A DNA stretch of 64,000 bases from Lingula anatina (taxonomy: Eukaryota > Animalia > Brachiopoda): positions 15,252,001 through 15,316,000 of the forward strand of contig CM120646.1 of assembly GCA_051362555.1 (NCBI GenBank). The letters run 5' to 3'. This document shows, piece after piece, positions 1 through 64,000 of the stretch; positions within the stretch are counted from its first letter, which is position 1; each line of letters starts with the position of its first letter. Below the pieces are notes generated by a model. The model was not told where the DNA came from. It did no database searches and saw only the letters and a program-made list of their open reading frames with translations. A program made the translations under genes and the position numbers.

Positions 1-660
1 AACGGGATTTGTTCAGTAAGCTTGTAAGGCACCTTCGATGTCTCGTTGTCATGTCTTACAGATTCTGATGTTTGCATAACCTGTGCAATGCGTATTTTTG
101 TATGTCCTTTTCCTATCGTTATTTCGATACCATATCAAATTCTGCCACAAAGTACGTTGATTGTGATTTGTGTGCAAATATATTTTGCTAATGAATCCAG
201 GCAGTCCATTCCGTACTGAACACCTGATAGTATAAATATATTGATTTTGAGAAAAGGATCAGGCTTATTTGAGACACTTACCCAGTACCCCAAATATGTC
301 ATTGCTTCCCCTGGAAGGCAATATTGTCATATTCAAAGGAAATAAACAGTTCAATGATATCAGTGTCGTTGTATTTGCAACGTTGTATTTGTTAATTCGA
401 TGTTCATCTATCAAACTTTCGTTCACATTTAAGGTCTTTTCAAGGGCAACATTGCAAAGCCACAGAGTTATACATAATTTGTGATTTTTGTGCGAACGTT
501 TTAATATTTTAATCCAGCGAGATATTTCAGTCTTATAATCAGGTGGCATAAAATCAATATTGCCACATTATAGGATTGTAAACGCCTTAGTTGTGTTATT
601 TATTTGTAACGTAGAGATATAATCTTTATTACTAAATAATTTTTCCAGAAAACACGTCAT
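1..660 (-). pseudogene. Possible degraded coding remnant with weak SGNH/GDSL-like motifs; runs off the window edge
   Basis: The minus frame from ATG 660 reads MTCFLEK...TIL*CGNIDF...RINKYN...GVLG. A 58-nt GT-AG intron (281-224) continues it as GVQYGMDCLDSLAKYI...GRI*YGIEIT... to position 1. Two in-frame stops. The motif resemblance is by eye only. Confidence 0.25.
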
Positions 661-2034
661 GTTCGGATCCCATGGCTAGCACGTTGCTACCACATTTATT
701 ACGTCATAGTCACGGATTAACCACGTGGTACCAACGTGATGTGTTTGTTGGGTTTTCTATTAGTAAAATAGTCACACCTCGGAATTTTTGATAAGCCAAG
801 ATCAATTGCTTGATATGATTAGTTCCAAGTCCGAAATAACATAATAATATTTATAAACGTGATGTGCTTTACATGTACTTTCGTTCTAGGTGAATGACAT
901 TCAACCAACAATGTTATCTGTAGCTGTTGACGAAATTAACGTTTAGAAAATTGTTTTATTTTATGTTTAATTACGGTCACATTCTAACGTGCGGTACGTT
1001 TGATCCAGTCTTCCATCGTCAGTTAATTATATATGATTTATCATGGCAAAATGTCCGTGAAACAACAATGTAGAGATTTTAATCTGCAAAATAATAATTA
1101 AATCACAACTGACACACTGCTGCAATGAAAAGAAAACCATCTTGTGTACCACAGCGATTACTGAACACGTGTTCGTCCGTTGCCTCTTAATTCTTTCAAA
1201 GACGACATTAGCATGCATGCTTGAGCGGTTTCTATTTATTAAAACTGACGGGCATTAATTTAATGGCTATTTAAATCGGAATCGTGTTTTATAAAATATG
1301 AGGTGGTAACTGTAAAATTGATATCGAGGCCGAGAAAATATTAGCAGCAAACGGTGGGCTTGGTTGTACTGGTAGAAGAGGAAAATTAGTTTACGAATTG
1401 GTGAGTTTCCTTCGTTAATTATTTTACAATGAGTAAAGGCAGCGATAGTTTTTCTTTTATGTAAAACTTTAAAAGCACATACGTATTTAAATATGATTTC
1501 ATCTAATGTAAACGTATTCCTTTGACAAGTAATTATTTATCTTAAACGTCTTTTCCCCGAAAATTCAGAAGTCTTTGACTGAGACTCGTCATGCTACAAT
1601 AGTAATCGGGTAGAACGCATAAAAAATCAAATAGTATCTTCTAAATTATAGTGCGCTTCGGATGAAAAGTACTCGCCAATTATACCATTCATATATCGAT
1701 CAGTGCCCATATTTCTGGTATATGGCTTACACACTGATATGGAAATGTTTCCATTTCGTGATATAAGACAGAGAGATAAGGTTAATAAAGAAAAACCACG
1801 TCCTTAAGTGTAGAACTTTATTTTGCAACAGTGCACACCACGTTGTATATTTTATGTCAAAATATGCAGATCAATAAAATGGAGACGGTTATGATTAGTG
1901 GTGATGTTAACGAGAATCACGGATGCAAAGACTCAAATCTTATTCTTATCATACAAGTCGTTAGTGTATCTTTGTCACGCCACATAACGATCGATGCAAC
2001 TATTTTCTATCTCAAGGTTTTCAGAGCCAAAAAG

Positions 2035-5000
2035 ATGCGAATTCTACAATCGTGTAGCGTACTCTTAGCGGTGTGTTATACTTCTCTGGCACGTAAGTAA
2101 AATTAAGTCTTTAAAGTCTTTTACTAATTCAATGGCAGATTTAAGGGGGTGTCAGGGGGGTCCTGATCCCCCCCCCCCCCCCCCCCCCTCCTTCGGTTTC
2201 TGCAAAAAGAAATTCCACACTAATACTCCCCTCTTGATATTAGAATTTTGAAGAGCTGAATCATAGTTCTAAACTGCACCAAATGGCACCGTTTGTCCTC
2301 CAAAACACCGCACCACACAACAAGGGGGCAAGGGTCGGCTTCGCATCCGAGGCCTGGTATGGACCCCCTCCTCCTTCAAATAATTGATCCGCCCCTGTTA
2401 ATTGATTTTACTTAAACATTGAGTGGTCCACGGGGCACAGGAGTACGTGTCTATACTACGTCCATTCTTTACAAACCCAAATAGTGGACGTTTCAGAAAA
2501 CGGCAGCAATTAGATGTAGCAGTGGGCATCACTGATTTTTAATATACTGCTTCATTTTGAGCTATATAGAAATTGCCCAAGATAAATAAATCAGAATTAA
2601 AAATGTGAATAAGCATTATATTTACTATATCACGAAAGTAATCAATCCTTTTATTCCATTTTTCTTTCAGAAACATGCACTCGTCCTTGTCCTGCAGGGG
2701 GTGTCAGTCAGACCACCCAGTGTGGGTGCACCACCCCAGGGGGTCTGGTGACACCCATCACTAAAACCGCCGCCAAGAGCAGGTGCGACCTTCTCACGGG
2801 CGGCTGGACGTTGCCGACGTTCACCACGGCGCAGTGTATTGCGGCTCACGCTTTCACTCTGTTGATCTATGCTGCAACAGGTAAAGTTTTATGAAAACTG
2901 ACAAAATATCATGCACGTTTATTGTATTTACTTTAATCTCTATTCTTTCTTCAATCTACTTATTTCATCATTATTGGGATTAGTTTTTTCTTTTATGATT
3001 TTTTTTCTTTTGTCCAGTTTGTTTTAGAATATTTCCCTCATCAAATATCTCAAGTATTACTTTTGCGCACAGACACCGATAAACTGTAAAGCTCCTTTCC
3101 CCTTCTATTCTTTATCAATCCGAGATGGTTTACTAGTATGTGTGATCATTACAGGGGAGTTTTGGACCGACGGAGTGGTCACCAACATTCAGGGGAGCAC
3201 TTTCACGATTTCCTTTGCTTCTACTGGTAAGAAAGGCTGTTAACGACCATTACTGATTTAAACCATGTTATAGAGAAATGAGTGCGTATAATATACTAGA
3301 TACGCCATTTATGTTCTTGACTGATACATGTAGTCCTTAAATTTACACAATAATTCATACTTTATGGGACATTGCCACTGAACAACTTGTTCCTGTATAA
3401 ACAGGTGGATAATTTTTAAAATTAAAATTTAAGACTCTATAGCGTTGTTCAAGTAAGTCCTCATTTGGCGAGGTGTCAAGTAACACTGATAAAATTATGA
3501 ACGTTAAAGAGTTTTAAACTCTTTCGTCGCCTAATGTTTGTGTTCCAATTAGGGTGCGATTTATATCTGAGTGACTGATGTCGAAATTGGGAAGTCCCAT
3601 TATCAATTTGACCATTGCTAACAACTTCATATCCATGTTAATGCGAAGAAACAATTGGCTGGTTCATTAACCGCCAGTATCTGTATATGACTTGCAATAA
3701 GTTGTACCACATCACAGGATTATGGTTAAAAGGAACATCTTTAGAGGCTGACAATGCAACATGCACCTCAGTGGATCAGTGTTACCTCGACCATGCACTT
3801 AATCAAATGTAGATGTCCAAAAACACATTTGTGTCTCCTTGATCTAAGTTGATTCAAGTAATAGGACATACCAGTTAAAAGAATAGAACAAACTCAAGTA
3901 TGATGTTCGAAATTTGGCCGTAGACCGTCGCCATAAATTAACGTTTGACTACGCCAAACTTCCCTTTGATTACCCTGCACCGTATGCCCTGCCTTTTTTA
4001 AAATACCTGCAGTAACTCCAGAGAGCGGCTACTCTTTTGAAATCGCCCCTTAGGACCATTGTCCAGTCCCATGGTGGACATTTGCGGTCAGTCGACCCGG
4101 GCACTTTATGCAAGCTGGGGACTCCCATTCAGAGGTGTGGTAACTCCTCAGCTTAAGCACCCATTTAATTTATAACGGCTATTTTAATATCAATGACAGG
4201 CACACCTGTGCGACTTCCGCTTTAGAGGTTTAATTTTTATCGACGTATGTTAAATGTTGTTTAAAATAGTATCATGAAATGTTAATTATCGGTTATAAGA
4301 GTACAGTTTCACAGTAAGAATAAATGAAATAAAATAATTTCATCATGGCGTGTGTGGATATTTTAAAACTTGAAACATCACGCTGTCCACCATCTTGCCT
4401 AAACCACACCATGAGTGTGAGACTTTTCTATAGCAAAAACGTCTTGAACGCTTCACGTGTGCCTTAAGTAGCACTTTTTTTTTTACTATATTACCTATGG
4501 TCTTATTATTTAAGTCTGGAGTAACGCTGACCGACGTTTTGAAAAATTCGTTCTGCGAGCTGTCGCGCGCCCCATATAACAGTCAGTAGAAGCGCAACTA
4601 TATCAAATACATTGTGAAATGGATTTTTTGGCTCATTTTTCAGGTCAGTGATTACTTTCTTTTAGTGTATTTGCACAAACCTATCACACACCGAAGTGGG
4701 CTAATGTTTTTTTAGTCATCTATAGACAAATGCTCGGTTCTGGCTACTTTTGTGAAACTGGCCCAGAACGTACATTTATTTGCTTTTATCTTTGTCTTTT
4801 TAGGAGAAACCGCCACGTTGAGCACCGGTCTTCAGCTTATAAACCAGCCATATGTTACATCCTGTGTCATTATTACAGTTATCGGGGTAAGTCTTTTTTC
4901 ATTTGATTGTTTGTTTGTTTGTTCTGCTAATATAAAACAAAGGCTATTTTTTGCAAAGTGTAATTAAGACCGCTAGGAATGCTTACCTTTGGCAGCTTGG

Positions 5001-8000
5001 CCTTTAGGTTTAAGGATCTTTTTATTCAGACAGACTTTTGTATAGGCCTACTCTTCCTTTTTTTCAGATCCTATGTTTATATATTTATAGCACGACGGGA
5101 AGTTTTTCTTTATATTATATTAATTCACTGCTCGTTGTCTTAGTTTAACCTTTACAACTTCAACACAGATTATTTTCTTAAGCTATTTTCATGTCTGTGG
5201 GAATTTACTACAGAAGTAGGTATAATTAGAATTTTTCACGTCAAATATTATTATCGTTTCTACAGGGTTCGAACCCAAGTCTGGGGTTGAAGTTCGTGGA
5301 CTGTATGTCCCAGGCGGGATCGTTTTGTTCTACCCCCTGCAACTCGGCCTCTGTGACCACTCCCCTGACTACACCACAAACCTCACGTAAGACATACTGG
5401 AATAAAATTCTCAGAGCATAGTGGACTTAATATCCGCCTTCGGTCTCTTAGCTCATCAGCCTTTTAATTTTTCTTAGTTTATGGTCCCTTTTATAGCGTT
5501 TAATGTTTGGCAGAAGAAAGGCCACTTCGTGTCACCCAAGTCTTTTCTTGTTAACTTGAAATTACGTAATGATTTTAATATGCAAAAGGAAAGAAAAATA
5601 TTTGTCAAAGTTTTCAAGAAAATGAACATCACAATTCTCCAAATTTTCTTTATAACGTGTGAGTGCGTGCGTATATGAATAACACCTTTATAGAAAGAAA
5701 CCCGCCTTTGAAGAAGCAGTTTGTAAGGCCAAGTTTACAAGTTTCAAACACCCGCTGCGTCACTGAATTCGCGATTAACTAACATTTGGGCTATCCATTG
5801 TCCAAGGCATTTTCCTTTCTTTAATTTTACAGAATGTTTGTCGTGCAAGGCCCCCTTTCACGCACTGGGTCCCACATCATCATGTGGCTGTAACTCGTGG
5901 CCTCAGCAGTGGGCCCTCAAACGCCAGAGCGCCATCTATCATTGCTACGCTAAGTTGGGCGGAGTCCTCCCCAGGTGGGCTTCCATAGACTGTCTTAAAA
6001 GGTTTGGAGAACTTTACAAACTTATGTATGCAAACGGTGAGTCTTACTTTAATATCTTTGTTATATGGTGGGCATTTGTAGGTGGGCATTTGTAAGTCTT
6101 GAACACACCCACATGCCATGCACACACAGAGATAGAAAATGGTCAGTAGGCCTATTATGCATGCCCAACTTTGCATTTTTTTTCATCGGCAAAGTATTGT
6201 TGAACCATTAATTACAATCAAACCATTATCGGATCGCTGATTTTAAAAAGTTGTAAGTTCACGGGAAATGTCACAAATAACGAAACCACTGAACATGTAA
6301 TTTTTGTCTATTTAGGCTATATACAGCAACGGCACTTTAGCCCATGGTCTTAGTTAAAACCAAGATATAAAGTGTTCATGTTAAATGAGCTTCACAGCCT
6401 GAACATTTATGATGTGTTCATAAATCAGATATATAATTTTTTTTCAACAGTTCAGGTGACTCTGAGTTTCAACACATTTTGGACCTCTGGAGTCGTTGCA
6501 TCTGTATCGGGATCATCATATACCGTTCGATTTGATGATGGTAGGTGTATTTATAATTTTATTTTATTCAAGTTTTTTTAATCATCAACGTGCAGTTAAG
6601 GTGTATCAGAATAAATTATTTTGCGAAATCAACCAAGAAATATGGTCGATCCAAAAACAGAGCCTTCAGGTTTTTTAAAACTTGAATTGAACTGAATATA
6701 CAATGTGTACTCGAAGAAGTTATCCGATTTATCAATCACAGAATTTGCCAATTATCGCTTTAAGTGTAAAATTAAGGGAAATACTTTTGTTCGCAGGATC
6801 CGTCATTACGATGACAACTGGTCAGTTCCCTGTGGAAAACAGCCCAATCGTGAATGACTGCGTTTTCTACGTGTACGACCCGCAGAATCAACTTTACTTT
6901 GGAAAACTAAAATTTGGAGATTGCACAACCTCTGTTCAGCGCGTGTTTTGCCACTGGCCTTGTAACGGCGTCGTCCCCACTGCAACGCCACCTGTGACCG
7001 TAACTCCCCCTGTCGGAATAACGACGACTGCGGCGCCTACCACGACATGTCCCTGGTACAATCCTTTCTGTTCGACAACTAGCAGTAGTACTCCAACACC
7101 CTGCCCTTGGTACAACCCCAATTGTGCAGCAACTACAACTACACAAACACCCTGCCCGTGGTACAACCCCAACTGTGCAGCAACTACAACTACACAAACA
7201 CCCTGCCCGTGGTACAACCCTAATTGTGCAGCGACTACAACTACACAAACCCCGTGCCCGTGGTACAACCCGAACTGTGGCACGACATCGACGGCAAGCC
7301 CCACGAGTCCATGCCCCTGGTGGCAGACTAATTGCGCCACAACGCCATCTCCAGCCACGACGCAAACACCGTGTCCTTGGTACAACCCATACTGCGCCAC
7401 CAGCACCACCACGAGCAGCACACCGACGCAGCCTTGCCCTTGGTGGCAAACCAATTGCGGACCGGTCACGCCTACAACTACCACCCCCTCCCCCGCCACC
7501 ACTTCAACCACCTGTTGCCGTTGCCCATGCAATTTCGAGAAATTTGGCCGCAGCTGTTATTACTATGACAGCAATGCCAATACCATCAGTGGAGCCTACA
7601 GCAGGTGCTCCACCTTCTCCACCGCAGGGGCCGTGGCCCATTTGGTCGAAATAAATGACAACTTGGAGTTCTTCTTCCTGCATTTGCTCAGGAATAAAAA
7701 AGGTAATGAAAATCCACTTCACAGAATCTATTTGATATATGTATTTAAGTTTCTGCATTGAAGATTTCGTCGCCTTAACCGGTCAAACCATATTGTTGTT
7801 CAGCTTCAAAATTTGATTTTGATTTTTGCAATAAACGCCGAACAAAAAGGTCGTGATTTTGAAATAAATATATACGAATGGTATACCACAGTTAACACAA
7901 AAAACGTTTTACAAGAAACGCTTAACAGAAAACTGACACCTCAATTGATAAGAAAACAAAAACTCCATACAGTGAAATAATATGTATATTATTTTTACTT

Positions 8001-8273
8001 ATATTTCAACCCGCAGGTGCTCAGGGAGACCATATCTGGACTGCGGGAGTTAATGCCCCTCAGACGAACAATGCGTGGGTATGGTCCTTCAGTAACACCC
8101 CTTTCACCCAGACCCCCCTTCACTGGGCTCCAGGTAGACCGATCAACATGAACGCCGCTATGAAGTTAAGGCAGGTGCCACAAACAGGCCAACTGGAGTA
8201 TTATGACGTGCCAGTGTCATCTGGAGAAACCGCCAAGGCTGTCTGCGAGCTAGAATTGCAATCAGGGTGCTAA
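2035..8273 (+). CDS. Secreted multi-domain C-type-lectin-fold protein (signal peptide, two divergent CTLD-like domains, Thr-rich CPWYNPxC repeat stalk, C-terminal CTLD), about 666 aa
   Basis: Exons 2035-2092, 2671-2880, 3155-3226, 4804-4886, 5266-5386, 5833-6036, 6451-6540, 6797-7702, 8017-8273. All GT-AG and phase-consistent; total 2001 nt ending TAA. Signal peptide MRILQSCSVLLAVCYTSLA. The C-terminal domain has CTLD hallmarks (FGRSCYYY, HLVEIND, IWTAG, WVWS, WAPGRP, VCE). AATAAA near 8481 and 8682. Confidence 0.85.
2130..2397. mobile_element. Non-autonomous DNA transposon (MITE) with CAGGGGCGGAT-type termini
   Basis: Starts caatggcagattta and ends gatccgcccctg; same terminal motif as the element at 53691-53858. 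Confidence 0.5.
7048..7458 (+). repeat. Coding tandem repeat: 8 x CPW(Y/W)(NP/QT)xC separated by Thr/Ser/Pro linkers (core unit 51 bp)
   Basis: Read directly in ORF 6703..7761: CPWYNPFC, CPWYNPNC x4, CPWWQTNC, CPWYNPYC, CPWWQTNC. Confidence 0.95.
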
Positions 8274-10734
8274 AGAAAAAAAATTCACATCTTCATTGGA
8301 CATTTTTTTGTTTTATTAGCTCGTGAGAAGACATATTTCAGTATTTCATAGTGTTTCTGACTGAAAACATCGTATTAGTCCCAGAGTCACTAAACTTTAT
8401 TTCTAGTGCATGCTAGACATAAAAGTTAAACGGGTATTATTGTATTAAAACATAAATAATAATGGCCAATGGGGGGTATAAATAAATGTGTGCATTAGCC
8501 TAAACTATCAACATTTATTGCTCATCAAAGATTTCAGGGATACTATATAATCCAATCACCGGTGTATATATCTGACTTTGCTGCATGTTGCCTATGCATT
8601 TTAAACTTTAAAACCGTTCAGCGTATATACATGTTTTCTCTGAAATCAACATTTATTTATCTGTATTAAAGTTGTTGAGCGAATAAAGATGTAACTGAAC
8701 ATTACTTACTCTGTTTCATTATTTGTTAGTATTAACGAGTTTTAACCCTCTCTATAAGCTGAAAAGAAACCAATTAAATTAGCAAGATATTGAAGAGATT
8801 TTTAAAGGAGATTGAAAATTCACGAGACGTGCCAAAAAAGATTGGAAATCAAAATCACACGTTGCGCTGAATAAGGGTACGTTAATTCAACATCCTTGAG
8901 TTTTTCGGCGCCTGTAGACATATGCATCTTTCACAGCATGTACATGTAATTCCTTTTTACTTCTGATTCACTTAGGTTTACAGGACGTTCCAAAAGAAGC
9001 AACAAAATTTATTTTGTAGGCAAAATCAACTTGAAATGAATTTTGCGTAGAATAATTTTACTATTCTCTCTACTCAAGGGTTTGAAAGGCGTGCGTGATA
9101 CGTTAGACGTGCATCAGTTACACAGGACAATGTCCGTGCAGGCAGACACCATTAATGCAACCTCATCGGCTTGCGGGTTTTCTGTAATAACATTGGGTCA
9201 ATAGAATAGGTTTTATTATCACTTATAAAACCATTAGTTGTTGAAACGCAGGTGACAGAACTGCATATAATTGATATTCAAACTGTTTTGGTTACTGTGT
9301 AACTGTAAAACCTTTAACAAACAGTGCACGGGACTTTGGGGTGAATAAAAATGTACAATTAGTGAATTATTTAGTTGACCTTGTGCTTTTCCTTTACTTG
9401 GTTATCATGATATTACCGGCTTCTTAACTGAACATATTCCATAGTAGTAATTTTTAACACCACAGCTTCATAAATAGTTACATCTATTCCTTGCATTTCC
9501 ACGTAGGGCGAAAATAGAATATGAGCAAGGTAATTCCCAAATCACAAAACATATAATATACGAGTTATTAACCCAGCTTTCTTTTTACAAAAGCTATGTC
9601 TTAAAGAAAAAAGTACAATTAAATACAGGAAAAACAACTCACCCTAGTGCTGTATCTTTCAGATTATTAGTAACAATTAAAATTCAAAAGGCCTGTGCTA
9701 TTCAAACATTGCTAATGTCTCAAAACCTACCTTCCTTTACCCAGCAGTTGAACGTTACTCATATGACATAGGAATTACGAATATCATTTATGAACATATC
9801 ATAAAAAGTTCAGATTGTGTATGAATGCGATAATCACCAAAAACAACCTATAAGTAAATGAATGATTGGGCAAAGTCAACATATACTGAACTTTTTTCCT
9901 AGAATCAGTAGGAATATTCCAAAAGCATAATGGAGATTCTGTTAAATACAGTCTCTTAGTATATGGTCTCTATAAATGAAACAATAAATGCTTAGTAGAG
10001 GAGGGGAACCAATACAAATCATAGTAAGAATATACACACTTTGAAATAGCTCATAGGGCAACAAATCACAAGACAATTTCACTGTGAAATGACCACACCT
10101 TACATTTCAAAGTCAACTCCGTTATTAATGTATTCTATCGGACAAGACATATTCGGTTTCAAAAACACGATCGTGACCCATGACGAACATGATACAAAAG
10201 TCTCCAAGTCCAGATGTGGCCATAAACATAATTTGTTTAGCATGGTCAAAGACATTAACACCCCATAAGAATTTATTACTTTCCGCAAGAGCGAACGCAT
10301 TGGAATTGTCCGAAAAATAGCCCAAAAACTTAAACGACCCAACAAAATACTGTCATGAAATAACCATTACACTCAGCGTGTATTTTGTGTGCGCATGATT
10401 ATTAGTTCATTAAGTGCCTTCCCAAAGACAGTTCAGAAAAGCTATCCGCAAGAAGAAGTCCCGAAGAAATACCAAATATTTTCTGGTAGGTTTTTTCTCA
10501 TTTTATCTACCACAAAGTCAACAACAACAATTTCGGTACCGATTACATTGTAATGTATTATTAAATGTGGATGATAAAGCAATGTAGATGTTGAAGAACG
10601 GAGATCTTGAAACTAATTTAAATTCAATGACTGGCACAGGCATATATATATATGCACTTGGTGCCTTGGTAGAGCTGGAAACGAATAATAATAATAATCT
10701 GTTTGTTATTTCCCAGCAACTCAAGTAATCAGTC

Positions 10735-12897
10735 ATGTATGCCTTTGCCATTGGGATATTTTGGATGTTTTTCACGTCTTCCTCTGCACAAAGTAAGTCT
10801 AGTGGCACGTTATAGTGTATAGAATATAGCATAATCACCAAGAAAGAAAAATAGGCTTAGGCCTACAAGTGTTTATAGTATTTACATATAAATTATCCTG
10901 GCTTTATCTTTCAATCATTAGTCTAGGTATATAATTATACAAATTTTTATTTGCAATTATCAGTTTATATAAGTGTCCACTCCTTCACTCTTTTTTTTTA
11001 TTGGTTACATGGGATATTTTCAGACTGCCAGCAATGCCCAGAGCCATTTAAGGCCATCCCGGGTGACAACTGTGGCTGCCTAAGCGGCCCTGAGTTGGGG
11101 ACCTTCAACATAGCGGACGGTAACAACTTTTGTATAACGAATAGGCAAGCGACACTACCAGTCTTCAATAATCTAGAGTGTCTACACACTGTCTGGAAGC
11201 TGTTTATGAAAGGTACGTAACCTGCCAGTAGGGCCTATTTACATAGACCTGTGGCCAGCCATTTAAACGTTTCTTTACCTGAAAAGAAAATTGCCCTTTT
11301 TTACTGTTTGTTCTGTTAATAACGAATTCCTTCAACTGACCCAACTTAAACATGTACACAACACCTGGATAAACTGTTGATTCAGTGCGAACTTTTTAAG
11401 CCCAAAAGAGCGGTTCGTCAGAACCCTTCAATCCCCTTCTGGCCTGTAACATGTAAGTAATAATGTTTACATAACGGTGCACAGAATGTGGCCATACTGG
11501 TACATTTTCGACAGTTCACCAAACATAAACCTTTCAATATTCTCTTTCAGTCAATTCTGGGAGCTCCTCAGCACCAAAAACGACATATTATCCAATACTA
11601 GGCAAAGTGACCAGTGTAGACTCAGTGTCGCCCCCTATGGTCACAATCGGTTGGATGACTGGTAAGTGTTTATTTATTTGTTTTTGTTTTTTAATTGTTA
11701 TTATTAATATTATTATTATTATTATTATTATTATTTTGCAGCCATGGGCCTGGACAAATATAACGAATACGCCACATACAAAGTTTTATACCATTTGCAT
11801 TTATTTTTGGGTTATTCAGACCTTTGAAAAAGATATCTATAACCTGGAATTTCAAAAGTATTCATTCACTGATGCTTAAGATCACTGAAATCAATTTTAG
11901 GGGGAAGTTTGCAATTAACATCCGCTAAGGACATCATCTTCCACAACTTTCCCAAGAAAGACTTCTGCGTATTCCTGGTGTACGACTCCAAACCCATCAG
12001 GTACGGCATCCGCTTGGGTTTCAAAGCCTGTGACAGCCTTATGAAATACCCTATCGTCTGCCACCGCTCATGCACACCAGATGGCGCTCCTATGGAACGA
12101 ATTTTGCCGTTCACAATTTTTCCGCCAGTTACAACACCATCGTCTGCGGCGTGTTGCCAGTGTCCTTGCAACTGGGACAAATTGGGCAGTAGTTGTTATC
12201 GCTACAACCCAGCCAAGGCGGACTTCCAGACGCACTACGCCGCATGTAACAGCCAGCGGTTTCTTCCCTCCCAAGCCAGCTCCACCGCCCCCGCACACCT
12301 CATAAGTGTTAACGATGTTGACGAAGCGCTAATGGTCCAACTTATGCGAGCCAAATACGGTAAAAATAGAGCCATAGCTTTCTTGCGTGTTTTACAGTCA
12401 ACTTTTTAAACTCGTAATTTATAACAATTTATAATATATTATCGGTTTGTAAGACATTATCACAGGTGTTTCACCTTTACTATAATGTCAGGGTAGTCCT
12501 ATAGATAATCCTTAGGAAAGCTAATTTATATAGGTAGGCCTAACTATTTAATTCAGTGCTGTAGTGTCCAAATTTACATATTTGCTTTCACTGAACGCGG
12601 TTCTTCGCGGTTACTCACCTTATCTGGTAAATAACGCTTCCTATCCTAGGTGACTCAACCTCCCTTGTATGGACAGACGGCAATGACTTTGCCCAAGAGG
12701 GAATATGGCGGTGGACCAGTAGCAACATGGTGATCCCCTCCTCTCTCCTGGCCTCATTTTGGGCTCAGGGCCGACCGCTTGGGGGAGCAAATGACTACGA
12801 CTTCCTAGCTGTCCAACCCGACGGGAGATGGATAGACGGTCTTTCTCAGACCATTGGTCAGGGGATCTGCGAGCTGGACCTTCCGGTGGGATGTTAA
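10735..12897 (+). CDS. Secreted C-type-lectin-fold protein, paralog of the upstream gene (signal peptide, one divergent CTLD-like domain, C-terminal CTLD), about 354 aa
   Basis: Exons 10735-10792, 11024-11212, 11551-11661, 11901-12359, 12650-12897; 1065 nt, phase-consistent, TAA stop. Signal peptide MYAFAIGIFWMFFTSSSA. CTLD motifs LGSSCYRY, HLISVND, VWTDG, EGIWRW, WAQGRP, WID, ICE. AATAAA near 12968. Confidence 0.85.
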
Positions 12898-15800
12898 TGT
12901 TAGAGTGACCATCTCAGCCACCACTCAAAACAGTACAGGCACGTTCCAACGTAATGTTGAAATGTATAAATAAAATAATAGCTTTTTAATCAATCAGGTT
13001 ATTTATTTCATCTTTACATGCAGCTGTCACAGATGTCATGGTATCACAAGTTTTCACAAATATTGACAAAAATTAAGAGTAGACTTTGATGATGAACATA
13101 AAACTATGCTTTTCATGCCTAGTACTTTTAATGTAACAAAAACAAATGGACGTTTTCAACTGATCAATTTATGGTGAAAAGCATGAAGTTACTGTAAGCA
13201 TATAAACCATTCAATACAAAAGGAAACTTGTTGACATTTTTTGAAAAAAAAATAAATGTACTGCTTTACAGGGAAGGTTGTCTTAATTAATAAATGGACA
13301 ATTTGTACAGAGAAGACACTCCACACCTCATTGTTTTCTTAGCAACAATGGGGGAAAACATTTTCAGCTTCACAAATGAAACATTAGTCTTCTTTTTGCA
13401 AAATTATGCTTTCTTCAAAGTTCCAACGGAAAACAATAAATATCCTGTCAACTTAGAATGAAAACTATCCATACAACAGCTACTCCTCTTTTGATATCTT
13501 TTTGCATGTTTTTGTGCGAAGTAAATTGTTAGCCAACAGTACTTCCTCCAAAGGAAACTTCTGAGTTGGAGGTTATTGTTTGATTTTCAGTAAAAAGGTG
13601 AGAATTGGGTGATAACCACTATTGCTTCTTTTCATAATGAATGATAGACCACATAAACCCATCAAACAATAACATAAGCACATGGGTCAGTTTTTTTTAA
13701 AGTTTTGCTAAATACACATAAATGTAATAGTATCCCCTCTGGTATATCTACAACTTCTAGGATAATCTATATACATGTTTAAACCTTTATTATTCTTATC
13801 TGTAAATATTCTTTATATTAGTGAAACAGTTGTGTAACAAAAACTTTTTTAACAAAAGCTTGAAGCTTAGTTCTATCATATAGCAATGCACAATTATATA
13901 TGAATTTTAGTTGTATTTTATGTGTTGCAAATCAAAACAGTGCTTTACACATGACAAATATAACTGGACTTAAATTATATCTAACACAATTTATAATAAG
14001 GTGCAGTGAAAGGGCTGTTTAACTAACAGGTACTTCAGTACATATAACCTTTCTGCACAAGTGGAGATTACATTCAATAATGTGGACATTGTTCCCAGAA
14101 AAAAAAACTGAAGAATTTTAAAAGAAATGAAAACAATAATTACATTGTCAGTAAGCCCTTATACAAAAATGTCAAGAACCTCACAGATATTTCATCAATT
14201 GGTTTCACTTTTTACTATACCTCTGTTTCTCCCTATTTAGGGTATATCTGTTTTAAAAAAAAAACACTTCCGAATAGTAACCAAAATAAATGAATTCTAC
14301 TTTTTTTTTCTTCTGTTGTCAAGTATGAGGCAAATATACAGTATATATACAAAACAAAAGTGAGCAAAAACAGTCACCAAAAACCTTGTATGTATATATA
14401 TTTTTTTCATTTATGCAAATAATGGAAAACACTAAATAATTATACATATCAGCATAATATCTGTGGAAACGTCAACAGCTGTTCTACTTTTATTACAATT
14501 CTTGGATAACGAGGAACCAGGACTTCTTTTAAAAAACATACACATGCACCAGTTTTAGGTGGCCATTCAATTCACAGCCCTTTTCACACAGAGCAGTTTT
14601 CTGTATGAACTGGCCATGTCAAGTATGATCCCTCCCTTTAGGCTACCGCTTTATGAAAGAACCAGGCTCTTAAGTTATCAATAAGTCAAACTGGTGTGGT
14701 TCAGAAACTGCACTGCTCACCATGAAAAAGAGTCCAAGCAGAAACCTATACTCTCATTTTCAATGTACAGGTGATACGGAAGTCTAATGTACATTTAATC
14801 ACATACAAAGTAACATTTTTCACTTCACCTGGTGGGCAGTCCTATATGGCACAACAATGTCCTCTTTAGAGAGCGGAGCCCAAAAGTCATCTGCCCTGAC
14901 TGATTGCACTCTAATTATCGTACTACAAAAGAAAATTTTTTTTGTACCATTTAAACTCAGAGCTGCACAATAAGTGTATCAGAAAGGAAACTGTTCACAA
15001 AGAGAAAGAAAGCTTAATGTTCTCTTCTTGAAAATTGTGTTATAAAAAAAACTTTCAAAATAAAATTTCAAAAAAATTAGTTCAGGTTAACCTTATTTCT
15101 CTGTGTTTATTTCAAGAGAAAATTATGCTTTGCTGTATTAAATACCTGAAACTAAAGAGATTCGGGAAATCAAAACTGTGAATCGAAAAAATTTGAATGC
15201 ACTTCAAAATATCCCCTTACAAAACAGCTGTATCAAGGCAGTAAGACCAATTATATTGCTACAGACGTAGAGTATACCTGATCAAATCAAATCAAGTTTT
15301 AACTTTCTAGCTTCAAGTTTTAACTTTCTAGCTTCTAATTTTACTTTTTCCTTAGTCTGTTCTTCTGTTATATCTGTACTTTTTTCTCTGTGTGCTTCAA
15401 ACAATCTTATTATCACATATACAACTTCTCTTTAAAAAAGTTTCCACATCAAATTTTCACAACTTGCCCCCTTGCTCCTGTGACCAGCACATAAGGGGGT
15501 TAAATCTTCTTGGCCAACTTACATAAAAGAACTTGTGTTACAAGTTGTTCCTAGCTAGCTTAAGGACTCATAATTTCAGTCTACTTTGACCTAGGTATAC
15601 AACAACCAGTTGCATCCACACAGATGAAGATTTTAAACTCAAGAAACAAAAGAAAAATTCAATGTTCAGGACCTAAAAATCATATATTATAAGGAAGTAC
15701 TACAGATCAATATTTCTTTAAATAGATGTTTTGGTGTCTGGGAATTTGATTGGTGTTTTGTTGTGACATACGCTCACAACAATGAATCTAACTGCTAAAT

Positions 15801-16673
15801 ATGTATACATATGCTTCTACTGGCAGGGGCCAATATTAACACTACAGGGCAGGGTCACAGTATTTGGATCCCTGCCCTACAACTGATCAGTGAATGTTAT
15901 AAAAGGACTGCAGAAAACTGCTGAGCCAAAATATGAACAGAAGAGAAAATGTTTTTCAGTGCATATCCATCCAGAAACAACTCATTCTCCCCCACCCCCA
16001 TCCCCCTTTTTTTTCTTTTATGATTGAGCTAATTAAGTGTTCAAGGAAATAAAAGCATTAAGATGATCAATGATGAAACACAAAAACTGGTAAATACTTA
16101 CACTAGTTACACATTCTCACTGACAACACCCACAAATTAAGATGGCAACTTGCACAAAATAAAACGAAGTTGGACTTTCCCTAGCGACAAGCATGCCAAC
16201 ATAACTTTGCACTTATTCCATTTGTTTACTGAAAATAATGTCACAACATTCCTGTACTCAGTTTGAGGACAAGTGCATGCAGCAAAGCATAGCAAAAGAC
16301 ACTTCACAGCCTTGAAGTATAATATTAATATAATATTGAATCACACTATATCTGGAATGTAGGATATTCGCCTGATATATACATATACGACCCATCAATG
16401 CTTCTAGGGATTCATCACTTGAAAAACCTGGATCAGTATCTTTGTTCCTCTCTCAATCTCAACACCAATATAGCAGATTTGTTTCTCCATAACTTATGTT
16501 TATTTAAGGTCTGAATCAATTGTCAATGAGTCAGATTCTGCTCTCTGTTCGATTTATCAAAACGGTAAAATGTCATGTGGTGTCTAATTGGCACTAAGTG
16601 ATCAGGCTTTCAGGTATACAGTGCTCTTTGTTTTTTTCTTGGTTTTAGCTGATCTTCGTCTGCCCGACCCCTC

Positions 16674-19600
16674 CTAGGCCAACACCATGGGTTCATCTTC
16701 AGAGAAACCTTGAATCATGGGTGAGTCGTCCTCGGCATCTTCTGAAACATTCAATCCAAACAATTTTTAAAAGTAGTTTCAGGGCTTTAATCACATTTGA
16801 AGCATCAATTAGCATTCATGTCATTTTTATTTAAAAGTTAAAATGCAGTGGAGCAATAAATTCTGACCCCTCACCCAAGCAAGATTTTTTATAGGCCCCA
16901 TGCTGTAATGTATACCCTAAGAGAGGCCATACCTTTAGAGACACCATTCCTAGTGACCCGCTTCCACTCACCTAAATCTCCAGAACCAAACGTTGTCCTT
17001 CCAGACCTAGTATCATAGTGACTGTTTGCAAATGAAAGGAAACTTCTTTGCAGGCGCCGATGGCGGTAACAGTATACTCCAAGCAAGACCACCAATACCA
17101 AAATGACCGCTCCAGACACTCCACAACTCACAGCTAGCACGTTGGAGCTCTTACTGAAAAACTGGCGGTCTGCCACACCTACAATTATAGAGAAACATGA
17201 ATTGAATACTAAGACAAATAGCACCCTAACTAGGTACTGGCCTGTGTTGCTTTTAGTAGGACACTGAAAAAATTTTTTTGAAATATATGTTTCTTAGAGC
17301 GACACCATTTCCTGATTAACTTTAGAATGCTGCCACTCGAGTAAGCCCATCAGCCTCTTTGGGTGTCCCAATATACACATATTCCACAGACAAAGGTAAA
17401 TTTATATCAACTAATACTTGAACTTGCCACTTACTGCTCTTTACAATTATTTCCCAACCAGAAAGCATAATGGAAATTATGCCTGCTGTACCCCTTCTAA
17501 ACATTATAAATGATTGCAGCACATCTCGGTGGTAGGATCCCCAAAGGACAATATGATACCTACATTTGATCTATTCATAAAAATACAATAACTTTAAAGA
17601 ATCTGCCCATTTACTTACGTTTCACCTCACCAAACTCTATTTTCTGAGAATAACTGCCAGGGTATCCCTGATCTGGCATTAATCTGACTTTAAATATCCA
17701 ACGAGCTTCATCTGTGATGTTTACGATCAAGTTTTTGGCAGAAACATTTCTGTTCTCAATTGTTGTCATGTTTGATCCTCTTTCTTTGACAATATTCACT
17801 TCATAAACCTGAAAAGAGAATGATTTTGGAATATGGTTTCTTGAACAGTGATATTCTGACAGTGTCTGTACATATTTTGTAACATTTAGATATTAATCAT
17901 AATTTATGTATTAATATTTATTTATTTGTAACATACAAATAACTTAATTTCTGTTTGAACAATAACTGAGAAGCCAGGTAAAAAGAAGACAAATTATAAA
18001 AACGGCTCTAATATATGAGCGCAGGATTTTTTTTAAATTCAAAATAATAACAATATAATTATAGATCTTCCTTTTTGGGAGAAAACACTCACATATTTCT
18101 TTGGTAAGACATCTTTCGGAGGGAACCAAGTCAACTGGAGAGCAGTGTCTTTTATTTGCACAAAGTCAAAACCTTCTGGTGCTGCATATGGGGCTAGAAT
18201 ATTGAAAACAAATACATTATTTTCTCATTTCTTAATCACAACAATGGCTTCAAAACAATCCATTTAGGTCCTCTAAAACACTTCACGGCAAGACTGACAG
18301 ATATACATGCATAAAACAACCAGGAGATGGACAGATATCATAAAATAAATGTCAAGTGACATTAAAACTGTTGTTTGAGAATTATACTTTTTTTTTCTAT
18401 TGTGTTCACAAGCAAGAAGTGCATACATGGCACTGTCTATGGCAGATGCAGGTGACGGCTTTATGTCCAAACACACTGTCCATAAAAATACCTCATATGT
18501 AGACTTAGTAAAGTCTTAGGCTCCATTTCCATAGGAACTGATCTACATAGATCGATCGAACTCTGCAAGGATTCTCACTGAGTGCAATCAGCTTAACTGA
18601 ATGACACGCCTCCTCCTGGCACCTCGTAGAATACGGAAAAGTACATTGGAAACAAGAGAAGGCATGTCATTCAGTTAAGCGGGTTGCACTCAGAAAGAGT
18701 CCTCATGGAGTTGGATCGATCTACACAGATTGTTGATGCCTATAGGAATGAGGCATAAATACCAAAGCTCGCAGGCTGAATAAAAACTTACGGATCGTAA
18801 CAGAGACTGGTTGAGATTTTTGCCCTTGTTTCTCCTGATCTACTCGAACAATGATATCATAGGTGGCACCACGTGTCAGGTTGACAATCTGATACTTAAT
18901 TTGTAAGTCTGTAGTTGGTTTCACCTGGTACCCTTCAGTATGCTGGTTCCGTTTTTCAACAGTGTCAATTTCATAGGCCTAGAATGAAAAAGAAAAGAAA
19001 ATTGTACTGAGTAAAGGACATGCTAAAGACTGCTTAAGACTTTTTTGTCTTCTTCTGGTTTGCTCATTTTGAATCCTTGAACAATATGGTGTTGCTGCTA
19101 TTGGCACTTAAATAAAATATGATGACCTCCTTCAGAGTGCCCCCCCCCTCCCCAAAAGACAACAATATCTTACTACGTGTTTATGTGTAGTATCTCACCA
19201 GAGCCAATCCAATCCCAGCACATGGTGCTTCAAAGCTAATGTTGATCTTGTTCTTGCCCTCTGTAACTGCTTTCAAACGTTTTGGGGGAGAAGTTTCATC
19301 TGAAAGACCATAGTATTGATCATATGCATTAAATTTCTAAAGGATTTAATTATTTTTAAAAGCTTTATTTTGTGTCAAGAGAAATAATTACGAATAATTT
19401 GAAGTATTCCATTTTCTTCTTCAGAAAAGCAAACATTTTCAGACTCAATACATGACAAATAAGTACTAGTTGCAACATACAAGAGCGTAATTATATCGAG
19501 TATAATTTGGTCTAGTATGTGGCATACAGTGGACAAACAGTAGTTGTAACTGACTTATACAACAAATGATGCTTCAAACAATAAGATGAATGCATGAAAT

Positions 19601-20047
19601 GCATGAAGATGTATGAAAATACAGGCAAGCCTGTATGTGAAATACAAGTGAAATTGTCCTACTGTTTGAAGTGCCAGCCATAGTTTACATAAGTGTGCTT
19701 TAAGAGTTCCATCTGGATCATAAATCAACAGATATCAATTAAAATCGCGTACCAAAGGATGTTGTATAATCTACAGTGGGACTGGGCCTGGTTACAAAAG
19801 GTTGGTCAATAGCCACAGTGAATGTGTAATCCTCGCATGCAAGGACATTTGGTATCAAAACCAATGACTTGGTGGTGGTGATAGCTTCAAATCTGGACAG
19901 GTCGCTCAAATCGTGAAACTGGTGTGAGTAGAACACCTTGTATGTCTGTGAAAAAGAAAAAAAAACAAAGCTTCACAATAACTTTCTGGTTACAGACTTA
20001 TTCAATTTTTCATTCACTCATTTAATTCACTATTAAAATAATTTAAG

Positions 20048-20079
<32 letters not shown>

Positions 20080-20258
20080 TTAGAGTAATGCAACAGGCTT
20101 AAATTTTTCAAATGATCCTAACTTACATATCCAACACTATTAGGAGGAGGGGTCCATGTCACCTTGATGACCTGTTGGCTTAGCATGTCTGCCTTCAAAT
20201 TTCGTAAAACTGGTTCTGATCCTGAAATAAAATTAAGGAAAATGAAGAGAACCCAAAA

Positions 20259-20290
<32 letters not shown>

Positions 20291-20759
20291 TAATCAATTC
20301 CTTTTTTTAATTTACAAACAAATCTAAAGGATACTCATCAGGCTGTAAGCTGTAGGAGAGGGAAGGGGGTAAATGTTCATTTGCATGTATAACAAACAAC
20401 CTGGAATCACTTAGTTTCTACTATGGTTCATATCTGTGTTAACATCTGTGTTTATTTACACAACCCACCTCCAGTTTTTACTGACCTTACTTTCCTACCA
20501 GTGAGCCAAGCCCGACCATATTCACATAATAAATTAGGACATAATTTTTTTTTTTTTGTACCAGATTTGTAAAGTTCTACCATTATCTACCAGACTTACC
20601 TTGAGTTCTTACTACCTGTTCCACCAATGGTCCATACCCAACTGAATTTACATAACGTATTAGAACGTTATAGTTTGTCCCTGGTGCAAGGTCTTTAACT
20701 GGAAGAAAAAAACACAGTATAAATATAATTATACAAATGATGGCGCACACACACACACG

Positions 20760-20797
<38 letters not shown>

Positions 20798-23457
20798 GTG
20801 TTCTTTCAGACAATTATAATGTAAGTTTTAACATTTTTCTGTTGCCTTAATCTGTAGTGTGTGAGATCAAATTTACAACACCTTAGGAATACTTATTTCC
20901 ATTTCTTTCATGAACTTCATATGAACTTTTGATTTAGGACAAGTAATCTGATTGAAAAAAATTCCTGAAGATACCTATACTTTAGATACGAAACTATTGT
21001 CCCAGAATCTTGTCATTTTTTAAAACATAATACAAACTTCAATGACACTCTCCAAATTGATAAACTGTGTCTTACTTGTATAGGAGTGGGTGCTGTCACT
21101 AACATTGATATAATGTGAAGCATTAAGAGGATCGGTCCACCGGATGTTGTAACCGAGCTGAAATATAAAAAACAATAGTAAAACAAAGAAAATGGTACAT
21201 GTTATTTGCAGATTTACCTACAGCAAAATGATTTCAACATTTTAACAGTTTCAGGCAAGTTACCCAATATCTGCATCAATTTGGACAAGAAGCTGAATAT
21301 AATGCCAGCCCAGAAAGTACTAAACAAAGAGAAGATACAGGACAAACATATGAGTTCTTCTATAAAAATTTTAAACACCCATCATATATGAACATGTTCT
21401 TTTACTACACTATCTATGAAGGGAGGACAGAGACAGAGAGACCAGGGGTCAGTTTAACAAAGGAATTCAAACTGAAAGTTGGTTTTAATTTAAAAGACCA
21501 AAGACAAAATCAAACATTTGCCTGAAGTCATATCAGCAATAGTCGAATGAAATATGTATTATAAACACTGTGCTCTTTTTTTTTTTTTTAATAAAGATTA
21601 TTAATTTTTTCGCAATTATATTAGCTTTAGCAAAATCAAACAAAACTTATATTTAAATCTGTGCTCTTCTATAAATAAATGAATGTTGTTGTTGTTAATC
21701 TAAACCATTATCTGTATTAAACAAAACCATGGTCATGAAACACACATTGTCTGACGCAATACTTAAACTAGGGAAACCATTATGCAACTAGTTCATGACA
21801 GAGAACAGTGGCAAATCTTTGTTGGTGCCCTAAACACCAGCCAGTGTGGAAAGAATTGAAGAAGAAGAATTGAAGAAGAAGTACTACTTCTTCAGCCTAA
21901 ATTTAGGAGTCCCCACAGATGCTCTTTCTCCATACCTTACGGCCTGATGTGTCAGGACTCCAAGTGACAGTGATATTTGTGTTCGAACTTGTAAACCTGA
22001 CATCTTTGACTTCATCAGTGGGATGGTCAGCCAGGAAGTTGACAGTGACGTTTGCTGTGGCATCTCCCTCTCCCCCCACAGTCACCGCTGCCACCTGGAG
22101 AGAAAAATCTGAATCAGTATTCTTCTTTCTACACAGCATCCTGATCCATGTATTGCCTCTTACTCAACCAATTTATGTTGTATATGCAGTTATAAAAGAA
22201 GGGAAATATTCTATTCTATGCATAAAAGCACCACAAATGCTATATGAAAATACAATTTTTATGATTTTAACATTTTGTCTCTGAAATAAGATAATTTTTG
22301 CCCAATAAAAAGATGGAGTCATTACTGTATTAGACCCTTCCGATGTTTATATAGCACGAAATTAATTTTCTTGGAAAATTTAACACTTCCTCTTAACCAA
22401 TTCACAATCCATAAACTCTGTTTTTAAAATTTAAGACTTTATTTTGGGGTCATGCTTACTTGTAACGGAGACAGAGATTGTTGAATTTCACTCAAAACAT
22501 AAAAAACAAAAATGACAAACTTGAGAACTAATTTATACGTAGTAATTTTCACAATTTATTTGGAGAGAACACTTTCTCACCAGGTCACATTTAGTTAAGT
22601 ACTTTAGTCATTGTATTAGTTACACACGTATACACATCACCTACCTTAAAAATGTATTTATGGCCAAACTCCAAGTTTTTGACCAGATACTGCACTGTTG
22701 AACCAGGTGGGGAGGGTGTAGATATTGAATAGAGCATTATCATCCATGCATTACCATCAGAACGCATGTAATACACCTGGAAGGTACACCATCCCTAATA
22801 GTTAATACCTGCTTCATGTCAACAATAATGAACAAATGAATTTTCCAAATGATGATAATTGTGTACTGCCTGAAGAAAAAATGATAAGATCATTGTGATT
22901 AGCAAGTTGGGATCGATTCAGAGTTTTTTTTTCCCCTGAATTACAAATACTTAAAATTCTCTTAATATAATGGTAAATTGAAATGGATTCTGGGGGCTAA
23001 AATGCCAAGTGAACGACTCCAATGTAAGGCTTCCTGTATGCAAGGTTTCCCCAAAATTACTGAACACCTTAAGAATAGAAAGACAAATTTGCAACTTATT
23101 TTAAAAATTTCTAGTTCTTAAAACCAGTTAACAAATGGAAAATAGATGGAAAATTGATTAGTGAGGCTAACTGGATACACTTTCTATCATTATCAGTAGT
23201 ATCTTCATTATTCTAAAAAGACTTCCACTGACTTATTATTTTATATAAGCTTTGGAACAGTCTTCACTGTACCTTGTAATCTAATATCCGTCCATTTGGC
23301 TGTAATGGAGATTTCCAGGTCAGCTGTAAGGTGGATTCCTCCAAACTATCCGAACTGACATGGAGTTGATATATCAAATCTGTGCAGGGGCCTAGAAGTA
23401 TGAATTATACACTTTGATACCTTGTATATTTTTTTGTTTAAACTTACACATACACAC

Positions 23458-23490
<33 letters not shown>

Positions 23491-26400
23491 CTGATGTCAG
23501 AAAGTAAAATACTACAATTAATTTCAGCAAGCAAAAAGAAGAGTTATCCAAAGCATTTGACAAGCAGTGTTCTACTCACCCCAAGCATGCACACACACGC
23601 GCGCACACACACAGAGAGAGAGAGAGAGAGAGAATCTGTATACCTGGTATACCGTCCCTTGTTTTAAGAATTAGCACAGGATCTGAACCATGGCTTGGAG
23701 GCCCTGTAACATCCACAATAACCTTGAAGTAATACTGTGTGGCAGGCGAGAGACGCGTGAAATTGTAGCTTGTAGCGGTCGACGGAAGCCTCCCATTGGT
23801 TACGTTCCTAAAACTTTGCATGCCACTGGTCCTTTAAAATTTAAGAAAAAGAATTTGTTAAGACTAGTATTAAAATGGCGTTCATTATGAACATATCAAA
23901 TACTGTAATACTTTCTTAATAAAAAGTTTGTATATGTTCTAAATATTTTCATGAAAAATGTGAAACCCCCATGTCAGATGCTCCAGGAATGAACTATTTA
24001 TCAACAAACTACAAAAAATCCAAAAATGAGCTTTTTTTAGCTAATTCAAAATAAAAATCTAACTTCAAAGTACTTCATCTTGATGCGAACCTTCTAAGAG
24101 AGCATTCAGAACAGCGAACTAACAGATCGCAGATCAAATATGGCGACCCACTGAAAAGTTTGTCGCCTAACTCCCAAACAGACACTGTATAGATTCCCCT
24201 CAGGGCTTAAGCAACAAGCATTCAAGTGGGCCGGCCATTTTTGATCCGCATATCTGTTAGTCTGTTGTTCTGAATGCGCTATAAAACATTTGATTTCGAT
24301 AAATAAGTTTTCCAGTAAGGCCAGCTCTGTTGTACAGCTCAGTGTGTTTATATAGGTGCACTGGTAGGAAGCCATCACTTGTACAATTTACCTATAAGCT
24401 GGCATGTAAGTATAACTAGGAGGTGCAGGTGAGGGAGGGTGCCATCTCACAGCCACGCTGTTGACACCAGCTGTTCCAACAAGATCACTCACTGAATAAT
24501 GACGGGCTCCTGAAATATTTTTTAAGTTGCAACTTTTTCAATGTCTGTCTTAAAGTGCACAATTAAGGAAAATAAGTTATTTGAATTTTATTTGTATCTT
24601 GAAGATACGTTTGAACTGAGCGTGGCATCCCAGTAATGAAAACTGCTTTCACCAGTTTCTTACAGTTTCTTATATAACTCAAGTTGTGTCAACATACCAA
24701 GGGATAAACTGAATTAATCACTAAGTCAGTAATAAAAGAGCTTCAAAACTGCACATTCTTCAAATTTTTGGTTGCAAATTGACCTACTCATCTCCCCCTG
24801 TTATATACATGGAAAGAAAGCAGAAAATATTTGTTCAAAAATCATTTTTCAGGTAATATGAAACGATTTCCTTTGAAAGTTCTCCAAGTTACACTTTTTG
24901 AAACTACATAGTGGCATTTGGCTGGCTTTTGTGCAAAAATTTGATTTCAAATGCATCTTTATAGGATAAGCTTACCTTTGGTATCTTTTGCTTCCTTCCT
25001 CTCATGCATTCTTTCAGATTTACATACTTTTTTTTTTTTTTTTTTTGCTATATGGTTTTATTCCAAATATTTTCCCTGCTTTAACAACTGTTTCACAAGA
25101 AGTTCAGTAATCATTATTACAATTTCTAAAGTTTTGCACATTTGTTCACAATTGATTCAATTTTAAGCTTGAAAGCCCTTTTACAAATATGGGAACTCAA
25201 AACCTTACCACAGTCCCTTTCATCGCTGCTGTCATAACAGTCGTAGTGTCCATCGCAGAACTGAAAATGGTGCAGGCAATTGCTGTGGTCAGTGCAGGCC
25301 ACCTGACCACTCGGGCACAGCCGGGGCGTTGTTGACCAAAAGACTGGAACTGAACCACAACTATCAAAATGTAAATTCAGATTCCTCCAGCTGTGTTGTT
25401 CAAAGGTAAAATCACTAACTCTAATACTGGACACTCATGTTGTTGGAGTGGCTACAAAACATCAAGCAGATCTATGTGAGTGTCTAGTATTTGAGTTCAT
25501 AGTTTTGCCTTTGGATCAAAACTGGCTTGAGATCACATAATGGATATATTGTGACAGGCCATACGGCCTTGTGGTTTGAGCATCTGCCTACAAAATATGA
25601 GGATGCAGGCGTGACCCTGCGGTGGTGAGAATTTATCCACCCCAGGGTGGAGAGAAAGTCTACAGCCAGTCTACATCAGGGCCAAAAAATTGTCAGGTAA
25701 ACTGTGATTGATTGTTAACCCCAGATTGACCGTTAACCCCACTGAGACAAAGTGTACGTAGTGTTATATTAAACAAAACTTCAATTTTTACTTTCGAGAT
25801 GACCGAAAATCTTTGCATTGGTCCACTGAGTTAACCCTTAGGTAAGATGCACTGACCTCATGGTGTCACTGTGACTTGGTCACAGCTGTTAAAAAGGTGG
25901 TACAATATCTACATACATTAAAACTTTTGGCTATATGATGGTTTTAACCACTAAATTAACCAATATATTCAAATACAAGGCAGTGTTTTCAGTATAAAAT
26001 GGCAATTTGTCTGACATTAACAAAATAACATTTGAAAATACCTGTAGAAGCACAGCCGAACTCGTCTGAACCATCTGTACAATCGGAGTCGCCATCACAA
26101 ATCCAGGTACGCGGAATACATCCCCCACCAATCTGACACTCAAACTGACTGCTGCTACATGTAGGTAAGGTAACTGGAATTTCATATTTTAAGATTTTCA
26201 ATATGAGACACACTATGAAATTTGCTTATGCAATTTCTTATTACATGTCATATTGCACTGTTAACAATTTCTTGATAAGTGATGTTGTTGTCAAACAAAG
26301 TCTACGCTGTGTTGGCATCAACTAGACAATAACGATCATGATGATGCAAAGTTAGTACAGCAGTAGTTCTATACAAAATGAAACTTTCATTCAGTATTAC

Positions 26401-27734
26401 TGCAAAAGATCAAATGAAGTTAATTGGACTAAGGTGTATAGAATCTCATATATAGACATCAAAAATCCTGAGATTCACAGTAACCTGGGCCAACTTTCAG
26501 ATGGAAAATCATGTTGGACTAACTACAGGATTTATCTCATCTTAATAATTATTAACAATATCAACAGTACATTTCATTTTTAAAAATCATCACATTATTT
26601 CAAATTAACTTAAGCCAATATAAATTTGTGAAATTTCCAAGAAGTCCATAACAATGATAACAAAAATATATTTATTACTATTTCTAGGACAATTTTGCTC
26701 ATCAGCATTATTGCCGCAGTCATTATCACCATCGCAAACCCAAGACCTGAAGATACAGTGGACACGGTTGTGTGGTGGAGGGCATTCAAACTCGTAGGCG
26801 TTACAGGTTGTGGGTAATGGTGTGGTGGCTGAAAACGTAAATATTGATATTAATTCCGGATGTAATTGTACCAAGTTTTAAGATTTAAAAAATATACCAA
26901 GAGCTCTATTTCACTCTTTCACTCAACAAAGCAATAAATATCCATCAACAGGCCCAAGCAGGAACAGGGATCACGGATACCACATGCCCCTGTCTATAAC
27001 CAAGTCATTCTGCCAATTACCACCTTGAGTGAAAATCCCTCACAGCTCAATTAACACCAGAAAACCCATGTGCATTCAGCCTGATGATACTCATGTGATA
27101 AGAATAAAACACGGGCGTTTCATAAAACTTATTTCCAAAGTAAGTGATTCTCTTTACCAAACACACTACAATATACCGACCACTGTCTATTTTATATGTG
27201 TTCTTCGTACATGCTCATGTACTTACTGTAACAAGCCTCCTCGTCTGACCTGTCCCCGCACTCTGGGTAGCCATTACAGCGCAGGAACCGTGAGATACAT
27301 TCTCCGTTGTTACACTGGAACTGGGTACTGCTGCACGTTGCTAATGTGTCGTTGCCTTGTATGATGAAAAGAAGCAACATTTATGGGCTGTTTCAAAATG
27401 ATCAATTGCAAAGAAACATTAAATATTCATTGTTACATCAAAGTTAAACAAAATACCTCAACATAATTTTCATTGATTACATATAAGAGGCCTCTACTGA
27501 AATTTTTTATCATACATGCACATTTTATGTATGCAATTAAATGCATTCTTTGCATATTTTACATGTGCAATACTCTAAGGCCTCATTAAATTTTCAAATT
27601 AAGTTGAATTTACCCAATGAAATCTGCTAACCTAAAAAGAAAATACATGTAGCTCTGGCTGGGACAAATGTCACACACAAACACAAACACACACACACTC
27701 ACACAGACACACATACACACACAGACACAACTGA

Positions 27735-27777
<43 letters not shown>

Positions 27778-29206
27778 CTACTTACAAAAATATTCATCTG
27801 AATAATCTCCACAATCATTAATGCCATCACATCGCTGTCCCACATATATGCAGAGACCATTGTTGCAGCGAAACTGATAGTGTTGACATTGTCCACTGGT
27901 TGTTGGAGGTGAAGAGACAGTTGTAAGGGCAGGAGTGGTGGTATCTGGGAGAGAAAATAACATGAAATAAAATGTTTTTACTCTCTACGTGATAGTGGAG
28001 TGGAAATTGCCTACTTACCTGTGGAAAATAACACTAAACTATATAAAGGCTTCTGGTCCAAATTCTATCAGATCCAGTGCAGCTTTATATGACTCAGGTG
28101 ATAGATTTTTTAGACCTACAAACCTGCTTGGCTGCGGCACAGATAATGTAAGTGTCTCTGCTATAGCAATTTGTTATATGAACATTTACAGAGCTCTGTA
28201 CATTTTTCAAGAGCCAAGTACAAATATTCAACTGAAAGCACCTATATCAACTGATTTCTTTATCACAACATGTAGTTTCACAAAAATTGTAAATTTACTT
28301 GAGATGTGTATATAATCTCAACTGCTATTCTACACATTTCTTCAATTGTGTTAGCTGAGACAGGAAAAACAATACTTACTACAATGCTGTTCATCAGACA
28401 TGTCACCGCAGTCGTTGTCACCGTCACATAACCAAGTCCTGTAGACACAGCGGCTGCTGTTATGACACTTGAACTGATACGACGGACATGTTTTGTCCTC
28501 ACAACCCACCTCGTCCGAGCCGTCTGTACAATCACGGTCTCCGTCGCACTTCCAGCTAGAGCTGATACAAGGAACAAGGCCGCTTCGACAGGCAAACTGT
28601 GATGCTGAGCAAGTGCCAGGAGCAGCTGAGAACAGGAGATTGAAATGAAATTAGTCCTGAACAGGGACACATAACAACCAAAACAGGTGTGATTTTTCAA
28701 GAACAAGACTAGTGTTATACAATGAGGTTAAGTAACAGCACAACTAGCGGTGTCATGAAATGAAAATTACACAAATAGGGGAAAAAACACCAGTTTTATG
28801 TAAAAGGTACATCTTCATTTTCTCAAACATTACATAAGGGTATAATTAAGTACATAATATTTAAATAACTACCCATTAGCCTTAATTTAATCTATTAATT
28901 AATTAAATATGGTTTTGTATCAGATACACTTACCAGTAGTTGTGGCATTACAGTGTCTCTCATCACTTCCATCCCTGCAGTCATTATCTCCGTCACATAC
29001 CCAGCGAACAGAAACACAACGTCTGTTATCACATTGGAACTGATTAGAAGCACAGGTGCCATATACTGAAAACATTGATACATATATATTACACAGGTGC
29101 TATGTACTGAAAACAATGAAAACATATATTATACAGGTGCCATATTCTAAAAACATTGGTGTATATAATATACAGCAGTCTTACACTGAAAACACAGTAC
29201 ACACAT

Positions 29207-29259
<53 letters not shown>

Positions 29260-30265
29260 AAGGATATCAAATAATAAAGATTTAAGTATATTATGTTATG
29301 AAAGGGGTGACAAAATGCTGATTCATCATTTTTCAGCCTCCCAACCCATCTATAATGTTTGAAGTATAAGAAATATGATGTATAGAACTCAAATATTACT
29401 TTTCTTTTTTTAAGTTATTGAGATACACTATCAAATAAGTGTGAAGATGACTTCAGCTATTTCTATCAAATCATATGTGACAAGAACATTGTTTTCTCTG
29501 AGACTTAAGAATCAGCAGAACATACCACAGCCTTCTTCATCGCTATTGTCACCACAGTCATTGTCATGATCACAGCGCCATCTGCTGGGGATACATCTGG
29601 AGGAATTGCGGCAAGAAAACTGGTAACTGTTGCACGTTACATACGCTGAAATATACATATATTTTCTTAAATGAAGAAAGCTATTATGCTTATATATGCT
29701 GCAAGATGTTGAACATAACAGCTTTGATGAAACATTTGAATTTTTTAAAGATCATCAACTCTTTGGTAACCTTGTGTCAGTTTTTGTAAATTAATTTTTC
29801 TTCTTATTGCCTTTTTTCTGTTCCTATTCTAGTGCATAAGTGGGTTAGGTGTGCTAGTGTGTAAATTGTTTAATATAGAACAACGATGTTGGTGAAACTA
29901 TGTTAGGTGTGCCAGTGTAGACTGTTTAGATGAAAAGTGACCTCAATGAAAATGTGTTTTGTATGTCAATGTATAAATTCTTTTAGAAGAACTGTAACAT
30001 AATGAAATGTATGCAAGGTGCAGCAGTGTGACAAAGACAACAGAATGTTCAATGTAGCACCAAGGAAGACATAATAGTGGTTTTACTTACGGCAGTTGCG
30101 TTCATCGCTGAAATCCCCACAGTCATTGTCGTGGTCACACTTCCAGTTGATAGGAACACAGTGTTGGTTTGCACAGGTGAAATCTACTGGGCCACAGGAT
30201 GCTAAAAGGTCAAAAAGATATCCCTTTGATCAACTATCACCCTGCACCTAAAAAAGTGACTTTCA

Positions 30266-30302
<37 letters not shown>

Positions 30303-33204
30303 GAGAGAGAGAATCAACGACACTTACTTGTTCCATTCCCCTCACGACAATAACCATCAGGCCCCTCATACTGGGTCCCATTACAGCCACACTGCTCGTT
30401 TCCATCAGGATTCAGCACAATCACTTTATCTCCACCACACTTGCAGCTTTTCACAGTAGGATGAGACTTCCCAGGAACTGGCATACACAGGTTGCTGCAG
30501 TGGGTATCATTTGTGCAAGGGCTTATGGCTGAAAGACAGGGAAAAAATATTGATACCAGTGTACAAGGGCTTATGGCTGAAAGACAGGGAAAAAATATTG
30601 ATACCAGTGTACAAGGGCTTATGGCTGAAAGACAGGGAAAAAATATTGATACCAGTGTACAAGGGCTTATGGCTGAAAGACAGGAAAGAAACATTGATAC
30701 CAGTGTACAAGGGCTTATGGCTGAAAGACAGGGAAAAAATATTGATACCAGTGTACAAGGGCTTATGGCTGAAAGACAGGGAAAAAATATTGATACCAGT
30801 GTACAAGGGCTTATGGCTGAAAGACAGGAAAGAAATATTGATACCAGTGTACAAGGGCTTATGGCTGAAAGACAGGGAAAAAATATTGATACCAGTGTAC
30901 AAGGGCTTATGGCTGAAAGACAGGAAAGAAACATTGATACCAGTGTACAAGGGCTTATGGCTGAAAGACAGGGAAAAAATATTGATACCAGTGTACAAGG
31001 GCTTATGGCTGAAAGACAGGAAAGAAACATTGATACCAGTGTACAAGGGCTTATGGCTGAAAGACAGGGAAAAAATATTGATACCAGTGTACAAGGGCTT
31101 ATGGCTGAAAGACAGGGAAAAAATATTGATACCAGTGTACAAGGGCTTATGGCTGAAAGACAGGAAAGAAATATTGATACCAGTGTACAAGGGCTTATGG
31201 CTGAAAGACAGGGAAAAAATATTGATACCAGTGTACAAGGGCTTATGGCTGAAAGACAGGAAAGAAACATTGATACCAGTGTACAAGGGCTTATGGCTGA
31301 AAGACAGGGAAAAAATATTGATACCAGTGTACAAGGGCTTATGGCTGAAAGACAGGAAAGAAACATTGATACCAGTGTACAAGGGCTTATGGCTGAAAGA
31401 CAGGGAAAAAATATTGATACCAGTGTACAAGGGCTTATGGCTGAAAGACAGGAAAGAAACATTGATACCAGTGTACAAGGGCTTATGGCTGAAAGACAAT
31501 AAACAAATATTGATATCTGTGCACAATGAGGGACAGAAACTGAACAATAAATGTTCACCATTTGCTGGAGTTAGGACTGTAAGTGAACTTTGATAATCAA
31601 AATACGCAATATCAAAAATGACTAAGTTCAGTCAGTGAACCACAAGAATAACATTATCACACATCACGGATGTTTTGTTTTCATACGCATCACCAATTTA
31701 TAGTCCACACAAATCAAATGATTCAAGCAACTTGGTGCTTGCATTTTCTGATTTTTTTCTTGATTTTCATCAACAACTCACTATAAATGACCTGAAGGAA
31801 ACCAGCCATTCACAGATTACAAATAGGAGTATAAGGTAATAAAATGTCTTCTTCAAAACATGAGAAGAGCAAGTCCTGATTAACATCACCCAAAAATTTA
31901 CCATCGAGATACCTAAATAAATGTAGAGTATTAAGTAATAAAAAAAACTTTTAAACTTCCTTCCAATAAATCTCCAACCCCTTATTATTAACCAATAGAA
32001 CAGAAGATGACTTACTGGCCTGGGAAGACTTTGAGAAGATCTTGAGGTCCATGATCCTTGGCAGGTCAGACTTGATGTACCGCAGTCCCGCCCCAGTGGT
32101 CTTGTCAGCTGCCAGGATGCCTTGTAACATCCAGTCTGTCCAGTAGATGTCATTCTGAAGAGTGACCAGTATTGTCATTATTGCTACTATTAGTACTTCT
32201 AATACTACTACTACTACTACTACTACTGGGCAATCAACCCACTGGACAATCCCTGGACAATCCACCCCACCCCACCCTGACAATACCCCCTGGACAATAC
32301 CCCCCGCCCCCCCCTCAAAGGAAGATTCTGCCTCCCAAACAATATATATGAATATGTTTTTAGTGTTTCCCATATGATCCCAGGACAGGTGCTACTCACT
32401 TACCTTATACACAGCTATTGAGTAAGGATGAGGGGCATATCTACGCCCACTGACCACTGTGTGGACATTCCGGCCATCCAGGTCCGAGTACTGTATGTGG
32501 TCAAGGTAGGCGTCTGCCCAGTATAGCTTGCTAGCTTGGGCATCGATGGTCAGTCCATTGGGCCATTTCACATATAGTGTACTGTACACAATACGCTATG
32601 GAAAAGGAAATATGAATCAAATGAATTATGAAACAAAAGTTCAACCATCAAGCCATTTTTCTAGACTGTACCTAAATGTGCTAGGTTAAATGCTAAGCTG
32701 ATATACTAAAATTGTGATATGTAACTCAAATATGCTAAGTGAAGGTTTAAACTGAAAACTCTTCATGATGTAAGAAAAAGAAAGTATGACGGGACAGATT
32801 CATTAACCATTGGTAGGTATTGAACATTGTCGCCTACCTCAGGAAAATCCGTTTAAGACACTTTTCATGCCAAAATGAGTTGTCATCCCTTTATCATATA
32901 TTTATCCATAGTTTGTTACTTCACAGACTCTTTGAACAATTTAAAGCAACTAGTTAAGACCTCAGTGAAAACACAAGATACCTGAATGGACTCTGGGTCT
33001 CCATTCATCCAGGCTCTGACAATCTGCGGGTGCTCTGTTGACCAGTCCGTCCAGTAGATAGAGCTGAAACAGCACAAGAACTACCTTAAAACACCTTTTA
33101 TTTTTACTTTCACTCTTTAAGTACAATATTTGAGTTCTTTTTTCTAGCAAACTCACTGAAGAGCTCTTAAACAAGATTCTTTCCAACTACAGTTTTATTT
33201 ATTT

Positions 33205-33238
<34 letters not shown>

Positions 33239-36200
33239 GGAAAATTTGATTTGGTTTATCCCTGGTGGAACCTTCTAAGTGGCTGTTTGATGTTATTCTA
33301 ACATGTAACTTATCAAATCAATTTTATCACTTGATAACTAAATTTTGAACTAGTAATTATCTAGGGCATACAGTGAATAATCAGAGAGCAGGATAGTTGA
33401 AGGTACCACTTGATATCATGAGTTAACTCACCCATGGGCTGGGTCTGCCACAATGGCCCTGGGTTTGTCCAGAACTTTAATGTTCGTGTGTGGTATGGTT
33501 TGATTGTGGGAGCCATCGATGAGAACTCTACGGAATCTGCCATCAGTTTTCATCACCTCAATCACACGACGGCCTGCATCCACAAAGTAGAGGTTCTCCG
33601 AGGTCCAATCCAAGGCAAGGCCTTCAACGGACTCCAGTCGTCCCTCCGCCAGAACCTCTGCCGTGTCGGTGCCATTGAGGCACATTCTCTGCAAGGGAAA
33701 TAATAGTTATTACAGTGCCCTGAGAGCACTTCTTTAAAGTTTTAGAAAGATTTTTATTTAAACCATATCTTCACTTACTATATAATTTGCTATATTTGTT
33801 TATGCACTAGCTATTTGACTGCATTTATCTTTAATTTACCTTCTATTTCAAGTTTAGTTCATCTTTTTTTATCAGTTTACTTTAATTTTGTGAGCTCTGA
33901 AGCAAATGTGTACAGCACTTTTATGCAATTAAGGCCACTGACTGTATATCATCCCCCTTCCTTATCATACCCCTACCTTAATATAATCCTCACTGATATC
34001 TGCCCAGAAGATACAGTTTCCTTTATAATCATACTCCAAAGCGATGGTGTTGTAGAGATGGGGCAGAGCTATGGTCTCTGTAGTATTGTCCCCCAGTATA
34101 TAGCGCTGGACCACAGTACGTCTGGTGTACAGGAGAAACTCTGGCTTTACTGGAGGAGAAGATCTTGAAAATTAGCATTTGGCTACAAGATTTGGCTAAA
34201 CAGCATTTTATAATGAAAATAAAGATTTTGAAAAAGAAAATAAGAAAATAAGATTTTGTGATTATTGTAAGCTTAGTAAGGCTATCATGATCAGGTTAAA
34301 GACAGAAGAAAAGTATGGGTCAAACGTTTATTTATTTATTTTTTTTTTTACTTCTTATCGCAAAATGGCACATAAAACATACAGATATCATAAGGTTTAT
34401 ATTCATCTCCAAGTAAATAAATTAATCTCAAACTAATCCATGGACAGGCTATATATTCACCTGTGCAACCATTTACATGACAATTCACACATATGCATTC
34501 TCACTGATGAAAATAATGAAAGGAAAAACACGCATGTGCATGCATGCACACATCACATTTACTTACCTCCAACAGGGCAGAACAGTCTATCTGGACCATA
34601 CCTCGCCTCATCCCCTCCTTGACAAGTATCTCCAGGTACTTTACGATATCTGGAAATATTATTCATGGAATCAAATGAGTTTTCCATACTGCCTCCTATT
34701 ACTTTCAAGAATCATTATACACATAAGAATCATTATATGAGGCTGCCATTTAGTGGAAAAGTTGGAAAATATGGAGTGGAGTCCAGGGGACTGCCTAGAC
34801 CAATGGTATTTTTGGCTCCCAAAAAAGGTACCCTTTGCTATCAGATCATCACAACTGTTAATCTTTTAGATAACTGTAACATTCTGATGTCAACCTGATA
34901 ACTTATTCAGACTGCACTGACATCAATAGGTGTCATTCATGTCCAAATGATCAAAAATCATTGTTACTAGTGCAGACTGAAGAAAATGTCAACTGTTATC
35001 AGAACATGTGTACCTCAAAAAATTACTTCTTCTGTGACAAATGTTTGATATCTTATTTATTTGATTTCACTAACAAACTAATGACAACAAAAAAAAGTAC
35101 CCTTTTGTTCTAAAGTAGGTCCCTCCCTCGGGGCAGATTGTGGGCACTCTGTGGACGTCAACGCCAGATGTTGCGTCATACAGACAGTTGGAGGACCGCG
35201 GTGCCCAGCCATACTGCAGTCTGAAGCCAAAGTCACTGAAACAAAGAGATATCATGATGGGTATTTATAATCTGAGCTGTATTTTCTAATAATTTATTAA
35301 GTAAAATTTTTATTAGAAAGTGTTGTAAAATTTTTATAAGTAGGTTGAGTATAGAATATAAAATTTGAATGATTGACTTGAAGATGACCAAGCTAAAACT
35401 TGCAGTCTTTCAAGAACTAGTTCATGAGGCTCAAAAGAAATGTGGGTAGATGCATCAAGACAGACTGCTAAAGATACCTGCTGAGATAAATATAAATATA
35501 TACATATATATCCAGTGTAGGCAAGAGAGTACACAATAAATTCAGCCTGTATTTTCAACTGATACATTTAACAATCATTCAATCTATGCCCTCTCCCTAC
35601 CATTCAAAGTCGGCCCTCAAGCAAAGACAGTTTTCTTGTCTGATTGGACGATCAAAGTCATTGCCATTCAAGCATTTGGCATGAGCTCTTCTGCGATTGT
35701 AGACCACCTTGCGCCCCAAAAGGCATCCCCTACCATGTCCTTCTGTGGGGTCAGAGGGGGTCCACTCCTTGTAGTCATCTCCCCTGCAGGCTATGTTATC
35801 TAATGGCAAAGAGTTAGAATAAAGTTGTTACTATAATCCCTCATATATAATACCAGCGAAGAAAAGACCAAATGCATCATCAAAACTTGATCCATTTACC
35901 AATGCAATTTATTAACAGTATTATAGATAGACTTTCTGACAAGAAGCCTAGACTTACTTTTCAATACTTTTGAATCAACATTCCTAAATATAACAGACTA
36001 CATTTGTAAACATTTTTTTTTGGGGGGGGGGGGGAATTGTTAAGTGGTGCTGTTCGAAATTATTGAATAATTACTGTACTTACTGAACACAAAGGTCAGA
36101 TTGACCTTGATGATGAGCCAACTGTGGATCGGACTCCTGGAGCCAAACACAGAGAAGATGGTGGTGTGTTCCCCTGGCTCCGTCAGCACGCCATATACCC

Positions 36201-38402
36201 TTATCTTCTCAGGACCAAAGATCAAAACTTCCCAGCTTTCTCCTTCATTCCATGAGTATCTGTTTTTTAGTAATAAATTTCAAATTTATTATGAAATATA
36301 ATCCAGCGGATTATTTCTTCTACTGTGATATGGACTCGAAGTTACAGTTCTTGTGACAGATTCTTCAAACAATGGCTCGAACAAGAAACTTGGGCTCCCA
36401 AGAAGTCAGAAAACTGCCAATACTCAGAAAAATCTCATTATTGTTTTTAGCAGCCCACAATGACCAAAAAGTCAGAAATCTATAACACACGCCAATTATC
36501 CAGGCATCATGGGGAAAACAACTACTTACAAAATCTCATTGGTCATTTCATACTGTCGGACGGCCACTATTAACCCGCCGTGGTCACCAAAGTTGTAGAA
36601 ATGCTGGCCTTTCAGTACCTGCAGAGTATACAGTTAATTTGTGAGAATATTTTCTTTTAGTTCTATGTTAACCTCCAATACCCCAGTAATCATTTCCTCC
36701 TCCAGAGGCAGTCAGACAGAAAACCTGACAACAGTAGCAAAAGAGAGAAAAAATGAAATTCAATATAGTTGTTAAAGAATTTTAATATTAAAGTTGTTAT
36801 ATGTGGTACACACATTTTTTTTCAATTCATCTTATTCACACAAATTATATTCTTAATTGCTTATAAACTAAGAGTATTATTTTTCACTTATTCTTCTACA
36901 TGTAATTTTTTTTTCTTATCATTCATTTATATATATCTATCCATCTCTTTTTTTTTAATTCAAGGACCACACCTCCAACATAAGTTAACAAGATGAACAA
37001 ATGGTGCTGCCATAACTGCAATACCCACACCCCACTCACCTCTTTCCAGTTGGCCCCAGCATCTGTCGTGAGATATATATTGGGTAAGTGATCTCGCAGT
37101 GATGATGTCACATTGGTGACCCCAGTAGCCATAATGAGGCCTGGTGCTGACGCCTTGCTCAAGATCTCAGCTGTGCGGGACCGTGGGTACAACTGCTGAA
37201 GTCGCTGGGTGAGGTGGAGAGAGCAGTCCATGAACTGAAATGACAGGCAGCCATTAAAACTAATACACACCAATATATAAAAGATGACTGTTTGATCTGA
37301 TCCTCTACTAAAATTACATACTATCAACAGCATATTATATCAAACAGTCATATTTCTTTCCTAAATAATAACAATAAACGAACTATTTTAATTTTAACAT
37401 TTTTTAAATAAATAATAAATATATATGAAAATATATAATACACATAATACTCTGAACTGAATGGGATGTTACAAAATTTGAAAAAAAAAAAAGCATACAC
37501 ACTGAGCCACAGATGTATGAACTGTAACATCCACATAATAGAGTACATACCCTATAACAATGAGTGTGGTTTCCTTCACTGTCCTGATACGGAGCATTTA
37601 TCCTCTCCCACATACCTCCCTGACGAGAAATATGGTTTAGAAATTAGTTTAAAGAAATAGCATTGATTATAGCTATAATTATAGGTCAATTTATCTGTTT
37701 ATTATAGATGTACATTTTCTGGCATCTGTCTGATAAGTTTCACTTCAGCCAAACTCCAGAACAATTCAACTGAATTCAAAATGTTGAACCAGAACAAGGA
37801 TAAATTTGGAGAAACATCATAATATTTTTACATACAGCATTAAGTCACAATGGATCAAGCTTGGCATTTTGGATAAATTATACATGATTCTGAAGTGAAA
37901 CAAGCTTCTGTCTTTTTAATGTAAGAAAGAATTGTTTACAAGTACCTATATAATATATAAAAAAAATCTGCCATAGTTACCTTGTCATAAGTGATCAGGG
38001 TAACCTGTCTGTCAGGATCCAGGGTGCCATTGGCCAGCTGAGAGGCGATGTATATCCCACGCAGCCCGTCAACACGGTGAATGTCAGCAAAGGATTCGTC
38101 AGCAAAATACCTGTTCATAAATGGAGAGAAAATGCATATGCATATGAGCAATTCACAGTGTGAATGCGCGTGATTGCGTATGAGTGCATGTGTGCAGGTG
38201 CGCACGTCTTCATGTATTTTAACTAAATCCCCAAAAAATGTGTCTTGAAACATTTCACAATTTCTTGCCAAATTAGAATGTTCCGCCATATGATAAAATT
38301 CATTATATGTCCAAACTGTGTAGTTTAGTGTTTAAAAATATACACAACTTCTTCCACCAATAATAATAATAAAGATTATTCAGCCACTGTGTGTGTGTGT
38401 GT

Positions 38403-38484
<82 letters not shown>

Positions 38485-41400
38485 TATTAAATATACTTTC
38501 TCTGGTTAAAGAAAAATCAAATTGGTAAAAAAAAAATGCGATCCCTCTTGCTCTGCCCTACCTTAACCAGGTGTCCTTCAGAGCTCCCTTGGGGTTGAAG
38601 TAGACCACCCTCTCCAGGGACAGGGAGAAGTTGGTGCCACTAGCATCTGAGATGTACAGGTGAGTGAGGGTGGCGTTGTGGTTCACACAGGCAAACACCT
38701 GGTCTTCTGAGGCATCAGCTATGTAGTAGTCCTGTATAAGATAACATTGGGTACATGTGGATTAGGGTCAGGAAAATAAGACCAGTAGAAATGGGTATGG
38801 GGAAGTTTTTGATTTACACATTGTGTACTCTATAATTATTATTCTTATTAATATTATTATTATTATTGCTATGAATCTTGAAAATATTGTTCTAATTTAA
38901 ATTATTTGATAACTTTACACTGGAGAGATACTTCAGAAAATATTAATATCTAAAGAAAATTAAAGACCATATTGTAATAAATTCAACTGTAAATTATAAT
39001 AAGACTTGTTTTTAAGAAGTCTTCCAAATATATGCACCTTATCAAATTTTTCACAAAAGCATAGACATCACAAATATATCAAAGTTACATGTGATTGTTT
39101 ATGGCTAAAGTATGAAAATATATTTCTTGTGAATAAATGAGATGTTAAACATACACAAAAATGTTCACACTAATTACTATGTAAATAAACTAAAACAGCA
39201 AATCTCAACACATTTCTTAGCTTCAGTAACAAAAAAGATGGCTCAAGTTCCTTTATCGTATTCCTCCACATTTTTTCCTTAATTCAGTTAAATTGGAGAA
39301 TGTTCAACCACCAAATGCAGTGTTTCAAATCATTTGTACCCAGCAAATTTAAGCTTGGGAAGGGTATTGTTTCAGCATGAGGAATCGTTAGGAATGTCTA
39401 CCACCGATTCTTAGACCCCGTTCCCATACCTAGATGGATTTAGCAGGATCAACCCATCTCCGAGGGGTTTCTCACTTATCTGCATTCAAATCAAATGACT
39501 TAGATGTCTGACATGCCTAATGAAGCTGCTCAACGATAATTAATTACCCCCTGACAGCTTCAGTAAGCATGCCAGACATAAGATCCGCTTAAGCTGAATG
39601 CAATTTAGAAAGAAACCCCTGTGCCAATCCTAATTGATCGATCTAGGTATGGGAACAGGGTTTTATTCACAGAAACCTCCTTTCTCTTGGATGTGTAGGC
39701 TATATTTTATTCTTACCAATCCATGTAAGCTGGTTGGAAACCGTGCACGGGAGAAAGAGCCTCCATTGTGGGAAACCCAGAGTATCTGGGATTGGTTATG
39801 ATGGGAGTCTGCTGTGAGGGACTATAATGTAATAATATAATACCACATTCACAAGCCTATATCCTATATAGTCAACACAAACAATGACACAAATCAGAAG
39901 TACACGTGTGAGTGCTATCCTATCTGGTGCTTTCATACGGTGGCTTCTGCATATTCCTACTGTAACACTGAAATGTGAAGAATGTTAACAAAAGAAAGCA
40001 TGCTGTCTTTAGTTGAAAGAAGGGTTTTGTTATCTCACATACTGAACTGAAGATCAACTTTTCTTTTCGAAACGGCTGTATTTACTCTGTGGGTAGACAA
40101 AATTTACCAGTGTTGTGATATCATGGAATCATTTTAAATGGTCGTGAAATGTTTGAATTTTAACTCCATATTAAAACATGGAGTATGGATCTGCATGATA
40201 CAAACACCCTTCAGTCATTAAGACACAGGACTGTAAGTCTAAGAGAGAACAAAATACACGTTTTCTCTGGGACACACAGCTCTCAGTAGGAATTTCAGTA
40301 AAATGCAAAGGTTGGAAAAATGGGATGGAATGCTGATTTGTTTATCTTTTTCCTAAATCTGATTTTAATCTGTTTATTATTTTTTCTTTTTTTATTCATC
40401 TTATTTATCTTAATTTTTCATTTACATTTACTGAAATCCCTCATTACTATTCAAACATCAAAACTTGAAAAAAAAAAAGGCAGAAAGCAGGAATAATAGA
40501 TGGCACTGCAGGCGGCATTAAAAAAGCCAACAGATGGAGCTGCTGTCTGCTGCAGTGGCCACTGGGGCATTCTTACCCTCTCAAATAATTGTGATGGAAA
40601 ACGAGCTCTCTGGAATAGCCCGTCCCTTCCCGAGACCCAAAGTTGCAGAGTTAAATTCTGCTTTTGACTGCCTGTAACTCTCTAATTAAAAATCAATAAC
40701 AGAGCGAGGTTTAACTCCAAATTACACATTTAATACCTTTCTCTAATGCAAATGTACTTATTACAAATTATATACAAAACAGTTAAATGGCATAAAACAG
40801 AAATGGATAGCTAGGAAATATACTTAATATGTAATAATTCATGAGAGAGAGAAAGAGAGAGAGAGAGATCATTCAGTGTTGTTCCAGCTTACCATACGCC
40901 TGGTGGCAAACATATAATCATTCTTGATTTCAAAATCCACCACATCAGCAAACACCGTCCTGATGTTCAGTGGGTCATAGTTGTGCATCTTTATCACAGT
41001 GGATAGCCCTGTGGGTTCCAGGCGCTCCAAGTACAATGAGGCATTATTTATACCAGTGCCCCTGAAAATAAAAACAGTGACCTTCAGGGTGCATGTGCTG
41101 TATATTTATACATATGAGTGTGTTGAACTTGTTAAAGCCAGTTTTTTTTTTTTTTTTTTTTTTTGAGAGATAATGCGAACTTATGTGGTCCAAATGGTTT
41201 TAGGCCTGCTTACACTACAATTAACTTTCAGGTGGATGCAGGCCAGTTTTTTTTTTTTTTTTTACAATCCATAAGTGCATGCTTATCAGCTCTGATATTT
41301 GGCAACAATTTCAGTCTACCACATCTCTCAAAAGAGCATTCAGCTGCCTGGATTTTGAGGTTCCAATAAGCACTGCTTAAATTCATGCCCATCTTGTATG

Positions 41401-44400
41401 ATAATTAGAAACTGAAAAAGCTGGTACACTGGATCTAAAACTCAGGCCAGCATGCTCGTGTATTCACACAAAAACATTGTTAAATATGGATAATGCAGTT
41501 GTTAGCTTATCTTGAGCAGCCACTTGTTACCACAGATAATAGTAGAGTGTATGCCAAATATGATAACATGTTTACAGGGGTATATTTATGTAACAAGTTC
41601 TACAACAATAAAACTTGTGCTACAAAATAGTGGTCACTCTTGCCAAAGGATAACAACATTGATTGCTATTGCAACTCAAATTTCAACCAACACATGGCAC
41701 TGAGGTGAGCTAACCATAGTCTTGTTTCACCAACTTTTTTTTTTTAATGGATCTTTATAAATCTGAAAAAAAAAGATTATCTCACCACTGGAATGATTTG
41801 ACGTTCCTCTGCAGCATTGACCATGACCTCCCAAAGTCTCGGGACAACCACAGCTAAAATACAGTTATATCATATATCATAATTCTTGTATTAACTTCAT
41901 ATTGTAAGCACAACACAAATACAGTAGAGGTCCTCCCTCAACTTGGTGCTTTACAACTCAAATTATCAATTATCACAAACAAATCTTATGGAGCCGATTG
42001 TTTCAGTGATATTAAGTGGAATTAATTTGAACATTGCCTATATATCAGATAAATCCAACTTATATACATATATCTAAGTAATGATGACAAGCCTCTATCC
42101 TATCTAATACACACATAATTCTAAAATAATCTCATTTCACGATTAGTACATTTGGTTTTGTTAGAGTCGTGAAGCATCGATCTTCCGACAAGAGCACTCT
42201 TCATTTTGAGCAAAAATATTCTATTTTAGCTTTAGTACAAAGAGAATTTGCAATAATATTAGTTAAAGAATAATAATATACATAGCAGTTAATACAGACC
42301 ACTTTCGTTTTGAGTAAAACTATCCTTGTAAGTTGTCCAAAACATATTATGCACGGAAGACTATTTCAGAATAAAAATATATTTTACAGTTTATATGGGT
42401 AATCTTCAATTTGAGTAAAACTATCAATTTAAATTGCTCAAAACATACTTAGTCTGATATCAGAAAAACAAAATACTGAGCAGTTTACTTACATCACTTT
42501 CTATTTGACTTAAACATTCTGAGATAACCTTTTCTATACTAATAAACATCAATTAATGAAATACTTACCAGTTTATAGGGATCATCCTCATTTTGAGCCA
42601 GTACAATATTGGGGATAGACCTGTGGGGGACCACCTGTTTAGGGGTAAAGCTGAGAGGGACCTTGGTGAAGGTCCTCCCAAAGTCTGTGGTGACAAACAT
42701 ATAGTTGTTTTTGATGTCTGTGAACAAGTACTGAAATGAAAGTGTACATATATATCATGAGAAATTGTTAATTAATTGACTGACTGATTAATATTATCCT
42801 ATAAATCCCATAATCAACCAAAATGGTTATGGCATTGAAACTTGTTTATCAAATGCTCAGTCTTTTTCCTAATCTACATATGAGGTAACAACTTTTGATA
42901 CATAAAGTATTACGTACATTAATATATATGTAACTCAGATTAGTAAAACTTGAGCGATACACGACTTCTGATTAAAAAAAAAATTTTTGCTTCTCATGTA
43001 GTGATTTATTTGATTTATGTTAGTTAAAGAATTTAACTTTTAAAGAAACAAGCTAAAGTTGATAATACCTCAGCTTGTTTCTTATGGTGTACATAAAGAG
43101 CTAAATGAAATATAAAACTTTCACCAAGCAATTGACATGATAAAAAATGTGCTTTCATACACTCACATGTGTATTATACACAGGACTGTTATAAAACTGG
43201 CTGATGGTTGCATTCTTCGTCCGATTCAACTTCAGCGCAATGTGGCGGAAAGAGTTCCCATAGTCACTGGAGACATAGAGGTCGCTGCTAAAGTTTGGTG
43301 AATCAACATTGGTGTCCCTGGCCAGTGCTACTATGACGTCAGAGTTCTCTCCAGCCCAGTGGACAATCATTTGATGGTGAGAGTCATGCAGCTCCACCTA
43401 TTGAGCAAAAGATAAATTAAATCAGTCAGCACTACAGTATTTGCAAGGTCAGAATTTGAAATGGGTTGCAGGACACAAAAAAGTTCTATTTCACCCTGTT
43501 TAAAGAAAACTTGTCTGATATGCTCTACCCTTATCATCCACCTTGTGATAGGAGAAACAAATTTTATGCATTTTAAATGGGTAGGAGAAAAGCACAACTT
43601 TAAATAAAAAAGGGGAATACATAAAAATTTAACAATAACAAGTAAAAGTAACAATCTGATTTGCGCTGTCGTATGTTACATTATTAGGGAACTTCCTGGT
43701 AAAATTAAAATTTTTAAAGATTTTTAGGAAAATAATTGAGAAGTGTGATTTTAATGCTTAAAAGCATCAATGATGCTTGTTCAAGATGTTAACTTAGAAC
43801 TGATTCAAATTCAGATTGTCAGGGAACTGTAACTACCACTGTTTATGAATAGTTATTTTCAAAAATACAAGTACAATAATTGTATTATTCTATATAAAGT
43901 TTACTGACTATAGTATATCATAAATCAAAATAATGTCATATGCACCTTGAATACTAAAGATCCCAGTCATGCATGATAAACAACAATCCACCCTGACAGT
44001 TATAGATACTTTTCTAAAAATACACACTTGGTTTATAATGCCTGTACACACACCAACACACCCTTGCACACATATGCACTCATACACGCACTAAATGATA
44101 TTTATTTAACATTATGTAGAATATAAAACTTATCAGGTTAAGAAACTGCATTTGTTCACTTTCAACCAAAAAAGATTTTTTTTCATTCTTTTTTCATCTT
44201 TCCCATGGTTCTTTAAGTCTGTAAATAAGTCATGGTTCCAGTTTAAAGTAAGATCTATTCTATTCATCTCAGTAAGTCAAAGTTTATGGATAGCTCACCA
44301 AACAGAGTCTACCTAATCATTTAATTGTCCCCCCTGCACCTTTTGGTGAGCTGGGCAAACTTGCTAGCTACTTATAAAATTTGAAAAAAAAAGAATCAGA

Positions 44401-45037
44401 AATAATTCTCCAATGTTTTTTCTGGTTATGTGTAAAATAAAATAGCTGATCAATTCAAAATATGTGAAAAGTAAGTTTGGGATTTTATTTTTTTTTTTTT
44501 TTTTTTTTTTTTTATTTATTTTTTTTTTTTGTGAATCCATAAAAAAGAAAAAAAAAATGAAATAGAAAATACTGGAGTGAGTGGGGCATTTGAAATTTTG
44601 AAGTCATTACTGTAAACAAACAACATGCAGAGATGGACCGTACCACATTAAGTTGGCTAAACTAGAAGTGATCTTTATGACAGGCTGTATCAGTCTATGC
44701 CTGCACCCGCCATTCCCTTTACAGTAACTTCTAAACTGAAGCTTTCTGTGCCAGCCATTAACTTATATTGTGGCTCAATTATTTCAATTATTTAGGAAAG
44801 GAAGCTGGCTAGGTTACCTTTTTGAACAATTTCAGTACAAGTCTTTAAGTTAACACCTGAGGGACCATTTGTGTCCTGCCATCTTCTGATATGGCACTGA
44901 TGTTATATCTATATCAGGTCTATAGAGAAAACCGAAAGTTGCCTAGAAGTATTTCACAAAATAGAGCCTTACCAACTTTGAACAACACCCTTCAAATGCA
45001 AATACTAGTAAAGCTTTAATGGAAGCCCCCACATGAC

Positions 45038-45101
<64 letters not shown>

Positions 45102-45588
45102 CAGTCATCATATGCTGACAGACTGATTCAGTACTACATTACACTAGTTCTGTATATTTTGGAATGCTTTTAAGAGGCTTGTATTTGCTTTTAAAAAAAT
45201 ACAAGCCGCTTTTTAAATAAGTCCTTGTTTGAGAGAGACATACTTTAGCATAGGCCCAATAACAACAGCTAAATGGCATGTCAAAACTTCGGAATCCTTT
45301 TTTTTTTTTTTCTATTTGTATTACAAACAAAATGTTTTTGAGGGGTGGATTATAAACATATGCTGTAGAAATCTACTGAACAATTACCTCTTCCACAGTG
45401 AATCATCATGCATGACTCGCAAGTCCTTCTATAGACCATTACTGAGTTATAAAAAATGTCGCTTCCAATAATAATACAGATAGGGTTACCAGCATAAACC
45501 TTACCTGGCAACTACAGAGTTATCATTACTGTGATATACTGATAATGGTGGAAAAAGCAGAGAAGACAGATGATCTCATATCAGTATA

Positions 45589-45632
<44 letters not shown>

Positions 45633-47423
45633 TAGCCTACTGGACACTGTCACTAGAAACCCCTGAAACTACTTGTATGACTTAAAATTGACCAATCTTT
45701 AGATTAAATACAGTATGAAATTTGGTAAATACTAAACACTGTCAAAATAATTCAGTGGTCAGTATGAAAATCTCCAGCAGTCCAATCAAAACAGTAGTTG
45801 TAATGTTTTTGATTTTATTCTAATTTTTTAAACTGTTCACTATCTTTCAGCAAGCCTGTACTGTTCATGCTTCATTTACCAAGCACACTAGTTTTAATTT
45901 CAGAGCATGTATTCACATACTTTAGGCTTAATTATTAACCATATGTAAATAAAATCATGTTGTAAAATGCTTGTGAGCAAATACTCTGTACAAGCCCCTG
46001 ACTTATCATAAGTGCTCTTGCAACAACAATCAAGATATATAAGCATAGAGTTCAAGGGGTCTCAGCTAGAAGTCTTGGGCCTCCTGCATATGGCATACAG
46101 GCATAAACAATGAAGAGTAATCATAAATTGCAGTCAAGGATGGGGAAGAAGTTGCCTCTTAAATCCCCTTGTCAAACTCCATACTCGCCTGGTCTTGGCA
46201 GTGCTTTTAATAATGTGTGTGTATATATATATATGATAAAACAGAGGTCCACATACGTTTTATAACTTCTATAATTGTGTTGTATGCTTCCCAGGTCGAC
46301 CAGACATAAAGATCAGGCCTAGGTTAACAGTGTCATAAAGACCAAGCATAAAATAATAAAGATCATTACTATAGTAGTCTCTTTTATTAAGGATATGAGG
46401 CTACGAACACAATCTTCACCCTCAAAATCTTTAGCTCACGGCTGATGTCAACATAATATCTTATAATAACTACTATATTTTAATCCCACCTAATATATAG
46501 CATTAGACTGTCCTATGAATCACTACTGCTGATTCAGCACAAATAAGCTTGAATTAGCCTTTTACCTGTTTCTATATCTAATTAGCACATATAATAGAGA
46601 TCTAAAACCATTAAATGAAAGTGCAAATACTTCATGGTAGTGTTGATAATTAGAGCAGGGTTTCCACAAATCAGACCCCAGAAAATGATATGCAAAGCAT
46701 TTCTCAGACCCTAGACTGCTTACATGAAATGAGACCTACATTAACGACCATTACCACAGTATCAGTCACAGTATTATATCCAAAGAGACATTATCATAAA
46801 TCATATCAATAGACATGTATGATGTCGATAATCTTGTTGTCGTTATTGGGGTTTTGTTTACCAGTTGGCAATGTTATTCAAGGGAGGGGGTCCTGGACCC
46901 TACTGCCATACGTGCTGAATACAAAGGGGATACAGGTACCACCGGAATTAATCACGAGTCCCTTACACAACAATCAACATCCGGGTTGACACATATTCAT
47001 AATCATGAAACAATTCATGATTTTCGAAATGGCTGATCGCTGGTGTATGGTACATATGTATTCAACTAGCCCCTAGAAGACATTAATAAGAATGTGTGTG
47101 TCACATAATACCTCACAGGTGCTTGCAGAGGCATTACACGCTGGTTTCGTCGCTGCTCTCTTTTGCCGATTGTGCAAGGGGGTGTCCTGTTCCGACTCCA
47201 TTTCTGCAGCCAGACGCTGGAAAATCTCCTCCGCACTCTCATTTTCACGCATGTTGATTGTAAACCTATTGTTGTTGAAATATTCTTCATGTTTCTCTCT
47301 TCTCACGTGCAATGTCTCTGATTTTGATCCATGTTTTAATGCCACATTTAACTCTATCGATCCTAACAGGAAAAGGAAAGTAAGTGGCAATGTCGCCGCC
47401 ATGTTGTTATGCGCAGCACTCAT
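16674..47423 (-). CDS. SORL1: Sortilin-related receptor SorLA (VPS10P + 10CC, YWTD propeller, EGF, 10 LDLa, 6 FN3, TM, cytoplasmic tail); about 45 coding exons
   Basis: Exon 1 (47423-47112) has a signal peptide and furin site RQKR. VPS10P exons: [59 protein letters not shown] exons 34149-32016; LDLa exons 30202-25209; FN3 exons 24510-17622. The TM exon contains [15 protein letters not shown]. The last exon, [22 protein letters not shown] (stop 16676-16674), matches the known SorLA tail. Confidence 0.97.
18519..18755. mobile_element. Foldback MITE (PIF/Harbinger-like, TWA target)
   Basis: Long imperfect inverted arms (tagatcgatc...gcttaactgaatgacacgcct / aggcatgtcattcagttaagc...gatcgatcta), flanked by TTA and TAA. 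Related copies near 39414, 51935 and 54140. Confidence 0.7.
24098..24281. mobile_element. Palindromic MITE with TAA target-site duplication (Tourist/Harbinger-like)
   Basis: About 55-bp imperfect TIRs (gagagcattcagaacagcgaactaacagat... / ...atctgttagtctgttgttctgaatgcgcta) with TAA on both sides; a partial copy lies near 60505-60571. Confidence 0.7.
25555..25779 (+). mobile_element. Possible degenerate tRNA-derived SINE
   Basis: 5' end resembles a tRNA head with an A-box-like ggccttgtggtttgagc; 3' end is an A-rich tail (ttaaacaaaac). No clear B-box. Confidence 0.3.
29051..29197. repeat. Degenerate ~40-bp tandem repeat (about 4 copies) spanning a SORL1 splice acceptor
   Basis: Units like acaggtgccatatactgaaaacattg recur. 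Minus-strand YAG at 29068-29066, 29109-29107, 29149-29147 and 29188-29186. Confidence 0.7.
30512..31498. repeat. 48-bp minisatellite, about 20.5 copies, each containing the SORL1 intron/exon junction
   Basis: Unit gtgtacaagggcttatggctgaaagacagg(gaaaaaat/aaagaaac/aaagaaat)attgatacca; ctgaaagaca recurs every 48 bp from 30529 to 31489. Confidence 0.98.
32797..32893. repeat. Dispersed repeat fragment; second copy at about 59221-59346
   Basis: Both loci share gattcattaaccat...caggaaaat...gccaaaatga...gttgtcatcccttta. Confidence 0.65.
38407..38480. repeat. (TA)n microsatellite
   Basis: Seen directly. Confidence 0.95.
39414..39662. mobile_element. Foldback MITE with TTA target-site duplication (PIF/Harbinger-like)
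   Basis: TIRs gaccccgttcccatacctagat / atctaggtatgggaacagggtt; palindromic interior; TTA on both sides. Confidence 0.75.
39717..39821 (-). CDS. SORL1: SORL1 alternative exon 6b ([35 protein letters not shown])
   Basis: 105 nt, phase 0-0, ttatag acceptor, gtaaga donor; homologous to exon 6a. Confidence 0.8.
40577..40681 (-). CDS. SORL1: SORL1 alternative exon 6a ([35 protein letters not shown])
   Basis: 105 nt, phase 0-0, aattag acceptor, gtaaga donor. QLWVS matches the SorLA VPS10P segment between YMFAT and [12 protein letters not shown]. Confidence 0.85.
45040..45099. repeat. (AAT)n microsatellite
   Basis: Seen directly. Confidence 0.95.
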
Positions 47424-48649
47424 GAAGTGGTTGCGCTAAATGAACTAAACAAAGTAGTTCCGCTTCGTTACACCATTTTAGGGTATCACATAAGGGATCC
47501 AAGAAATAATTAATTATTTAAATCATTTGGTAGATTTTTAAAGGGCTGGTGGAATTAGTTTAATTCACAAGTTCTATCAAAAACAAAACATATTCATACG
47601 CGGCACCAGTTACGCTCTGGTACAGGTGTCCTCGAAAAAAACAGGTGCCATGAAAAAATGCGTCGTTTCGTAAACACGTCGTTCAAACTTTGTCTAAGAA
47701 CGTTCTACCTCACGCAGACTGATCGGCAGTGAAAACTGACAAAGACCAATGGACATTTGGTCTCACATCGACAATTAAACAGCTTTCATTTTACTCTAAT
47801 ACATAATTAGGGACTAATCAGTTAGATCCAATTAGACTTTACAGCATCAATTATCTTTTTACCGTAATTTTTTATATCTTATTGGCCGATATAAATTATG
47901 GGTGTACAATAATTTGTACATCGATTATTAAGAAATGTGAGGTACAGAAATGTTTTTGATGGCACGTTTGTATTTAGTTGTCACAACCGGTCTCAACTAA
48001 CAGAATATTTAATATTCGACTCATCGTTTTGTCGATCTGAGGTTTGGGGTGGAGGATGGGAGGGGGGGGGGAGAGTTCCTTTTTTTCTATCGAAAAGGAG
48101 CACAATATTGTTTCAATACAGTTTTTCCTGCGACACATTATATTTCTATGAGTTGTTTACAATGTAATTTATTCATAATTGTAAAATATAGATCTCATAC
48201 GAAGATCTCCCGAATGTGCAACTGGTGTCGTGTGATCAAACTATCAAACTGTCGCTGTGTTCAGTGCGTCCTGAGATAATCAAATTAGAATTATGCCTAT
48301 ATATGTAAAAAGTTTTAAATATCTTTAATATGATTTGCTGTTAACATTTGTCGACAACATTCGTAAGATACAATGATATTGATTCACAACAAAATCAATA
48401 AGCACATTTTTGAAGGAATGAACAGTTTTGCTGCGATCGAACTGCAGTCTAGTCTTTATCGTCTTTTATTTTTCACAAAATCCTACAACACATGTTATAC
48501 TTATTTTTGTTAAATTATCTATTCATTCATTCTTAAACTTTATGAAGCAAGTCCAACATGTCCAACTGTCTTCAATTTAAGGATTTTTTTCAAAGCGACT
48601 TGCAGCTCATGACGTCAGGCGTCATGACGTACCTACTCAAAATCTTAGC

Positions 48650-48741
48650 TAATTGGCGTAATGAACGTTCATGTTAAGACAGAATTTGAGTTTGAGAATT
48701 TAAGTAAATCGATTGGGACTGAACGTTCATTACGCCAATTA
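48650..48741. repeat. Perfect 22-bp inverted repeat with a 48-bp spacer
   Basis: taattggcgtaatgaacgttca (48650-48671) and tgaacgttcattacgccaatta (48720-48741). Confidence 0.85.
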
Positions 48742-51310
48742 AGAACTAAGAAAAGAGACTGTTTTCTTTGTTGGAAAACCACAGGAAGCTAGATTTTGTA
48801 CTTATGTAAGTCTGGAGCTTCTGAACCATTTCCTGTTTAACTATTCACAATAGTTACATAGAAATTAGGGAAAGGAAAAAAAAACATGCTTGTCAATTAT
48901 GATGTATAGTTTCCTGGGTATGATGACGACCAGAAGTTGGAGCTTGTCATAAGTGACTGCAGTTGTAGAAGAACTGTAAAATACATTGTAAGAGCTAGCT
49001 ATAGCTTTCAAATGCAGACGATCATTATCATAATTATACAGTACGTGGGTTGTTATACTATATAGTCCATGATCACCATACCACGATAAAAAAAACAAGC
49101 TGTGTGTTCCTATATTTTCCTTTCATTACATTTTCAGCAAATAAGTAGGGCCTATATATTGGCTTGTGGGCCCAGTGCCGTAAAAATGACTGCCTGTGCG
49201 AGTCGCTCTACTAAACTACTAAGTTATAACAGGCCATGGAGTAGATCAGGGCGATTTGTATAGGGTGGCGACTGTAAATACAAAACCTTCGTACCTTGAC
49301 GCAAGTCTTATAGAAACTGCAAGTCTTCATTATGACTAATATAGTTTATGAGAAAGCGAAAACAAGTCTTAGAATTTTCTGGCAATAAAGCAAAATGTAT
49401 GGAAATAAAAAGTCGTCACCGAAAATTGCAAGAAGCTGAAAAAATATTGTCTGGAATTTGGTAAGATCTAAACTTAAGTCTGCCAATCCCAACATAACCC
49501 GTGATATGGCAGAGGGGTTTTATTGATATAAGTAAGCATTCGCCAAACACAAGAAATTATAGAAAATTAAATTAAGTTGTGCATAATTTGGTTGAAATCG
49601 TGGAAAATCTGCGGAGACAATTGGAGTGTTGTACTCCAGAGACTAGACTGCTACTAGTTGTCCTTTAACATACAGATCACCAAGATATAGTGAGTCTCGA
49701 AATTTAGCGTACAATCAAGCGAGATTCCCCAAGAAAAGAAGAAGTGTTAGTCAGAAATAATGACAGACTAACGAATGCGGCAACGCAGAAAAGTTGGCAG
49801 AATTTATTGACATATTTTTCTTGTTGTTTATGACAGTGTATAACAGTACGGTACGAACTCACTGTTTTCATGCCAGCGCTCGATGTTACTTTAGTATTGT
49901 ATTAATTCCCAGAACATATTGTTTTGTCTTTATCGCTAAAAAATTTAACCACATCAAGTGGATTCTGGCACGTTTTCTAGTCTACCATGACGTCACGCAG
50001 TACCAATAGCCTCGTTCTGTTATCAAGGTTTGGTGACGTCACAGGATGGGTGTAGCGCATTCAACGTCTTACCAGAGTCCGTTCTCGCATCGAGCGGTAC
50101 TCTCAGAGGGGTATCTTAGTCAAACAAAGACTTACCTCTACATTATAGTTTAACCTTTAATAAGTCAATTCCTTTGGTTGAAAACGCACAATAAAACTTC
50201 ACCTATTAAAAATTTACATTTTAATGAGTTCAAGGAGTAACCCGTGGAGCTTGTCCCTAGGAGAGATGAAATATCCCATGCCAGAATCAGGCCTACCCAA
50301 CTACCAGACTCGGCACCTAAGGATCCTGAATTAACCGGTATATCGGACCACACTACCCGTTTTCAAGGTGTGTGTCAGATCGCATTTCGCATTACCGATG
50401 CGCCAGGAGAAGGCACGTTATCTTCAAGAACAATTTCGGACAAAAACACTAATATTAGCGACCGCAAAATGCGTCGATTCTGTTGGAGAGTAAAACACAG
50501 CTTTGGAGTTATCAATTGCTAGTTTTCAAACATTGGTACCTGCCCTTCGGCTTGAATGTCAGTTTAAGAACAAAACAGTTTATCAACTGAAATAATTATA
50601 GCAAGGGAAGCCCAATCATCGTTCAGATGTGACAGCATATCAAAGGAACGGTCGATTCGCAGGAAGAAAGTGCGTTATTCACCAGTCTGGACTGGTTCAC
50701 TTTGGACAACTTTATAAAAAAAACTGTCTGTAACGTTTTTAAACAGAGCCATACACAATTTTATGGTTGGCTTAACAACAGGAGCCGAATTCTCGGAGAA
50801 ATTGTGAAATGGAGTGAAGTCCCGTGAAACCTCCGTACATTCGGATGTCTCGAAACGAGCCACTTTGACTGGATCAGTTTTAACAACAGGAAAAGGGTCA
50901 AAGTGTTCGTGTAGAAAGGAGTTGGCCTTTTTCCAAACAGACCATTTGAGTTTTACTGCTACATTTGTTTCTGTTACTATCGTCATGTCTGCCGCACCTA
51001 TGTTTGTATGGACAGGTACATGTGTATTCAATCCACTTTGACCGCAAATTGCACTTGTCCTCCCCTTGTTTCCTCAGCCCTATTGTTTCAAGTAACCTGA
51101 AAGAAAGATGTCCTCGTTTAGCACGTTATTGCCCCCAGTAACTCTGAGCATGTCTCTTTACCACTGCTTCCCACTGATAACAATAGGCATTACCCTACAT
51201 CCATGTGACCTGTCGGTGTCAGCAGGTAACGCGCTCTACCTACATAACTTTAGTATCATTCAGACACAGTGGGAGAGAGAGCACGTTGGGACTGCTCCGA
51301 CACTGGCAGA

Positions 51311-54300
51311 ATGTCCTCTCTTTTTCGGCTGGCAGCGACGGTTCTTTTAGTGGTGGCTTCTTCCGCAAAGGGCGCGATTGCTCAGAGCAATACGAACGAG
51401 ACGATCGCCAGGGCGTGGGCTGAGGAATACAACCAAAGAGCGCAGATTGTGTTTGCAGAAAGCGTGGAAGCGGATTGGAACTACAGTACTAACATAACCG
51501 ACTATAACAGAGATGTTGCAGTAAGTACTTACTTATACTAGTATAAGAAAACGTTTTTTTACTTGGGTACGGTCACGAAACAGTGGCGAGTTGGTATAGG
51601 TTCATACCAAGCTAGAGCAGCATCTTTATTTGTGAAATGATTCAGCCCCCTTATTCAAGAAGCGGGTCTTTGTGGACCCTTTTCTGGGATGCTTCTCTCT
51701 TCTAACTCGGTTCGTCCCATCTGAGCACGTCACCATAGCACTATAACCCAACTAATTTTTTAAAGACCGAAACTTGATCTTCCTCAGTGGGAGTTAAATT
51801 CATAGTTGTCCACAGAGATAAGGTACACTTTCATCTGAAAAACAAGCCATTTATTTCCTGCTATAAAACCATGCAATAAAATCAAATAAAATAATATAGT
51901 TGGACGACTACTGATTTATATTGGGCCAAAGGATTCGTTCCCACTGAAACTGCCGTTCTACTTAGGTCGATCCAAATCCGCGGGGACTCTCGCTGAATGC
52001 AATCACATTAACAGATAAACACACCCCCTCTTATTTCTAACGTAGTCGTATAATCACCACATTTTTAGTATTCTAGTCAATGCCAAGAGGAGGCGTGTTA
52101 GGCTCTATTCCCATAGATTTTAGATCGATCTATCCCCGCGGGGAGTCTCACTAGATTACTGTCAGCTTGGCCGGCTTAAGCGTCTGTCCCGCCTACTTAA
52201 AGCTGTAAGGGGGTAATTAACTATGGTGTCCGCTCGGCTGACTGCAATTTAGCCTGAACCCCCAGGGAGTTAGGTCGATCTAAACCTTAATCTTTAGATC
52301 GATCCAAATCTCTGGGAAAGCACCCCAAGAGGAGGCGTGTTAAACTGCTAATCTGATTGCACTCAGCGAATGAACCCAAAGTTGACTGAAGAGTCCAGAT
52401 AAGGACAGTCGACTTGCCTTAATTTCGGACGGGCCAAGGAAGATGTCAGATTTGCGATATCATTCTTTGATTAATTGATTTTTCAAGTGAGTTTGTTTGT
52501 TTGGAACATTGTACTTTGGAACTCTTTGTCCTAGATTAATTTAAAATCATACTTTATTTATAAAATAAAAAAACGTTACAAAACCTCTGAGTAGCAGATG
52601 GTTTCCAACTGAGCACAGACATTAAAAAGCACTGCATTTTCCACTGTGATACGTTTGGCAAATTTGATATTTTTATAATTTTAGTTTACAGTTAAAAAGT
52701 AAAAAAGATAAATAAATCGTAAGATAGCTATAATAGTTTAAATAAGTTTATTCAAGTAGTAGAAGTGTTGTCCAGGAAAGGACTTGATCGGTTTGTGGGC
52801 CTAAAAATTTTGTTATGCATAAAGAGGAGGTTTACTGGCAGTTTTTAACGTACGGTACATACATTCTTAAAATTTTTTCTAACATTCTGAGTGGAAAAAT
52901 TTTCTTTAGCATAGAATTAAATCCTGAGTACACTCCACGTTGTCCCTTTCTCCTTACTTATTTTCTCTAAGCTTTCCTCGCGTAAATCTGAATACGAGCA
53001 AGTACCCCAAGACGTTTTAACATGACTATGAAATATGGATTGAATTATGGATGGCGTAAATTGAATAACCAAACGTTTAGCGAGCCATCTGATTATAGTT
53101 TACTCGGGTCATTGGTTGCAAGTTGGACGTGTTTCGGGTACGCACGCATTGTTTCGAAGCAGTATATATGTTGTACCGACGGCATGGACCCAAAAACTGA
53201 AGTTTAACTACGAAAAAAAGGAAAAAAGACATAGTCGATGTCCGTCTAGTATACAAATTCAGTTACATTCAAATCTTTGCAGAAATAAAGGGATTACGTG
53301 TATGATGAAATCTGCACCATTTACTGTGCATGTGTAAATAAAATGTATTTTTAGACCGTCATTTCTCAAGTCTATATTTATTCATTTCCGCACCCATTTT
53401 ATAAGGAGCTTGTGACAAGCAATTCAGTCGTTTACTGAAGCACTTCTAAAACGAAAATCGAGACTGTGAAGTGTGTCGTAAATGTTTTATCAGTTGAAAG
53501 CTGTCAATGATTAAACATGTTAGCGCAGGGCAAGTGCGGCCATGCACCACCCCTAATACCAACGCAGTGGATTAATTATTAATTTAAAGTGATTGATAAT
53601 TAATCTTGGTTTATTTTCACAAGATGAACAGTACAAAGATAGTGATAATCCAGTAATCGGGGCGTCTTTCTCCTGATGTTGGACAATAACCAGGGGCGGA
53701 TTTAGGCCGTCTTCAGGGTCTTCCGGAAGACGGTCAGATTTTCAAGTTTACATTGACGGGTATTTAATTTTTTCTGTCGGAAGACGGTCAAAAAAGGAGG
53801 ATGGATCAACAAAGATAATTTGGAAGACTGTCAGAAAATATCTCTGGATCCGCCCCTGATAACCCTCTTTCTATATGTGGATTGATAAGTACACTATCAG
53901 TTTATGGACGCGTATAATAGTTCAGTTTTCAGACTGCTTTGCTGCGTTAGTCTGCACCCTATTTTGGTGATTGGCATGGAGTATTTATCTATTGAACACA
54001 TACTTAGATACATATTTTTTATGAAACCTTATTATAGAAAAGCGGTGAATGTATTTATTACTGTCACAGAGTAAGCGTTTAAAAAGTTTTTAAATGAACT
54101 AATTTTTATGCAGTGATACACTGTCCGGCTGCAAACAAGGGGCTCATTCCCAATGAACTGTCGTTCTACGTAGATCGATCCAGCTCTCACTGATTGCAAT
54201 CAGGCTAGCAGATTAACATGCCTCATTTTGTTTCTAACGCACTCGTATAATGGCCAGCTTTTTTTGTATTCTACTCGACCCCATGTCTGTTTATTTGGCT

Positions 54301-56877
54301 AGAAATCTCATTCGCAATAAATACGTTCGATAAAATGATAAAAAATGACACATATTTAACCATATAATAAATTTGAGATGAAGCATCCACGTTTTCAATA
54401 AACACTTCACCGGTACGGGGTAGGCCATTTAGATAGCTATCTACCTGTATGCTGTACCCTATATTCAAATGTTACTTTTAATTATAAGTATTTTACCAAC
54501 GAAAATAAAGTTAATTGTGAGTCGAGTTGTGCGAACTAAGTGATTTTTCAGCCGTATCAAGCTGGGCAATTTTTCACACTTAATTGAAGTTCTGAGACCC
54601 GTTACACGAAATGGATTAAGCCAGTACAATATAGGAGTTCAATAAAATGATGCATTGCCCGTGTTTTATAACAGGAAAGACGTGATCAGACCAGTACTTA
54701 TCTTTTGGGCGGACTGCTATTTATTCATGTTCATCTGAAGTACACTAAATTCCGTTTTAGGGTTCATTTGCGACATCGTCCTTTAACCCTTGACTGTGGC
54801 ACTGTTCTTCCCTGTTGCTAGGCAGGTGACGCTAGATACGTGAATTTAATGATGGCGACACTTTGACTGATTTGGATACAACTTTATATTCATCAGTTTG
54901 AAGTCAAGCACCTGGACAGTCAAATATATTGTAAAAGAATGTGTCTGCAGTCCGCTCCCCATGAACGCTTTGAAAATAAACGCATTATTATTATTTTGCA
55001 TTTTTTTCCCTGAAATGCAAGGTATTGCTTTTGTTGGGTGTAATATAGGTAAATGATCACGACTCTAACACGCTTTTTAATATACATACATGATTTAGTT
55101 TGATGCCTTTTTATTTCATTGCCCATGTGTTCCTGTTTTTGCACTTGTTATTGTTGCGTTGTTATCAATATTCATCTGCGTGTGGTATTCATCTAAACAA
55201 GAAGAGGCCCGTTTATAGTGATGTTAACCTAACAATAACTATCTTGTCCTGACAAAGTCGGAGGTCGGTGGCCTCAATATAAGATATGATAGCAATAGGA
55301 TTAATGTATTTACCATGTGGTTTGAGTTGGATTCAGTTTTTTCTGACGTGCTGAAAACAAACATGGTGCGATTGTTTATTGACTTGTATTTTTAAACTTA
55401 CTACGACCTTTCGTCCGCTGTAGTTCTATTTTCCAAACATCTGTTCACGTGAATGTAAACTGTCCCCGTTTGAAAATGTTCCAAAGTCATGCGTTCTTTG
55501 TCTACATTTGTTGCAAAGCTACGTCTCTTTCCCAATTAAGACTCGAAAAACGGCAAAACCTCACAAATAAAAGTACCTGATGTCGATTTTTCCTTAGAAA
55601 AATGTACAGGCAGACGTGGCGGTCGAAAGGCTTTTAGAAAAAGTATAAAGACCGGAAGTATATAACATAAAATGGCATAAAACATCGGATCAGGGGCAAT
55701 GGATCGTGCTAAGGACAAAATAAAATAAAAATAACTCGGGAATTTTGGATAGAATGCCAGTTATACCTACAGCTTGTATATGGTGCATTTTTGGTTCGTG
55801 CCACGTTTTACATATGCAGGACGATTAAGAGAGTGACTTCACAGCGTTGTGGGAATCCTCACTCGAAAGAAAAGAAAAGGACTGAACGAATTGTTACGGG
55901 ACTATTTTATTTAAAGTAAATCTCAGTTCTGGTATTAAATTGGAGCATATAGCACTACCCACAGAAGATTCAAGATCTAAGGCTACAAGCAAGGCTGAAA
56001 TCAAGAAGAATAAGCAGAAAGTCGAAATCTGTGGGGATCATTCAATAGGAAAATGAGATTCGTTTTGGGTTATTCGGTGGCTTTCTCTATTATCTTCCTG
56101 CAAATAGCAACAGCACACGAAATCAAATCGGAGCAAGAAAGGGCAGTCCAATGGCTGAGGGACGTCAATGACCGCGCCGGCAGAGTGTATAATAACTTAC
56201 GAGTGGCAAGATGGGTGTACGCTACAAATATAACTAAATTTAACGGAGAAAGACAGGTAATGTTTTGTTAACAGTTAATTTGTAACTGCTATGTAACCGT
56301 AACCGTACCGTAAGGGATAAAACATAAAACTGGTGTCAGTCTTATTACTGTGAATTCACCAATCATAATTGTTCTTTCATATTCTATTTCATCGAAACCT
56401 TGCGTGTATTGAATACGTTGAATCAACTGCGTTAGTTTGTTACAACATTCATTTTCTGGTGAGCACGTTCCAGTATAGGTTGTTTCAACAGCGAACATCT
56501 GTGAAGCTACAGACACAAAATGCCTCTTATTTTATATGGGCAAAGTCCTCGCAAATCGCAAAAATATGTGACAACTAGGACTCGAAACGTTGCTCATGGG
56601 GTAGATCATATGGACCATTTCATCACCGTTTGCTTGCTTTATGAGTCAAACATTCATAAGTAATATACGTGCTTGGCACTGCCTTCTTAGTGCAACAGGG
56701 CCTCCATGATATTACTGCTGAAAGCTGAGAAATCCACGAAGAATTTGACTGCATTGTTAGAAAGAAGGAAGGACATTCCATCACAGAACATTGACAGATT
56801 GGGGGGCACAGCTTGTATGAGGAACCCTATACCCCCCACCCACCCCCACCCCAAATCAGAGTATAAGGTTGTGTTCA

Positions 56878-56917
<40 letters not shown>

Positions 56918-58115
56918 TATATGTAATTTTTATCCGAACACAATTCAGCAACATCTTTGTTTAATCAGCCCCGACAGCGGGCCTTTTCGGTTGGGGAGAT
57001 CGAGGCTCTGCAGAGCTCGAGCTCCTTCTGCTTTACCCGCGGGCAGTCCCTACCAGAAGAGTGGCTTATTGTATTATTTTGCATTGCATTGTATTGCAAA
57101 TTGCGTTGCATTATATTATATTATATTATATTATATTATATTATATTATATTATATTTAGCACAACGCCTCCATCATGTCTGCAGAGTTTGACAGAGAGG
57201 CGGCGGCAAATGCTTCATTGTTTGCCTGGGAGAATTTCACCGATCCTGATCTTAGGAGGCAATTCAGAAAAATCTCCGATGTCGGCTCTGCAGCACTCCT
57301 TCGCAAGGACAAGGCAAAATACGAGAGGGTGAGTTGATGACACAGTGATGTCACGTTTTATAAGCATGAAGTGCATATGTGACAAAGACATAATACGAAA
57401 CGATCGTGTCGTAGAGCATTTATAAGAAAATGGGTCTGCTCTGATGTCAGCCAAGACGTAGCTAGTACGCCCTTCGGAAATATTTCAGTGTACAGAAATC
57501 GCAATGACAATATTCATGTACATATGACCTTGAGGCAATGCAAAAATATTTATCTGTGGTTTAGATTGAAGTAGGTCTGGTTGGCTTGTCTCTGTGTTAT
57601 GTAAATGTCTAAGATGACATGAATGTCAGTAAGGTCAGAAAGCTTTCCGGATCAGTTACTTTTTGCTTTCCAAATATGCAGCATGTGACAAGAATATTTT
57701 TCTCTCTTTCTTTCTTTCTCGTTCTTTCCTTTTTAAGCATAGAGGGCGAATTTTCTTTAATAAGTTGGGGACGTGTGACGAGAATTCGGTGTTAATTTTG
57801 CGTTGTAGGCATAACAATTCAGGTTCATAAAAACTAAAATTGACGCACTCACTTCCTTCACGGTAAAATTCAACAATTTCGCTCATCCACAATGTTTTCA
57901 TCCCATCGATTAAAAATCCTGACAGAGTAGTTTGTATCCATTTCAGCTCATATCGTTGGTCACCAAGATGGAGACCACTTATAGCGAGGGCCAAGTATGT
58001 GACAAAAAGGGCACGTGTTTAGATTTGGAGCCAGGTTAAGTATACGACACACTTTTTTGTTTATTAACCTAGTAGTGAATTGTTTGTTTTAGGGCTTTAA
58101 GATCATTGAATTTAA

Positions 58116-58163
<48 letters not shown>

Positions 58164-59275
58164 CTTATTTGTTTAATGTCCAGTCCTTATTACAGGTCTT
58201 ACCCGATTAATGGCCACCTCGAGAGATTATTGGGAACTTCTTGATGCCTGGAAAGGATGGCGGGATGCAACTGGACGAAAGATTCGAAACGATTACAAGG
58301 AATTTGTTGATCTCAGTAACGTGGCCGCTGTTGAAAATGGTAAGCTAGTGAACGCCTGTGCATATGCGTGTTTGCACTGGTGTACGTTTTACTTAATGTG
58401 GTAGAATCATATGTGCACCTCACACATCACTTTTAAGATATTCAAACCGTTTTCAAATTAAAATCACTATTCCTGAATCGAAGGACTTGGTTAACGTAGT
58501 TACCGGTTCTATTCGTATTTTTTATCGATCCAGATTTATCGATTTATTTTATGGGAATTAATAGTAATTTCCCCTTTTTTATTAAAAGTAGCTACGATCT
58601 GTTAACCAGATTTAAAGCTCGAGAGGGGCTCAAAAATCCGAAACTTGAACATGCTCACAGTATTTCACTGAACATTTTTTATTGCGGTATCAACCTTATC
58701 CACTCAAACCAAAAATACCATGCTTTCTGCCATTCTTGCAGGGTACCGAGACACAGGGGACTACTGGAGATCCTGGTACGACACTGCCGACTTCCGGGAT
58801 CAACTAGAGCAACTGTATGAGGAGATGAAACCGCTCTACCTTAACCTACACGCCTATGTGAAGAATAAACTGAAGGCAAAATATGGAGAGAGCTTGTTTC
58901 CACCGAGTGGACACATTCCAGCTCACTTATTAGGTATGGGTGTTATCACGTTATAGATGTGTTTCGGAAGTATGCGACAACTTAATCTTGAAATATCACA
59001 GTTTGTTAAACCTTGATGTGTTGTGATATATGTAATTTTAAAGAGATAATAACTTTTCTTATGAGATTCGTATTTTACCACCAAAACAGCGGTTATCGCA
59101 ATTATTCTGGAATCTCTGCTTGTCATCAGACCATGTGAGCCTTCATAGATGGCTATATCTCCTTAATAATCCGTTAAGAAATTATTACAGACACCAAACT
59201 TTAAAAAATGGACTAACTTTGATTCATTAACCATAGGCAAGTATGGGAGAATCGTCGTTTACCCCAGGAAAATTC

Positions 59276-59320
<45 letters not shown>

Positions 59321-62300
59321 CAAAATGAACGGTTGTCATCCCTTTAAAATGTTGTGATTACTGTAGACCAAAATTTTTGTTCGAGATGAATTGAAGTATT
59401 GTATGAGTGATAATGCATTGACACGATTTCAAAACATTATGAGAAATATGCTTCAATATATTGCGTTGGGTTAGCCCCATTATAGAATGAAATCAGCATT
59501 TATAAAATATGATATTGAAGTCATTCAAGATATGTATGTCACTGATATGCCTTTGATGATATATAAATTTATACCGTATTGTCAATATATATTGTGAAGT
59601 GAAAACAAAATATTTTTTATTCGGCATCAACACACATGACGCCATTGGACGTACTCTCAGTATGACGCTAAGTAAAGCATTTCACTGATTATATTTTCAA
59701 GGGAATATGTGGGCCCAAAGTTGGAACAATATATTCGACATCGTGGAGCCTTTTGCTGGGAAACCTAGCGTTGACGTCACCCCTAAGATGAAGGAACTGG
59801 TAATGACGGGCTCATAAGTTCTCTTCCTTCTGAAAGTATAAAAATTTATTCAACGGTTATTGTACTGGATATTTTTTGTGTGGTGGCATCTATATTTTTT
59901 TAGTATTGGCATCTATAAATTAAGATATAAACACAATATTAGAGCATTGAAAATGTTTCACTCGTAAGTGGTGTGAAATTGCACATCAGCATTGAAATAT
60001 GGCAGTGTTTTTTATCTCACAAGCACAACACTGCAAGGTGTGTTTTTTTAATGAATTCTTGGAATTTGATTTAGAATTACACGCCCCGTAGAATGTTCAA
60101 CATTTCTGACGAATTCTTCACTTCGCTGGGTTTGAAAACAATGCCGCAGGAGTTTTGGGACCATTCCATGCTAGAGAAGCCTACGGATGGACGTAGGGTT
60201 GTGTGTCACGCGTCAGCCTGGGATTTTTACAACCAAAAAGACTTCAGGTAAATGTCAACATTGGTGGCCTTTGTAACCGCTCAAAATAAGATCAGTAATA
60301 GTGAGCTGACGTCACAAGACGACCAGATATACACAGCATAGGGGTCTCCCTCGTGATTTTTTCTTTTGATCTGTAACAAGTTCTCTAGGGGTAGGGGGGC
60401 TCTATAGCACGCATATCATCCCCTAACAATGATACAATGGTTTCTACGCCTCCCACGCGGGCCGTTCCAGCAGAGGCAGGGCAATTAAATCTCGGCATGT
60501 TTTCGGGGTGGGTGGCGCCATATTTGATCCGCATACTAGTTAGTCCGCGGAATAACTGGTTGTGAATGCTCCCAAAGAGATAAATGAGTCATTGGGTTTC
60601 TTTTTTGGTCAGAATCAAACAGTGCACAGACGTCACGATGGAGGAACTGATCACAGTCCACCATGAAATGGGCCATGTGGAGTATTATCTCCAATACAAG
60701 GATCAGCCAGTTGTGTACAGGAGGGGGGCAAATCCCGGTATGGATTGCGTGTGTTGCTTTTGCTTTGAATAGTACTTAGTTAACTCCTTAATGTACAAGA
60801 AGTTACATTCATTAGAATGAATATTGAATTGGAAAAAAACTATTGTGAGATTCGTAAAGATTGTTCTGAAAAAAGGAATCACCCCTTCATAAAATTAATA
60901 AATAAAATGAAATAAAAGAGCAAACGTAATAAATGAATAAATTGCGCGTTTACAAATGTTCGTATTTATAGAAACAAGATAAAGACCCTATTTCTAACAC
61001 GTACTGTGCAGCACATAGCTCTAGGAATACAGGTTACAATACAGAAATGCTAGGTTTAAACTTTGTTTAAGCAAGACACAACTAAGACGCACTCCAATTC
61101 TCTGTCCTAATACTTACAGGGTTCCACGAGGCTGTTGGTGACGTACTGGCCCTTTCAGTCTCCACGCCAACACATTTGAAAGAGATCGGGCTGCTGAAGA
61201 ATGTTACCAATGACAGTGGTAAAAACAATGAAATATTTGGGAAATCTCGCGTTTTCCGTTTTCAGTGTTTTGTAAGAGAAAAAGTTATCAAAAGCATTGT
61301 GCTATTTTCATATGATACTTGATAGGTATTTTTTTTACTTCCAACAAGTGTCAAACATTACAAGCCGTGTCCCTATGCTAATAAGCATCAATCCTTTTTT
61401 CTTGTAGAGAGTGACATAAACTATCTAATGAGCATTGCCCTGGACAAAATTGCCTTTATTCCATTTGGATATTTGATGGACCAATGGCGCTGGGGTGTTT
61501 TTGATGGGTCAATAAAGTTTAAGGATTATAACAAAGAGTGGTGGAAGTTACGGTAGGTGTGGCAGGTAACGCATTCGCAAATGTGCTCAGGTGTGCCGTT
61601 TTCACAACTAACACATTCATATTTTGCTTTCATTCGACCCAACGGGATTGGTTTTGTATTATGTTCATTCGGCCAGAATCCAGTAATTTTTTCAACGTGG
61701 GGTGGAAATGGCCTTATTTTGTGGTCGCACACCTAACGCACTCCATATATCAAAAATCCTCCGAATGAAAAAACTTTTTCTTTCCGTCTTAGCAAATTAG
61801 TTATGACTGAAGTGGAATTGAAAAATTACTTTTCCGATTGAAAACAAGAATCAGTGTAGCTTATTGTCAAGAATTTGATGAATGAAATTGCATCAATATA
61901 CATCTTCATGCCGCTTATTTCCAAGACACCTCATTATCTGCATACTGTAAAGGGGAATTTCAAATATAAAACAATTCATCAAAGATATTGATTCTTTTCA
62001 GGTGCAAATACCAAGGCGTTTCTCCCCCAATACACAGGAATGAAAGCGAATTTGATCCTGGTGCCAAGTATCATATACCAGCTAATACACCATATATAAG
62101 GTTCAGTTTCAGTGTATATTGAAATTGTATGTTAACCATTGCTAGGTTCTTGGTATAAAATGAACCTCCAGATCCTGACTAATTTACATGAAAGGCATTT
62201 AGTATACATTAGATAACTGAAAGTAATATAATGGTGCATATTAAAATGCAGTTTATTCTTGGTACCTTTCTATCCAAGTTTCTAAATTTTGATGAATTAT

Positions 62301-63572
62301 CAATCAGTTTGTGTGATTGTTTTTATACACAGTTTCCAATATTGAGCATTTACATCTCTGTGTGAAAAAAATACTCATTAATTAATATGATGCAACTTTT
62401 TGAATAAAAGTGGCTATGGCATTCTCATATTTAGGAGAGGGATTTTTTGCTTTGTAAACAATTTTCAGGTGATTATTCAAAATTCAAAAATATATGTCCA
62501 CACCAAATTGGCTTAAGCATGAGTCTTTAAGAGTATTTTCAAAGAAAGTTAACAATAGAGCTGTATAAGCTTGAGAAATCTCTATTTGATTTCTCTCCAT
62601 ACTAAAAACATTCTAAAACAAGATAATCTAATTCATTTTTAAACCTTTATGTCTTCAGGTATTTTGTTAGTTATGTCCTACAGTTCCAGTTCCACGAGGC
62701 CCTCTGTAACACAGCCAATCAGACAGGTCCCTTGCACATGTGCGACATCTATCGATCTACAGAAGCAGGAGCAAAACTTGGGTAATGTGGCTGTAAAATT
62801 GCATACTAAATAAAATACATATCGTTAGTTCATTACGTATCATTTCATTAGTCTGATATACATTATTTTGATTAAATTATCAGTTACTAAGTTCCTATTT
62901 ATTAGTATGCAACCCTCAACAGAAAGCTATGGAAAGTGTACCAAGACATAATTCACTACTACGACACTATTTGTAAATTCTAGCTATATATTCAAATTTA
63001 GTATCAGCAAGTATATAAATATAGAAGAAATAGCATTTCTGCATTCCCCCAGTGAAAATTCAAAACATTTTACAGTATAACTGTTGCATAATGTCACAAT
63101 TGCCTCAAGCATTGTAAAACACTTCTTCATATGACTGCATATATTTGCCAAAAACAATCCAGTGTAACTATCACACCTACAGCAATTAAACCCAAACATC
63201 ATTACAACTAACACAATCCCTTCAAACTGTGAAGTCTTTAATATTATCTATTTTTCTTTATATTTTAGTAACATGTTAAAACTTGGATCTAGTAAACCAT
63301 GGCCAGAGGCACTGGAGCAAGTTACAGGGACCCGTAACATGTCCGCTAATGCCATCTTGCTCTACTTCAAGCCTCTAATTGATTGGCTAAAGGTCCAAAA
63401 TGCAGGTCAGGGCATAACATGGTCTGAAGAATGTCCAACTGAGTTTTACACGACTACTTCTGCTCCTTCAACCACCACCAAATTCAAGCCAGCAAATTCA
63501 ACAGGAAGGTTGCATAATAGTTTCTTTATAGTAGCCTTTATATCTGTATTGACACGTTACATTGTAAGATGA
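51311..63572 (+). CDS. ACE: Angiotensin-converting enzyme, single catalytic domain (peptidase M2), about 655 aa
   Basis: Exons 51311-51520 (or 56053-56256), 57161-57328, 57947-58034, 58196-58339, 58742-58933, 59702-59799, 60075-60247, 60613-60737, 61120-61218, 61408-61552, 62002-62100, 62659-62781, 63269-63572; 1968 nt, in frame. Motifs [67 protein letters not shown]. Confidence 0.95.
51935..52378. mobile_element. Nested foldback MITEs (inner element 52101-52324)
   Basis: The outer copy resembles 18519-18755 and 54140-54273. The inner copy has TIR-like ends (ggctctattcccatagattt / aaatctctgggaaagcacc) and is flanked by direct repeats ccaagaggaggcgtgtta. Confidence 0.65.
53691..53858. mobile_element. 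MITE with TIR CAGGGGCGGAT and 5-bp target-site duplication ATAAC
   Basis: caggggcggat...atccgcccctg with ataac at 53686-53690 and 53859-53863; internal repeated ggaagac(g/t)gtca. Confidence 0.8.
54140..54273. mobile_element. Truncated copy of the foldback MITE family
   Basis: gggctcattccca...gttctacgtagatcgatcca...tgcaatca...tcgtataat...gtattcta aligns by eye with 51935-52075. Confidence 0.6.
56053..56256 (+). CDS. ACE: ACE alternative first coding exon 1b (signal peptide + N-terminal helix)
   Basis: [68 protein letters not shown]|gtaatg; phase 0; homologous to exon 1a (W.Y.TNIT..N). Confidence 0.85.
57111..57157. repeat. (TTATA)n microsatellite abutting the ACE exon 2 acceptor
   Basis: About 9 units of ttata followed directly by tttag|cac at 57160/57161. 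Confidence 0.9.
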
Positions 63573-64000
63573 ACACACATGTGAAGTACTAATTGGTGTC
63601 GATTAAGACAGTAGAGCAACTGACATGTCAATTCAAAGTTGAAATCACAGTAATACATTTTAAGACCATAACAGAAATGTATTGAAAATCACACTAGAAT
63701 TTATCTTTCCGATTCTTCATTCTTAGCATATTTATACTCAGGAGCCCCAACTTGTGCTTACATATTATACTTATTAAAGAACCTGAATATATTTGAAATA
63801 AAATTAATTACAAAAAGCTTTAGGGATATTATGGATACAGTATCAAAATGGCAAGTGTATGATACCATTTTATATTTCTTTTTTCCAAAATTAACATCAG
63901 TGCATTGCTATATTTTGGTTTCTTGTAAACTAAAATTTGAATGATCGATTGAGGAAAATCTTCAGTTTTAATCAGTGATTTAAAATCAAAATTTAATAAC

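Follow-up and report, generated by a model that had tools for sequence, protein, structure and literature searches.

Results

The SORL1 gene and the exons flanking the array

The window analysed here, a stretch of 64,000 nucleotides from the brachiopod Lingula anatina, carries on its minus strand a gene in which the domain order Vps10, YWTD, EGF, LDL-A and FN3 is present as in SORL1 (SorLA). The protein P0001, named in the source records as sortilin-related receptor isoform X2 of Lingula anatina, aligned exon by exon over positions 47402 to 16677, with scattered differences, as fits the same species or a very close relative. Exons near the array match the Vps10, LDL-B, EGF and LDL-A profiles, the EGF and LDL-B matches falling under the curated cut-offs. 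The relevant features are:

16674..47402, minus strand: coding span of SORL1 (sortilin-related receptor), with Vps10, YWTD propeller, EGF, LDL-A, FN3, transmembrane segment and tail
32016..32154, minus strand: upstream exon, encoding the last YWTD blade, and its phase-1 donor at 32016 (profile, RNA, RefSeq protein)
31537..32015, minus strand: unique 5' portion of the intron (RNA depth)
31489..31536, minus strand: diverged boundary copy of the unit (34/48 identical), whose end is acceptor 1, with its AG at 31490-31489
30529..31488, minus strand: 20 full 48-nt units (TRF and motif listing), intronic in the spliced RNA seen; each reads first 17 nt of the EGF exon, possible branch A, pyrimidine tract, CAG
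30529..30548, minus strand: acceptor 21, chosen by every identifiable junction read (RNA)
30328..30528, minus strand: 201-nt EGF-like exon, P0001 residues 1040-1105 (PF24468, E 0.028, below cut-off; protein match; RNA)
30091..30201, minus strand: next exon, with the first LDL-A repeat, beyond a 126-nt intron (profile, RNA)
29051..29172, minus strand: second acceptor triplication, degenerate and preceding an LDL-A exon; its acceptors lie ahead of 29146, 29106 and 29065, the last being the annotated one (sequence only)

The EGF-like exon is 100% identical to P0001 residues 1040-1105, and its extent (30528-30328), together with the donor at 32016, is confirmed by the loose ends of RNA reads and by the RefSeq protein. 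This agrees with the first-pass annotation, which had held that only the last acceptor of the array gives the canonical 201-nt exon; the start it gave for the following exon, 30202, is corrected to 30201 by profile and RNA. A homologue search with the EGF exon alone (limit 2000 aa) gave no match, and a PDB search matched unrelated short motifs only. The repeat peptide is absent from both full-length RefSeq isoforms (X1 and X2), and no repeat-bearing isoform is found among the three cluster members (two full-length, one partial). The partial one, P0127, lies on a 9,664-nt contig and stops exactly at the donor preceding the intron with the array, which hints weakly that the assembly is broken at this point.

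Farther along the gene, in the Vps10 region, two similar 105-nt exons stand in tandem (40681-40577 and 39821-39717, minus strand); isoforms X2 and X1 take one each, so that these are annotated mutually exclusive exons. Elsewhere in the window, an ORF at 6691-7761 (plus strand) consists of 51-nt coding repeats with a Thr-rich Pro-Cys-Pro-Trp motif followed, by eye, by a C-type lectin-like start, and a gene piece at 11873-12409 resembles it; neither has a Pfam match at E 0.1. The last exon of an angiotensin-converting-enzyme-like gene lies at 63168-63572 (plus strand; PF01401, E 1e-16), and three 33-nt direct repeats, 70-79% alike and spaced by 158 and 174 nt, lie within 51962-52326.

A tandem array of intron-exon junctions

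The repeat occupies 30512-31526, with a period of 48, 21.1 copies, 94% matches, 0% indels and a score of 1820 (TRF). On the SORL1 strand it holds 21 acceptor motifs whose AG ends lie from 31489 to 30529, all 20 spacings being exactly 48, and the pyrimidine tract and CAG are kept in 21/21. TRF and the motif listing thus bear out the original description of 21 near-identical acceptors in 48-nt units. The first ~17 nt of the EGF exon had been assigned to the unit: in the window the match is 13 nt exact (16/17), and the full 17 nt are shared in the RNA alleles of runs X1, X2 and X5. Each unit also has a putative branch A, possibly functional, 22 nt before the AG.

The inner units are homogenised, differing at 0-3 of 48 positions. 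The 20 complete units sort into three types (12, 6 and 2 copies), which differ from one another by 1-3 bases confined to the pyrimidine tract. The diverged copy at 31489..31536 is likely the intron end that predates the duplication. The order of the unit types recurs at a lag of seven units (11/13, a value reached by 47/20000 shuffles), which suggests growth by block duplication and a past expansion. An array of this kind is far beyond chance. We also considered a dispersed element and rejected it, the unit having no other copy in the window at a match of at least 28/48.

The SORL1 frame is open from stop to stop over 30314..31570, spanning the whole array, and the 20 units would encode 320 aa at 16 aa per unit, so that the frame, the unit peptide and its total length stand as first claimed. 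Two of the three frames are open across the array on each strand; coding on the plus strand or in other frames was discarded as a reading, since the long ORFs follow from a stop-poor unit.

Only the last acceptor is seen in spliced RNA

We mapped seven of nine public raw RNA-seq runs carrying the species label (X1-X5, X7 and X8) to two targets, the first comprising the EGF exon and the last unit (runs X1, X4, X7 and X8) and the second the upstream exon, the unique intron and the first unit (runs X1, X2, X3 and X5). Loose ends at 30528 extend into the terminal part of the upstream exon (3 reads of X1, 5 of X4, 12 of X7 and 15 of X8), and loose ends at donor 32016 run into EGF-specific sequence in 3 reads of X1, 6 of X2 and 4 of X5 (agreement 0.98-1). 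The three reads of run X1 are probably identical in both targets and were counted once; the count excludes some reads of X4 and X8 with a short overhang and about two reads of X3 that cross the donor. Donor 32016 is thus joined to the last acceptor in 45/45 identifiable junction reads from six runs. No joint from donor 32016 to the first unit was listed at the threshold of three reads.

Array carriage is demonstrated for X1 and X2 only among the seven runs, and in these two 9/9 junction reads use the last acceptor. Upstream acceptors are used in 0/45 identifiable junction reads and in 0/9 of the carrier runs; the corresponding 95% upper bounds on their use are 28% (n=9, carriers), 15% (n=18, window-like runs) and 6% (n=45). 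Upstream products that are in frame and stop-free should escape nonsense-mediated decay. Their absence therefore reflects the choice of splice site and not decay, because the wrong choices here keep the frame and meet no stop.

Reads from the array itself are few. Two sense reads lie within it in X1 and three in X2, both polyA libraries; the last unit has zero depth in X4, X7 and X8, and the first unit has zero depth in X5 and, in X3, 3 bases from one intronic read. Over runs X1-X3, 5 array reads in 960 nt compare with 4 reads in 526 nt of unique intron (31537..32015 plus 31490-31536; p 0.73), numbers taken from depth tables in which the array count may be low, because the second target caught only one of the two array reads of X1. 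Array reads fit unspliced precursor, although single reads are not assignable to pre-mRNA or isoform.

These reads bear on whether the array is real. Back-joints of 48 nt and 96 nt (86 + 10 letters between) in the reads of X1 and X2 mean that RNA reads hold about three tandem units, and the tandem exists in two RNA samples. The copy number of 20 rests on the assembly, no RNA read spanning the array, and the repeat could in principle be much shorter, its length then being an artefact of assembly. Against this stand the tandem units in the RNA of both runs, the recurrence of unit types at the seven-unit lag and the lack of indels, and we regard it as the least likely of the alternatives weighed here; the artefact that the first-pass annotation had named as fatal to its proposal is mostly closed off by the same reads.

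A different objection is that the allele with the array splices poorly or is retained, the canonical reads of runs X1 and X2 coming from a second haplotype with a short array or none. The RNA runs are ungenotyped, their junction reads are unphased with the array, and 5/7 runs have no array read, all of which would suit such an account. Retention, or exonic inclusion from one allele, should nevertheless make array reads denser than those of the unique intron, which they are not, and the reads of X1 look uniform at two exon sites (6/7 and 4/4). We hold this explanation to be extremely unlikely.

Some features of individual runs deserve mention. The exon alleles of X1 differ from those of the window. 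X7 and X8 show many fixed exon-site differences from the window over 30328-30528, with no read 99% alike, which suggests that a distinct lineage may be sequenced under the same species label. In X3, one intronic read pair (31488-31695) has its RNA 3' end 1 nt past acceptor 1, as judged from depth bins. This single fragment is probably chance, but excision at acceptor 1 would place the intron end one base earlier.

The open reading frame is likely incidental

Every acceptor of the array lies in frame and no unit contains a stop. We simulated 24272 junction-spanning units of 30-70 nt drawn from SORL1 acceptors: 8288 were multiples of 3 and 4519/24272 (18.6%) were also stop-free. The in-frame, stop-free state is thus not far beyond chance, and the reading frame is likely incidental, best read as chance and at most making rare errors cheaper.

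Junction duplication is itself seen again in this gene. Near copies within 1.2 kb were found for 2/43 acceptors and 0/43 donors, compared with 6/600 random positions. The second triplication listed above has spacings of 40 and 41 nt, where one extension shifts the frame and the other holds a stop. A 44-nt stretch across donor 42569 likewise has two degenerate copies (66-75%) in the intron that follows (42271-42597), which might reflect an old duplication on the donor side.

The first-pass annotation had offered a ladder of length isoforms as one of two readings. In its leaky or regulated form, minority transcripts, or those of some tissue or stage, would use upstream acceptors in a share that depends on the repeat allele, adding hydrophobic, two-cysteine units of 16 aa between the propeller and the EGF domain. 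The preserved frame, the strength of every acceptor and the five sense array reads from the polyA libraries X1 and X2, whose mates are unplaceable, all speak for it, and the carrier runs bound upstream use at only 28%, in libraries of unstated tissue. Against it, none of the 45 junction reads is upstream, array reads are at intron background, a matching frame has a 19% chance, and none of the three cluster members is such an isoform. The insert itself would be hydrophobic (GRAVY 1.6-1.8) with 2 Cys per unit, in a linker that measures 44-52 aa in 335 alignments of 118/119 LDL-receptor-family relatives, a count biased toward alignments spanning both anchors and drawn, through a search with P0001 760-1200, mostly from LRP1/2/4 proteins and not from SORL1 orthologues; the spacing is 46 here and would be 62 with one unit. 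The ladder is not supported, and we judge it improbable even as a minor product, a level of use up to ~28% being compatible with the reads. A heritable dial, in which allele length sets the upstream-acceptor share of SORL1 mRNA in some tissue, appears very improbable.

Selection of the last acceptor

A splice-site matrix trained on 42 acceptors of SORL1 itself gives the used site 10.9 bits and the other 20 sites 10.2-12.3 bits, and all 21 array acceptors outscore at least 36/42 true acceptors. Site scores are equal, and therefore strength does not choose the last acceptor; selection by site strength was accordingly rejected. First-AG scanning was rejected as well, for it predicts acceptor 1 and is contradicted by the junction reads. 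The internal tg/gtatca donor had been called weak, and at 3.8 bits it exceeds only 4/41 true donors; the frameshifted products that it might yield find no support, as none of the 13 listed donor-crossing reads enters a unit, at low depth.

With each acceptor farther upstream the exon would grow by one unit, from 201 to 249 to 297 nt and so on, compared with 68-257 nt for the 40 internal SORL1 exons. Exon length alone fails to explain the rejection of acceptor 20, because its 249-nt exon is within the gene's own range, and exonic sequence beyond the 17 common nt may contribute to the choice. The upstream intron measures 527-1487 nt, depending on the acceptor, and the downstream intron 126 nt. 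In the accessible text of a study of human data, a long upstream and short downstream intron mimics exon definition and favours the nearest sites across the exon, while among competing 3' sites the upstream one is preferred overall, exon definition merely lessening this (PMC9225289). If human rules hold in a brachiopod, exon definition, and not site strength, likely picks the last acceptor. Of the proposal that exon definition overrides 20 decoys, the use of the last site is thus borne out by 45/45 reads, while the mechanism fits the data as an interpretation. When four 144-nt contexts were folded as RNA, with no shuffled controls, energies ranged from -13 to -25 kcal/mol and nothing distinguished the last site. 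The EGF exon contains 10 GAR triplets and the unit 0, but the upstream exon also has 0, a distribution that affords no test of enhancers.

Discussion

The original paper on mirage minisatellites is said to be that of Canestro et al. 2002. In amphioxus, mirages are described in Adh3, BflGb6, BflGb9, TnC and PGBD5, and in the accessible text of these reports the lancelet mirages leave splicing undisturbed (PMC3087553, PMC3902484). Five of six mirage features were found in the Lingula array: the unit straddles an exon-intron boundary of SORL1, confirmed here by RNA; its 48 nt fall within the 10-160 bp of reported cases (PMC3087553, as far as accessible); AG/GT splice signals are kept (21/21, 10.2-12.3 bits); regular splicing is undisturbed (45/45 reads, 9/9 in carriers, with minor use compatible); and homogenised inner units accompany an excluded boundary copy. 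The sixth feature is length instability, on which the absence of array reads outside 2/7 runs carries no information at such depth. Units in mature mRNA, which would define a coding VNTR or a ladder of alternative acceptors, were not found, and neither was a repeat-internal donor paired with a later acceptor, the mark of intron gain, at the low depth of these data. The array belongs to the mirage minisatellites, for which the taxon is no defining feature.

Like the Lingula array, amphioxus mirages place an intron 3' end and the 5' part of the next exon in tandem (as in BflGb6), retain their splice signals, are spliced normally, and combine homogenised inner units with a boundary copy that has diverged; as in SORL1, more than one case can occur in one gene region. 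The two differ in host, cephalochordate versus brachiopod, and in number, BflGb6 having 3-6 units and the Lingula array 20. An exactly in-frame, stop-free state may set the Lingula array apart from the amphioxus mirages, whereas length polymorphism and somatic instability are features of the latter, the Lingula copy number coming from one assembly.

Splicing that tolerates acceptor duplications has been described already (PMC3087553, PMC3902484, PMC2630376, each as far as its text is accessible). According to the accessible parts of two reports, human CBS 844ins68 also duplicates an acceptor junction, splicing strongly favours the distal copy, which adjoins the intact exon, and yields a normal mRNA; it is, however, a single 68-bp duplication compared with 20 units, and its choice was attributed to G runs between the sites, whereas the Lingula unit has no GGG on the sense strand (PMC2630376, PMC1802585). 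The human CBS 31-bp VNTR c.1444_1467+7(16_21) resembles the Lingula array in having, from its nomenclature, 16-21 units across an exon-intron boundary, but there a donor is repeated, out of frame, and polymorphism has been shown, while the Lingula array repeats an acceptor in frame (PMC2630376, partial text). Intron gain by tandem duplication, in the Rogers model, likewise multiplies splice signals and splices the extra sequence away; that model makes a new intron inside coding sequence, whereas in Lingula the repeat lengthens an intron already present and no additional one is seen (PMC3265369, partial text). The accessible text of PMC10078293 contains no acceptor-array case, and we found no report of the SORL1 array or of brachiopod mirages in the accessible text of the open-access literature, a scope that leaves subscription papers mostly outside.

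We put at roughly 85% the probability that the array is a mirage minisatellite of 20 tandem intron-exon junction copies, spliced out with its intron in the reads seen, likely by exon definition. On this account, short stretches of similar sequence flank the junction 48 nt apart, slippage between them likely gave rise to the first duplication, and the array would then have grown by block duplication, a seven-unit block probably being repeated. The spliceosome would define the EGF exon from its downstream donor and take the nearest acceptor followed by an intact exon, and the array would be selectively neutral.

Were the heritable dial true after all, SORL1 would possess a stable in-frame receptor ladder in which cysteine-bearing spacers of 16 aa uncouple the propeller from the EGF domain, and a minisatellite made from a splice site would tune a sorting receptor. 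On the preferred reading as a mirage minisatellite, the significance is modest, and lies in extending this class of repeat to brachiopods within the scope of the open-access literature. For genome annotation, arrays of such a kind yield four long spurious ORFs. The locus further offers a clean natural competition among 21 near-identical acceptors, in which the penultimate differs from the used one only by the sequence that follows, and the array is thus a ready substrate for tests of exon definition in an invertebrate.

What the first reader, a model, noticed from the sequence alone, without database searches (positions are those of the whole stretch)
39717..40681. Duplicated, probably mutually exclusive exons in the SorLA VPS10P propeller
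Seen: two exons of identical length (105 nt, 35 aa), identical phase (0-0) and identical gtaaga donor lie between the ...YMFATRRM and [13 protein letters not shown] exons. They are [35 protein letters not shown] and [47 protein letters not shown] is conserved in protein despite heavy DNA divergence, so both appear to be under selection. Known: human SORLA has one such segment, and including both would disturb the closed 10-blade propeller. Inference: two receptor isoforms differing in one blade surface (6a Arg/Lys-rich; 6b with four His, so potentially pH-sensitive in endosomes). I know of no described mutually exclusive exon pair in SORL1.
Basis: partly seen in the sequence, partly recalled or inferred. 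Interest (0 to 1): 0.85.

Follow-up and report, generated by a model that had tools for sequence, protein, structure and literature searches.

The report
Swappable twin exons in SorLA receptor
In the brachiopod Lingula the SorLA sorting receptor has two copies of one exon that RNA reads show used as alternatives (one common, one rare), likely retuning a ligand-facing surface, and database gene models double the same exon in ribbon worms and lampreys.

Summary
Both 105-nt, phase 0-0 exons are in the Lingula anatina SorLA gene. In 8 RNA-seq runs, 138 reads join exon 5 to 6b (skipping 6a), 136 join 6b to 7, and 6 join 6a to 7 (skipping 6b). No 6a-6b joint was listed. 6b is the main form and 6a a minor one (6 of 64 exon-7 joints). 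RefSeq already holds both isoforms. The exon equals human exon 7: top-face loop 2-3, strands C and D of blade 5. New here: database models double the same exon in two nemerteans and in lampreys (4 of 20 multi-member clusters), each with a copy whose loop is 5 residues shorter. It is single in 6 of 6 genomic loci spanning the slot. Repeated duplication is more likely than one ancient origin, but the trees do not decide. Verdict: a known kind of splicing event in a new gene; function untested.

The parts
40893..41061 (-). Constitutive upstream exon 5 (human exon 6 equivalent); ends in strand B of blade 5; donor GTAAGC
   Evidence: joints 41060/41785 and 39821/40893; match to human SorLA chains
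40577..40681 (-). Alternative exon 6a, 105 nt, 35 aa, minor form; RefSeq isoform X2 residues 308-342
   Evidence: 6a-to-7 joint 38730/40576, 5 reads at 3 starts in X8 and 1 read in X9; AF2 model
39822..40576 (-). 755-nt GT-AG intron between the two copies; too long for simple steric exclusion; AG-exclusion zone before 6b only 33 nt
39717..39821 (-). Alternative exon 6b, 105 nt, 35 aa, major form; RefSeq isoform X1 residues 308-342
   Evidence: 138 reads 5-6b and 136 reads 6b-7 over 8 runs
39337..39365 (-). Intron stretch that can pair with 6a 40651-40623 (-31.6 kcal/mol); weak lead, probably chance
   Evidence: 0 of 25 shuffles reach it, but 1 of 89 same-size window stretches does, and 9 region pairs were tested
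39415..39661 (.). MITE-like long hairpin inserted in intron 6b-7; not part of the mechanism as far as tested
   Evidence: inverted repeats I1 and I2; fold -129.7 kcal/mol; reads that run on into unrelated sequence
38562..38731 (-). Constitutive downstream exon 7 (human exon 8 equivalent); starts strand A of blade 6

Best explanation
Lingula SorLA carries a tandemly duplicated phase 0-0 exon whose copies are spliced as alternatives (6b common, 6a rare), which swaps the outer half of propeller blade 5 and likely retunes the ligand-facing top face without changing the fold. Shown: sequence anatomy, selection on both copies, both bypass joints in reads, and position on the domain by homology to human exon 7. 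Predicted: both copies complete blade 5 (6a modelled; 6b by homology). Inferred: the copies keep the structural core (LWVS, G, F, RARFP, and an N-glycosylation sequon at residue 9) and differ in loop 2-3, the Asp-box turn and the blade 5-6 linker, so the isoforms would differ in cargo, partner or dimer contacts. Exclusion is inferred to come from regulated splice-site choice with 6a mostly off, because frameshift decay, U12 mismatch and a short intron do not apply. Inferred history: this symmetric exon was duplicated more than once (Lingula, nemerteans, lampreys), which marks the loop as a recurrent site for tuning.
For: Anatomy and selection. A SNP in 6a reads (7 of 7 reads at 40595) is synonymous. 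Joints: 5-6b 138, 6b-7 136, 6a-7 6; none listed for 6a-6b or 5-7. Bin depths put a read end at the 6a acceptor in X8 and X9 (17-18 letters in bin 40665-40749). They also account for the X8 plus-direction and X9 spliced reads at the 6a donor as 6a-7 (4 letters each); one more such read is implied in X7. This bin arithmetic is my inference. RefSeq X1/X2. Human exon 7 = H314-N347 = blade 5 loop, strand C, strand D region and linker (PMC12667055 Table S8). The 6a model has pLDDT 91 and TM 0.90 to 3WSY, with strand C at about 93 and the loop at 72. Loop 2-3 is the variable, functional top face of Asp-box propellers (PMC2716378, passages), and SorLA binds ligand at the top face (PMC12667055). Alternative segments at the same boundaries in Lineus, Tubulanus and lamprey models. 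Single copy in 6 of 6 spanning genomic loci. Precedent: ITGA7 X1/X2 propeller exons alter laminin affinity (PMC12564407, passages).
Against: 6a support is thin: 6 listed reads, about 4 start places, from 2 runs of one study. The 5-6a joint never reached the listing threshold. Up to 2 reads per run of any joint, 6a-6b included, could be hidden, and one X8 bin is ambiguous because of intronic reads. 6a scores 31.0 bits against the single-copy profile, below 42 of 43 leave-one-out scores, so some relaxation is possible. Sea lamprey (2 of 15 listed models) and Tubulanus (1 of 3) have double-exon models, so strict exclusion is not universal. No ligand or tissue data: run labels are coded. No known SorLA ligand contact in blade 5 was found in the passages read. 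AU tests reject neither the repeated nor the single origin.
Confidence: 0.62

Rival explanations
1. 6a is a leftover spare: once functional, now spliced only by low-level leakage and slowly decaying, so the gene is effectively single-exon (6b).
For: No 6a joint listed in 6 of 8 runs and 6 of 64 exon-7 joints. Its profile score of 31.0 bits is below 42 of 43 single-copy orthologues.
Against: 0 of 20,000 neutral-decay simulations match it. Frame, length, splice sites and the sequon are kept. The one SNP seen is synonymous. It keeps more majority residues in the loop and strand C lead-in (G4, S5, T11, L12, Q13) than 6b does. It reaches 5 of 42 exon-7 joints in run X8.
Confidence: 0.15
2. The two exons are independent cassettes rather than strictly exclusive: both can be included, the extra copy forming a flexible loop on the top face, as with integrin alpha6 X1X2.
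For: Double-exon models in Petromyzon (2) and Tubulanus (1). AF2 keeps the propeller with residues 222-258 looped out at pLDDT under 50. Double inclusion is in frame, so no decay removes it. ITGA6 X1X2 is described this way (PMC12564407).
Against: In Lingula no 6a-6b joint is listed in 8 runs, the 6 listed 6a-donor joints all go to exon 7, and RefSeq has no double form among 3 cluster members.
Confidence: 0.12
3. History rival: one ancient bilaterian duplication, kept in brachiopods, nemerteans and lampreys and lost (or unannotated) elsewhere, including in jawed vertebrates.
For: All three short copies (Lineus, Tubulanus, lamprey) have a loop exactly 5 residues shorter than their partner and lose the strand-C Trp; 36 of 43 single copies keep Trp and 2 of 43 have so short a loop. 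The more diverged or minor copy lies upstream in the 3 cases where order is known. The lamprey short copy falls outside the starred vertebrate clade. AU p 0.109 does not reject one clade.
Against: That clade costs 12.35 log-likelihood units. The two Tubulanus copies are each other's closest match (12 of 27; support 90/86, not starred). The Lingula copies share neither the short loop nor the Trp loss. 16 of 20 multi-member clusters and 6 of 6 spanning genomic loci show one copy, which would need many separate losses.
Confidence: 0.25
4. One reading: 6b is a histidine pH sensor for endosomal release and 6a a pH-insensitive basic surface.
For: 6b has 4 His and 2 Lys/Arg, 6a has 0 His and 6 Lys/Arg. 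By the human mapping, three of the four His lie in loop 2-3 or the blade linker. Predicted protonation of His and acidic residues is invoked for low-pH dimerization of sortilin (PMC5700061, passages).
Against: His counts of 3-4 occur in 13 of 43 single copies and no His contrast recurs in the other three pairs. The described pH switch of SorLA lies in loops L1 and L2 (PMC12667055), outside this exon.
Confidence: 0.15

Closest known systems
Tandem-duplicated, mutually exclusive exons (Hatje et al. 2017, PMC5740500; Martinez Gomez et al., PMC8373072 and PMC9741552)
   Same: Adjacent homologous exons of equal length and phase, bypass junction reads for each, same structural slot, conserved core. 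Convergent origin in orthologous genes is described as common (PMC9741552, passages).
   Different: SORL1 has 0 hits in the PMC9741552 text and supplement, the PMC5740500 supplements and the PMC8373072 text and supplement. The recurrence here is at the same exon in three phyla. Tissue specificity was not testable.
Integrin alpha7 X1/X2 and alpha6 X1/X1X2 beta-propeller exons
   Same: Duplicated exons swap part of a beta-propeller ligand surface. In ITGA7 this changes laminin preference; in ITGA6 the second copy is rare and can be included together with the first as a disordered loop (PMC12564407, passages).
   Different: Seven-bladed FG-GAP propeller of an adhesion receptor, against a ten-bladed Asp-box propeller of a sorting receptor. 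No ligand effect is shown for SorLA.
Human SORL1/SORLA exon 7 (residues 314-347) and known SORL1 splice variants
   Same: Same exon boundaries and blade-5 position; same fold (TM 0.90 to 3WSY).
   Different: Single in human as annotated. A PCR scan of 46 internal human exons reported only delta-exon 2 and delta-exon 19 (PMC2776013, abstract and passages); that assay would not see a same-size swap.
NCBI RefSeq Lingula anatina SorLA isoforms X1 (XP_013407940.1) and X2 (XP_013407942.1)
   Same: These are the 6b and 6a products, both 2224 aa, differing at 21 positions within 308-342.
   Different: Automated models only; they carry no usage levels, structural placement or cross-species comparison.

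Membership tests
Tandem-duplicated mutually exclusive exon pair | Adjacent homologous exons of similar length and the same reading phase | tested here: met
   105 nt each, phase 0-0, 14/35 aa identical, both hit the orthologue profile
Tandem-duplicated mutually exclusive exon pair | Junction reads from each exon that bridge over the other (PMC5740500 criterion) | tested here: met
   5-6b 138 reads in 8 of 8 runs; 6a-7 6 reads in 2 of 8 runs, 5 of them in one run
Tandem-duplicated mutually exclusive exon pair | No reads joining the two exons | tested here: inconclusive
   None listed in 8 runs, but the listing threshold is 3 reads at 2 starts and only 6-7 spliced reads cross the 6a donor
Tandem-duplicated mutually exclusive exon pair | Both exons encode the same structural element | tested here: met
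   One 34-residue slot in human; the 6a model completes blade 5; 6b was not folded, placed by alignment
Tandem-duplicated mutually exclusive exon pair | Enforcement by frameshift/NMD, U2-U12 mismatch or steric hindrance (common mechanisms, not required) | tested here: not met
   105 nt is in frame; both donors GTAAGA; 755-nt intron with a 33-nt AG-exclusion zone; branch point not mapped
Tandem-duplicated mutually exclusive exon pair | Competing RNA structure (docker/selector) | tested here: inconclusive
   1 of 9 region pairs beat its shuffles, but 1 of 89 control stretches matched it; no conservation data
Tandem-duplicated mutually exclusive exon pair | Tissue- or stage-regulated use | not testable with these tools
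   Run labels are coded; 6a share differs among runs (X8 5 of 42; X7 none listed against 60; Fisher p 0.01-0.12 depending on hidden reads)
SorLA/SORL1 orthologue | VPS10P + 10CC + YWTD + LDLa cluster + Fn3 + membrane span and tail | tested here: met
   Pfam PF15902, PF15901, PF00058, PF00057 x10, PF00041, PF25814; best structure hits are SorLA; RefSeq name

The most novel reading that the evidence does not exclude
Blade 5 of the SorLA propeller is a recurrent splicing-controlled specificity switch. The same exon is doubled in brachiopods, nemerteans and lampreys, possibly from one ancient duplication lost in jawed vertebrates. Molluscs instead vary the neighbouring top-face loop L2 with an 8-11 residue cassette (6 of 6 isoform pairs checked). 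This would mark human residues 314-347, so far without an assigned ligand role in the papers I read, as a functional cargo or partner surface of the Alzheimer-risk receptor.
Probability: 0.3. Interest if true: 0.7.

Novelty: new member of a known kind. Interest (0 to 1): 0.45.

Why it matters
SorLA's VPS10P domain binds cargo at its top face, and most attention has gone to loops L1 and L2. If evolution has repeatedly made two versions of blade 5, that loop probably matters for what SorLA binds. The natural isoform pairs give ready-made swap experiments and may help rank human SORL1 variants in exon 7. It is also a tidy case of the same exon being duplicated in three phyla, testable as convergence against ancient retention. 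The splicing mechanism itself is a well-known kind, and both Lingula isoforms are already in RefSeq, which caps the surprise.

Tried and rejected
No whole genome is held for the window, so related genomes could not be searched at DNA level; cross-species evidence rests on protein models and 21 metagenome loci. The exon-5 homologue search found nothing among 30 candidates. 6a or 6b alone found no real PDB match. The 'shorter' search returned 44 proteins, none identifiable as a brachiopod or phoronid fragment. No indexed RNA holder was listed; the runs came by species label; 8 of the 9 were laid, X6 was not. RNA pairing as the enforcing mechanism: weak, set aside. Identity of the lamprey short copy across three genera (29/29) is uninformative, because the proteins are 97-98% identical overall. 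Exon trees on 34 columns are unresolved and 4 of 4 AU tests reject nothing. The first Tubulanus pair identity (14/29) included two upstream-exon residues and was corrected to 12/27; the tree and the and 72 loop counts still include them. No stop-free L2 cassette candidate in the matching Lingula intron 37251-37550. Earlier scan findings: nothing returned. Literature: 10 searches listed no paper whose title or abstract start describes this event. The library lacks most subscription journals, and the supplements of bioRxiv 2023.02.27.524103 (blade alignments) were not seen.

Full report
Observation. They share 14 of 35 residues and 49 of 105 bases. Identity is 19, 19 and 11 of 35 at the three codon positions (Fisher p 0.022), and 8 of the 14 shared residues have different codons. 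A simulation that mutated 6b neutrally to the same DNA distance gave 0 of 20,000 stop-free copies with 14 or more identical residues. The intron flanks have lost clear similarity, so the duplication is old and both copies have been under protein-level selection. No third copy lies in the window.

Gene. A search with exon 7 returned a 100% match, named by its source Lingula anatina sortilin-related receptor isoform X2. Its cluster also holds isoform X1. The two 2224-aa proteins differ at 21 positions, all within 308-342: X2 carries 6a and X1 carries 6b. The pair is therefore already in automated annotation. The domain architecture is that of SorLA.

Splicing. I laid 8 of the 9 listed RNA runs (6-30% of each run read). 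Exon 5 to 6b: 4, 10, 2, 47 reads (X1, X2, X4, X7) and 54, 15, 4, 2 (X8, X9, X3, X5), 138 in all. 6b to 7: 7, 7, 4, 60 and 37, 12, 8, 1, 136 in all. 6a to 7, skipping 6b with GT-AG ends: 5 reads at 3 starts in X8, 1 in X9, 0 in X3 and X5, and none listed. No 6a-6b, 5-7 or 5-6a joint was listed; the tool lists a joint only from 3 reads at 2 starts. Depth bins narrow what is hidden (my arithmetic). X8 and X9 each have a read ending at the 6a acceptor. The X8 plus-direction and X9 letters just beyond the 6a donor equal 4 per read, as 6a-7 joints give, and X7 shows one more such read. X2, X3, X4 and X5 have no depth on 6a; X1 has one apparently unspliced read; the X8 minus bin is blurred by intronic reads. 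So 6a makes up 6 of 64 exon-7 joints (95% interval 3.5-19%) and less over all runs. This meets the bypass-read part of the published definition (PMC5740500, passages), while the 'no joining reads' part rests on only 6-7 reads. Tissues are unknown.

What enforces exclusion. Not frameshift (105 nt), not donor class (both GTAAGA), and unlikely steric hindrance (755-nt intron, 33-nt AG-exclusion zone). One of 9 tested region pairs gave a strong duplex (6a with 39365-39337, 0 of 25 shuffles), but 1 of 89 control stretches did as well. By elimination I infer regulated splice-site choice by trans-acting factors, with 6a mostly off. This step is not shown.

Structure. In human SorLA one 34-residue segment fills the slot. 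Table S8 of PMC12667055 (supplement parts 20-21 read) shows it is exon 7, H314-N347: the loop after strand B of blade 5, strand C (L-W-V), the degenerate Asp-box position, the following strand region and the link into blade 6. An AF2 model of the 6a isoform has mean pLDDT 91.0 and pTM 0.88, with the loop at about 72 and strand C at about 93, and matches 3WSY at TM 0.90. In Asp-box propellers loop 2-3 is on the variable top face used for function, and the Asp-box on the structural bottom face (PMC2716378, passages). SorLA binds ligand at the top face and gates it with L1 and L2 (PMC12667055, passages). Both Lingula copies keep the core and an N-x-S/T sequon at residue 9 (present in 13 of 43 single copies). 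6a keeps more majority residues in the loop and 6b more in the turn. The model loops the extra copy out. AF2 is blind to stability and follows the alignment, so this only shows that breakage is not forced. The VPS10P dimer contact described in PMC9942828 (passages) is near Thr659, outside this exon.

Other species. I looked up 30 protein clusters chosen by me for lophotrochozoans, early deuterostomes and a few arthropods. Twenty had two or more SorLA members (9 were singletons; one cluster whose other listed members were short fragments without the slot was dropped). Four of the 20 fill this slot in two ways at the same boundaries: Lingula (35/35 aa); Lineus longissimus (35/31); Tubulanus polymorphus (33/30, plus one model with both); and lampreys (34/29; of 15 listed models 10 long, 3 short from three genera, 2 with both). 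Octopus, cuttlefish, scallop, limpet, abalone, periwinkle, a freshwater mussel, horseshoe crab, prawn, sea urchin, acorn worm, amphioxus, hagfish and two cartilaginous fishes show one version; two Ciona models differ only by an insertion at the start of the slot. These are gene models: I saw neither their DNA nor their reads, and absence from annotation is weak evidence. At DNA level, of 21 metagenome loci 8 spanned both flanking regions. Two lack the introns and six have exactly one copy as a discrete in-frame exon of about 30-34 codons. The three short copies all have a loop 5 residues shorter and lose the strand-C Trp, which hints at a shared origin or shared selection. Against a shared origin, the Tubulanus copies are each other's best match and Lingula lacks both traits. 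Holding the four minor copies together costs 12.35 log units, p-AU 0.109; holding 6a with 6b costs 1.17, p-AU 0.454. I put repeated duplication at about 0.65-0.7 and a single ancient origin at about 0.25. A symmetric 0-0 exon duplicates without a frameshift, so recurrence need not be adaptive (inference). Separately, 6 of 6 mollusc isoform pairs checked differ by an 8-11 residue cassette between the two cysteines of the segment matching loop L2, so the top face is varied by splicing in that phylum too.

pH idea. 6b has 4 His and 6a none; 6a has 6 Lys/Arg and 6b has 2. Among 43 single copies His counts run 0 (5), 1 (12), 2 (13), 3 (11), 4 (2), and the other pairs show no contrast. It remains possible for Lingula but is not a general principle.

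Comparison with what is known. This works like, and on the tested features belongs to, the tandem-duplicated mutually exclusive exons. Convergent origins in orthologous genes are documented (PMC9741552, passages). The closest functional analogue is integrin alpha7 X1/X2, propeller exons that change laminin preference, with alpha6 X1X2 as a double-inclusion parallel (PMC12564407, passages). SORL1 does not appear in the three human catalogues I searched, and a human exon scan found only skips of exons 2 and 19 (PMC2776013). None of my 10 literature searches listed a paper on this event, within the limits of the library. bioRxiv 2023.02.27.524103 and PMC5700061 were read as passages only.

Verdict. 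Real feature; alternative use shown, strict exclusion likely but thinly sampled; function inferred. New member of a known kind, made more interesting by recurrence of the same exon duplication in three phyla. Interest 0.45.

Noticed in passing
Stored proteins P0170/P0311, P0172/P0322, P0008/P0167, P0014/P0169, P0199/P0334, P0174/P0332: In 6 of 6 mollusc isoform pairs checked, an optional 8-11 residue, often basic or aromatic cassette sits between the two cysteines of the segment matching SorLA loop L2. Lingula has an intron at the same place (37251-37550) but no stop-free cassette candidate.
   Followed up: partly
window 39758: The window has A (Ser22 of 6b); RefSeq X1 and nearly all reads have G (Pro), for example 78 of 78 in X7 and 64 of 66 in X8. 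Probably an assembly error or a rare allele.
   Followed up: yes
window 39415-39661 and 52140-52227: MITE-like hairpin (-129.7 kcal/mol) in intron 6b-7, with a partial second copy. Many RNA reads from other loci land on it, so the family is widespread in transcripts.
   Followed up: partly
Stored proteins P0056/P0362 (amphioxus) and P0088/P0383/P0384 (prawn): Other optional segments in SorLA models: 13 residues in the 10CC region in amphioxus, and 2 or 10 residues between LDLa repeats in prawn.
   Followed up: no
Stored protein P0151 (XP_023931121.1): A second partial Lingula SorLA model on a 9.7-kb contig begins exactly at exon 6b and is nearly identical; probably a haplotype fragment.
   Followed up: no
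window about 50900-62800, + strand: Angiotensin-converting-enzyme-like gene, on the opposite strand from SorLA and divergently oriented (Pfam PF01401 in 2 of 2 exons tested).
   Followed up: partly
window about 5200-13000, + strand: Exons of one or more genes with Thr-rich tandem repeats of a Cys-Pro-Trp-Tyr-Asn-Pro type (6691-7758) and segments that look like C-type lectin domains by eye (recalled resemblance; no Pfam hit for 6691-7758).
   Followed up: no
Runs X7, X8, X9 on window 37900-41900: Reads of study P3 differ from the window at many more exon positions than P1 or P2 reads, suggesting a distinct population under the same species label; all listed 6a-7 joints come from this study.
   Followed up: no

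What the first reader, a model, noticed from the sequence alone, without database searches (positions are those of the whole stretch)
51311..57328. ACE with two alternative first exons that swap the signal peptide and lid helix
Seen: exon 1a (51311-51520) and exon 1b (56053-56256) each have an ATG, a signal peptide, the first ACE helix (A..W....N.RA......A.W.Y.TNIT..N) and a phase-0 GT donor that fits the single downstream exon 57161-57328. I found no other ACE exons between them. In the aligned mature segment 1a has 8 acidic and 3 basic residues with three N-glycan sequons; 1b has 5 acidic and 8 basic with one. Known: the N-terminal helices form the lid over the ACE substrate channel, and mammals diversify ACE through two domains and a testis promoter. 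Inference: alternative promoters give two enzymes with one active site but oppositely charged lids, a different route to substrate or tissue specialisation.
Basis: partly seen in the sequence, partly recalled or inferred. Interest (0 to 1): 0.8.

Follow-up and report, generated by a model that had tools for sequence, protein, structure and literature searches.

The report
Two alternative lids for brachiopod ACE
A lamp-shell (Lingula) gene for angiotensin-converting enzyme carries two old, intact versions of its first exon, one acidic and one unusually basic in the helix that covers the substrate pocket; the RNA tested uses almost only the acidic type, and the basic one is likely a tissue- or stage-restricted alternative, a design already reported for a mosquito ACE.

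Summary
A single-domain ACE gene of a Lingula brachiopod has two homologous first exons (signal peptide plus helix alpha-1, phase-0 GT) ahead of one intact 12-exon body, with no other ACE exon between them. Exon 1b is not random debris: it keeps 12 of 14 family-conserved positions although it is only 34% identical to 1a, and a RefSeq Lingula model starts with a 91%-identical 1b. It is the most basic alpha-1 of 83 compared, with Arg at the position of human Asn66, which lines the cavity. Use of 1b was not shown. In 2 of 4 RNA runs with good ACE coverage, 1a-type reads matched body depth and 1b had none; a third run gave about one read near 1b. Those reads differ about 5% from the window. Only one lid helix is swapped. 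The design is not new: mosquito AnoACE3 has two cDNA-supported first exons (2005), and annotated sea star and amphioxus isoforms differ only there. This scan earlier found other duplicated ACE exons in other genomes. Best reading: a restricted alternative first exon (0.55); rival: a recently silenced exon, used only in a sister copy.

The parts
51311..51520 (+). First coding exon 1a: signal peptide plus acidic helix alpha-1 (net -5, three N-glycan sequons); the main first exon in the RNA tested
   Evidence: RNA depth about 55x in X1 and X3; identical (70/70) to the start of XP_013407921.1
56053..56256 (+). First coding exon 1b: signal peptide plus basic helix alpha-1 (net +4, one sequon); intact, use not shown
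   Evidence: 62/68 identical to the start of XP_013394530.1; no reads in X1, X3, X4, about one read in its bin in X7
57161..57328 (+). Shared exon 2 (remaining lid helices)
   Evidence: RNA joint to exon 3 in X1 and X3
57947..58034 (+). Shared exon 3
   Evidence: RNA joints
58196..58339 (+). Shared exon 4
   Evidence: RNA joints
58742..58933 (+). Shared exon 5
   Evidence: RNA joints
59702..59799 (+). Shared exon 6
   Evidence: RNA joints
60075..60247 (+). Shared exon 7
   Evidence: RNA joints
60613..60737 (+). Shared exon 8 with the HEMGH zinc motif (single copy here)
   Evidence: RNA joint from exon 7
61120..61218 (+). Shared exon 9 with EAVGD (third zinc ligand)
61408..61552 (+). Shared exon 10
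62002..62100 (+). Shared exon 11
62659..62781 (+). Shared exon 12
63269..63572 (+). Last coding exon: end of catalytic domain, Ser/Thr-rich stalk, hydrophobic C-terminus with no cytoplasmic tail (likely GPI signal, inferred)

Best explanation
One Lingula ACE gene carries two anciently duplicated first exons; a 1a-type exon starts nearly all ACE transcripts in the RNA tested, and 1b is likely a second first exon, used from its own start site in a tissue or stage not sampled, that would give an enzyme with the same zinc site but a basic first lid helix. Shown: both exons are intact and in phase with the shared body; 1a-type transcripts exist; 1b has the substitution pattern of a protein-coding exon under purifying selection. 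Inferred: 1b is still used at this locus. Its cavity-facing residues (Tyr46/Leu49/Arg53 versus Phe48/Ser51/Asp55 in 1a, aligned to human C-domain Trp59/Tyr62/Asn66) would change the charge of the non-prime cavity and so the handling of longer peptides, and the loss of two sequons would change surface glycosylation. Both forms would be secreted and likely GPI-anchored. Testis is a guess, by analogy with oyster CgACE and mammalian tACE.
For: 1a and 1b are identical at 11 of 14 family-conserved columns but only 3 of 27 variable ones (Fisher p=3e-5). 0 of 20000 neutral simulations kept both an open frame and >=12 of 14 consensus residues. ATG context and GT donor are intact. RefSeq XP_013394530.1 joins a 1b exon to a 94%-identical body. 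Between Lingula copies 1b differs at 6/68 against 35/582 in the body, like 1a at 8/70 against 55/581; neither differs significantly from its body (p=0.42, 0.53). The body tree is (B,(C,A)), with 1a in A and B and 1b in A and C, so both exons likely preceded the recent gene duplications, and the 1b stem (1.4 changes per site) is far older. The 1b-bearing protein folds as ACE with pLDDT 94-98 over residues 31-70 and rmsd 1.3-1.4 A to tACE (weak evidence, alignment-driven). Same design elsewhere: AnoACE3A/3B; Acanthaster, two Asterias species and Branchiostoma lanceolatum annotations.
Against: No 1b reads in X1 and X3 against about 100 reads each on 1a (1b under about 3% in each); about one read in the 1b bin of X7 and none reaching its donor; X4 has no ACE reads. 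1b carries residues seen in 0 of 79 other sequences at the positions of tACE 63, 66, 75 and 78, which could be decay as well as specialisation. Whether the RefSeq 1b model rests on RNA is unknown. No 1b relative outside Lingula was found. The test between copies has little power for recent loss of constraint.
Confidence: 0.55

Rival explanations
1. 1b was functional for a long time but is now silent at this locus; after the recent whole-gene duplications the copies divided the two exons between them (this copy and copy B use 1a, copy C uses 1b), or 1b is decaying everywhere.
For: No 1b RNA in the two well-covered runs. RefSeq models use 1a for copies A and B and 1b only for copy C. Several rare residues in 1b. 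The copies are young (90-95% identical), so a silenced exon would still look intact.
Against: 1b has not diverged significantly faster than the body between A and C (6/68 versus 35/582). Reads from copy C's 1b were not seen either. Tissues of the runs are unknown and only two were informative.
Confidence: 0.3
2. 1a and 1b belong or belonged to two tandem genes (1a-body, 1b-body) whose intervening body was lost, either by a real deletion or by an assembly collapse at the repeats between them.
For: Lingula ACE is tandemly duplicated: XP_013407921.1 is a fused model of two adjacent genes. Interspersed repeats lie between 1a and 1b.
Against: No trace of a second body between the exons. The window has no N. 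An independent RefSeq model joins the identical 1a to a 98%-identical body, and there the next tandem gene also begins with a 1a-type exon. Bodies behind 1a and 1b are 90-95% identical while the exons are 34% identical, which would require gene conversion of the whole body. A real old deletion would explain the origin without excluding present alternative use.
Confidence: 0.1
3. 1b is used, but the swap matters only for where and when the gene is expressed (promoter, signal peptide); the charge difference is mostly surface drift with no effect on substrates.
For: [quoted passage not shown] The sea star and amphioxus exon pairs are both acidic, so duplication does not require a charge switch.
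Against: Some changes fall on positions that contact ligands in human cACE (Trp59, Tyr62, Asn66; PMC12531861), and no other sequence of 79 has a basic residue at position 66.
Confidence: 0.25

Closest known systems
Anopheles gambiae AnoACE3A/3B (PMC1325048; section 5 and passages read)
   Same: Single-domain ACE with two alternative coding first exons spliced to a common exon 2, in a tandem ACE cluster. Table 3 coordinates give 268 and 235 coding bases, long enough for signal peptide plus first helix (my arithmetic).
   Different: There both forms are EST/cDNA-supported. The passages read report no charge contrast or functional test. No hydrophobic C-terminus; different intron layout.
Annotated isoform pairs of sea star ACE (XP_022084568/9; XP_071788169/70; XP_033624236/7) and Branchiostoma lanceolatum ACE (CAH1241839-42)
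   Same: Isoforms differ only within residues 1-70 of the window protein, i.e. the first exon.
   Different: Both alternatives are acidic. The short-segment tree groups the Asterias pair and the amphioxus pair within their own lineages, so the duplications are likely independent. Database annotations, not checked against DNA or RNA here.
Mammalian ACE: somatic two-domain form and testis ACE from an intragenic promoter
   Same: Alternative promoter and signal peptide; same fold; N- and C-domains differ in the lid and non-prime cavity.
   Different: tACE is the C-domain with its own leader and keeps the C-domain lid helix (recalled); here one domain is offered two alpha-1 helices.
Duplicated internal exons of invertebrate ACE (zinc-motif exon in scallops, oyster, snails and sea urchins; exon 3 in Lineus)
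   Same: Exon-level diversification of a single-domain ACE by tandem exon duplication.
   Different: Those are internal, presumably mutually exclusive exons chosen by splicing; here the choice is of first exon. The zinc-motif exon is single in this window.

Membership tests
Peptidase M2 (ACE), active single-domain type | Pfam Peptidase_M2 match and ACE fold | tested here: met
   (1b-bearing relative P0001: TM 0.95-0.98 by target, rmsd 1.3-1.4 A to tACE/cACE)
Peptidase M2 (ACE), active single-domain type | HEXXH plus downstream Glu zinc ligands | tested here: met
   HEMGH at residues 375-379 and EAVGD from 403 in the 1a isoform
Peptidase M2 (ACE), active single-domain type | Dipeptidyl carboxypeptidase activity | not testable with these tools
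   needs an enzyme assay
Gene with alternative duplicated first exons (AnoACE3 type) | Two homologous ATG-bearing exons with same-phase donors ahead of one body | tested here: met
Gene with alternative duplicated first exons (AnoACE3 type) | Both exons under coding constraint | tested here: met
   (p=3e-5; 0 of 20000 neutral runs); shows long-term, not necessarily current, constraint
Gene with alternative duplicated first exons (AnoACE3 type) | Both exons transcribed and spliced to exon 2 | tested here: inconclusive
   1a-type expressed at body depth, its joint not listed by the tool; 1b 0 reads in 3 of 4 runs, about 1 in the fourth; 4 of 9 listed runs laid, tissues unknown
Gene with alternative duplicated first exons (AnoACE3 type) | Separate transcription start sites | not testable with these tools
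   needs CAGE or 5'RACE; coverage places the 1a start just upstream of 51285 only
Two-domain somatic ACE | Two catalytic domains in one chain | tested here: not met
   one domain with a stop at 63572; the 1325-aa RefSeq protein contains a C-terminal tail, a translated 5' leader and a second signal peptide in its middle, so it is likely a fused gene model

The most novel reading that the evidence does not exclude
Exon 1b is a live, tissue-restricted (for example germ-line) first exon that puts arginines into the non-prime cavity of ACE and reverses the charge of its lid helix, switching peptide preference without touching the zinc site. Together with the duplicated first exons of sea stars, amphioxus and mosquito and the duplicated active-site exons of molluscs and urchins, it would show that single-domain invertebrate ACEs repeatedly rebuilt, by exon duplication, the substrate diversity that vertebrates get from two domains, and it offers a natural one-helix swap to test what the lid does.
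Probability: 0.25. Interest if true: 0.65.

Novelty: new member of a known kind. Interest (0 to 1): 0.36.

Why it matters
How far the ACE lid governs entry and choice of long peptides is argued mainly from structures. Two natural isoforms that differ only in helix alpha-1, with a charge reversal at a ligand-contacting position, would make that directly testable. The case also adds a brachiopod to a recurrent pattern of exon duplication in invertebrate ACE genes. Against this, the architecture has a published precedent and the unusual isoform has not been seen expressed.

Tried and rejected
No RNA holder was listed by word index; all nine runs came by species label. The homologue search with 1a among longer proteins found nothing, although P0002 contains it exactly, so that blank is uninformative. 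The profile-free search with mature 1b gave only P0001 and a 5003-aa archaeal protein, which I rejected as a compositional match. The low signal in the bin just after 1b in X1 (1.28x) was rejected as 1b use because the bin holding the first 167 bases of 1b was 0. The 1325-aa RefSeq protein was rejected as a true two-domain ACE. Common ancestry of the Lingula and sea star exon pairs is not supported by the 44-column tree, which is poorly resolved and whose bootstrap had not settled. Inr- and TATA-like words upstream of both exons were seen by eye but not tested and are not used. No 'angiotensin' hit in the main text or the 1 held supplement of PMC4595640 or the 3 held supplements of PMC13121700; supplements not held could carry tissue expression. 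Searches by place and by sequence in earlier scan findings were blank. Paper searches listed nothing on brachiopod or sea star ACE isoforms; the mosquito precedent surfaced only.

Full report
What is there. The window is animal DNA (36.9% GC, no N). From 51311 to 63572 on the + strand lies a single-domain ACE gene, head to head with a SORL1-like gene on the - strand. Twelve shared exons from 57161 give one intact catalytic domain with HEMGH and EAVGD, a Ser/Thr-rich stalk and a hydrophobic C-terminus without a cytoplasmic tail; a GPI anchor is my inference, no predictor was run. Two exons precede this body, 1a (51311-51520) and 1b (56053-56256). Each has an ATG with A at -3, a hydrophobic leader (best 11-residue hydropathy 2.5 and 2.4), the first ACE helix and a phase-0 GT donor. 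tblastn at E<=50 found no other ACE exon in the window. The closest database proteins are Lingula anatina RefSeq models, so the organism is a Lingula brachiopod.

Is 1b a real coding exon? 1a and 1b share only 14 of 41 residues and 43% of bases. Of 14 columns conserved in at least 70% of 79 other ACE sequences, 1a matches 13 and 1b matches 12. The two exons are identical at 11 of those 14 columns but at 3 of the 27 others (Fisher p=3e-5). Codon positions 1, 2 and 3 are identical in 20, 21 and 12 of 41 codons, and 8 of the 14 identical residues use different codons. When half the 1a-1b distance was applied neutrally to 1a, 10% of 20000 runs stayed open and none also kept 12 consensus residues. 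So 1b was under protein-level selection for most of its history. This does not prove that it still is.

Other Lingula copies. XP_013394530.1 (P0001, copy C) starts with a 1b exon (62/68 identical) on a body 94% identical to the window's. XP_013407921.1 (P0002) is 1325 aa; its first half matches the 1a isoform at 642/654 and its second half (copy B) is a tandem gene with a 1a-type exon (62/70) and a 90.5%-identical body. The linker is a translated 5' leader, so the model is likely a fusion of two genes. The body tree is (B,(C,A)) with moderate support for C+A (87/90). With 1a in A and B and 1b in A and C, the simplest history is an old two-exon gene that was recently duplicated whole. Copy C could also be a diverged allele; reported genome heterozygosity is 1.6% (PMC4595640, passage). 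I could not see whether B and C carry both exons, nor whether the RefSeq models rest on RNA.

RNA. Nine runs were listed by species label. I laid 4 of the 9 on 46900-60850, reading about 6% of X1, X3 and X4 and 25% of X7. In X1 and X3 (one study) the 1a bin had depth 33 and 31 on the sense strand, about 55x over the exon, against 50-97x on the five shared exons computed; six joints among exons 2-8 were seen with 21-94 reads each. The bin holding most of 1b was 0 in both, against about 100 reads on 1a, so 1b is under roughly 3% of ACE transcripts there. X4 had no ACE reads. X7 had about 10 reads on 1a and about one in the 1b bin, not reaching the 1b donor. Three limits apply. The 1a-to-exon-2 joint is not listed; the tool skipped a simple repeat that abuts the exon 2 acceptor and showed only part of its joints, so that splice rests on matched depth and on the RefSeq model. 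The X1/X3 reads differ from the window at nearly fixed sites (8 listed within 1a's coding part, 4 changing residues), so they come from a diverged allele, population or paralogue, and a 1b under 92% alike would be missed. The tissues are unknown.

Structure and mechanism. The first roughly 100 residues of an ACE domain form a flexible lid of long helices next to a hole into the non-prime cavity (PMC7642307 and PMC9379546, passages on 'lid'). The swapped exon gives only the first helix. In human cACE, Trp59, Tyr62 and Asn66 contact ligands at the non-prime exosite (PMC12531861, section 13; its Table 2 was not rendered). The alignment, anchored by that paper's equivalence of cACE Trp59 and nACE Leu32, maps these to Phe48/Ser51/Asp55 in 1a and Tyr46/Leu49/Arg53 in 1b; Arg50 of 1b (Gln in copy C) should lie on the same face (inferred from helix spacing). 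Among 83 distinct alpha-1 segments, drawn from the top hits and their cluster members and so not a random sample, 78 are net negative. 1a (-5) is typical; 1b and copy C's 1b (+4) are the most basic, followed by one Lottia protein (+3). None of 79 others has Lys or Arg at positions 63, 66 or 75. The 1b-bearing P0001 folds as a normal ACE (pLDDT 92.5; rmsd 1.3-1.4 A to tACE), which is weak evidence because the alignment drives the model. My mechanism is a second start site that yields an isoform with the same zinc site, a more basic non-prime cavity and two fewer glycans. The kinetic effect is inferred, not shown. Oyster CgACE rises in the male gonad and its activity is needed for fertilisation (PMC3235092, abstract and passages), which makes testis the first place to look.

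Comparison with what is known. Anopheles AnoACE3 has two EST-supported transcripts that differ in their coding first exon (PMC1325048, section 5 and passages). I looked up 19 ACE clusters, chosen for having several members or isoform names (a twentieth was the archaeal false hit). In 3 of the 19, same-species entries differ only within residues 1-70 (Acanthaster; Asterias amurensis and A. rubens; Branchiostoma lanceolatum). In 7 of the 19, named isoforms differ only around the zinc-motif exon (scallops, oyster, Biomphalaria, Littorina, sea urchins). Lineus differs in exon 3 and Owenia at 517-555. These are annotations that I did not check against DNA. The sea star and amphioxus pairs are acidic on both sides and look lineage-specific (weak tree). 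Ten paper searches listed no paper on the Lingula gene or on a charge-reversed ACE lid; the library lacks most subscription papers. Four earlier notes of this scan describe duplicated internal ACE exons in other genomes; I read them after and treat them as unverified.

Verdict. The anatomy is real and old. The opposite charge is real, with 1b the outlier. Expression of 1b, separate promoters and any effect on substrates are unshown, and the gene design has a precedent. New member of a known kind, interest 0.36; 0.65 if the basic-lid isoform proves expressed and kinetically distinct.

Noticed in passing
window 16892-47411, - strand: SORL1/SorLA-like gene (Vps10/BNR, LDL-receptor class B and A repeats), head to head with ACE about 3.9 kb away; its first exon is transcribed in all four runs.
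   Followed up: partly
window 30460-31590: A tandem repeat of 17-codon (51-nt) units, open in several frames on both strands, lies inside the SORL1-like gene where an EGF-like segment ('[10 protein letters not shown]...') begins; it may be intronic or a coding expansion.
   Followed up: no
window about 1900-12900, + strand: Gene or genes with C-type-lectin-like segments and Thr/Pro-rich stalks containing repeated 'TPCPWYNPNC' units (6691-7758); the two pieces scanned gave no Pfam hit at E<=0.1.
   Followed up: partly
window 50280-50420, 51960-52330, 53690-53860, 54150-54260: Short interspersed repeats with internal inverted arms in and before the 1a-1b intron, heavily covered by RNA reads from elsewhere in the genome; probably MITE-like.
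   Followed up: no
P0002 (XP_013407921.1): RefSeq 1325-aa 'ACE' is likely two tandem single-domain genes fused by the annotation; the second copy has changes near the active site (HEMGHVQYDLQC, FQEAVGEV) that may mark decay or divergence.
   Followed up: partly
P0071, P0094, P0109, P0078, P0114, P0080, P0077 clusters: Annotated isoforms of mollusc and sea urchin ACEs differ only in the zinc-motif exon (up to four versions in Mizuhopecten; urchins also vary the next exon).
   Followed up: partly
window 51285-51499, 58322, 60138-60196: RNA of X1 and X3 differs from the window at nearly fixed sites in ACE (about 5% in 1a) while matching it at the five SORL1 sites shown, so the expressed ACE may be another copy or a deeply diverged allele.
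   Followed up: partly
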